NCBI RefSeq assembly: GCF_000317515.1
Contig: NC_019738.1
Span: 2,471,224 to 2,503,223, forward strand
DNA: 32,000 bases
Source of the DNA: Allocoleopsis franciscana PCC 7113
GTDB lineage: Bacteria; Cyanobacteriota; Cyanobacteriia; Cyanobacteriales; Coleofasciculaceae
Direction of reading: 5' to 3'
In this document: positions 1-32,000 of the stretch, piece after piece
How positions within the stretch are numbered: the stretch's first letter is position 1
How the letters are laid out: each line of letters begins with the position of its first letter
Position numbers and translations under genes: made by a program
The notes under the pieces: generated by a model
Seen by the model: the letters and a program-made list of their open reading frames with translations, nothing else
The model's database searches: none
Told to the model about the DNA's origin: nothing

Positions 1-103
1 TATCATTATCAATTCCTACCACGTCCAAACCTTGTGCGGCAAAAAACGTTGTAGCTTCAGAGCCAATTAACCCGGCTGAGCCAGTAATGATAGCGACACT
101 CAC
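1..103 (-). CDS. NAD-dependent epimerase/dehydratase, N-terminal fragment (gene runs off the left edge)
   Basis: The reverse complement of 1-103 reads [36 protein letters not shown], with a Rossmann GxxGxxG at the N-terminus. GGGAG ends 7 nt upstream of the GTG at 103. It is absent from the ORF track because it is truncated. Confidence 0.7.
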
Positions 104-155
104 GTTTTACTCCCAAAATACAGATGGAACAAGCTAAGCAATGGAGGTTTGATCA

Positions 156-1310
156 TTATTCGTTCAAAACTAAAGAAATAACCTCCACAAAAGATTGGGC
201 GGCTGAAGATGGATTTTTCGTGCTAATGAGTTGCTGAGATTGCTGACTCATTGAATCAATTAGTTCTGGATGTTCCAGAAACCGACGCATAGCGATCGCT
301 AATTCTTCAGGTGCAAACGGGTCAAAAATGTAACCATTCTTGCCCTCAATCACCATTTCTGCGGCTCCTGCCCATTTAGAACATAGAACAGGTTTCCCAA
401 AAACCATCGCTTCAAGCGCCACCATTCCCCATATATCTTCTAATGTGGGAAATACAAAAACATCTGCCTGTTGGAAGTATTTCCCTAGACGCCCATATTC
501 TACCCAGCCGACCCACTTGACCTGATCTTCTAAATGTTGATTTTTGATAAAGATTTCTAGTTCCTCTCGTTGCTCACCCGTACCAACAATCAGGAGTGAA
601 TAATCTAAATAGCCCTGAGATCGCAGAATAGAACAGGCTGCTAAAAGTGACTGAATCCCTTTTCTAGGTGTAATACGTCCCACATACAGAAAAATGGGAG
701 GCTTGAGCGTTTCATCGAATTGATCAACCGTCTCAAGACTTTGCTGTAAAGTGGTTGCATCCGGCACTAAATACGTTTTAGTAAACACTATTTCTGACTT
801 TGCACCCACCCCCTCAATTAGATAATCTTTAGCTCCATAACTATTAGCCACAAAGGCATCCGCATAGCGAGACATCACTCGTCGAAAAAGTGAACGAAGA
901 GTTGAATCTCGAAAATCTGAGTTGGGAGAACTGCCATCATAAATAATGATAAATCGCCACTTTCCCCAAGGTTTTAAAAGCAGCGCTAACAGAGTCCACA
1001 ACGAATAAGCTTGAGCCAAGATTACCTGTGGCTTAAATTGTATTAAGTGACCCATGATACCGGGAGAGAGTATCATTAGACGACGGCTGTAACCCTTCGT
1101 CTGAGTCATCTCTAGAGATTTCATCTCCCCGACAATTTTGATGACATCTGCGCCGGGAACGTCAGGATCGAATCCGGGCCAAACCAGACCGGTGTAAAAA
1201 ATTGTATTTTTAAATACCTTTGTGAATTCTCTCAATACAGGTTGCCAGTAAGCCCCCAGTTCTACCGAAGGTACTAACCAAGCAATGCGAATATCTTTAC
1301 TCTCATCCAT
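156..1310 (-). CDS. glycosyltransferase, GT-B fold (family 4/1-like)
   Basis: 384-aa ORF. The C-terminal half carries the GT-B donor-binding signature FVFPTLEDIWGMVALEAMVFGKPVLCSKWAGAAEMVIEGKNGYIFDP. It lies inside a sugar-modifying cluster. Confidence 0.8.
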   Translation of the reverse strand: MDESKDIRIAWLVPSVELGAYWQPVLREFTKVFKNTIFYTGLVWPGFDPDVPGADVIKIVGEMKSLEMTQTKGYSRRLMILSPGIMGHLIQFKPQVILAQAYSLWTLLALLLKPWGKWRFIIIYDGSSPNSDFRDSTLRSLFRRVMSRYADAFVANSYGAKDYLIEGVGAKSEIVFTKTYLVPDATTLQQSLETVDQFDETLKPPIFLYVGRITPRKGIQSLLAACSILRSQGYLDYSLLIVGTGEQREELEIFIKNQHLEDQVKWVGWVEYGRLGKYFQQADVFVFPTLEDIWGMVALEAMVFGKPVLCSKWAGAAEMVIEGKNGYIFDPFAPEELAIAMRRFLEHPELIDSMSQQSQQLISTKNPSSAAQSFVEVISLVLNE

Positions 1311-1480
1311 CCGGTTGACCCTGAGTTATACAGACCCGGCTATTTAGCCACTCTCTCACAAGATGGGAATGAATCATAGGCGTTTCACCAAACATTTACC
1401 TGAATCAACCCGATGAGATTATCCACTTTCTGGCGACAACACAGCCGCTATCGACGCTACAATCCCACTAGTATTTTTAC

Positions 1481-2380
1481 TCATTCAGCCTTTTTTTCAG
1501 AACCACCGATGAGCGAAATTCCCAATAATCTGCGATAGGGAATCAACCAGTAAAGGGGCCAAAGCAGACCGCCATGCCTCTGGGCGAAAATTTTCCACTC
1601 CCAAAAAGGGTGAAGGACTTGTTCTTTTACGGGTAAACCCTTGGGTTGTCCAATTTTTTTGAGTCCTTCACCCAACGCTACGGATTCATCCGCCTCACTC
1701 CCCGGTTTGTAGTTCTGCGAACAAGTCCCCACATATCCAGGTGCAACCCAAAGGGTACACCCCTGTCGCTGGGCGCGTAAACCGTAGTCCCAGTCACCGG
1801 CATAGTGAGTAAAAGCCGGCTCTAGATTCCCCACGACTTGAACCACGGCTCTGGGAATCAGAACACAGTTGCCGTTAATGGTGTCACAGCGCTGTGGGGA
1901 CTCCCCAGGTTCTAGCAAGTCAAATTTCAGGGGTCGCCAACGGCTGCGGCGCATTACCCCTCCATAAGTTGGGGCTTTAGTTTGGGGATCGCAAGTCGAT
2001 CCGGCAACAATAGCCCGATGCTCACCTTGATCCCGTAAATGATCAAACGTTTCTAAGAGGTGGCTTAAGGCGTTGGGGTAAAGCAGGGTGTCATTGTTCA
2101 ACCACAGGTAGTAGTCGTAGTCGTCCTTAATGGCTTCAGCAAAGGCAAGGCGTGTTCCGCCATTCCAAAATAAGCTGCCATCTCCTTTCAGAATCTTCAC
2201 CTGGGGATAGGACTGGGCTACAGCCTCTGCGGTATCATCCGTACTGCCATCATCGACTAAATAAACATCAATGGTGAGCTTACCCTTGAGTTCCTGATGG
2301 AAGAGAGCCTGAAGACAAGCCAACGTCAGTAGCTTGCGGTTATGGCAAGTGAGCAGTGCAGCTAGGCGATCGCAGTTCAT
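1481..2380 (-). CDS. glycosyltransferase family 2 (GT-A fold)
   Basis: Motifs LTCHNRK, VYLVDDGSTDDT and LWLNNDTLL are present. The ORF track begins at a TTG (2419), but the ATG at 2380 (MNCDRLAALLTCHNR) gives the usual short GT2 N-terminus. Confidence 0.8.
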   Translation of the reverse strand: MNCDRLAALLTCHNRKLLTLACLQALFHQELKGKLTIDVYLVDDGSTDDTAEAVAQSYPQVKILKGDGSLFWNGGTRLAFAEAIKDDYDYYLWLNNDTLLYPNALSHLLETFDHLRDQGEHRAIVAGSTCDPQTKAPTYGGVMRRSRWRPLKFDLLEPGESPQRCDTINGNCVLIPRAVVQVVGNLEPAFTHYAGDWDYGLRAQRQGCTLWVAPGYVGTCSQNYKPGSEADESVALGEGLKKIGQPKGLPVKEQVLHPFWEWKIFAQRHGGLLWPLYWLIPYRRLLGISLIGGSEKKAE

Positions 2381-2635
2381 CGGTTCAAATCGGTTGATTC
2401 TCGTCGCAACCAGGTACAAGAGGCTTCATCTGAATAGAATAATGAGCTGGAAATTTTTCTGTATTGAAATTTACATTCCATCTCTGTCATTCAACGGATC
2501 AGGTCAGCACTCACGGAGCCAATCGGTGACTAACGGCCTGAAAGATGACAAGTTCATTGATTGTATCGATAGAATTTTACCGTAACTTACGATAAACCCC
2601 TCCGTTACCTCTGTGAGAAAGTGAGACAAGCCATT

Positions 2636-3595
2636 ATGGAAGATTTTGGCATTATTGTTGCCTGTTGTTACCAAGATTACTTATTTGCCAAGGGCTGTTG
2701 TGCCAGTATTAGACATTTCTTGGGCGATGTTCCAATCTGCCTGATTGTTGATGGAACGTTCTCGGTCAGCTCCTTGGAAAAGGCATACAACGTTCGTATC
2801 CTCAATCACCATAACGTGACCCATGAGCTTCTTAAGAAAAGAAGCTTTGGTTGGGGGAAAACGAAGATGATTGCATTTTGGGAAAGCCCCTGGAAGCATT
2901 TTCTCGTTTTAGATGCGGATACGAATGTATGGGGGAATGTTCTCAAGTATGCCGACTTTAAAAATTATGATGCGGTGATTGACAAGCCTCGTTATGGTTA
3001 TCCCGACGACAAGGTTTGTGAGTTTTTCTTTGAAATTTCAGCCGTGGAGAAATATTTCCCCGATTTTAACTGGCAAGCTCACCGTCATGATTATTTTTGT
3101 ACAGGAACCTTCTTTGGAACACGAGATATCTTTAGTTTGGAGGAATATATCGAGATTTTAGATTTCACAGAAAAGCATCCAGGCATCTTTAAATATGGTG
3201 AGATGGGTTTCTTGAACTTCATGCTTTTCCGGGCGGCAGATAATGGGAAAATCCGCTTGGGGCAAGTGCCGATGCAACTCATTGTCCCCGATTTTGAACG
3301 AGAGGCAATGCAAAAACGCTTTCCTGTGGAGGAAACGGGGCCAGTGGTACAGAATGAAGAGGCGATCGTGATTCACTGGTGTGGGCCAAAGCCAAGATTA
3401 TCAACGTCTCAAGTCTATCCAGAACCCATGAGTTTTTGTCGGCGGCAATTTCTCCATAATGAGCGTGGATATACGGGAACAACTGCTAATTTATGGCTGA
3501 AATTAGAAGATTATTCCAGCCTTGTAAACGTTTATAAGAACAAAATTCTTCGCAAATTATCTCAACGCCGTCAAAGGTTACTGACTCAGAAATAA
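2636..3595 (+). CDS. putative nucleotide-sugar transferase (DxD, GT-A-like), family uncertain
   Basis: The frame is open from GTG 2621, and ATG 2636 gives MEDFGIIVACC. There is a DxD-like LVLDADT motif. It is divergent from the GT2 gene. No stronger family signature was recognised. Confidence 0.5.
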   Translation: MEDFGIIVACCYQDYLFAKGCCASIRHFLGDVPICLIVDGTFSVSSLEKAYNVRILNHHNVTHELLKKRSFGWGKTKMIAFWESPWKHFLVLDADTNVWGNVLKYADFKNYDAVIDKPRYGYPDDKVCEFFFEISAVEKYFPDFNWQAHRHDYFCTGTFFGTRDIFSLEEYIEILDFTEKHPGIFKYGEMGFLNFMLFRAADNGKIRLGQVPMQLIVPDFEREAMQKRFPVEETGPVVQNEEAIVIHWCGPKPRLSTSQVYPEPMSFCRRQFLHNERGYTGTTANLWLKLEDYSSLVNVYKNKILRKLSQRRQRLLTQK

Positions 3596-3839
3596 TCGTT
3601 AGTCTTGGGAAAAATCATCGTTTGTTGAGAATTGACCAAAGGAAATGAAGCATGGGTTTGATTGTTCTCCCGATGGGAGCAGCCGCACTTGATTTTGACT
3701 GACTCCTTTCCCAGGACAAGACGATTGTAAGGACAGAATCCGATTGCCTCTTCGCCCAAAATCTATCGGGTGAGAAAGGAGTAGTTCTCTACGAATCTGC
3801 TACCCTAAGTTTTTAAAGGCGTGAAGCATTGTATTTATT

Positions 3840-4103
3840 GTGAGTTCCATGAATCTGCCGGAAACGACTGCCTATGTCAGGATTACGCAGCACTCCTGGC
3901 AACAGGGAAAGATGGAAGGAGAAGTGCAAGCGGCAGAATATAGGTGGCAGTTTCAGTGGTGTTTCCGGAAAGGACAGTTGTCTGTCAAACCTTCTCTAGG
4001 ACGTGCTCTGATTCAAGAGCCACTCGGTCGTTTTTTAGAGCGCTGCGATTACCAATTGGAGCCAGGAGGAGATTATGCCTTTACGATTCGAGCTGAACTG
4101 TGA
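3840..4103 (+). CDS. hypothetical protein (87 aa)
   Basis: ORF evidence only (GTG 3840 or ATG 3849), with no motif recognised. Its TGA stop (4101-4103) lies in the left target-site duplication of the adjacent MITE. Confidence 0.35.
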   Translation: MSSMNLPETTAYVRITQHSWQQGKMEGEVQAAEYRWQFQWCFRKGQLSVKPSLGRALIQEPLGRFLERCDYQLEPGGDYAFTIRAEL

Positions 4104-4107
4104 TTAG

Positions 4108-4268
4108 GGGTGCATCCCATTTGTACAAGAACACCTGGCGATTGGAAATCGCTGCTATAGAAACGAAGTCCGCCTGCGCGGACTCAATGCCAGCCTGCGG
4201 AGGCAGGCTTTGTTTGTATAGCCCCAGACTTCTAGTCTGTGGGCAATTTGTAAAATCGGGATGCTCCC
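4108..4268. mobile_element. MITE-like non-autonomous element, 161 bp
   Basis: The terminal inverted repeats are GGGTGCATCCCATTTGTACAA (4108-4128) and the reverse complement of 4248-4268, GGGAGCATCCCGATTTTACAA (17/21 identical). They are flanked by direct GTGATTAG at 4100-4107 and 4269-4276. There is no coding capacity, and the interior is an inverted dimer of a two-hairpin module. Confidence 0.7.
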
Positions 4269-4293
4269 GTGATTAGAGCCGATCATTGATGCT

Positions 4294-4710
4294 TCAGCCT
4301 TCTTTTGACTCCATCCCTAATCCCTTCAAATAACGTTCGATTAACAAAATGGCAACAATATCATCGATGGGACGAGGGGGTTCGCGCATTCCTTGAGGGA
4401 TGAGGCGTTGCAGTCCTGTGGGGGGGTACATTTGCCAATAGCGATCGCGTGCTTCTAAACTGCTGTAACGCTCATCGACCAAAACAATCGGCAATGAGGC
4501 TGATAACTCGCGCTCAAGTGTCTGTTTCCACTTTTTTGCCGTCGTTTGATCGCCCATCACTAAGGTGGTGATGGAGAATTGCTGACACAATTGTTGAAGG
4601 GTTGCGATCGCATCAGCAGACGGCACAACCTGATGGTAAAGGAGCTGTTGCTGCTTACCCATTACGGCTAAACCACATTTATCGCGTCCGGGATCAAAGC
4701 CTAAAAGCAA
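4294..4710 (-). CDS. YqgF/RuvX-like RNase H-fold nuclease (resolvase-like)
   Basis: 138 aa with a TTG start. The N-terminal LLGFDPGRDKCGLAV resembles the G-x-D-x-G-x-x-R-x-G-x-A motif of YqgF. VLVDERYSSLEA matches the second conserved DER(L)T(T)xxA block. It starts 24 nt downstream of the preceding gene. Confidence 0.55.
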   Translation of the reverse strand: MLLGFDPGRDKCGLAVMGKQQQLLYHQVVPSADAIATLQQLCQQFSITTLVMGDQTTAKKWKQTLERELSASLPIVLVDERYSSLEARDRYWQMYPPTGLQRLIPQGMREPPRPIDDIVAILLIERYLKGLGMESKEG

Positions 4711-4734
4711 GGAATTTCTTCTCGACTCAACAAA

Positions 4735-6309
4735 TCATGTTTTAAAAAGCACTTGTCCATTGTGCATCGCAACCAACTGTAATTTCAAGGGACCAGCGGT
4801 AGGGGTTGTTTCTTGAGTGATCGCTTTAATATCTACAGATTGACCATACTTTTCTAGCTGTTCAATAAAGTTAATGACTGTAATGATGCGACCATCTCCA
4901 ATCTGAATACTACCGAGTATCCCAGCACGACGCGCCCGGAACTGAGCGGCAGCTAGCAACTGATCGAGCCGCTGCCTGATTTGTTCATTAGTCATCGTTG
5001 AAGCATCGACAGAAACGGTAGCCAAGAGTTCCTCCGCTGGAAATACAACTTGATTAGGGACTGCATCTGCAAAAACTTGTATGTCCTTTTCGCCCTCCAC
5101 ATAGTTACCAACAGAGAGGATTCGCACCACATAGTCTTTCCCATCTTTAATCTGATTAATTAACACCTCAACCTGTGATTTAGGGATTTTGACCAGAGGC
5201 TCATCGGCATCTGTTCTATTCTGGCGAGTGATTTCAACAGCTTTGCGATTCGCTTCCCGCAATAGCTGTTCAATGGCTTGAGGAGCAGCCTTTGGATCAA
5301 CCACGCGCACAACACCAAAGGCCAGAACTTGACCACGAACCAGAGCGACATTACCCTGACGCAGCACTTGATAGTTCTGATAATACTGTTCTAGTGTTTC
5401 TACTTCCTGTCGTAAAAAAGCCAGTTGTTTTTCTCGTTCACCAAGTTGTTTTTCTTGAGCAGCCAGTTGGCTTTCTCGTTGCGTAAGTTCTTGTTCCAAT
5501 TCTTGGAGACGAGCTTCGCGCTGGGTAATCGCTGCTCTTAATTTTTCTTCCCGTTCTTTGTAGCGAGCCTCGCGCTGGACGATTACTTGCTTGAATTCTT
5601 GTTCCAGTTCTTTGAGGCGTTCTTCACTCTCAGTAATCGCTCTGGCTTTTTCTTGTAGTTCCTGATTGCGTTCTTTAATGGTTTGATTTTTCCGGGCTAG
5701 TTCCTGATTGCGCTCCTCAATGGTTTGACCTCGCTTGACGAGTTCCTCATCTCGCTGAGTCACTGATTCTCTTAATTGAGCGACTTGAGTTTGAAGTTGA
5801 GTAATTTGCTCAGTGAGTTGATTTCGCTGCTGCAACAACTGCTGGCGTTCTGCTAGGAGTGACTTAATTTCTGATCGGAGTACCGTAGCCTGCCCAGAAA
5901 TATTTTTTAATTGAGCTTGAGCTTTTTGGAAATTTTGATTAATGATATCTAGACGCTTTTGAGCCTCAGATTGCTGGGTTCTAGCTTGAGTTAATTCACT
6001 CTCTACCTGCTGCTTCTGCTGATTAATCGTCTGGATTTCACCACGAGCAATTCTCAGATTTTTTTTGATTTCGTCGAGTCGTAAAAGCCCATCTCTAATA
6101 GAGCCACTTGTCGCGAACAAAATCCCTAAAGTTGTCGCAGAAATCAGACTACCCGTGATTACGGTCACCAAAGTGGCTGTCTTGCGAGGACGTAAATTAA
6201 ATAAGCTTAACCGCGCCTTGCCTACTTTCGTGCCAATGCGATCGCCTAAGGTGGCGATTACCCCCCCCAATAACAAAATTGCCACAATCAGGATATAACC
6301 GCTGGTCAT
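4735..6309 (-). CDS. membrane-anchored coiled-coil protein (resembles cyanobacterial DUF3084 family)
   Basis: The N-terminus has hydrophobic helices (ILIVAILLLGGVIATLG; TATLVTVITGSLISATTLGILFA). A ~270-aa Q/E/R/L heptad-rich region follows, with internal repeats (ERNQEL twice, TQREAR/VQREAR), then a globular C-terminus. Confidence 0.6.
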   Translation of the reverse strand: MTSGYILIVAILLLGGVIATLGDRIGTKVGKARLSLFNLRPRKTATLVTVITGSLISATTLGILFATSGSIRDGLLRLDEIKKNLRIARGEIQTINQQKQQVESELTQARTQQSEAQKRLDIINQNFQKAQAQLKNISGQATVLRSEIKSLLAERQQLLQQRNQLTEQITQLQTQVAQLRESVTQRDEELVKRGQTIEERNQELARKNQTIKERNQELQEKARAITESEERLKELEQEFKQVIVQREARYKEREEKLRAAITQREARLQELEQELTQRESQLAAQEKQLGEREKQLAFLRQEVETLEQYYQNYQVLRQGNVALVRGQVLAFGVVRVVDPKAAPQAIEQLLREANRKAVEITRQNRTDADEPLVKIPKSQVEVLINQIKDGKDYVVRILSVGNYVEGEKDIQVFADAVPNQVVFPAEELLATVSVDASTMTNEQIRQRLDQLLAAAQFRARRAGILGSIQIGDGRIITVINFIEQLEKYGQSVDIKAITQETTPTAGPLKLQLVAMHNGQVLFKT

Positions 6310-6418
6310 CGCCTACGCTTAGTCTGTCCAGATACAGCCTATCTCATGGCTGTAGGGCTTCATGTTCTTTTTTTTGACTCAGCACTGCGCCCATGCGGTC
6401 ATTGATGGATCAAGCGGG

Positions 6419-7090
6419 TTAGGTAAACTGCTGGCTCAACACCACTGGGTTGTGAACCGTAATTTTTTTCTTATGAATTGAAATCATTTGTTCTGAACGC
6501 AAGTCTCCCAGTAAACGAGTCACAGTGACACGGGTTGAGCCTATGGCTTCTGCGATCGCTTGATGAGACAGCTTCAGATCGATGGTGATCCCCTCCGCTG
6601 AGGGGACTCCGAAGTCGCGGCACAGAATCAACAGAAAACTGACCAAGCGCGAACCCATGTCCCGATGAGCGAGTGTTTCGATCATCATTTCTGTTTGCAA
6701 AATCCGTGAGGATAGACCCCGTAACATCAACATGGATAGCTCTGGGTTGTCCTTGAGTGATTGCTCTACTTGGTCAATGGGTGCAGAGAGCAATTCAACA
6801 GGTGTAAAAGCAACGGCATGATAAAACCGATCAGAGCGGTGACCTGTAATCAGCGACAAAACCCCGAAAACACTATTTTCGCGTAACAGCGCTACCGTAA
6901 TTTCTTCCCCAGCTTCGTAAACTCTAGACAGCTTTACGGCTCCTTTGAGCAAGAAGTAGACCCTTTCTGCTGGGTCTCCTGGGAAAAAAATCGTTTTCCC
7001 CCGCTCAAACGTTTCAACCACCGGTGGAAATGCCCCACCGCCCATCTGACGAAACACTGCTGCTAACGGTCTATTTTGCGTCACGACCAT
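6419..7090 (-). CDS. ntcA: global nitrogen regulator NtcA (CRP/FNR family)
   Basis: 223 aa with a cNMP-binding-like N-terminal domain. The C-terminal [28 protein letters not shown] is the canonical NtcA recognition helix region. Confidence 0.93.
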
Positions 7091-7232
7091 AATTTATATG
7101 CTCTTTTGCCAACGCCCTGGCGACTTAGTGTCTATGAATAATTGCCGGTAAAGCTTGAGACTGTTGAACTGAATTGGTGAAATTTCTTGAATGTATCCAA
7201 GACTACTTAATCTGAGTCCAAGCTAGTTTTTT

Positions 7233-7246
7233 GTACTAATTGCTAC
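7233..7246. promoter_or_regulatory. candidate NtcA box (GTA-N8-TAC) upstream of ntcA
   Basis: GTACTAATTGCTAC is a perfect GTAN8TAC, centred about 150 nt upstream of the ntcA ATG in the ntcA/fabI divergent region. I found no clean TAN3T -10 box at the canonical ~22-nt spacing on either strand. Confidence 0.4.
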
Positions 7247-7451
7247 ATAATTTAGGGAAGATTGGTGGAGTGGAACTGTCAGTGAACCAATTGACCTGTC
7301 AAGTCGAGAGCCGAGCGTGGGGTCATCATACACTGTCATACACTTTGTGACTGCATTGGATTGGAGTCATAATACACCGTCTTACCCTGTATAATCACAT
7401 TTGATAACTAGGGATTAAGTGATCATCCAATTAGCTTTAGGATAAAATATT

Positions 7452-8228
7452 ATGCTTAATTTGACTGGAAAAAACGCTCTTGTCACCGGTATTGCCAATA
7501 ATCGCTCGATCGCTTGGGGCATTGCCCAGCAACTGCACAAAGCGGGAGCAAATTTGGGGGTTACCTATCTGCCCGATGAAAAAGGACGTTTTGAGAAAAA
7601 AGTCAAAGAGCTAGTAGAACCCCTCGCCCCTAGTATTTTTTTGCCCTGTAACGTTCAGGACGATGCCCAAATCGCCGCCACCTTCGAGGCGATCGGTCAA
7701 CAATGGGGTAAATTGGACATTCTAATTCATTGCCTTGCCTTTGCGGGTAAAGATGCGTTATCGGGAGACTTTAGTAATGTTTCCAGGGCTGATTTTACCC
7801 AAGCGTTGGAAATTAGCACGTACTCGCTGACTCAACTGGCAGGGGCGGCTAAACCCTTGATGACAGAAGGCGGTAGTATTGTCACCCTCACCTATTTGGG
7901 GGGGGTTAAAGTAATTCCCAATTACAACGTGATGGGAATTGCCAAGGCGGGGCTGGAAATGAGTGTGCGTTACCTAGCGGCTGAACTAGGGCCGAACAAT
8001 ATTCGGGTGAATGCAATCTCAGCAGGGCCGATCCGTACCTTAGCCTCGTCAGCGGTTGGAGGTATCCTCGATATGATTCATCATGTGGAGGAAGTGGCAC
8101 CCCTGCGGCGGACTGTTACCCAGATGGAAGTGGGTAATGCGGCGGCTTTCTTGTGCAGTGATTTATCCAGTGGTGTGACGGGTCAAGTTTTATATGTAGA
8201 CGCCGGTTACGAAATAATGGGGATGTAA
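7452..8228 (+). CDS. fabI: enoyl-[acyl-carrier-protein] reductase (NADH)
   Basis: 258-aa SDR with the N-terminal [13 protein letters not shown] motif and the catalytic Y-x6-K in [12 protein letters not shown]. Confidence 0.92.
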
Positions 8229-8253
8229 GAGTACAGGTAGGAACTCAGGTTTT

Positions 8254-8922
8254 ATGCAACTCAGCGATAGTCCGAAGGGGAATCTGACAGAACACACTGG
8301 TTTCAATCCTCAAAATCAGGAGACTCGGTTCCCCACCCGGATGGCAACCGTCAGCCGTACCACGGGTGAAACGGATGTGCAGGTGAGTTTGAATTTGGAG
8401 GGTACAGGCGCTTGCACGGCTGCCACAGGTATCCCATTTTTAGACCACATGCTGCATCAGATTTCTTCCCATGGGTTGATCGATCTGGACGTGCGGGCTA
8501 AGGGAGACATTGAAATTGATGACCACCACACCAATGAAGATGTGGGGATTACACTGGGGATGGCGTTAGGGAAAGCACTGGGCGATCGCAAAGGGATTGT
8601 TCGCTTTGGTCATTTTTTCGCCCCCCTCGATGAGGCGTTGGTTCAGGTTACCCTCGACTTTTCTGGGCGTCCTCATTTAAGCTACGGCTTGGAGATTCCA
8701 ACGCAGCGGGTGGGAACCTACGACACTCAGTTGGTGCGGGAGTTCTTTGTGGCGGTGGTGAATCACTCTCAGATGACGCTGCACATCCGTCAATTGGATG
8801 GGATTAATTCGCACCACATCATTGAAGCGACGTTCAAGGCATTTGCACGGGCGGTGCGGATGGCGGTGGAAATCGATCCGCGTCGCGCTGGGATGATTCC
8901 TAGTTCTAAGGGTGTGTTGTAG
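8254..8922 (+). CDS. hisB: imidazoleglycerol-phosphate dehydratase
   Basis: Motifs [26 protein letters not shown] and [16 protein letters not shown] are present. There is a ~29-aa N-terminal extension, so the true start could be ATG 8341. Confidence 0.9.
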
Positions 8923-8946
8923 GGGTTGAGAAGTGAGAAGGCGATG

Positions 8947-8992
8947 GCGATTGAAATCGCAGCTATACAAACTCGCGTCCGCCTGCGCGGAC
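8947..8992. repeat. solo copy of the two-hairpin module found in the 4108-4268 MITE
   Basis: GCGATT-GA-AATCGC, A, GCTATACAAAC, TCGC, GTCCGC-CTGC-GCGGAC. This matches 4138-4183 in architecture and almost in sequence. It lies between the hisB stop and the STAND gene start. Confidence 0.6.
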
Positions 8993-9073
8993 TGAAAAGG
9001 GGGCTGTCGCTAATTTTGGGAAGTGTTAGGATTCAGGCTAGGATTTTCCCCTTTCCAAGACTGATAACAAATT

Positions 9074-12000
9074 ATGGACGCCGTAGCCATCTTGACATTG
9101 ATTGGACTTGTCATTGGCATCATTGCTGGTGTGGTGCAAGTCCTAGATTTTCTGGAAAAGCAACGGGAAAAAAAGCGATCGCTGGCAAATCAGACACCAT
9201 CGCCCCAGATTGCACAAGTTCCAAGTGCACCACCAGAAGTAGGCAGGACTCCTAAATCCATTGCATCATCGCATCAAGATTGGGGGGAAGCGGTTGATAC
9301 CTCAGCCTTTTACGGACGTACAGAAGAACTCGCCAAGTTAGCGCAATGGATTGTGCGCGATCGCTGCCGATTAGTCGCACTGTTGGGAATGGGGGGAATT
9401 GGCAAAACCTCTGTGTCGATTAAGCTAGCTCAGCAGATTCAGGATGAGTTTAAGTTTGTTATTTGGCGAAGCTTACGCAATGCTCCACCTGTTGAGGATA
9501 TCCTGAAAGACCTGATTAAAGTTCTCTCCAATCAGCAGGAAACTCAATTACCAGACACGTTAAACGAGTTAGTTGCCCGACTGATCGATTACTTGCGACA
9601 GTCCCGATGTTTACTGGTTTTGGATAATGCTGAATCGATTCTCCAAGGAGGCAATCGTGCAGGAGAGTATCAACAGGGCTATGAGGGATATGGTGAGCTT
9701 TTCAGACGCATTGGCGGAACCGTTCATCAAAGTTGTTTAGTATTAACCAGTCGGGAGAATCCTAAAGACATTGCTTCCGCCGCAGGAGATGCTCTTCCTG
9801 TTCGATACATGCAATTAATTGGTTTGAAATTAACAGAAGGAGAAGAACTATTTCACGCTCTGAAAGTCTCTGGTTCAGAAGCACAGGAGCAGGAACTAAT
9901 TGATTTTTACAAAGGCAGTCCCCTGGCTCTAAAAATTGTTTCCACAACGATTCAGGAGCTATTTGATGGGGATATTGCTCAATTTTTGCAGAGCAAGGTA
10001 GTTGTTTTCAGTGACATTCGCGATTTACTAGACCAGCAGTTTAATCGGCTGTCGGATTTGGAACGAGAAGTGATGTACTGGCTAGCAATTAATCGTGAGG
10101 CAGTTTCTTTATCCGAGTTGCGAGAAGATATTGTCTCGTTGGAATCACCGCCAAAGTTGATGGAAGCGATACAGTCTTTAGTGAGGCGATCGCTCATCGA
10201 AAAATGTACCGCGCTCTTCACGCTGCAACCTGTGGTCATGGAGTATTTAACTGACCGATTGATTGAACAGGTTTGTGATGAGATTAAAACCGGAAAAATT
10301 GAAGTATTTAACAGATACACTCTGATTAAGGCAACAGCGAAAGATTATATTAGGGAGACTCAAGTTCGCCTGATTCTTAAACCTATTGCTGAGAGGATTC
10401 CCGTAGGGGCGCACGGCTGTGCGCCCTTGCAACAAATGCTCTCAAAATTACGAGAGCAATTTTCTCGTAAACCAGGGTATGCAGGTGGAAATATTCTCAA
10501 TCTGCTTTGCTATCTACAAACAGATTTAAATGGCTTAGACTTTTCTAATTTGAGAATTTGGCAAGCGTACCTACAGGGCATGACTTTACAACATGTTAAT
10601 TTCGCTCACTCTAACTTATCCAAATCTGTTTTTACTCAAGCTTTCGACAGAATTGTGTCAGTGGCATTTAGCCCAGATGGAAAACTTTTAGCCACAGGTG
10701 ATGTAGTGGGTCAAGTTCGCATTTGGCAAGTTGTGGATGGTCAGCAACTTCTTACCTTTCAAGGACATAGCAATTGGGTATCGTCGATTGCTTTCAGTCC
10801 CGATGGTCAACTGCTTGCCGTTACTGGTCATAGTGACTCAACCATACAACTGTGGGAGGCTAGCACTGGAAAGTGTGTGCAAATTTTGCCAGGGCATACC
10901 GGTTGGGTATCGTCGGTGGCTTTCAGTCAGGATGGTCAAACCCTAGCTAGTGGCAGTAGTGATTTAACTGTGAGGCTGTGGTCGTTCAGCACTGGGCAAT
11001 GTCTCCGTATTTTGCAGGGTCATACTGATCGGGTGTGGTCAGTGGCTTTCAGTCGGGATGGTCAAACCCTGGTTAGTGGCAGTAATGACCAAACAGTGAG
11101 GCTGTGGGAGGTCAGCACTGGGCAGTGTCTCCGTATTTTGCAGGGTCATACTGATCAGGTGCGGTCGGTAGTATTCAGTCCCAATGGTCAAACCGTGGCT
11201 AGTGGTAGTGCTGATCAAACCGTGAAGCTGTGGGAAGTTAGCACGGGTCATTGTTTGAAAACTCTAGAGGAAAATACTAATGGCACAAGGACAATTGCCT
11301 TTAGTCCTGACGGTCGAATCTTAGCCAGCGGCAATTATGACCAAACCGTGAAGCTGTGGGAGGTCAGCACTGGGCAGTGTCTCCGTATTTTGCAGGGTCA
11401 TACTGATCGGGTATGGTCGGTTGCTTTCAGTCCTGATGGTCGAATCTTAGCCAGCGGCAGTGATGACCAAACAGTGAGGCTGTGGGAGGTCAACACTGGG
11501 CAAGGTCTCCGTATTTTGCAGGGTCACGCGAATAAGATAGGGTCGGTTGCTTTTAGTTGTGATAACCAATGGCTTGCTACTGGCAGTGGTGACAAAGCAG
11601 TGCGGCTTTGGGTGGCTAACACTGGGCAATGCTCGAAAACTCTACAGGGTCATCACAAGGCGGTAACTTCCGTTGCCTTTAGTCCAAATAGTCAAACCCT
11701 AGCTAGCAGTGGTGACAATACAGTGCGGTTGTGGGATGTCACGACGGGTCATTGTCTCCATGTTTTGCAAGGTCACGGCAGTTGGTGGGTACAGTGCGTT
11801 GCCTTCAGTCCCGACGGTCAAACGTTAGCGAGTGGCAGTGGTGACCAAACAGTGAGGCTTTGGGAGGTCACCACTGGGCAAGGTCTCCGTGTTTTACAAG
11901 GTCATGACAGTGAGGTGCGGTGTGTTGCTTTTAGTCCCGATAGTCAACTACTTGCTAGTGGTAGTCGTGACGGCATGGTGCGGCTGTGGAAAGTGAGTAC

Positions 12001-12502
12001 AGGGCAATGCTTGAACACTCTACAAGGGCACAACGATTGGGTACAGTCTGTTGCCTTCAGTCAGGATGGTCAAACCCTTGCTAGTAGCAGTAATGACCAA
12101 ACAGTGAGGTTATGGGAAGTCAGCACTGGGCAATGCCTAAAAACTTTGCAAAGACAAACCCGATGGGGAGAGTCCCCTGCATTCAGTCCCGATGGTCAAC
12201 TTTTCGCGGGCGGCAGTAATGATGCAACTGTAGGTTTGTGGGAAGTTAGCACGGGGAAATGTCTGCAAACTTTGCGAGGGCATACTGATAAGATCTGGTC
12301 GGTTGCTTTCAGCCGCGATGGTCAAACCCTAATCAGTGGAAGCCAAGATGAAACCGTTAAGATTTGGAATGTCAAGACGGGTGAGTGCCTAAAAACTCTA
12401 AGAGCTGCTAGACCCTATGAGGGTATGAACATCACCGGAGTTACAGGTTTGACGGAGGCTCAGAAAACCATGCTGAAAACTCTGGGGGCGGTTGAGAGTT
12501 GA
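9074..12502 (+). CDS. STAND NTPase (NB-ARC/AP-ATPase-like) with N-terminal TM helix and 14 C-terminal WD40 repeats
   Basis: 1142 aa. Residues 1-25 are hydrophobic ([20 protein letters not shown]) and are followed by EKQREKKRS. Walker A GMGGIGKT is at 9386-9409 and Walker B LLVLDNAE at 9611-9634. There are 14 units of ~42 aa ([40 protein letters not shown]). The tail [26 protein letters not shown] is typical of cyanobacterial WD40 proteins. Confidence 0.85.
10643..12409 (+). repeat. in-frame array of 14 WD40-coding units, ~126-bp period
   Basis: GCTGTGGGAGGTCAGCACTGGGCAGTGTCTCCGTATTTTGCAGGGTCATACTGATC occurs identically at 11101-11156 and 11353-11408 (252 bp apart). Several neighbouring units differ by only a few bases. 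Confidence 0.9.
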
Positions 12503-12583
12503 AAATAGGATGAGTCGGGGGCGATGCGTCAGGAGAAAGCGCGATCGCAAGTAGAATTTACAAGTTAGCGATCGCACTCTCAC

Positions 12584-13057
12584 TCACTCACCAAACCCTT
12601 GATACTGCATGAGGGTGACAGAAATCATGGGTAATAGTTTGGATGCCAATTGAGAAACTCCAAACTTCCACTTCAGGGATTGAGGTAACTCTTGCCAAGC
12701 AATGGGCACAAAACCAAAACGAGTATAAAACGTTGCCAACCCACTGCCCAAACATTCCAGATACAGGGGTTCGGTTGCCTCCTGAATCAAATGCTTAACT
12801 AAAAAGCTCCCCAAACCTCGATTTCGCCAAGCGGATGCCACCACTAAACTCCCCAATTCTTGCGCCCCAGCAAAGCTACGCAACTGTCCACAAGCAATCA
12901 CACCCCCCTCACATTCCATCACCCAAAACTGTGACCAACGTACCTGAGTCGGATCGAGTTTGGCACTCAGCACTAATTTGCGAATCGCCCAGATATCCTG
13001 GGCACAAGCTCGACGTAGAATACACCCAATGGGTAAAATAAAAGGCTGCTCAGTCAT
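12584..13057 (-). CDS. GNAT family N-acetyltransferase (157 aa)
   Basis: Acetyl-CoA motif A is present (ASAWRNRGLGSFLVKHL), followed by YTRFGF. I prefer the ATG at 13057 (MTEQPFILP), which lies 7 nt after the upstream HTH stop. The longer ORF-track start at 13120 would overlap that gene. Confidence 0.75.
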   Translation of the reverse strand: MTEQPFILPIGCILRRACAQDIWAIRKLVLSAKLDPTQVRWSQFWVMECEGGVIACGQLRSFAGAQELGSLVVASAWRNRGLGSFLVKHLIQEATEPLYLECLGSGLATFYTRFGFVPIAWQELPQSLKWKFGVSQLASKLLPMISVTLMQYQGFGE

Positions 13058-13064
13058 TTGCTCT

Positions 13065-13334
13065 CTAGGATGAACGCTTTGGCGGGCCGCAATCGTCCGG
13101 CAACGCATCGAGAGTAACACCCAACGCTCTACAAAACGCTTTCATTTGGGGAATCGTTAGTTCCGGTTGATATTCACCCCTCTCCCAAGCACTCACAGCT
13201 CTTTGAGAGATGGGTTTAGTTCCCGTTTTGTCAGGAATTTGCCGAGCGAGTTCAGATTGAGTCAGACCGGCCTGAATCCGTAGCCTTTTTAAGGGCGATA
13301 TCGGCTCCTCTGGATTGAGTGGTGCTTGTGGCAT
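13065..13334 (-). CDS. XRE-family helix-turn-helix protein (89 aa)
   Basis: LRIQAGLTQSELARQI...ISQRAVSAWERG is a classic HTH_3-type motif. It sits directly upstream of, and is co-oriented with, the GNAT gene. Confidence 0.75.
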   Translation of the reverse strand: MPQAPLNPEEPISPLKRLRIQAGLTQSELARQIPDKTGTKPISQRAVSAWERGEYQPELTIPQMKAFCRALGVTLDALPDDCGPPKRSS

Positions 13335-13418
13335 GATTGCACAGTTGGATTAGGGGTAAGTAAATCGGATTTCGATACACCTGTAAAATCATTCTCATCT
13401 GTCAAAACTGGTAAACCC

Positions 13419-14699
13419 GTGACTGAACAGGAAAATTTGCTTGGCTCACCATTTCGGCAGCCCCGATTACCCCTTCCCCCACCGATGATGATGTCTGAGG
13501 AAGGCTCTTTCGCCTACTTCACATTAACTCAGCGGATGCCAGCGATTGTCCAACGGGTGATCGATGAAAACGATTTTCCCACATCCATTGTGAATAACTT
13601 GGAAAGCCTGATTCAATCGTTGCCCAATGGAATTGTGCGTTCCCTCGACGACAAAGAGCCAGATTTCACCCAGTGGAATCGATATCTGGAACCCTATATC
13701 GGACAGCGCTGGTTAAACATTCCCTGGTTTTTTGCAGAGGCATACTTCTTCCGTCGTATCCTTGAGGCAACTCATTACTTTCAAGCCGGAAGTACTCAAG
13801 CTGTCGATCCATTTTCCTTACAAAAACGCAGGGGTTTGGAGACAACCCTGGTTTCCATTCGGGAACTGAGTACACGAGTCAATCACTGGATAGAGCAAGC
13901 AAAACATGATCAGGGCAACCTAGAGCCAAAAAGTTTGATTGCTCTACTCTATTCGGTTTTGTGGGGCAACCGGGCTGATTTGAGTCTGTGGCCGATTGAT
14001 GCCGGAGAATTGGATAGCAGCCAAGAAATTCACTTGGAACAAAATCACATCTTGGTCGATGATACGGCACTGATTGCTGAGCGAGTGGCTCGCTTTGAGG
14101 GGGTACGGATGGATGTGATTGTGGATAATGCGGGGTTTGAACTCGTCTGTGATTTATGCGTGGTGGACTTTCTGCTCACAAGCCACGCGGCTGAAGTAAT
14201 TTACTTGCACCTGAAATCCCAGCCCATGTTCGTATCAGATGCGATGATTCAAGATGTGCAAGACACGATCAAGTTTCTCGCCACTACCCGTGATCAGGAT
14301 GTGCAATCCCTGGCGCATCGATTGCAAGATTATCTGGATCAAGGTCGTTTGCTCTGCCGTGAGGATGCTTTTTGGACATCTCCCTTCGTATTCTGGGAAA
14401 TGCCCGAACCCCTAAGGCAAGAGTTAGCTCAATCTGCGCTAATTTTAATTAAGGGAGATGCGAATTATCGCCGATGCTTAGGCAATCGCACCTGGCCTTT
14501 TACAACGGCTTTTGCAGATATCGTCTGCTACTTCCCCGCCCCCTTGGTGGCTCTACGCACTCTCAAGTCAGAACTGGTAGTGGGTTTAGGATTAGAGCAG
14601 ATCGCAGCACTCAATCAGGAAGACTCAGAGTGGTTAACCAATGGGCAATGGGGTGTGATTCAATTCGTCGATCCAACAGCTATAACCGCTGCGCCCTAA
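13419..14699 (+). CDS. DUF89/ARMT1-like metal-dependent (damage-control) phosphatase
   Basis: The metal-site motifs of DUF89, DNAGFELVCDL and KGDANYRR, are present. The start is uncertain: the frame is open from 13326, GTG 13419 retains the RLPLPPP segment, and ATG 13485 is the alternative. Confidence 0.7.
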   Translation: MTEQENLLGSPFRQPRLPLPPPMMMSEEGSFAYFTLTQRMPAIVQRVIDENDFPTSIVNNLESLIQSLPNGIVRSLDDKEPDFTQWNRYLEPYIGQRWLNIPWFFAEAYFFRRILEATHYFQAGSTQAVDPFSLQKRRGLETTLVSIRELSTRVNHWIEQAKHDQGNLEPKSLIALLYSVLWGNRADLSLWPIDAGELDSSQEIHLEQNHILVDDTALIAERVARFEGVRMDVIVDNAGFELVCDLCVVDFLLTSHAAEVIYLHLKSQPMFVSDAMIQDVQDTIKFLATTRDQDVQSLAHRLQDYLDQGRLLCREDAFWTSPFVFWEMPEPLRQELAQSALILIKGDANYRRCLGNRTWPFTTAFADIVCYFPAPLVALRTLKSELVVGLGLEQIAALNQEDSEWLTNGQWGVIQFVDPTAITAAP

Positions 14700-14828
14700 T
14701 CCTCGCTTTCTCAGATAGCCGTTACTTGTTAGCAATCTTCAACCACCCAAAAACCTGCTCTGCCGTTAAATGTAACTCAATGCTTTCAAGAACTTGCAAG
14801 CGATCGCAACTATTTCTTCCCCCATTAG

Positions 14829-15773
14829 TTACGCAGAGGAGCGAAGTGTAAATATAGTGACCTCTGGTGGGCAATTGAGCCGCATCGGTATGATGCTAAA
14901 ACCAATTCCTCGGTTTACATAAAGACGATTTCCTGACTGCCCATATCCTTTAATCCAGCCGTCAGCGTGTACCTCATCCTCCTTAGTAAAAGTCATCCAA
15001 GACCATTCTGGTGTGAAGGGTAGACGAAATTGCCCACCGTGCGTGTGTCCTGCCACAGCCAAAGGTGCAGTGTTAGGAGGTAATGCTTCAAAAGAATCTG
15101 GGTTGTGCATCATCACCAACCTTGGTGCGCCTTCTGGCACCGGGTTCAGCGCAACTTTCGGTTTATCGTTATTCGGCCAATGTGCGCCGATGCCTACTAG
15201 GTATAGGGGTGCGTTGCCCGCCGTGTTTGCTGTTGTTGGGTTGCGATTCTCAGACGGTGCGATTGCTCTTTGCGATGGCTTGCCAATCGCAACTACCTCG
15301 TTCTGGAGGACTTGCACGCCTACTGATTCCAGCGCTTTATGCAATTTATCCGCCAACTGTTCGTTTGGTGTTGCGTGCTTGCTTTTCATTGCATAGTCAT
15401 GATTACCCAAGACAGCATAAGTGGGGATGCCTGCTTCAGGAAGCGATCGCACAATTTCAATAGCCTTGTTAATCTCTTCGCTTGGATCTTCACCTGCATT
15501 GTAGATAAAGTCACCAGCAATTAGCACGATTGCAGGACGCTCCTGAATTAGTTGTTTCACAATGCGGTCAATTGTACTGGTGTTGTCCATCCACATTCCT
15601 ATTTGCCAGTCAGCAATCAGTGCGACTTGTTGCCCTTCCCAACTAGCGGGAAGAGCAGGAATTTCTGCTACTTCTTCTTCTGTGTCGATTAGGTAAGGTT
15701 CGAGCAAGCCCCAACCGAGAATTACGCCAAAAATTCCTAACAAACTTAACAATGTGTATTTAATTTTCTTCAT
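14829..15773 (-). CDS. membrane-anchored calcineurin-like metallophosphoesterase
   Basis: N-terminal TM helix (YTLLSLLGIFGVILGWGLL). Metallophosphoesterase motifs GDFIY, GNHD, MMHNP and GHTHGGQ are present. Confidence 0.85.
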   Translation of the reverse strand: MKKIKYTLLSLLGIFGVILGWGLLEPYLIDTEEEVAEIPALPASWEGQQVALIADWQIGMWMDNTSTIDRIVKQLIQERPAIVLIAGDFIYNAGEDPSEEINKAIEIVRSLPEAGIPTYAVLGNHDYAMKSKHATPNEQLADKLHKALESVGVQVLQNEVVAIGKPSQRAIAPSENRNPTTANTAGNAPLYLVGIGAHWPNNDKPKVALNPVPEGAPRLVMMHNPDSFEALPPNTAPLAVAGHTHGGQFRLPFTPEWSWMTFTKEDEVHADGWIKGYGQSGNRLYVNRGIGFSIIPMRLNCPPEVTIFTLRSSA

Positions 15774-15900
15774 TTTTGATAAGTTTCCTGATACTTTTAG
15801 AGAAAAGTTCAGACAACTACTGCCCTACTCAACTCCATTAAGTACAATACACAACGTCTGAAACCCTGAATCAGCTTGGCTGTAGCCTATCTCGCTTCTT

Positions 15901-16257
15901 CTAAGAAACAGATATTTTAGAGTTGTCAGTACCGTTTGATATCACCTCTTTTATTTCTGTTACTTTGGGTACATCTGCCCGCATTTTCAATTCAACTAAA
16001 CCAACAATGTTTACACTAACTTGCAATGATACGTTTTCAGTGGGTATCTCCCTCTCTCTAACTCGTTGACCAGCAATTTGCATCACATCAATGGCTTGAT
16101 CGACAGCCAAAATTATTGCTTCCTCTGTAATTTCTGAAGCACCTTTTTGAGTGACTTGAGTCACTTTATCAATTACCTGCTTCCCTTTCTCTTGAGCGGT
16201 TTGGAGGACATCATTCATTACCTGTTTTCCCTTTTTTTGAACTTTTTCATAATCCAT
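15901..16257 (-). CDS. hypothetical protein (118 aa)
   Basis: ORF evidence only. The N-terminus is K/Q-rich with a duplicated KGKQV(M/I)xxV motif, and the gene is low-GC (32-37% in the two 60-nt lines counted). No family was recognised. Confidence 0.45.
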   Translation of the reverse strand: MDYEKVQKKGKQVMNDVLQTAQEKGKQVIDKVTQVTQKGASEITEEAIILAVDQAIDVMQIAGQRVREREIPTENVSLQVSVNIVGLVELKMRADVPKVTEIKEVISNGTDNSKISVS

Positions 16258-16524
16258 AATTAGCTTCCTTGGAAACAGTCGTATCTATTTCTAGATTGCT
16301 ACATAGATTCATAATCTGCATCACCCCACGGTTACATATAAAAACTTTACTAGTAGCTAAAGTTGAGCTTGTTTGGTGAATTTTAAGGAGAAGTGCGATC
16401 GCAATCAAAGAGCAGTACGCTCGTTCGCTCACTAACCAATTCTTGTTTTTCCAAACCAGTAAAGTAAATGTGGTAGACAAACATTTTTTTATAACCTCTG
16501 TTTGGTTTTTGAGGTATCGTCAAG

Positions 16525-16686
16525 TTAATTCACCAATTCCTGTTCAGGCTCTCCCAACCCTTCATTGCTTCCCCGGGCTTGTTTCAAAATGTGATTGATT
16601 ATTGCCCCGATCGCAAAGAGAACCAGGCTTAAAAAAATTGCACCAAAAGCACGTAGGATTACGTTGCTAGGACGTGTTTTTTTCAT
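16525..16686 (-). CDS. small single-pass membrane protein (53 aa), below the ORF-track cutoff
   Basis: Hand translation gives MKKTRPSNVILRAFGAIFLSLVLFAIGAIINHILKQARGSNEGLGEPEQELVN. It has a basic N-terminus, one TM helix and an acidic tail. It begins 45 nt downstream of the SH3 gene on the same strand. Confidence 0.35.
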   Translation of the reverse strand: MKKTRPSNVILRAFGAIFLSLVLFAIGAIINHILKQARGSNEGLGEPEQELVN

Positions 16687-16731
16687 GGAAATTCTCTTTT
16701 CAATAGCGGTTAACTAAGTACCCTTTGATCA

Positions 16732-17337
16732 TCAAGGACAGTACGTGAGATTAGCCGCAGAAACATAACCTTGTAAGGGAGCTGAAATTGGCACCCAGCC
16801 ATTTGCACCAAGATTTTCAAGGGTGACATTCCGTCCATTGGGTACTGCTCCGACACCAGCGCTATTAATCGATGGTTCTTGCCGGACGTAAAGACCACCC
16901 CTTTTTGAAACTGCGCGACACTTTGTTGGGGCAGGAGACTCCTGACAAGACGATAGATAACCCGCATACACATAACCTTGCATGGGAGCTGAAATCGGCA
17001 TCCACTTTGCGCCAGGATTTCCACCAACAGTATTTGTGCCCTGACTCTCCACAACTGTCACATTCTGTCCATAAGGTAGTATTCCGAGCGCTCTGCTGTA
17101 AACCGTTGGAGCTTCCCGGACATACAGACCATTCCTTGCTACAACTTCGTGGCACTTGTCCGAATCCTGTGCTATTTGATATACACCTTTGTTCTGGAAA
17201 GATGTTATTTTTGGGGTCGGATTTTCCTGAGTTGTGGCTGTAGTAGCAGCAGTAGAGGGAAGGACAAAAGCTGTTAAAGTTGACAAAAGTAAAGTATGTA
17301 TTGTTACAGATTTTTGCCAATTAATCATCTGTTTCAT
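16732..17337 (-). CDS. secreted tandem SH3b-like domain protein
   Basis: N-terminal signal-like segment (TIHTLLLSTLTAFVLPSTAA). Two ~70-aa repeats follow the pattern C-x-V-x4-GLYVR-x-P ... W(M/V)PISAP(M/L)QGYV-x-A-x-L-x-x-C. Confidence 0.7.
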   Translation of the reverse strand: MKQMINWQKSVTIHTLLLSTLTAFVLPSTAATTATTQENPTPKITSFQNKGVYQIAQDSDKCHEVVARNGLYVREAPTVYSRALGILPYGQNVTVVESQGTNTVGGNPGAKWMPISAPMQGYVYAGYLSSCQESPAPTKCRAVSKRGGLYVRQEPSINSAGVGAVPNGRNVTLENLGANGWVPISAPLQGYVSAANLTYCP

Positions 17338-17849
17338 GGTTTAAATTTCTATGGGGTTTATGGGTTCCCAGCCTGATTGGAAATCTAATAGTTGAGCCAC
17401 TCAATCCACCTTTTCAATTGCCTTAGCGGTAATGGGCGTACCAGCAAGTCCACAGACGTGACGAGTGCGATTCCGCCACCGTTGGCATCCGTGTCCTTAG
17501 GGATTTCCTTAGCTACTTAGTGATTCAAAAGTATTTTTGAGAAAATCTGGCTTTTTAGATTATGTACTTTCAATTTTAAAATAAATTCACTCTAAATTAG
17601 AATATAAAATTGAAGTTTATAACTGATTTATTTGCCAAAATATATTTTTACTAAACAGGACACATTAGGGGGTTTAGCTAGCTTATAAACTTTAAGTATA
17701 AATATTATCTAAACACTTGATTTTTGAGGAACGATTGAAGAGTCTAGAATTTTAGAATCGATTTAGTTCATACAGCCCTTTCCTACACCATGAAAGAAAA
17801 AGCCAAGGCGGCTTAGCATCAGGATGGTTATGCTGAAAAAGCCCGAAAG

Positions 17850-18383
17850 TTAGCGCCGATTACCCTGCCATTCCTCTGCGGTAAGGCGGTAAAACACATG
17901 GGGTAAGTCAGCACGAACAAAATCGCGCTCGTACTTAAATCCCATCTTCTGCATCACCCGTTGCGATGCATAATTAGTCGTCATTGTAAAGCAAACTACA
18001 TCGACCAATCCCAGTTGCTCAAAACCAACTTGCAAACTTGCCTGTGCCATTTCCGTGGCTAACCCTTTGCCCCAATATTCGGACATCAGCGCGTAAGCCA
18101 ACTCTACTTCATCATGACCGCATACATGAGTCTTTCGTAGCCCACCCCGCCCCACAAATCGCCCATCGAGTTTGTCTCGAAACGCCCAAAGCCCAAACCC
18201 ATATCGATGCCAATGCTCTAGTTCCTGATCAAGCATTCGCTGAGTTTCATCGTCAGAACGAATACCCGCAAGCGTCGCCATCACGGTAGCATCCTGATGC
18301 ATTCGGCACAGGTTGCCGTAATCTTCGGCGCGTAGGCAAGTGGCGATTAAGCGATCGGTGTGAAATGTCTCTATCAATTGCAT
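17850..18383 (-). CDS. GNAT family N-acetyltransferase (RimJ/RimL-like)
   Basis: 177 aa with ELAYALMSEYWGKGLATEMA (motif A) and NYASQRVMQKMGF, typical of the Acetyltransf_3 type. Confidence 0.8.
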   Translation of the reverse strand: MQLIETFHTDRLIATCLRAEDYGNLCRMHQDATVMATLAGIRSDDETQRMLDQELEHWHRYGFGLWAFRDKLDGRFVGRGGLRKTHVCGHDEVELAYALMSEYWGKGLATEMAQASLQVGFEQLGLVDVVCFTMTTNYASQRVMQKMGFKYERDFVRADLPHVFYRLTAEEWQGNRR

Positions 18384-18541
18384 AGGATTACATTAGATTC
18401 GTGTGTGCAAGGCTCCTCTTAGGACGGCAATACCCCGTTAGGAAGGCGGGAACACCGATCCTGCGGTAGCTGTGTAACTTTTTACAATGGCGTTAGCTAA
18501 AGAAATTATCTATCTATTGAAGAGTAACCAGACAATTCATC

Positions 18542-21169
18542 ATGCAACCCACTAATCCTAACCAATTTACAGAAAAAGCCTGGGAAGCCATAGCACGTAC
18601 CCCAGATATTGCCAAAGCCGCTCAACAACAACAACTCGAAAGCGAACATTTGCTCAAAGCGCTGTTGGAGCAAGATGGACTTGCCAATAGCATTTTTAAT
18701 AAACTTGAAGTACCTGTGCAGCGAGTGCGCGAGGCAACGGAAAGCTTTAGCCAGCGACAGCCTAAGGTTTCTGGCAGTAGTGGCTCAGTCTATCTCGGAC
18801 GCAGCCTGGATGCTCTGTTAGATCGAGCAGAATCTTATCGCAAAGACTACAAAGATGAGTTCATCTCGATCGAGCATCTGATCTTGGCGTATCTTAAAGA
18901 CGATCGCTTTGGTAAGAGCTTATTCCAAGAATTTAAACTAGATGAGAAAAAGCTCAAGAACGCGATTGACCAAATTCGAGGGAATCAGAAAGTGACCGAC
19001 CAAAACCCAGAAGGCAAATACGAAGCACTGGAAAAATATGGACGCGATTTAACTCAAGCGGCTCGTGAAGGGAAACTCGACCCGGTGATTGGGCGGGATG
19101 ATGAGATTCGCCGCACCATACAGATTCTCTCACGTCGCACCAAAAATAATCCAGTGCTGATTGGGGAACCTGGAGTCGGTAAAACTGCGATCGCAGAAGG
19201 GTTGGCGCAGCGGATTGTTGCTGGTGATGTGCCCGAATCTCTCAAAGACCGCAAATTAATTGCGCTGGATATGGGTGCACTCATTGCCGGTGCTAAGTTC
19301 CGGGGCGAATTTGAAGAACGTCTGAAAGCCGTACTCAAAGAAGTCACTGACTCTCGCGGTCAACTTATCCTATTTATAGATGAAATTCACACCGTTGTTG
19401 GTGCGGGTGCGACTCAAGGCGCGATGGATGCAGGCAACTTGCTCAAACCCATGTTGGCGCGTGGTGAGTTGCGGTGTATCGGTGCCACTACCCTGGATGA
19501 GTACCGCAAGTACATTGAGAAAGATGCAGCATTGGAACGTCGATTCCAGCAGGTTTATGTGGATCAACCCAGTGTAGAAGATACGATCTCGATTCTGCGG
19601 GGACTCAAAGAGCGTTATGAACTGCACCACGGGGTGAAGATTTCGGATAGTTCACTTGTTGCCGCCGCCACGCTATCCACTCGATATATTAGCGATCGCT
19701 TCCTCCCCGATAAAGCGATTGACTTAGTGGATGAAGCGGCTGCACGGCTGAAAATGGAGATTACCTCCAAGCCAGAAGAACTCGATGAAATTAACCGCAA
19801 AATCCTCCAGTTGGAGATGGAACGGTTGTCGCTGCAAAAAGAAAGCGATCGCGCCTCCGTTGAACGCCTGGAACGACTGGAAAAAGAACTCGCCAACCTC
19901 AAAGAAGAGCAACGCACTTTAAATGCTCAGTGGCAGTCCGAAAAAGACGTACTCAACCACATTCAGAGTATTAAAGAAGAGATTGACCGAGTCAATGTGG
20001 AAATCAGCCAAGCCGAGCGTGATTACGACCTGAACAAGGCGGCTGAGTTAAAATATGGCAAATTATCCCAGTTGCAAAAATCGCTGCAAGAGGCAGAAAC
20101 CCAACTCGCGGCGACCCAAACCAGTGGCAAATCCCTGCTGCGGGAGGAAGTCACAGAATCCGACATTGCCGAAATTATCTCCAAGTGGACGGGCATTCCC
20201 ATCAGCAAGCTGGTGGAATCGGAGAAAGAAAAGTTACTCCACCTCGAAGATGAACTGCACCAGCGGGTTGTGGGACAGGATGAAGCGGTTACAGCCGTTG
20301 CCGATGCGATTCAGCGATCGCGTGCGGGTTTATCTGACCCCAATCGTCCTACCGCTAGCTTTATCTTCCTTGGCCCCACGGGTGTTGGCAAGACGGAACT
20401 GGCAAAAGCGCTAGCCTCTTACCTGTTCGATACGGAAGATGCTTTAGTGCGGATTGATATGTCCGAATATATGGAAAAGCACGCCGTCTCCCGCCTGATT
20501 GGTGCACCTCCGGGATATGTGGGTTACGAAGAAGGGGGTCAGTTGACCGAATCGATCCGTCGTCGTCCCTATGCGGTGATTCTGTTCGACGAAATCGAGA
20601 AAGCGCATCCCGATGTGTTCAACGTGATGCTGCAAATCCTGGATGATGGTCGCGTTACGGATGCTCAAGGTCACACGGTAGACTTCAAGAATACTGTGAT
20701 TATCATGACCAGCAATGTCGGTTCGCAGTACATTCTAGACCTTGCCACCGAGGACAGTCAGTACGATGAAATGCGGAGTCGGGTAATGGAGGCGATGCGA
20801 TCGAGTTTCCGTCCAGAGTTCCTCAACCGAATTGATGAGATTATTATCTTCCACTCCTTGCAGAAACATCAATTGCGCCATATTGTTCAACTACAAGTTA
20901 AGCGTTTAGAACAACGCCTAGCGGATCGCAAGATGTCTCTGAAGTTGTCGGAAAGTGCTCTCGACTTCTTGGCAGAAGTGGGTTATGACCCCGTTTTCGG
21001 TGCTCGTCCTCTGAAACGAGCGATTCAGCGGGAATTAGAAACGCAAATTGCTAAGGCGATTTTGCGAGGTGAGTTTAATGATGGGGACACCATCTTTGTG
21101 GATGTGGAAAATGAACGGTTAGCGTTTAAGCGCTTGCCTGCTGAGTTGTTAACAGCTCAATCCACCTAA
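18542..21169 (+). CDS. clpB: ATP-dependent chaperone/disaggregase ClpB
   Basis: 875 aa with two AAA+ modules (Walker A GEPGVGKT and GPTGVGKT), a long coiled-coil middle domain between them, and the Clp N-domain. Confidence 0.95.
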
Positions 21170-21193
21170 TCTTAATTCTTGATAGTAATCTGA

Positions 21194-21227
21194 GACAGGT
21201 TGCGCTGCGGCGTAGCCTGTTTTTTTT
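21194..21227 (+). terminator. rho-independent terminator of clpB
   Basis: ACAGGTTGCGC-TGCG-GCGTAGCCTGT forms a stem of about 11 bp including G-U pairs. It is followed by a run of 8 T (21220-21227) and begins 25 nt after the clpB stop. Confidence 0.75.
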
Positions 21228-21292
21228 GATTCTCAACTCAGAAAATGTGATGGTTTTAATCAACTAAGAACGTTTTTCACCCTATAATTTGA

Positions 21293-21796
21293 ATGTTAAT
21301 TAGCTTATTAATGAGTTTATTGCTGTTAGTCCACGGATTGCTAATTGCCTTACTCGACATAATTGATTATAGGCAGATAAAACGTGACAATAAATTTTTA
21401 ATTGTAGAACTGATAGGTGGCGGTCTCCTAGTTTTGGCTTGGTTGCTGATCGTTGCTTATGTACGCTTCGACTTGCCATCGATTGTGTCATTACTCGGTG
21501 GGTTTTGGCTGGCGGTGAGCGCTACTCTTGTACTAAGTCTCGTGGCTATTGTCAAGGCAATCCAGGCATTTAAAAACAAACATAACTGGGTTGTGAGTAC
21601 AGTTGGGGTATTACTGAATCTCCTAGCCCTGATTATTTACTTAATCTTCGCACTTTGGTTCTCCTGGTTGGTCTTGATGATGCTGCTAGTGCAGCGCGGC
21701 GAAAATATCCACCCGTCCAAAAAGGTTAAAAAGCTTACTGTACAAACGTTCTTCCCTTTTGCCTCCTGCCTTATCTCTTATGCCTTCTTGCACTAG
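21293..21796 (+). CDS. hypothetical multi-pass membrane protein (167 aa)
   Basis: ORF with 4-5 hydrophobic segments and AT-rich codon usage. No family was recognised. Confidence 0.5.
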   Translation: MLISLLMSLLLLVHGLLIALLDIIDYRQIKRDNKFLIVELIGGGLLVLAWLLIVAYVRFDLPSIVSLLGGFWLAVSATLVLSLVAIVKAIQAFKNKHNWVVSTVGVLLNLLALIIYLIFALWFSWLVLMMLLVQRGENIHPSKKVKKLTVQTFFPFASCLISYAFLH

Positions 21797-21863
21797 GTGG
21801 TTCATATCGATAAGAGCCTGTTTCAAAAGCGGCTTTGTTTCTAAGATAATAGAGGCGAGTCGG

Positions 21864-22502
21864 TTAACCCTTGACTTCACCGCCACAGGTGCCAAACGAG
21901 TCCCATTGAAACACCGCTAACAGGATGCTACTACCCCCCATGATGATGCCCGTGGCGAGAAACTGCATTGCCCCAACATAGGGTAAAATCCCTATAGCCA
22001 CCAGGTGTACTAATCCTGTGATGATTAATGTGCGCGATCGCATCCCTAATCCAGTCCCTAGGTAACCCAGCGCCACCAATCCTAACCATAGTGGACACAG
22101 ATTCATTAATACTTCTCCCCAATCCAGGAAAATACTCAAGTCTGTCAGCGCCACTCCCAGCAACATCAAACCTACCCAACTATCCAGAACCCAGCCTAAG
22201 CCATCTTTTCTCAACCAAGAGGGTGTCAAAACCACCATAGCAACCGACCCGATCAGGGAGAGGATTGACCACCAAATGGCTTGAGTCATCCAATTAATTG
22301 GGCAAAATTGCGCCGTTCCAAAAATTCCCAGCGAGATTACGCCCCAGATTAAGCAGACTTGATCGAGTGCTGTATAAAACGTCGAAACGAGTATAATACT
22401 TCCGAATTGCCAGTGACAGCGCCAAAGTCCTGGACTATCGGGTAGGGTGACGACATTAGGCTTTTGGCATAAAAGTGGTGCGTTGGGATTGAAAAACGTC
22501 AT
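21864..22502 (-). CDS. hypothetical multi-pass membrane protein (212 aa)
   Basis: ORF with about 6 hydrophobic, W/G/L-rich segments. No family was recognised. Confidence 0.6.
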   Translation of the reverse strand: MTFFNPNAPLLCQKPNVVTLPDSPGLWRCHWQFGSIILVSTFYTALDQVCLIWGVISLGIFGTAQFCPINWMTQAIWWSILSLIGSVAMVVLTPSWLRKDGLGWVLDSWVGLMLLGVALTDLSIFLDWGEVLMNLCPLWLGLVALGYLGTGLGMRSRTLIITGLVHLVAIGILPYVGAMQFLATGIIMGGSSILLAVFQWDSFGTCGGEVKG

Positions 22503-23082
22503 AGCTGTGTTACTGAAAATTTAAATAAATGAACTGTGTTAATAGTTTGTTTTAATGTTTTGTCCAAAATCAGACGAAACTTACAAACTAATCGTCTTTC
22601 AGCAGCACCTTACTGGAACTCTATCGACAGAAATGATTCAAACTTTTCAAAACTCTGCCTGTGGAGATAATCTTTAACAAAACTTCAAAAAGGAAACTCT
22701 TGTTGTTCTCAAGAACGAATACAAAAATAGGCCACGTCTGCTGAATAACGACGTTGCATTAAGATGAGATCTTGCAAGACTTGAAGCGCTTCAATTCATT
22801 TCTTGCATCGTAAGTATTGATTTTTAGGAATAGAGAATTATACGAACTATCTCAGTATTTGTCACCTAGCGTCCGCTAGATTTTTGACGGAATATAGGTA
22901 TAGCTAACCTTTGGCTCCAACGCTGGCTACATGATCTAGGGTTGTACTCCCCCAAAAGTTATATACCCTATTTTTGGGTACCTACTTGTACCAGGGATTG
23001 TATGACTGAGATGATGGCAAGAACAGTTAAGAACCCATTGAATCAACCAAATCAATAATCCTAGTTTTCAAGAGGTCGCAGG

Positions 23083-24276
23083 ATGTCAAAAGGGTTATGG
23101 GAACCACCTCGGTTACGTGTCAGTGCAGACAACGAAGAGGAACGACGCGCTACTTGGTTGGAACTATTTTTTGACCTAATTTTTGTGGTAGCCATCGCCG
23201 AATTAGCCCACTATCTGGATGGTCATGTTGGGTTATCCGGCTTTTTGGGTTTTATTGCCCTCTTTGTACCCACTTGGTGGTGTTGGCTTGGCTCTACCTT
23301 TTACGCCACTCGCTTCGACACCGATGATTTAGGACATCGCCTGCTCACCTTACTCCAGGTGGCACTCGTTGCTGCCTTAGCGGTGAATGTGCATCATGGA
23401 TTGGGCGAGTCTTCTACTGGCTTTGCCCTCTCCTATGCCGCCTTTCGTTTCTTGTTGATTCTCCAGTATCTGAGTGCAGGATATTTTGTTCGCGCTGCCC
23501 GTCCGCTAACCAACTGGTACATCCGGGGGTTTGCAATCAGTGCATTTTTGTGGGTTTTGTCCATCTGGGTACCCCTGCCTTGGCGTTTCGGACTATGGGT
23601 TATTGGGTTAATTGTAGACTTTGCTACCCCCTTAACTGCTGGTCGCTTGATGACTCAATTCCCGCCGAGTCTTTCTCACATACCCGAACGGCTAGGACTC
23701 TTTACCATTATCGTTCTGGGCGAATCAGTCGTCGCTGTCGTTAAAGGGGTTGCACAAAAAGAATGGGATATTTCATCAGTGGCGGCGGCATTGCTGGGAC
23801 TGAGCATCGCCTTCAGCTTCTGGTGGATTTACTTCGATAGTGTGGATGGTTCCCCTCTCAAGTCAGTAAAAGCGGGTAAGATACGTATCGCGATGACCTG
23901 GTTATATGCTCATCTTCCCTTAGCCATTGGCTTGGCAGCAACCGGTGTAGGAGTCGATCAGATGATCGCGAGTCAATCCGGTGTTCTATCCATTGAAGCA
24001 CGGTGGCTGTTTTGTGGTGCTGTGGCACTTTGCTTGAGTGTACTGGCACTCATCCATCTAATTACTTGTACGTTGGGGACAACCAGACGGCGCAAAATCC
24101 TGAGTGCCTATCGTCTGGGAGCTGCCCTATTTGTTTTAATGCTCGCGGCGGCTGGTAGTGGGTTGTCCTCTCTCGTTTTGGTGGCACTAGTAGCCTTTGC
24201 CTGCGTACTCCAAGTTGTTTTGAATCTGGTATTAACTCGTAAAGCTAAAACCATTACGGAGGAGGTTGGGGGTTAG
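23083..24276 (+). CDS. ltrA: low temperature requirement protein A (LtrA) family membrane protein
   Basis: The N-terminal signature RRATWLELFFDLIFVVAIAELA is followed by about 10 TM segments. The size (397 aa) is typical. Confidence 0.8.
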   Translation: MSKGLWEPPRLRVSADNEEERRATWLELFFDLIFVVAIAELAHYLDGHVGLSGFLGFIALFVPTWWCWLGSTFYATRFDTDDLGHRLLTLLQVALVAALAVNVHHGLGESSTGFALSYAAFRFLLILQYLSAGYFVRAARPLTNWYIRGFAISAFLWVLSIWVPLPWRFGLWVIGLIVDFATPLTAGRLMTQFPPSLSHIPERLGLFTIIVLGESVVAVVKGVAQKEWDISSVAAALLGLSIAFSFWWIYFDSVDGSPLKSVKAGKIRIAMTWLYAHLPLAIGLAATGVGVDQMIASQSGVLSIEARWLFCGAVALCLSVLALIHLITCTLGTTRRRKILSAYRLGAALFVLMLAAAGSGLSSLVLVALVAFACVLQVVLNLVLTRKAKTITEEVGG

Positions 24277-24418
24277 TTCTGGGAAGGTGTAACAATTGAA
24301 ATGAGAGCAAAACCTTGGTTTTTTGGTTTTTAACCACACTATTGTAGAGGGATTTAAGAGAAAATTAGAGCCGCAACCCTAGTTAATCGATTAACCTCCT
24401 AGCTGGAGCATACAAACT

Positions 24419-25249
24419 ATGGAGTCCATTCTGTCCATCCTGGCCCCAATGATATTAGTCGTCATTGGCTACAGTATTGGTTCGACAAAAATTATCACCC
24501 AGGGCAACCAAGCCTTGGTAGAACGCTTAGGTAAGTTTCATAAAAAACTAGAACCCGGTCTTAACTACATCATTCCTTTTATTGACCGAGTTGCTGTAGA
24601 GGATACAATTCGTGAGCAGGTTCTAGACATTCCAGCCCAGCAGGCTATCACCAAGGACAACATTTCTGTAGAGGTAGACGCAGTTGTCTTCTGGAAAGTC
24701 CAAGATTTGATGAAAGCCTATTACAACGTTGAAGATGTGGAGAGGGCGATTGAAGAGTTGGTGACAACAACGCTGCGCTCCACCATTGGGGAACTAGAAC
24801 TCGACCAGACTTATTCCTCTAGAAGAGATATCAATCAGAATCTCCTAGAGCAACTCAATGAAGCGGCTACCGACTGGGGCGTAAAAGTAATCCGCGTCGA
24901 GGTGCAAGAGCTGAAACCACCAGCCGATGTTTTAGAGTCCTTAGCCAAGGCACGAGCGGCTGAAACTCAAAAGCAAGCCGAGATTTTCAAAGCGCAAGGG
25001 ACGGTGGAGTCGATTGAGATGCTCTCAAGAGCGCTGTTAGAGCAACCCAATAGCAAAGCCGTATTGCAATACCTAATTGCTCAACGCTATGTAGACGCCA
25101 ATCAGAAATTGGGTGAAAGCCCCAACTCTAAGGTTGTGTTCATGGACCCGAAAGCCTTATCAGAAGCCATCACCGACTTGATTGGAGCGGGTGATTCCCC
25201 CATTGATGGTTTTGCGAATGGTTCTTCGATTCGACCCCACGATCAATAA
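24419..25249 (+). CDS. SPFH/band-7 (stomatin/prohibitin-like) membrane protein
   Basis: N-terminal TM helix, then the SPFH core ITKDNISVEVDAVVFWKVQD...TTLRSTIGELELDQTYSSRRDIN and a coiled A/E/K-rich segment. Confidence 0.85.
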   Translation: MESILSILAPMILVVIGYSIGSTKIITQGNQALVERLGKFHKKLEPGLNYIIPFIDRVAVEDTIREQVLDIPAQQAITKDNISVEVDAVVFWKVQDLMKAYYNVEDVERAIEELVTTTLRSTIGELELDQTYSSRRDINQNLLEQLNEAATDWGVKVIRVEVQELKPPADVLESLAKARAAETQKQAEIFKAQGTVESIEMLSRALLEQPNSKAVLQYLIAQRYVDANQKLGESPNSKVVFMDPKALSEAITDLIGAGDSPIDGFANGSSIRPHDQ

Positions 25250-25321
25250 AAAGCATGAAACAAAGTATGAAGGATGAAGTGTATAGATTTTCCATCCTTG
25301 CTTCTTCATCCTTGATGCTTT
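25250..25321. terminator. nested hairpin filling the gap between convergent SPFH and folP genes (possible bidirectional terminator)
   Basis: The outer stem is AAAGCAT (25250-25256) with ATGCTTT (25315-25321). The inner stem is AAGGATGAAG (25270-25279) with CTTCATCCTT (25304-25313). The structure abuts the SPFH stop and overlaps the folP stop codon by 2 nt. Confidence 0.45.
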
Positions 25322-26150
25322 ATTTGCGCCAGATCGCATCGGCAACACGGCAGACATCACGCATTTCGAGAACATCATGAACTCTGAGGATGTCTGCTGT
25401 ACCCGCGATCGCTCCACAGCAAGCCGCCGCTGTTCCCCAAACTCTGCCTTTGGGGTCTGGTTGGTTGATGAGGCGACCAATGAAACTTTTACGAGAGACT
25501 CCAACTAAAATCGGCACCCCTAAAGCACGAAACGCTGGCAGTTGCCGCAAGATTTCCAAGTTTTGCTCCAGGGTTTTGGCAAAACCGATGCCTGGGTCAA
25601 TGATTAGGCGCGATCGCTCAATTCCCGCACGTTCAGCCGCCGCGAGTTGACCTTCGAGAAACCCATAGATGTCTCCGATTAAATCTTGATAATCAGTTAA
25701 TTGCTGCATCGTTTGGGGAGTTCCCCGAATATGCATTAACACAATAGGAACACCCAATTGGGCAACTGTGGACAACATATCCGGGTCAAACGTACCACCA
25801 GAGATGTCATTTACCATGTCGGCACCCGCTTCAACGGCTCGTTGAGCGACAACCGCCCGTGTGGTATCTACTGAAATCGGCACTGACAACTGTGAACGCA
25901 CCGACTGCACCACCGACAGCACCCGATGGAGTTCTTCCTCAACAGAAACCTGCTCTGCACCGGGTCGAGTCGATTGTCCACCAATATCGATGAGATCGGC
26001 CCCTGCCTCCACCAGACGTTGGGCTTGCGCCAAGGCGGCGACTGGGGCATAAAATTCACCCCCATCACTAAAGCTATCTGGCGTCACATTTAAGACGCCC
26101 ATGAGATAAGTACGCTCTCCCCACTGAAAAGAATGTCCCCGCAGTTCCAT
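25320..26150 (-). CDS. folP: dihydropteroate synthase
   Basis: GVLNVTPDSFSDGG, DIGGQSTRPG and DPGIGFAK motifs are present. Confidence 0.92.
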   Translation of the reverse strand: MELRGHSFQWGERTYLMGVLNVTPDSFSDGGEFYAPVAALAQAQRLVEAGADLIDIGGQSTRPGAEQVSVEEELHRVLSVVQSVRSQLSVPISVDTTRAVVAQRAVEAGADMVNDISGGTFDPDMLSTVAQLGVPIVLMHIRGTPQTMQQLTDYQDLIGDIYGFLEGQLAAAERAGIERSRLIIDPGIGFAKTLEQNLEILRQLPAFRALGVPILVGVSRKSFIGRLINQPDPKGRVWGTAAACCGAIAGTADILRVHDVLEMRDVCRVADAIWRK

Positions 26151-26205
26151 TTTGGATTTTAGATTTTGGATTGAGCCATCCTGAAATCTTTGTCCTCCTA
26201 GCCCC

Positions 26206-26931
26206 CTACTGATAATTTACAATTCTCGCAAAGCTCGCCGGCTCTAAGCTCGCTCCCCCCACCAGAACACCATCAATCTCTGGTTGAGCCATAATTGCAT
26301 CTATGTTGTTGGGTTTAACGGAGCCGCCATATTGAATCGGGACATCAGAAACCTTGAGCTGACTCCGAATCAAACCAATCACCCGATTGGCTTCCGATTC
26401 TTCGCAGGTATCACCAGTACCAATAGCCCAGATCGGTTCGTAGGCGACAATCAGATTCTCTTGGTCAACATTCACGAGGTCTTTAGAAAGCTGATTACAA
26501 ATAATCGATTCGGTTTCTCCAGTATCCCGTTGTTGCTTGGTTTCACCCACACACAGGATTGGGGTCAAACCATGACGCTGAGCCGCCAGGAGTCGTTGAT
26601 TAACCGTTTCATCGGTTTCACCAAAATATTGACGCCGCTCACTGTGACCCACAATGACATAACGAACCCCGATTTCGGTCAGCATCAGACCGGAGATTTC
26701 TCCCGTATAGGCTCCTTCCTCCGCCCAATGAATATTCTGAGCACCCAATTGCACACGGCTATTGTGCAAACTCTTAGACATCACGTCCAAGGCTGTAAAA
26801 GGAGCACACAGAATGATGTCCCGTTGTTCCGGAGTTGGCTCCAGTTCAGACATGAATTTTTGCAAAAACTCAGAGGATTCCCTTTGAGTTTTGTACATTT
26901 TCCAGTTACCGGCAATGACAATTTTCCGCAC
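26206..26931 (-). CDS. tpiA: triose-phosphate isomerase
   Basis: AGNWKM, VGHSERR and [11 protein letters not shown] motifs are present. The start is GTG. Confidence 0.95.
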
Positions 26932-27183
26932 AGCTTAACGCAACCATCTCCAAACCATAACGCACCCTTTAGTTTAAAGCTTCTCGGAGCAATTTACTAA
27001 ACCAGGTTGAAGGATGAACTCTGAAATATGAAATATGAATTTCTGATACATGTCGAACTAGCGTAGCAAGGCGCGATTTAACCTCCCACTCAGTTAAGCT
27101 CTACGGGTGGGCGACCCGACTATTGTTTATCCTTTATCCTTGATACTTTCCTTAATCCCCTTGCTCTGATGTAACCATCACAG

Positions 27184-29982
27184 ATGCAGTTGACTATGCC
27201 AAATTTCCCTAAGCCCAGTGGTGACCTACCTGAAGTCTTGAGTCCGTTTAATCTACGCCATTATTGGCTGCTTGCTTACTGGGTCTACTTCCGTCCGACG
27301 GCGTTTCATCGCTACCTCTACCAAGCCTCTCCCGATGTTTATCAGTTGAGGGGTTATCGCAAATTTGTACAGACGTGGAGGATTCGAGCCTATCGCAATA
27401 TTTATCTGATGCTGCCATTGGCGGTCGTGTTAATGGCTTTACTTGTGGGATTAGTGCTGTTCCTGTACAAATCAATCACCGTTGTTAACAACACCGCTTG
27501 GGTAAATGCGATCGCCGTGTCCCCAAACGGGCAAATTGCCGTCACCGCCTCTGGCGATCGCGCCTTGAAAGTCAAAGTGCCCTCCGCTGATAGCTCCCTG
27601 AAAGTTTGGAATTTGCAGTGGGGTTCACAAATGCACACCCTGATTGGTCATGAACATGGTGTCACCGATGTCGCTATCACCCCAGATGGACAGAAAGCCA
27701 TTTCGGCATCCCGCGATCGCACGCTCAAAGTCTGGGACATCCGGCGGGGTACTCAACTGCACGAACTCAAAGGTCACAAAGAATGGGTGAGCCATCTGGT
27801 AATTACCCCCGATGGGCATCAAGCTATCTCCTCGTCGGGAGATAAAACCTTGAGGGTTTGGGATATCGACCAAGGCATCCCCCTCCAAACCCTAACGGGT
27901 CATAATGGTGAGATCTGGGATATAGCGGTTACACCTGATGGGCAACGGGCGGTTTCTGCTTCTGCCGATCGCACCTTGAAAGTTTGGGACTTAGCTCAAG
28001 GGAAAGAACTCTACACCCTGAGTGGTCATGGTGCTTGGGTCACCAAGGTCGTCCTCACCCCAGATGGCAAGCAGGCGATTTCCGCCTCATCGGATAAAAC
28101 CTTAAAAGTGTGGGACATCGAACAAGGGAAAGAACTCTACACCCTAACCGGTCATAGTAACTCGGTTCTCGATGTTGCCTTATCCCCCGATGGCAAGCAA
28201 GCCGTTTCTGCTTCGGCTGATCGCACCCTGAAAGTATGGGATATCCAGCAAGGAAAATTGCTTAACACCCTAACCGGACATCAGGGCTGGGTGACCAGTG
28301 TGGCAATGGCCTCCGATGGTAAGCAAGTGGTTTCTGCTTCTTCTGACCAAACGATGAAAGTGTGGGACTTAGGCAGTGCGATCGCGCTACATACCTTAGC
28401 GGGTCATCATGCTTGGGTTACAGCAATTGCGGTATTGCCAAAAACGGCACGCCTAATATCTGCTTCCTTTGAAGGCCCCCCCAAACTCTGGAGCCTGAAT
28501 CGTGGCATAGAACAGCCAATGCTAGGCGTGATTGGCACGGGAATTGGCATGAACGTATCCTTCGCCATAGCCTTGACTTTCATGGTACTGGCTGGAGCCG
28601 TGAGCCTCGCCATCTTTTTAGCCATCAGCGTCATTGCCTTGGGCATTATCGGCAATATTACTGCCAGCCTACTCATTGGCCTCTTCGGCAGCCTCGGATT
28701 TTGTGTCGGCTTTTTGATGGCGGATCGGATTGCTGCCGATCCAATGCTCGAAGAAGTGTACCAGGCGAGAAACATCAGCCTCACCCTCACGATCATTTCT
28801 GGGATTCTCTTCGGTCTCCTCGTGGGCATTTCCTTTGCACTGTCGAGCCGCACTGCAACCGGGGTCTTTGCTAGCATCGTCTTCATTCTGGTTCTGGGTA
28901 TCGGTGTCGGCATCGTTGTCGCTTGCGTGGTCACAGAGGCTTTGAGCTTCAACGGTCGCTTACGACCGGGAATCCGGGCAGGGGAAGCGGTTAGCATCGG
29001 CTTCAATTTGCTGGTTGCGATTGGGGCGTTACGCCTCCCGATTTACCCGATTCAGTTCTTGATGGCACTCTTGGGTCGGTTTAGGGAAAAATGGCATCCG
29101 GCGGCATGGGACGAGTTGCTGGTTTTGCCGGTTCCTAGAACCCAGGCATTCCTCCAATCGCACCTCCAAGCATCGGAACGCGAAGGACTGCGCCTCGTGG
29201 CAGATGTGGCTCGTAACCCGTTTCAGCGGCCTTGGGCACAGCGAGCCTTACAAACCCATCTACACAAAGTCTCTGCACCGCTTCACTTCCTCTATGACTT
29301 GTTGACTTCTGAGGATTTCAATACTTATCTTCTCGCACCTGTAAGGAGGGTCGATTGGCAGCTCATGCCGACAACCCGACAAGTCTTGTTAGGGGAATTG
29401 GCCCATCAGCGAGTGGATGGCAGTGGCGCTGGCATCAATCAAATCGCCGAAAATCTGGTCTGGGGGTTAACCCGGTTCGTTCGCAATCGCCAGCGTTCAC
29501 CTCTGACTCGCTTTGCCGGTCTGATTTATGAGCTAACTTATACCAAGACCTTTGAGGCCGTGGATTTCAACCTATTCGCCTTGGAAAAAAGCTACGCTGG
29601 CTTAAGCCAGTATCCCGGTGGTGTAGAAATAGCTGACTCGTTTGAAGCACTGGCTACGTTTTTGACCTATGACCATCTGTCTGACTTGACGGGGGCTAGA
29701 GATATGGTTTCGTGGCTGTCGGTTCAGGAGTTTTCGATCCGTCCGACGGTGCTGAGTGCTCTCCTACGTCTTGGAGACATTGGGACAAAGGTGAAGGCTT
29801 ATCAGGCTGCCACGACCACGGTTGAGCAACTGGCTACTTTGGCTCAGATCACGAGTGCCCTGGAAATTTTGGATGAAGAGGTGGTGGAACAAGTCTTGGT
29901 GCCAGAGCAGGCTATCTTGAGGCGCATCATTCGCCAATGGCGGTGCCTGGTGAGTCAAGCGATGGCACAAGTGGGTCAATAG
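27184..29982 (+). CDS. membrane protein: TM helix, 8 WD40 repeats, 5-6 TM segments, unrecognised ~300-aa C-terminal domain
   Basis: 932 aa. TM1 is approximately aa 74-95 (27403-27468). Eight units of the type VTDVAITPDGQKAISASxDRTLKVWDIxxGxxLxTLTGH span about 27490-28530. A hydrophobic block spans about 28550-29060. The C-terminus is helix-rich. No GxxxxGK[ST] P-loop occurs anywhere in the protein. Confidence 0.8.
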   Translation: MQLTMPNFPKPSGDLPEVLSPFNLRHYWLLAYWVYFRPTAFHRYLYQASPDVYQLRGYRKFVQTWRIRAYRNIYLMLPLAVVLMALLVGLVLFLYKSITVVNNTAWVNAIAVSPNGQIAVTASGDRALKVKVPSADSSLKVWNLQWGSQMHTLIGHEHGVTDVAITPDGQKAISASRDRTLKVWDIRRGTQLHELKGHKEWVSHLVITPDGHQAISSSGDKTLRVWDIDQGIPLQTLTGHNGEIWDIAVTPDGQRAVSASADRTLKVWDLAQGKELYTLSGHGAWVTKVVLTPDGKQAISASSDKTLKVWDIEQGKELYTLTGHSNSVLDVALSPDGKQAVSASADRTLKVWDIQQGKLLNTLTGHQGWVTSVAMASDGKQVVSASSDQTMKVWDLGSAIALHTLAGHHAWVTAIAVLPKTARLISASFEGPPKLWSLNRGIEQPMLGVIGTGIGMNVSFAIALTFMVLAGAVSLAIFLAISVIALGIIGNITASLLIGLFGSLGFCVGFLMADRIAADPMLEEVYQARNISLTLTIISGILFGLLVGISFALSSRTATGVFASIVFILVLGIGVGIVVACVVTEALSFNGRLRPGIRAGEAVSIGFNLLVAIGALRLPIYPIQFLMALLGRFREKWHPAAWDELLVLPVPRTQAFLQSHLQASEREGLRLVADVARNPFQRPWAQRALQTHLHKVSAPLHFLYDLLTSEDFNTYLLAPVRRVDWQLMPTTRQVLLGELAHQRVDGSGAGINQIAENLVWGLTRFVRNRQRSPLTRFAGLIYELTYTKTFEAVDFNLFALEKSYAGLSQYPGGVEIADSFEALATFLTYDHLSDLTGARDMVSWLSVQEFSIRPTVLSALLRLGDIGTKVKAYQAATTTVEQLATLAQITSALEILDEEVVEQVLVPEQAILRRIIRQWRCLVSQAMAQVGQ

Positions 29983-30033
29983 ACCTAATCTGATACCAAT
30001 TCACTAAAATCCTCCTACAGATGTTTTTCTTAT

Positions 30034-30052
30034 TCCCCCCTTAATAAGGGGG
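30034..30052. repeat. perfect 19-bp palindrome CCCCCCTTA-A-TAAGGGGGG
   Basis: Read directly from the sequence. It lies in the 110-bp gap between the convergent WD40-membrane gene and the XRE gene. No adjacent T-run is present on either strand. Confidence 0.8.
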
Positions 30053-30092
30053 GTCAGTGTGTAAGACCAAATCCGGTCAGAAAACCTTGAGA

Positions 30093-30305
30093 TTACTCTT
30101 GAACGGTTTCAATTAAATCTTCCATCAAGACATCAAATGTGCGAGCCAGTTTTTGCAGCGCTGTCACATCCACCGTTGCCATCCCTGCCGATCGCGCGTA
30201 TGTGGTCACTGTGCTGTAGGGAATTCCTGCCCGTGCAGCAACTTCTTTGAGCGTCCAACCCTTCTCGTCAGCCAGATCGCGTATTCGCAGCCTAACTAGA
30301 CCCAT
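30093..30305 (-). CDS. XRE/Cro-type helix-turn-helix protein (70 aa)
   Basis: The HTH is GWTLKEVAARAGIPYSTVTTYARS. A purine-rich RBS (AAGGGAAAGG) lies just upstream of the ATG at 30305. Confidence 0.8.
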   Translation of the reverse strand: MGLVRLRIRDLADEKGWTLKEVAARAGIPYSTVTTYARSAGMATVDVTALQKLARTFDVLMEDLIETVQE

Positions 30306-30319
30306 CCTTTCCCTTGACG

Positions 30320-30339
30320 AAGAACGAGTTCTCGTTCTT
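30320..30339. promoter_or_regulatory. candidate operator AAGAACGAG-TT-CTCGTTCTT
   Basis: Perfect 9-bp arms, located 15 nt upstream of the XRE start codon. The repeat is embedded between a TTGACG (30314-30319) and a TTTAAT (30338-30343) on the + strand, which are spaced 18 nt apart. Confidence 0.45.
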
Positions 30340-30367
30340 TAATGTGGATAACTTCAACAGCTAAATA

Positions 30368-30403
30368 GAATCGCCCTCTGGACTGGAAACTAAAGGGCGA
30401 TTC
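30368..30403. promoter_or_regulatory. 10-bp-arm inverted repeat GAATCGCCCT-N16-AGGGCGATTC
   Basis: Perfect arms at 30368-30377 and 30394-30403. It lies in the divergent region and would fall in the 5' leader of a rightward transcript. Confidence 0.4.
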
Positions 30404-30436
30404 CACGCAATCCTCACAAAATTGGAGGCAAATAAC

Positions 30437-30514
30437 ATGATATCAAGACCGCAGCCAATCGCAATGGCTGTACCTCGGTTGCGTCGGATTGCAGCGATAG
30501 GGAGGGACGTATGA
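30437..30514 (+). CDS. 25-codon leader ORF (MISRPQPIAMAVPRLRRIAAIGRDV)
   Basis: GGAGG (30424-30428) lies 8 nt upstream of the ATG. Its TGA stop (30512-30514) overlaps the ATG (30511-30513) of the next ORF as ATGA. It is too short for the ORF track. Confidence 0.3.
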   Translation: MISRPQPIAMAVPRLRRIAAIGRDV

Positions 30515-30711
30515 CTTACAAAGATCGACTGTCCCCTTGGTGCATTGTCCGTCACCTCCCGCAAGCGCAAAGCCGTGTAGTAGCGTGTTCTCGTCGTCGA
30601 AATGATGCTGAAGAACATCTCCGGGTGCTCAGGAAGATGACACCAACTGCCGACTACAGCATTATCTTTGACCCCATGATGGAAAGTACTGACACCATCG
30701 CCAATACTTAA
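30511..30711 (+). CDS. small hypothetical protein (66 aa)
   Basis: GGAGGGA (30501-30507) lies 3 nt upstream of the ATG, and a terminator hairpin lies downstream. The composition is plausible (LSPWCIVRHLPQAQSRVVACSRRRNDAEEHLRVLRKMTP). The overlapping minus-strand ORF looks like an antisense artefact. Confidence 0.5.
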   Translation: MTYKDRLSPWCIVRHLPQAQSRVVACSRRRNDAEEHLRVLRKMTPTADYSIIFDPMMESTDTIANT

Positions 30712-30781
30712 TCAGCTTTGGCAAACATTCTATTCTCTTTTGAACAAATAGAGAAATGAAATTCGTTTGCGTAGCATGTTC

Positions 30782-30816
30782 AAGCGGGATGCGCTACCGT
30801 ATCCCGCTTCTTTATG
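30782..30816 (+). terminator. hairpin terminator after the 66-codon ORF
   Basis: The stem is AAGCGGGAT (30782-30790) with ATCCCGCTT (30801-30809), giving 9 bp and a 10-nt loop. It is followed by the T-rich CTTTATG. Confidence 0.6.
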
Positions 30817-30852
30817 ATTAACAATAAATAAAGCTTTTTAATGTAATTGGCG

Positions 30853-32000
30853 ATGAATCTCTACCTTGGCATTGATTTCGGCACCTCTGGTGCAAGGGCG
30901 ATTGTGATTAACGCCGAAGGTGTGATTCAATCCGAAACGAAATATTCTTTTACAGAGGCATCATTACCCTCAGCCGCCGTTACCTGGAAACGGGCTTTAT
31001 TTGCCTTAATTGAGCAAATTCCTCAGGAAATACGCACAGGAATCAAAGCGATCGCCATTAATGGCACCTCCTCCACTGTACTGTTATGCGATGCCACAGG
31101 GCAACCGATAACTGAACCCCTCATGTACAACGATAATCGAGGGATAGAAGTCATGGAGACGCTAAGAGCCATCGCACCGCCTAATCACACTGTCTTAAGT
31201 CCTACCTCCAGTCTCGCCAAACTCCTATGGTTAAAGCGAAAGGCAGAAGGTAAAAGGCAAAATGACTATTTCCTGCATCAAGCGGATTGGTTGGCGTTTC
31301 TGTTACACGGACAACTGGGTATTAGTGATTATCACAATGCTTTAAAACTTGGATATGACCCGGAACAGTTATGCTATCCCTGTTGGATGGAACAATTGCC
31401 GGAAATGTCAGTACTACCACAAGTTTTGGCTCCTGGAACACCCGTGGGTGAAATAACAGCAGACGTGGCTCAGCACTTAGAATTGTCACAAGATTGTGTG
31501 GTGTGTACGGGTACAACCGATAGTATTGCTGCTTTTCTCGCCAGTGGTGCCGAGTCTCCGGGTGAAGCGGTAACTTCTCTGGGTTCCACCTTAGTGCTGA
31601 AGCTGTTGAGTCGGACTCGTGTTGATGATGCCAGATACGGGATTTATAGCCATCGATTAGGTGATTTGTGGCTAACTGGTGGGGCATCGAATACAGGTGG
31701 GGCGGTGTTGCGGCATTTCTTCAGCGATGCAGAATTAGAAAGCCTCAGTTGCCAAATCAATCCGAATAAAGAGAGTCCTCTGGATTATTATCCCTTGCTT
31801 AAAGTTGGCGATCGCTTTCCGATTAATGACCCCAATCTGCCACCTCAATTAGAACCTCGCCCAACGGACTCCGTGAAATTTCTGCATGGCTTACTGGAGG
31901 GCATGGCACGAATTGAAGCACGAGGATATCGATTATTACAACAACTTGGTGCCACTCAACTTAATCGCGTTTACACAGCCGGTGGTGGTGCCAAAAATCC
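30853..32000 (+). CDS. FGGY-family carbohydrate kinase (partial, runs off the right edge)
   Basis: Hand translation from ATG 30853 gives MNLYLGIDFGTSGARAIV...GTTDSIAAFLASG...GGASNTGG...YTAGGGAKN, the actin-fold sugar kinase motifs. Confidence 0.85.
   Translation, partial: MNLYLGIDFGTSGARAIVINAEGVIQSETKYSFTEASLPSAAVTWKRALFALIEQIPQEIRTGIKAIAINGTSSTVLLCDATGQPITEPLMYNDNRGIEVMETLRAIAPPNHTVLSPTSSLAKLLWLKRKAEGKRQNDYFLHQADWLAFLLHGQLGISDYHNALKLGYDPEQLCYPCWMEQLPEMSVLPQVLAPGTPVGEITADVAQHLELSQDCVVCTGTTDSIAAFLASGAESPGEAVTSLGSTLVLKLLSRTRVDDARYGIYSHRLGDLWLTGGASNTGGAVLRHFFSDAELESLSCQINPNKESPLDYYPLLKVGDRFPINDPNLPPQLEPRPTDSVKFLHGLLEGMARIEARGYRLLQQLGATQLNRVYTAGGGAKN

Follow-up and report, generated by a model that had tools for sequence, protein, structure and literature searches.

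A conserved N-terminal helix module on an NB-ARC/WD40 STAND protein of Allocoleopsis franciscana PCC 7113: membrane effector or anchor?

Introduction

What is the function of a single hydrophobic helix at the N-terminus of a STAND NTPase that resembles Apaf-1? The question is raised by a gene of Allocoleopsis franciscana PCC 7113, which is located in a window of 32,000 nt (GCF_000317515.1 NC_019738.1:2471224-2503223; the window is the whole stretch of DNA that was analysed, and positions are counted from its first nucleotide). Cyanobacterial Apaf-1-like STAND proteins with WD40 sensors are described in PMC13581612. Plants (ZAR1), fungi (HET-S/HeLo) and, according to recent work, bacteria (Bell/Bab) have NLR-type sensors that kill with an N-terminal helix, and in all of them the helix is sheathed. 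Here, the putative effector is one helix with a charged collar, which recurs as a cassette on many STAND scaffolds. If its clustering alone disrupts the membrane, this would define what a resistosome-type channel minimally requires, an easily testable toxicity module of 34 residues would be available, and defence catalogues, which now pass over these genes, would gain an unannotated effector class. If the helix is only an anchor, a subset of cyanobacterial NLR-like sensors would act at the membrane via a dedicated and conserved tether.

Results

Gene and protein architecture

From its N-terminus, the protein consists of a hydrophobic helix, the basic segment EKQREKKRS and a disordered P/S/Q-rich linker. 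The NOD, which is of the NB-ARC type, follows, and a short pentapeptide-like spacer separates it from 14 WD40 repeats. The features of the gene and its neighbours are as follows:

8254-8922: hisB, the upstream gene
9074..12502, plus strand: helix-NB-ARC-WD40 STAND gene, stop codon included (ORF listing; 1142 aa, ATG start)
9074..9181, plus strand: N-terminal helix module, aa 1-36 (Kyte-Doolittle, AF2, homologue conservation, profile search)
9182..9274, plus strand: P/S/Q-rich flexible linker, aa 37-67 (pLDDT < 50 over aa 39-64)
9275..10513, plus strand: NOD, aa 68-480, with NB-ARC-type P-loop, helical and winged-helix domains (Pfam, conservation, AF2, Foldseek)
9386..9409, plus strand: Walker A GMGGIGKT, aa 105-112 (read in the sequence; conserved columns)
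9611..9634, plus strand: Walker B LLVLDNAE, aa 180-187 (read in the sequence; conserved columns)
10514..10618, plus strand: pentapeptide-repeat-like spacer between NOD and propellers, aa 481-515 (weak Pfam match, AF2)
10619..12427, plus strand: 14 WD40 repeats of about 42 aa each, aa 516-1118 (repeat parsing, Pfam, TRF)
12428..12499, plus strand: C-terminal tail of 24 aa (translation; 83-96% identical in the orthologues L002 and L005)
12584-13120, minus strand: GNAT gene
13065-13334, minus strand: XRE-type HTH gene

The start codon is secure, because in-frame stops are present 3-4 codons 5' of the ATG and because the orthologues exhibit synonymous changes across the helix (synonymous/non-synonymous codons: 4/0 in L002 and 13/13 in L005). 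The first in-frame start past the helix is codon 94, and its usage would delete the conserved QDWGEA motif.

The hydrophobic stretch comprises the 22 residues A3-L24 and is followed by a basic flank, with EKQREKKRS at aa 28-36 of the translation. Among all 19-residue Kyte-Doolittle windows of the protein, the one beginning at residue 3 has the highest mean (2.85). AlphaFold2 predicted a single helix for residues 3-38, with low pLDDT, and apart from this helix no domain was detected within aa 1-67 with Pfam and AF2. The weak Pfam matches of the module are to families with a single TM segment or TM repeats (LapA_dom, DUF308, Vpu, Glycophorin_A). The helix is retained in 8/8 closest homologues, and A18, G19, Q22, V23, L24, D25, E28, K29 and R31 are invariant among close homologues. 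One helical face carries the conservation (G11, G15, A18, Q22, D25 and K29; permutation p = 0.018). The helix is a genuine, translated and strongly hydrophobic segment that is long enough to span a membrane; its N-terminus is acidic, and a basic flank follows on the C-terminal side. HQDWGEA (aa 66-72) is the first conserved motif of the NOD; the linker before it measures about 30 aa, and aa 39-64 are predicted by AF2 to be disordered. The identity of the linker is only 13-23% in the orthologues L004 and L005, whereas the parts on either side are conserved.

The NOD was recognized by Pfam NB-ARC (51.8 bits versus a cut-off of 23.5, 8.9e-14, covering only model positions 3-107 of 248) as well as by Pfam NACHT (37.6 bits versus 26.7, 2.6e-9). 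In 63 homologues G105, G108, G110 and K111 of Walker A and L180, D184 and N185 of Walker B are invariant. A GLPL-like motif, GSPLALKIV, is conserved, with P283, L284, A285 and L286 invariant or nearly so. At the position of the MHD motif, the equivalence having been assigned by eye, the segment reads V-M-E-Y and lacks a histidine; M389, E390 and Y391 are nearly invariant. The AF2 model had a mean pLDDT of 78.9 and a pTM of 0.76, with values mostly > 80 for the NOD. A Foldseek search with this model yielded 6mfv (7e-10), Apaf-1 (3sfz, 3e-9), Roq1 (5e-9), CED-4 (4e-8 to about 1e-7) and ZAR1 (1.4e-7), with TM-scores that are low, at 0.3-0.4, because the domain arrangements differ. The best PDB sequence matches were ZAR1 (6j5t, 3.1e-6, P-loop region) and MLA13, and AfsR and MalT were also found among the structural and sequence matches.

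The pentapeptide match of the spacer is weak (aa 484-520, E 0.01, below the Pfam cut-off); in the AF2 model the spacer has short strands with regular spacing and a pLDDT of 90+. Pfam found WD40 in 13 stretches (4.4e-169), and TRF detected a 126-nt period across 10850-12331. By their number, the 14 repeats are enough for two 7-bladed propellers. The WD40 region is presumed to be the ligand sensor. It is mosaic between orthologues, and its variability is concentrated after GH and in SGSxDxT, which are presumed to be the ligand-contact positions. Domain searches, including Pfam, detected neither an enzymatic effector domain nor a DNA-binding domain in this helix-form protein.

Taken together, the assignment as an NB-ARC/AP-ATPase-type STAND protein with an Apaf-1-like WD40 arm is supported. 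A first-pass annotation of the sequence had described a hydrophobic helix at aa 1-25 with a K/R flank, both Walker motifs, 14 WD40 blades, the Apaf-1/AP-ATPase layout of NB-ARC plus double propeller and the lack of an enzymatic effector, and all of this was borne out. It had also described the P/S/Q-rich linker correctly, but with a length of about 45 aa, which is too long. A downstream start shared by the homologues, which would remove the helix and had been considered as an objection, was not found, as the homologues keep the helix.

Genomic context and relatives

The gap between hisB and the STAND gene is 151 bp long and contains only short repeats at chance level, so that the repeat module that had been placed directly upstream by the first-pass annotation does not exist; the nearest tandem repeats are within a DUF3084 gene (5423-5747). 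The adjoining HTH and GNAT genes were found as described, and the pair is not conserved with the STAND gene. The accessory context that had been suggested is poorly founded, because the surroundings are of the housekeeping type (ntcA-fabI-hisB upstream, an ARMT1-like gene downstream), and the hisB-STAND synteny is retained in three related genomes with about 80-85% identity. In the related genomes the STAND gene is vertically inherited at the same site. Beyond this narrow clade it is patchy and placed in differing contexts, and it is thus not a strictly syntenic core gene of cyanobacteria. A conserved partner gene was not found, as the neighbours differ among the four TM-type contexts that were examined. 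The window encodes a second TM+WD40 protein, which is unrelated.

In the closest NOD relatives the N-terminal slot is occupied by HTH variants in most cases (XRE, LuxR/GerE and PF26355-type), by CHAT in 7/64 genome loci, and by EADs, in agreement with the earlier expectation that other modules should be present at this position. PADLOC assigned no specific family to the STAND protein and matched no Avs or bNACHT model; its matches were HEAT-ARM_XIII, driven by the WD40 repeats, and a marginal PDC-S27 (1.2e-4 to 4e-4).

The helix as a portable module

The module of 34 residues has the consensus MDxxTIIGIIAGIVGIIAGxVQVLDYLEKRREK, and many variants start with MEPI or MDPI. An exhaustive search of 1.84 billion representatives with the module profile (E <= 1e-3) matched 96 protein clusters. 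Nearly all matches begin at residue 1-12, and no C-terminal copy was present among the significant matches. Among the short matches, those that were examined (38-67 aa) turned out to be frameshift fragments of the same gene. A Walker A motif is present in 27/27 module representatives >= 600 aa. According to Pfam the architectures are helix+NB-ARC+TPR, helix+EAD7+NB-ARC+TPR, helix+NB-ARC+WD40 and helix+P-loop+HEAT, and the module is thus combined with four kinds of sensor arms or adaptors (TPR, EAD7+TPR, WD40, HEAT). The P-loop of the HEAT-form protein matches PADLOC Avs2 at 2.4e-11. The module is also found on a few non-STAND proteins, e.g., PIG-L deacetylases.

The identity of the module is 50-70% in most protein pairs that were compared, while the NODs of the same pairs are only 23-35% identical. 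In a logo of 104 module sequences, Q22 is present in 97/104 and D/E25 in 93/104, and position 2 is an acidic D or E in 68/97 sequences, including D2 of the A. franciscana protein. The near-invariant residues on the conserved face are Gly, Ala, Gln, Asp and Tyr. None of the models of Pfam, NCBIfam and PADLOC covers the module, and a profile search of PDB sequences retrieved nothing related. Two module-bearing STAND genes have defence-type neighbours, one of them pPIWI_RE, SNF2/NOV_C and a DUF1156 methylase, the other MNT/HEPN, RelB-like and TumE genes. Judged by its sequence distribution, the helix is a conserved mobile N-terminal module that is tied to P-loop proteins of the STAND type, which belong to several unrelated clades. 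This favours a dedicated function of the helix.

Discussion

A possible role of the helix as output

The preferred reading, with a probability somewhat below even, is that the gene encodes a single-gene, membrane-inserted NLR-like sensor, and that oligomerization bundles the N-terminal helices and thereby perturbs the membrane. According to the positive-inside rule the helix would insert N-out/C-in, and the resting monomer would be a harmless single-pass protein, the NOD and propellers of which face the cytoplasm. The ligand, which is presumed to be a phage protein or another non-self or danger-associated protein, would dock on the variable top surface of the propellers. A nucleotide-dependent NOD ring, comparable to those of Apaf-1, CED-4 and ZAR1, would then gather 5-8 helices through their flexible tethers, each about 30 residues long. 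The stripe of small residues (G11, G15, A18/G19) could allow tight helix packing, and the cytoplasmic end would carry a polar collar of Q22, D25 and Y26, resulting in an ion-conducting bundle or a local membrane defect. Depolarization would cause the infected cell to arrest growth or to die, and the filament or population would be protected. This output would resemble the alpha-1 funnel of ZAR1, the first helix of Bell/HeLo and the TM helix of Cam1, but no sheath would hide the helix beforehand.

Several observations fit an output function. The helix takes the slot that is occupied by CHAT, EAD or HTH in the nearest NOD relatives, another effector domain and a conserved partner gene are lacking, the module is conserved across divergent NODs and on one helical face, position 2 is mostly acidic, and two other module STANDs lie in defence-type neighbourhoods. 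Cam1 and the TM modules of Avs7 provide precedents. Other observations argue against it. ZAR1, HeLo and Bell use a sheath of 4-5 helices, whereas the sheath-less helix would be a permanent resident of the membrane, so that clustering would have to provide the gating on its own. With a disordered linker of about 30 residues, the ring geometry would be coupled to the helices only loosely, and a lumen lined by Gly/Ala, with polar residues at one end only, is not obviously conductive. In the helix+EAD7 proteins the adaptor should recruit a separate effector, so that the output may lie elsewhere, which fits an anchor. The HTH domains on most sister proteins point to a regulatory output of the clade. 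Housekeeping location, vertical inheritance, the lack of a specific PADLOC match and the lack of HMM kinship to HeLo/Helo_like_N/Rx_N/RPW8 also weigh against an output function.

More tentative still is the idea that the module represents a cell-death effector in minimal form, i.e., a sheath-less, pre-inserted helix that would become a glycine/alanine-zipper channel merely by being clustered by a ring-forming NOD. No simpler resistosome would be possible; the module would be a cassette shuffled among at least four STAND architectures of filamentous cyanobacteria and relatives, and perhaps a stripped-down relative or an ancestor-like form of the Bell/HeLo/CC first helix.

Alternative explanations

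The helix might instead be a plain but dedicated anchor that keeps the sensor at the plasma membrane or the thylakoid membrane for ligand sampling, with the conserved face serving a membrane partner or resting dimerization and with the output coming from elsewhere, e.g., from a recruited protein or a scaffold. Length, hydrophobicity and charge asymmetry are those of an N-out signal anchor, weak matches to anchor families (LapA_dom, ZapG-like) exist, a sheath for a regulated release is lacking, and the adaptor of the helix+EAD7 proteins could bring in the true effector. The occurrence of the module on PIG-L deacetylases and other non-STAND proteins fits as well, and the other TM+WD40 protein of the window indicates that membrane-tethered WD40 proteins are common here. 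However, an identity of 50-70% across proteins with cores of 23-35% is atypical of ordinary anchors, and so is a helical face with near-invariant Gly, Ala, Gln, Asp and Tyr. In addition, the module replaces bona fide effector or adaptor domains, and neither another output domain nor a conserved partner gene nearby is left to provide the output. A plain anchor is regarded as less likely than the output function, but as a serious alternative. A physiological or developmental regulator of filamentous cyanobacteria, membrane-tethered, non-immune and akin to HTH-bearing paralogues that act in the manner of MalT/AfsR, would explain the HTH domains (XRE, LuxR/GerE or PF26355-type) of most close NOD relatives, the AfsR and MalT matches, the syntenic position between ntcA-fabI-hisB and the ARMT1-like gene, and the missing PADLOC family. 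Nevertheless, it appears improbable, because the helix form has no DNA-binding domain, the family swaps CHAT and EAD modules, which is typical of conflict systems, and other module-bearing members are located in defence islands. The mosaic WD40 region, varying mainly at the presumed ligand contacts, and the patchy distribution in differing contexts outside the narrow clade also argue against it.

An annotation artefact, with a true start further downstream or a cleaved signal peptide, deserves hardly any credence. The segment is indeed N-terminal and hydrophobic, and GTG/TTG codons are present at positions 7, 9, 20 and 21, but the peptide is conserved in spite of synonymous DNA changes in orthologues and across the 96 clusters, it has neither a basic n-region nor an AxA site, and its h-region comprises 22 residues. 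Moreover, the ATP-dependent NOD of STAND NTPases must be cytoplasmic. It is only marginally more credible that the N-terminus is a short homotypic motif (amyloid/BASS-like or adaptor-like) that templates a separate effector, as in Bell/NLR and Bab/Agp pairs. The module is short and highly conserved, and cyanobacterial NLRs often have N-terminal motifs of 20-25 residues that are paired with an adjacent Bell-domain gene (10.1101/2020.01.06.895854). A paired effector would, however, require C-terminal copies, while the significant matches are N-terminal; the short matches that were looked up are gene fragments and not partners, the adjacent hisB and GNAT genes lack the motif, and the amino acid composition is typical of a TM helix, not of a G/N/Q-rich amyloid.

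Comparison with known systems

The protein shares with Apaf-1 and the AP-ATPases an NB-ARC-type NOD followed by tandem WD40 repeats, Walker A, the Walker B LLVLD and the GLPL-like GSPLALKIV. It also shares the cyanobacterial origin of the proteins described in PMC13581612, which is indicated by HIP1 sites, ntcA and the closest loci. In contrast to Apaf-1, it has a single membrane helix instead of a CARD, caspase-like or CHAT N-terminus, it has 14 instead of 15 WD40 repeats and a pentapeptide-like spacer, and the histidine of MHD/LHD appears to be replaced, as the segment reads MEY (aa 389-391, equivalence by eye). With the CC-NLR ZAR1 it has in common an acidic residue near the N-terminus and, as proposed here, an N-terminal helix that would act in the membrane after NOD oligomerization. 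However, in ZAR1 an amphipathic alpha-1 stays inside the four-helix CC bundle as long as the protein is not activated, whereas the present helix is hydrophobic throughout, lacks a bundle and is set off by a disordered linker. Furthermore, ZAR1 has an LRR sensor instead of WD40 repeats, and an Rx_N HMM match is absent here.

An acidic position 2 has been reported for the first helices of Bell, HeLo, MLKL, RPW8 and Rx_N (10.1101/2020.01.06.895854), and in Bab the exchanges D2A and G11K abolish activity (10.1101/2024.11.07.622273). The module resembles Bell/Babybell/HeLo and the "MEPIS" motif of Avs2 and bNACHTs in its N-terminal hydrophobic helix, an acidic position 2-3 and a conserved central glycine; likewise, it is tied to NLR-type proteins of filamentous cyanobacteria, and one module protein has an Avs2-like P-loop. 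In contrast, Bell/HeLo domains are bundles of 80-120 aa, in which 4 helices cup helix 1, while AF2 predicted a single helix and then a disordered linker for the module, which also lacks the paired amyloid motif of the Bell/NLR-type pairs. None of 38 module sequences matched HeLo, Helo_like_N, SesA, Rx_N or RPW8 in Pfam (E <= 10), and homology to Bell/HeLo is not established. The analogy to HeLo and CC alpha-1 that was drawn by the first-pass annotation therefore holds for the acidic position 2 and the hydrophobic first helix, but not for the sheath bundle or an HMM relationship.

Cam1 is a non-enzymatic effector with a single N-terminal TM helix; in the tetramer, these helices build a pore with a conserved Asp in its lining (PMC10808066). 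As in Cam1 and the CARF/SAVED-TM effectors, a single N-terminal TM helix is joined here by a linker to a cytoplasmic domain for ligand sensing or oligomerization. Conserved polar or acidic helix residues (D17/D22 in Cam1, Q22/D25 here) are also shared, and a depolarizing oligomeric pore, which is predicted here, would be a further common trait, although the two have no sequence similarity. However, Cam1 is a pre-assembled tetramer that is gated by cA4 and needs a CRISPR cyclase, whereas sensor, switch and helix are united in one STAND polypeptide here, and assembly itself would be the trigger. Avs and bNACHT proteins differ in that the present protein belongs to an NB-ARC/WD40 clade without a matching PADLOC model for them. 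They share with it the combination of effector, STAND domain and repeat sensor, and TM segments are an accepted effector class in these systems; PMC13581612 lists TM modules among the N-terminal effectors of Avs7.

The window gene encodes a STAND NTPase with a hydrophobic N-terminal helix

The STAND gene proposed in the first-pass annotation was recovered as described. Its main features are as follows.

9074..12502, + strand: whole gene, open reading frame encoding 1142 aa
aa 105-112, + strand: Walker A GMGGIGKT, read in the sequence and invariant among homologues
aa 180-187, + strand: Walker B LLVLDNAE, read in the sequence and invariant among homologues

Two in-frame stops are situated 3-4 codons upstream of the ATG. 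The first in-frame start codons past the helix were found at codons 94, 104 and 106, and their usage would remove the QDWGEA motif, which is kept family-wide. This survey, together with the synonymous changes that orthologues exhibit across the helix-coding stretch, essentially excluded a mis-called start. The residues A3-L24 are hydrophobic and devoid of charge, and the top 19-residue Kyte-Doolittle window of the entire protein begins at residue 3 (mean 2.85). The helix is preceded by D2 and followed by D25 and EKQREKKRS (aa 28-36), a charge pattern that, according to the positive-inside rule of membrane topology, predicts an N-out/C-in signal anchor. In an AlphaFold2 model of aa 1-520 (63-sequence alignment, mean pLDDT 78.9, pTM 0.76) residues 3-38 formed a single long helix, at low confidence and docked on nothing, which was followed by a disordered stretch (aa 39-64) and a well-modelled NOD, the NB-ARC-type region. 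The linker had been estimated at about 45 residues, but comprises about 30 as far as the first conserved NOD motif. A Pfam scan of aa 1-520 yielded NB-ARC with 51.8 bits (cut-off 23.5), and also NACHT, AAA_16 and nSTAND1; a pentapeptide-repeat match at 484-520 was sub-threshold. Fourteen WD40 repeats, which are also visible as a 126-nt tandem array, fill the last 600 residues, and this overall architecture is established. A promoter and terminator scan of 8800-13400 gave counts equal to those of shuffled sequences. Two palindromes GCGATCGC inside the gene (window 9175-9184 and 9357-9366) were taken to be HIP1 sites, which are typical of cyanobacterial genomes and agree with the cyanobacterial origin to which ntcA and the closest loci point.

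The best matches to PDB sequences were the plant CC-NLR ZAR1 (3.1e-6), MLA13 and then AfsR, and the top Foldseek structural matches were the STAND-TPR protein 6mfv, Apaf-1, Roq1, CED-4 and ZAR1. Both sets of matches supported the earlier assignment to the NB-ARC/AP-ATPases with an "Apaf-1 layout". However, the protein differs from Apaf-1 in that it has neither a CARD nor a caspase module. In addition, where the MHD/LHD histidine of Apaf-1 and other NB-ARC proteins would be expected, an equivalence judged by eye, it contains M-E-Y (aa 389-391, window 10238-10246), which is nearly invariant in the family. Therefore, the nucleotide-sensing switch of this family may differ from that of Apaf-1 and plant NLRs. 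A 2026 survey names WD40-sensor STANDs of cyanobacteria, a part of which have N-terminal caspase-like proteases, as the nearest homologues of Apaf-1 (PMC13581612), and thus the scaffold is already known. The window protein belongs to the NB-ARC STAND superfamily and to this known cyanobacterial NB-ARC/WD40 group. It is in none of the Avs/bNACHT families listed in PADLOC, and it is not a HeLo/Bell member, having neither the helical bundle nor an HMM link.

The helix is a conserved module on several STAND scaffolds

Among close homologues the residues A18, G19, Q22, V23, L24, D25, E28, K29 and R31 are invariant. An exhaustive search of 1.84 billion representatives with a profile of 42 positions yielded 96 clusters at E <= 1e-3, 21 of them at <= 1e-10, and in nearly all matches the module started at residues 1-12 of the protein. 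This N-terminal position essentially excluded a BASS-like paired motif. All 27 module-bearing representatives of at least 600 aa contained a P-loop, and Pfam revealed at least four STAND architectures, i.e., NB-ARC+TPR (in several clades), EAD7+NB-ARC+TPR, NB-ARC+WD40, and P-loop+HEAT, the NTPase of the latter matching PADLOC Avs2 at 2.4e-11. Non-STAND proteins with the module, e.g., PIG-L, were rare. The helix is thus real, hydrophobic, conserved, and nearly restricted to STAND proteins. The named loci with module-bearing proteins were Stenomitos-labelled and Coleofasciculaceae MAGs, Symplocastrum, Nostoc NIES-4103, Scytonema, Brasilonema, and one 'Sericytochromatia'-labelled MAG.

The consensus of 104 sequences is MDxxTIIGIIAGIVGIIAGxVQVLDYLEKRREK, with A18 in 100, Q22 in 97, G19 and Y26 in 96 each, and G15 in 93 of them; position 2 is D or E in 68 of 97. 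In most protein pairs compared the module is 50-70% identical, while the NOD regions align at just 23-35%. Conservation is concentrated on a single face of the helix, formed by G11-G15-A18-Q22-D25-K29 (permutation p = 0.018), and these residues are spaced like a stripe for tight packing of helix against helix. The module was covered by none of the Pfam and NCBIfam models in the scans; its weak Pfam matches were confined to TM families (DUF308, LapA_dom, Vpu, Glycophorin_A), and HeLo, Helo_like_N, Rx_N and RPW8 were not matched. Comparison of the profile with PDB sequences gave chance matches only (E >= 0.7). A word-based search for stand-alone small partner proteins with the module retrieved only proteins of 38-67 aa. 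These are no evidence for a separate partner, because the two that were looked up were 5' parts of the same STAND gene, cut short by a frameshift or by the end of a contig.

The helix occupies the slot of effector and adaptor modules

A search with aa 1-520 yielded 2953 relatives, the best 120 of which were inspected. Among these 120 the helix was present only in the closest proteins, P0001-P0008 (57-88% identity), and in P0084. Apart from P0049, described below, the other inspected relatives (about 50-60% NOD identity) carry an N-terminal HTH of the XRE, LuxR/GerE or PF26355 type, EADs, or a CHAT protease that is about 430 aa long. Across 64 loci of species-representative genomes the helix was found in four (L002-L005), CHAT in seven, and HTH in most. 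The question raised with the first-pass annotation, whether homologues have other effectors at the same N-terminal position, was thereby answered with CHAT, EAD and HTH. Therefore, the helix sits in a slot where relatives place effectors, adaptors and output modules. Effectors and adaptors are interchangeable with it, and the window protein has no other effector and no conserved partner. One inspected relative, P0049 (556 aa), begins with about 20 polar residues; two hydrophobic helices and the same collar, VEKRREKKES, come next, and its N-terminus is a two-TM variant of the module.

Genomic context of the window gene and its homologues

The window gene is preceded by a DUF3084 gene, an ntcA-type CRP gene, a fabI-type enoyl-ACP reductase gene and hisB, and it is followed by a minus-strand pair of GNAT and XRE HTH genes and by genes for an ARMT1-like phosphatase and a metallophosphoesterase. 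Farther out the window encodes glycosyltransferases, ClpB, LtrA, a Band-7 protein, a pterin-binding enzyme, and a second TM+WD40 protein. The surroundings are thus those of an ordinary stretch of cyanobacterial chromosome and not of a defence island. The repeat module that had been placed directly upstream is absent between hisB and the gene: a repeat search of 8600-9400 and a TRF run on the whole window gave upstream only chance-level matches of 10-17 nt. The following features were found in the window and at homologue loci.

Window 5423-5747: three imperfect tandem DNA repeats (TRF; periods 21, 54 and 42 nt) in the DUF3084 gene (4735-6309, - strand)
Window 27184-29982, + strand: second WD40 protein (932 aa), with about 70 residues ahead of a single TM helix and WD40 repeats behind it
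L005 9192-9779 and 14231-14818, L004 13620-14183: Uma2-family genes (PF05685, putative restriction endonuclease) adjoining helix-type STAND orthologues
L001 10001-13479, L066 6001-9484 (JGI 3300041964): helix-type homologues split into several ORFs, between SHMT and cinA
L068 (GCA_009612995.1) 1-14718: locus of a helix+NB-ARC+TPR protein, all genes on one strand

The tandem repeats lie in a Q/E-rich part of the DUF3084 membrane protein; they are the sole non-WD40 tandem repeats near the window gene and may be what had been called a repeat module. In the 932-aa protein the TM helix is at about aa 73-95, IYLMLPLAVVLMALLVGLVLFLY, and a search of the first 339 aa revealed no P-loop domain; this is a membrane-tethered WD40 protein and is unrelated to the N-terminal module. 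The GNAT ORF, called from a GTG at 13120, shares 56 nt (13065-13120) with the 3' end of the XRE-HTH ORF on the same strand. Because its Pfam match begins at residue 62, the true start is probably farther downstream.

L003, a Coleofasciculaceae MAG, and L005, Symplocastrum torsivum, retain the order DUF3084-ntcA-fabI-hisB-STAND, and L002, a Stenomitos-labelled MAG with a short contig, retains fabI-hisB-STAND. The syntenic STANDs are 80-85% identical, in contrast to 88-98% for the housekeeping neighbours. GNAT and HTH were rejected as functional partners; the pair is missing at L005, and other neighbours are present at the TM-type loci L001, L004 and L066. At L005 Uma2 genes are found on both sides of the STAND gene. 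No Uma2 gene lies beside the window gene, and its presence at L004 and L005 is probably a coincidence. More distant helix-type homologues lie elsewhere. That of Nostoc NIES-4103 (L004) adjoins a gene for a kinase-WD40 protein and one of the Uma2 family. Two others reside on metagenome contigs, broken by frameshifts or an inserted ORF. In L066 the helix lies on a fragment of 57 aa, the NOD has an ORF of its own, a further ORF lacks Pfam hits, and the last piece is a WD40 fragment; in L001 one ORF of 495 aa carries helix and NOD, a second of 555 aa has no Pfam hits, and the WD40 fragment measures 89 aa. Assembly frameshifts are the likely cause, because SHMT is also split in L066, while pseudogenisation may be another. 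The synteny at L002, L003 and L005 and the varied contexts elsewhere show that the helix-type gene is vertically stable in a narrow clade and patchy beyond, without a conserved partner. Two other module-bearing STANDs that were looked up both reside in defence-type neighbourhoods. At L068, a candidate composite defence island, the STAND gene has on one side a pPIWI_RE/RNaseH-pPIWI_RE gene with an SNF2-NOV_C helicase and on the other a DUF1156 methyltransferase with a 1191-aa protein; the second neighbourhood contains MNT/HEPN, RelB-like and TumE genes.

Possible function of the helix

In the most likely mode of action, the helix would already be membrane-inserted in the resting state. Ligand binding to the propellers would induce a nucleotide-dependent ring assembly of the NOD, and the flexible linkers would allow the helices to cluster. 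The small-residue face would pack, with Q22, D25 and Y26 as a polar collar, and the bundle would leak ions, leading to depolarisation and to growth arrest or death. This whole chain is put forward as a serious but tentative possibility. Precedents for a helix-based output are the ZAR1 funnel and the first helix of HET-S/HeLo and of Bell/Babybell. In the Bell/Babybell-type helix mutations of D2 and G11 abolish function, and the related "MEPIS" N-terminus of Avs2 is required for defence (10.1101/2024.11.07.622273). A further precedent is Cam1, an effector without enzymatic activity that has one TM helix, at its N-terminus; four such helices make up a pore, and a conserved Asp lines it (PMC10808066).

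The main alternative is a dedicated anchor function of the module, with the output located elsewhere. Architectures that combine the helix with EAD7 favour it, as do the missing sheath around the helix and the long and loose linker; it is judged less likely than the membrane effector. A non-immune regulatory role of the window STAND would fit the predominance of HTH among the paralogues and the housekeeping genes nearby, and is considered improbable. Returning to the proposed membrane effector, TM segments are already recognised in principle as STAND effectors (PMC13581612). The concept will not surprise specialists, and the function of the module here is putative. The apparent novelty is this particular cassette of one highly conserved helix, together with its occurrence on several STAND scaffolds; the cassette was not found in Pfam, NCBIfam, PADLOC or the literature searched. 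The observation of the helix is sound, and it offers a sharp and cheap experiment.

Variation in the sensor arm

The WD40 repeats of the window protein have a mean identity of 56%, reaching up to 86%, and their variability concentrates directly after GH and in SGSxDxT, positions that are top-surface loops in WD40 structures. Compared with the window protein, the helix is 100% identical in L002 versus 64% in L005, and the NOD 88% versus 71%, whereas the WD40 array (window 10619-12427) is 89% identical in L005 versus 81% in L002. That the WD40 array is nearer to L005 and the NOD nearer to L002 indicates a mosaic history of the gene, and suggests recombination or repeat exchange in its sensor arm.

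Follow-up and report, generated by a model that had tools for sequence, protein, structure and literature searches.

In a 32,000-nt stretch of the Allocoleopsis franciscana PCC 7113 genome (the window), we identified a gene whose product is probably (we would put it at about 0.55) a polytopic, ATPase-less, WD40-bearing derivative of a membrane-embedded NLR-like (nSTAND1) family. This family is previously undescribed, and the module that unites its members is absent from Pfam, NCBIfam and PADLOC. Judged from its sequence, the window protein is most likely a domesticated transmembrane receptor or scaffold that operates without an ATPase. As other members of the family have an NLR-type ATPase and caspase-like protease genes for neighbours, it resembles a receptor of cell death or defence whose ATPase has been lost.

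Domain organization of the window protein

The protein consists of a basic N-region, a first transmembrane helix (TM1), an eight-bladed WD40 propeller, a hydrophobic cluster of approximately 170 aa and a 300-aa all-alpha domain (Table 1). The ORF, Pfam, hydropathy and an AlphaFold (AF2) model agree on this order, which is the one given in the initial annotation. The second methionine is probably the real start, since the homologues all open with MP(T/N)FP and the RefSeq annotation gives a protein of 928 aa. Five independent assemblies and a complete genome each carry an uninterrupted ORF of 928–939 aa. These intact ORFs, together with a whole-gene dN/dS of 0.12–0.18 (0.05–0.39 by region), rule out a pseudogene and also the fusion of two ORFs by sequencing artefact that the initial annotation had raised. 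The orthologue at one locus (L001) is split, as are most other genes on that contig.

Table 1. Positions in the window of the gene, its encoded modules and the adjacent palindrome
Feature	Position	Strand	Basis and remarks
Whole gene, 932-aa ORF	27184..29982	+	Probable true start 27196 (928 aa); WP_051055650.1 / AFZ18004.1, Allocoleopsis franciscana PCC 7113
Conserved basic N-region (aa 5-69), predicted helical and cytoplasmic	27196..27390	+	Local HMM, model helices, K/R-rich flank
TM1, hydrophobic core aa 74-95	27403..27468	+	Mean KD 2.9; model helix 68-101; predicted inside to outside
Eight-bladed WD40 beta-propeller (aa 104-438), predicted extracytoplasmic	27493..28497	+	Pfam WD40 x8, model strands, Foldseek
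Hydrophobic TM cluster (aa 447-616)	28522..29031	+	Hydropathy, alignment, model helices; colinear with the P0031 TM cluster
Juxtamembrane motif G614-A-L-R617-LPIY621-PIQ, then basic RFREK stretch	29023..29076	+	Alignment
Novel all-alpha domain, ~300 aa, predicted cytoplasmic	29077..29979	+	Alignment A1, AF2 model
Perfect 19-nt palindrome CCCCCCTTAATAAGGGGGG	30035..30053	.	In the gap where this gene and the XRE gene converge

The N-region has the family consensus MPTFPTYSGELPECLNPLNLRHYLLLAYWVYFRPTALKAYLYQADPELY. In the window protein the motif LNPLNxRHYxLLAYWVYFRPTAL occupies aa 21–44 of the approximately 65-aa region directly before TM1, and the AlphaFold model places helices at 24–35, 38–48 and 58–66. 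A word-indexed homologue search with aa 5–97 returned a single match of 163 aa and was uninformative, so a local HMM was used instead. This HMM, which was built with the window protein among its input sequences, matches 69 of the 77 family members of at least 800 aa. TM1 itself is modelled as a single 34-residue helix (68–101).

The eight WD40 units placed after TM1 in the initial annotation are borne out. Pfam WD40 (PF00400) scores 246.7 bits against a cut-off of 27, in eight stretches between aa 99 and 437. The AF2 model contains 31 strands between aa 107 and 437 in a closed fold, and the blade block has a pLDDT above 85 outside the loop at aa 121–140. Foldseek searches with the propeller model gave eight-bladed propellers as best matches (TMt 0.91–0.94, rmsd 1.2–2.1 Å), including ODA16 (rmsd 1.2 Å over 336 columns) and Tako8 (TMt 0.94). 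The propeller is joined to TM1 by approximately 5 residues and to the next TM helix by approximately 9, the helix before it ending at 101 and the one after it beginning at 447.

The hydrophobic stretch of approximately 170 aa that had been noted after the propeller appears both in hydropathy, which places it at aa 446–627, and in the AlphaFold model, with helices at 447–518, 529–554, 557–582 and 589–615. Residues 450–512 form a 63-residue stretch without a conserved charged residue and probably make two or three membrane passes. The model draws aa 447–518 as one 72-residue helix, which leaves the number of passes after the propeller ambiguous. A conserved R-rich loop (aa 591–599) precedes the last hydrophobic segment (aa 602–616), in which F607 and N608 are nearly invariant. 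The juxtamembrane motif is found family-wide, and its G614, R617 and Y621 are invariant in WD40-type members.

The C-terminal helical domain is modelled by AF2 as 15 helices with a pLDDT of 86 and a pTM of 0.83. It carries the motifs HPxxWDELxVLPLPG, ARNPFQR, YLHxxxxPLxFLY, DWxxLPxxRQxLLGEL, TPLTRFA, YPGGxEIAxSFEA and PEQxILRRIIRQWR, and the window protein, which is the first sequence of alignment A1, has every invariant column. The best match in a profile search of PDB sequences had an E-value of 0.28. Foldseek returned only generic four-helix bundles from PDB (best E 0.37, TMq at most 0.28) and a best E of 0.13 from BFVD. With no significant neighbour in PDB sequences, Foldseek-PDB or BFVD, any fold assignment was rejected. 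Pfam, NCBIfam and PADLOC are likewise empty for this domain, which had been described as unrecognised from the sequence and is so in all of these resources.

Searches with the remainder of the protein gave similar results. Nothing significant was found for aa 1–103 or aa 430–932 in Pfam, NCBIfam or PADLOC; the N-terminal piece has two sub-threshold Pfam matches, and no Pfam match to aa 1–103 is significant even at E ≤ 10. PADLOC-DB v2 gave only a WD40-driven HEAT-ARM_XIII match and a marginal one inside the WD40 region. A motif scan found no Walker A sequence (G-x4-GK[ST]), Pfam and NCBIfam found no AAA or STAND domain, and Pfam found no Pkinase match in any part of the protein, in agreement with the earlier reading that P-loop and kinase are lacking. 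No paper citing the accessions was found in a literature search.

Relatives with an nSTAND1 ATPase and the predicted topology

We identified 295 representatives of the family among 1.84 billion proteins by exhaustive search, and the helical-domain profile recovers 114 proteins at E ≤ 1e-30. A word-indexed search gave 23 matches, AAA_16, ATPase_2 and nSTAND1 fusions among them. A genome scan with a six-sequence alignment was also made for relatives, which are found in filamentous cyanobacteria and Chloroflexota. No relative matched among viral contigs, and a phage or mobile origin was rejected on this basis. The constant module that defines the family begins with the basic N-region (approximately 65 aa) and TM1, continues with a set of further TM helices that varies between members and is rich in small residues, and ends with the 300-aa helical domain. 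In most members an nSTAND1 P-loop ATPase and then a winged helix follow this module, the helical domain lying directly N-terminal to the ATPase.

Among the 72 listed members of at least 800 aa, approximately 55 are ATPase-type and 11 are WD40-type without a P-loop. The same list holds two WD40+ATPase intermediates (P0029 and P0031), two members with a degenerate propeller and an ATPase (P0099 and P0116) and two tandem fusions (P0024 and P0025). Only two TM helices are present in the minimal members, and it is in the TM1–TM2 loop that the WD40 propeller is inserted in one crown group. In relatives, long hydrophobic repeats of the GVAxGVAxG type, very variable in length, lie between TM1 and the helical domain. 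A rough neighbour-joining tree without support values has only ATPase-type members on its deep branches, with the WD40 forms nested in the one crown group.

The intermediate P0031 is colinear with the window protein over its residues 1–904, with 42% identity over all 928 aa of the latter. P0031 extends 327 aa further as an ATPase that exceeds the Pfam nSTAND1 and AAA_16 cut-offs, and the window protein ends exactly at the preceding linker. A remnant ATPase downstream was rejected, as there are only 110 bp between the stop codon and the XRE gene. The suggestion in the initial annotation that this is half of a system whose NTPase is encoded elsewhere came close to the mark, in that most relatives do carry an nSTAND1 ATPase, fused at their C-terminus.

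At four loci a relative is preceded directly by a second nSTAND1 gene. A CHAT+nSTAND1 gene overlaps the family gene in Hormoscilla (L016), as does an nSTAND1-only gene at another locus (L015). The upstream gene is a caspase C14 plus ATPase gene in Nostoc (L002) and, at L017, an nSTAND1 gene with the adaptor EAD9. The ATPase-type relatives gave nothing significant in PADLOC and are not recognised there as a known defence system.

The propeller is predicted to sit outside the cytoplasm, in the periplasm or thylakoid lumen, with a membrane attachment at each end, and the N-region and helical domain would be cytoplasmic. This trans-side placement had been proposed from the basic residues before TM1 and is retained here as a prediction from sequence, since parity with relatives and a strong positive-inside bias both point to it. 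P0073 and P0095 are two-TM members, and P0099 and P0116 have the order TM1, propeller, one TM, ATPase, so that the TM1–TM2 loop falls opposite the ATPase side; the window protein lines up colinearly with the WD40+ATPase intermediates. The position of the helical domain immediately before the ATPase in relatives argues that it too is cytoplasmic. In the window protein there are 6 K/R and 0 D/E in aa 55–73 before TM1 and 1 K/R in aa 96–115 after it. Across 69 members the mean K+R count is 2.57 before TM1 vs 0.70 after (p = 2e-9), and across 14 WD40-type members it is 4.43 vs 0.29. If aa 602–616 span the membrane as in the two-TM relatives, the R-rich loop at 591–599 would face outward, against the positive-inside rule.

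Comparison with known systems

The current picture of bacterial NLR-like (STAND) systems is one of cytoplasmic sensors. The family described here suggests a membrane-embedded NLR-like branch, in some members of which the propeller would, by prediction, be exposed to the periplasm or lumen, with the ATPase and caspase-type partner in the cytoplasm. If this is true, such 'outside-in' receptors would let filamentous bacteria answer a signal from outside the cell or from the envelope with protease-based death or defence. Two parts of the family, an all-alpha domain of 300 aa that is modelled with confidence and an N-region of 65 aa, are described in no database. PCC 7113 is cultured and its genome is complete, which makes experiments feasible on what a STAND-derived receptor does after NTPase loss.

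The nSTAND1 systems (PF20703) are NLR-like conflict systems biased to multicellular bacteria, according to two surveys (Kaur, Burroughs, Iyer and Aravind, 2020 and 2021; PMC7159879, PMC8195603). The range of the family, filamentous cyanobacteria and Chloroflexota, fits this bias. The ATPase of most relatives passes the nSTAND1 threshold, and the partners of relatives are nSTAND1 genes with CHAT, caspase or EAD9. Unlike these systems, the window protein has no NTPase, and its WD40 propeller is an insertion in a predicted extracytoplasmic loop rather than a C-terminal cytoplasmic sensor. In addition, the N-region, TM cluster and helical domain have no Pfam model, and no such module appears in the consulted sections of the two surveys.

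A propeller of the same GH/WD kind is found in the soluble Apaf-1-like NB-ARC/NACHT-WD40 STAND proteins, of which one is encoded at 9074–12502 in the window, and the wider family of the window protein is likewise tied to STAND NTPases and caspase-like proteases. However, those proteins are soluble and consist of an NTPase followed by WD40, whereas the family described here is membrane-embedded and has the reversed order of WD40, TM cluster, helical domain and, where present, NTPase.

The initial annotation had called a trans-side propeller unusual. It is indeed uncommon, but there is precedent in membrane-spanning Ser/Thr kinases of Planctomycetota, which have predicted periplasmic WD40 or TPR arrays (PMC11032199). 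These kinases share with the window protein a canonical WD40 array predicted to be periplasmic and a cytoplasmic output module. However, they are mostly single-pass with an N-terminal kinase and C-terminal WD40 (PMC11032199), whereas the window propeller lies between TM1 and a multi-helix bundle in a protein with a novel helical domain and no kinase.

Two further membrane systems invite comparison. KAP and the YobI-family Tmn are membrane-integrated P-loop NTPase defence proteins and provide, for the ATPase-type relatives, a precedent for a membrane-integrated NTPase that is both sensor and effector (PMC13001434). They belong to a different NTPase clade with a different TM placement, have no propeller and share no domains with the family, and the window protein has no NTPase. 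The two-gene, membrane-associated EACC1-caspase system (System 4 of Kaur et al. 2020), as described in PMC7159879, resembles the family in pairing a conserved, small-residue-rich TM component with a caspase-bearing gene, sometimes with nSTAND1. EACC1 is small, single-TM and encoded 5' of the caspase gene in that account, whereas the TM protein of the family is large, comes from a gene 3' of the one that bears the caspase and includes an N-region and a helical domain of its own.

The genomic locus and alternative explanations

In nine orthologous cyanobacterial WD40-type loci the gene adjoins tpiA, which is divergently oriented, and folP lies beyond tpiA in eight of the nine. The gene is under purifying selection. 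This fixed synteny and purifying selection suggest a stable, domesticated receptor or scaffold and not a fast-evolving immune sensor, and the gene is not the accessory module of the earlier reading. There is no conserved downstream partner across the orthologous loci, and none of the WD40-type loci has an nSTAND1 or caspase gene as a neighbour; in the window, this gene has no CHAT, caspase or nSTAND1 gene beside it. Because the WD40-type loci lack a neighbouring nSTAND1 or caspase gene, it is conjecture that the protein is tied to a death or defence pathway in Allocoleopsis franciscana. The gene is narrowly distributed, being found in one group of filamentous cyanobacteria.

A receptor of this kind might act as follows. 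The propeller would bind a conserved extracytoplasmic partner, and the TM bundle would pass this signal on to the N-region and helical module in the cytoplasm. In the sister proteins the helical module would feed the switch formed by the NTPase and caspase. As the window protein has no NTPase, it would have to act by contacting other proteins, and an nSTAND1 protein from another part of the genome is a possible partner. The full version of this scheme is tentative and on balance somewhat unlikely: the whole family would be 'outside-in' NLR-like receptors, running from a periplasmic WD40 propeller through the TM bundle and helical domain to the nSTAND1 ATPase and a caspase- or CHAT-bearing nSTAND1 protein, and the window protein would be an ATPase-less, domesticated member that signals to an nSTAND1 partner elsewhere.

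A domesticated housekeeping role unconnected with conflict systems is unlikely. The propeller would organise a conserved periplasmic or lumenal complex at the envelope or thylakoid, and the helical domain would anchor it to a cytoplasmic structure. Such a scaffold would be consistent with the strict synteny with tpiA and folP, with a propeller that is conserved and non-diversifying (dN/dS 0.08–0.15), with the loss of the ATPase, with the lack of caspase or nSTAND1 neighbours and with the absence from viral contigs. However, a gene restricted to one group of filamentous cyanobacteria does not serve a core cyanobacterial function. This explanation also overlaps with the preferred reading of a domesticated receptor or scaffold, from which it differs only in whether the output reaches an NLR-like partner. 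It is more doubtful still that the protein is a membrane-disrupting executioner, in which the small-residue-rich TM helices would form a pore whose assembly is regulated by the propeller and helical domain, and which NTPase-driven oligomerisation would open in the ATPase-type relatives. The window protein has ordinary TM helices with no glycine-zipper-type repeats, although its relatives do carry GVAxGVAxG-type hydrophobic repeats of variable length and the nearly invariant N608 in the last hydrophobic segment would favour helix association. STAND proteins usually have their effector N-terminal to the NTPase (PMC7159879), but in the ATPase-type operons an effector (CHAT or caspase) is already supplied by the neighbouring gene. 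Furthermore, a constitutive pore without an NTPase switch, at a fixed locus and under purifying selection, fits a suicide effector poorly.

A cytoplasmic propeller is very improbable. It would require either that TM1 and the later helices be re-entrant or monotopic, or that the N-region be translocated, leaving the soluble mass in the cytoplasm as in STAND-WD40 proteins. TM1, with a mean KD of 2.9, forms one straight 34-residue helix and no hairpin. By the positive-inside rule, moving a K/R-rich N-tail across the membrane is very unfavourable, and the tail here has 70 residues with 10 K/R. An N-out orientation of the two-TM relatives would place their ATPase outside the cell, and the charge bias around TM1 is strong and family-wide. 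On the other side, canonical cyanobacterial GH/WD-type propellers are mostly cytoplasmic sensors, such as that of the NB-ARC/NACHT-WD40 protein of the same window. The pass count after the propeller is ambiguous in the model, and of the two models that satisfy parity, one is at odds with the R-rich loop at 591–599.

The initial annotation had also drawn attention to a palindromic repeat and a small XRE switch that follow the gene. Both were rejected as parts of the system. The XRE gene and a small neighbouring ORF are kept only in the closest relatives (L001, L004 and L005). The palindrome CCCCCCTTAATAAGGGGGG occurs in one copy in the window, where none is expected by chance, and is in fact one hairpin between convergent gene ends rather than a repeat. 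It is probably a bidirectional terminator hairpin, which was missed by a consensus terminator scan because it has no T-run.

Architecture of the WD40 protein and its family

The reading frame proposed in the initial annotation was found as described and encodes 932 aa, the numbering used here. All family members begin with MP(T/N)FP and the RefSeq form has 928 aa, so the second methionine, at position 27196, is most likely the true start. The window is part of the complete Allocoleopsis franciscana PCC 7113 chromosome, and the protein (AFZ18004.1 / WP_051055650.1) is annotated as WD40-repeat, beta-propeller or hypothetical and nothing more. A literature search found no publications citing either accession. 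Pfam identifies the eight WD40 units expected from the initial annotation (aa 99–437), and the full-length AlphaFold2 model (pLDDT 84.9, pTM 0.67) has 31 strands in aa 107–437. The closest PDB structures are eight-bladed propellers (ODA16, rmsd 1.2 Å; Tako8, TMt 0.94). Hydropathy places TM1 at aa 74–95 and a hydrophobic cluster at aa 446–627; membrane-region helices in the model span 68–101, 447–518, 529–554, 557–582 and 589–615. The Walker A motif is absent, as had been proposed, and aa 1–103 and 430–932 have no significant match in Pfam, NCBIfam or PADLOC. A 199-aa antisense ORF was rejected as a gene. Its apparent conservation across loci arises because it mirrors the conserved sense sequence encoding the TM cluster, and its K/R/P-rich translation derives from hydrophobic codons.

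A homologue search with aa 430–932 returned only 23 clusters, in several of which this TM and helical region leads into AAA_16, ATPase_2 or nSTAND1, with no WD40 before it. When 1.84 billion representatives were searched exhaustively with a profile, 295 proteins scored E ≤ 1e-3, of which 114 reached E ≤ 1e-30. The shared helical domain, aligned for 16 sequences (mean column identity 51%), contains the motifs HPxxWDELxVLPLPG, ARNPFQR, YPGGxEIAxSFEA and PEQxILRRIIRQWR, and the model built from this alignment is a confident one of 15 helices (pLDDT 86, pTM 0.83). This C-terminal domain had been called unrecognised, and no significant neighbour was found in the PDB by sequence profile (best E 0.28) or Foldseek (best E 0.37, TMq at most 0.28), or in BFVD (best E 0.13). 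None of the N-region, TM cluster and helical module has a Pfam model, and the helical domain is novel.

Among 72 listed members of at least 800 aa, approximately 55 are ATPase-type, with the order N-region, TM1 (approximately residues 66–98), further hydrophobic helices, helical domain, P-loop and winged helix. The P-loop lies about 300 residues beyond the helical-domain position, and the total length of the hydrophobic helices after TM1 is very variable. Eleven are WD40-type without a P-loop, as in the window protein. Other members combine WD40 with the ATPase (P0029, 1315 aa; P0031, 1231 aa) or a degenerate propeller with the ATPase (P0099, P0116). Two metagenomic tandem fusions, P0024 (1819 aa) and P0025 (1473 aa), join a bare family member in frame to a WD40-type member, P0024 carrying an ATPase in addition; they show that tandem paralogues sometimes merge into a single ORF.

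All 928 residues of the window protein align with residues 1–904 of P0031 (42% identity). The 327 residues beyond form the ATPase, which exceeds the Pfam cut-offs for nSTAND1 and AAA_16, and the window protein ends at the linker (SQAMAQVGQ versus SEAGGEVGR in relatives). An HMM of the N-terminal 70 residues matches 69 of 77 members of at least 800 aa, always from residue 1, which indicates that the constant module is the N-region, TM helices and helical domain, with WD40 and ATPase as optional additions. In a neighbour-joining tree of 114 helical domains, built without support values, the deep branches hold only ATPase-type sequences, all WD40-bearing forms with or without ATPase fall in one crown group, and ATPase-less forms are dispersed. 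This distribution fits an ATPase-type ancestor, followed by WD40 insertion and then by ATPase loss, possibly more than once.

Genomic context and selection

Coordinates of features in the window and at related loci
Sequence	Position (strand)	Feature
Window	156–1310 (-)	Group 1 glycosyltransferase; also meets Pfam GT4-conflict cut-off (PF20706, 36.6 vs 26 bits)
Window	1481–2419	Family 2 glycosyltransferase, adjoining the preceding gene
Window	9074–12502 (+)	1142-aa classical STAND protein: N-terminal NB-ARC/NACHT/nSTAND1-like NTPase, then 13 WD40 repeats
Window	27184–29982 (+)	WD40 membrane gene
Window	28407–29006 (-)	Antisense ORF, rejected
Window	30035–30053	Perfect 19-nt palindrome, CCCCCCTTAATAAGGGGGG
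Window	30093–30305 (-)	70-aa XRE/Cro-type HTH gene, downstream of WD40 gene
Window	30511–30711 (+)	66-aa ORF divergent from XRE gene; no Pfam match
L001	11378–12220	280-aa PhyH-family gene
L002 (Nostoc, JAQYWQ010000107.1)	1242–8375	Decayed tandem array
L016 (Hormoscilla, JBFRWI010000053.1)	4128–5306	392-aa gene just upstream of operon
L016	5315–10064	Intact two-gene operon

When one genome per species was scanned, 19 loci were identified. The WD40-type accounts for 12 of them, which belong to cyanobacteria, filamentous and otherwise (Stenomitos, with 92% identity, Allocoleopsis, Waterburya, Coleofasciculaceae, Symplocastrum and a bin carrying the label Sericytochromatia). The six ATPase-type loci come from Hormoscilla, an uncultured cyanobacterium and four Chloroflexota; the remaining locus, from KSB1, is too truncated to be assigned to either class. 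As in the window, a divergent tpiA lies upstream at 11 of the 12 WD40-type loci, the twelfth (L010) being cut off at its 5' end, and folP lies beyond tpiA at ten of these 11. No conserved downstream gene was found across the WD40-type loci, and the window shares the XRE gene and divergent ORF only with its closest relatives (L001, L004 and L005). Against five orthologues, dN/dS is 0.12–0.18 for the whole gene and 0.05–0.39 by region (0.08–0.15 in the propeller). The gene had been considered consistent with an accessory module; the tpiA/folP synteny and low dN/dS instead identify a vertically inherited, constrained single gene.

The XRE gene and 66-aa ORF may be a small module of regulatory or toxin-antitoxin-like kind, with no relation to the WD40 gene. 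The palindrome is single-copy in the window, lies where two genes converge and has no T-run; it is probably a bidirectional terminator hairpin. At L001, on a metagenomic contig from a close relative, the WD40 gene call is split, as are most other genes on that contig. The PhyH-family gene between the WD40 and XRE genes there is absent from the window, so the locus has undergone an insertion or a deletion.

At four loci a conserved gene directly precedes the family gene, overlapping it in L015 and L016. Its product is CHAT+nSTAND1 in L016 and EAD9+nSTAND1 in L017; in L015 it has nSTAND1 alone, and in L002 caspase C14 with a P-loop ATPase. Such pairing is the hallmark of NLR-like conflict systems known from multicellular bacteria (PMC7159879, PMC8195603). 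PADLOC did not recognise the family proteins of the paired loci. The L016 operon encodes, in overlapping frames, a 654-aa CHAT+nSTAND1 protein and then a 935-aa membrane nSTAND1 family member. The L002 array starts with caspase C14 and P-loop ATPase fragments, followed by a bare family member with a second N-region copy at its own C-terminus, a separate WD40 ORF, and an ORF with TM, helical domain and nSTAND1. If one stop codon and one frame junction are read through, the array shows the full order N-region, WD40, TM cluster, helical domain and ATPase, and it resembles a paralogue cluster in decay.

Predicted topology and possible function

P0073 and P0095 have only two hydrophobic helices between the N-region and the helical domain with ATPase, and P0099 and P0116 have the order TM1, propeller-like insert, one TM, helical domain, ATPase. 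Since the ATPase requires cytoplasmic ATP, these helix counts suggest that the N-region and helical domain are cytoplasmic and that the TM1–TM2 loop with the propeller is extracytoplasmic, in the periplasm or thylakoid lumen. P0031 has the entire TM cluster of the window protein in common yet ends in an ATPase, so the number of passes after the propeller must presumably be odd in both. The charge bias agrees with the predicted extracytoplasmic propeller: mean K+R is 2.57 in the 15 residues before TM1 and 0.70 in the 15 after it (n=69 members, Wilcoxon p = 2e-9), and 4.43 versus 0.29 in WD40-type members (n=14). In the model only five residues link TM1 to the first strand and nine link the last strand to the next helix, so the propeller appears to be anchored at both ends, close against the membrane surface. 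Residues 447–518 are modelled as a single 72-residue helix, in which two or three passes are possible, and the conserved R-rich loop 591–599 lies outside in one of two parity-compatible models.

These analyses establish the architecture and family relationships of the window gene, its context and its selective constraint, and we hypothesize that its product has a signalling role. Our preferred reading, with a probability of roughly 0.55, is a transmembrane receptor or scaffold, domesticated and without an ATPase, in which propeller binding is coupled to the cytoplasmic module. The propeller would bind a conserved partner outside the cytoplasm, and the TM bundle would couple this binding to the N-region and helical module, which may be the input to the nSTAND1 and caspase switch in sister proteins. 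A scaffold with a purely housekeeping role, unconnected to NLR systems, would be compatible with a constrained single gene beside tpiA; we consider it rather doubtful. The hydrophobic cluster could also be that of a pore-forming executioner, which we consider quite unlikely for a gene so conserved. A cytoplasmic propeller is very improbable, as both the helix counts and the charge bias point to the opposite side of the membrane.

The family appears to be a membrane-embedded branch of NLR-like systems that has not been described before and that has a novel helical domain; the window protein is an NTPase-less derivative of it with a predicted external propeller. The nSTAND1 conflict systems have relatives in common with the window protein, which however lacks the P-loop that defines them. 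In planctomycete receptor kinases the WD40 is likewise predicted to lie outside the cytoplasm, in the periplasm, but the architecture is different (PMC11032199). Membrane P-loop NTPases such as Tmn and soluble NB-ARC/NACHT-WD40 proteins are also among the closest known systems. The window encodes an example of the latter, the classical STAND protein, approximately 15 kb upstream of the WD40 membrane gene and with no evident link to it.
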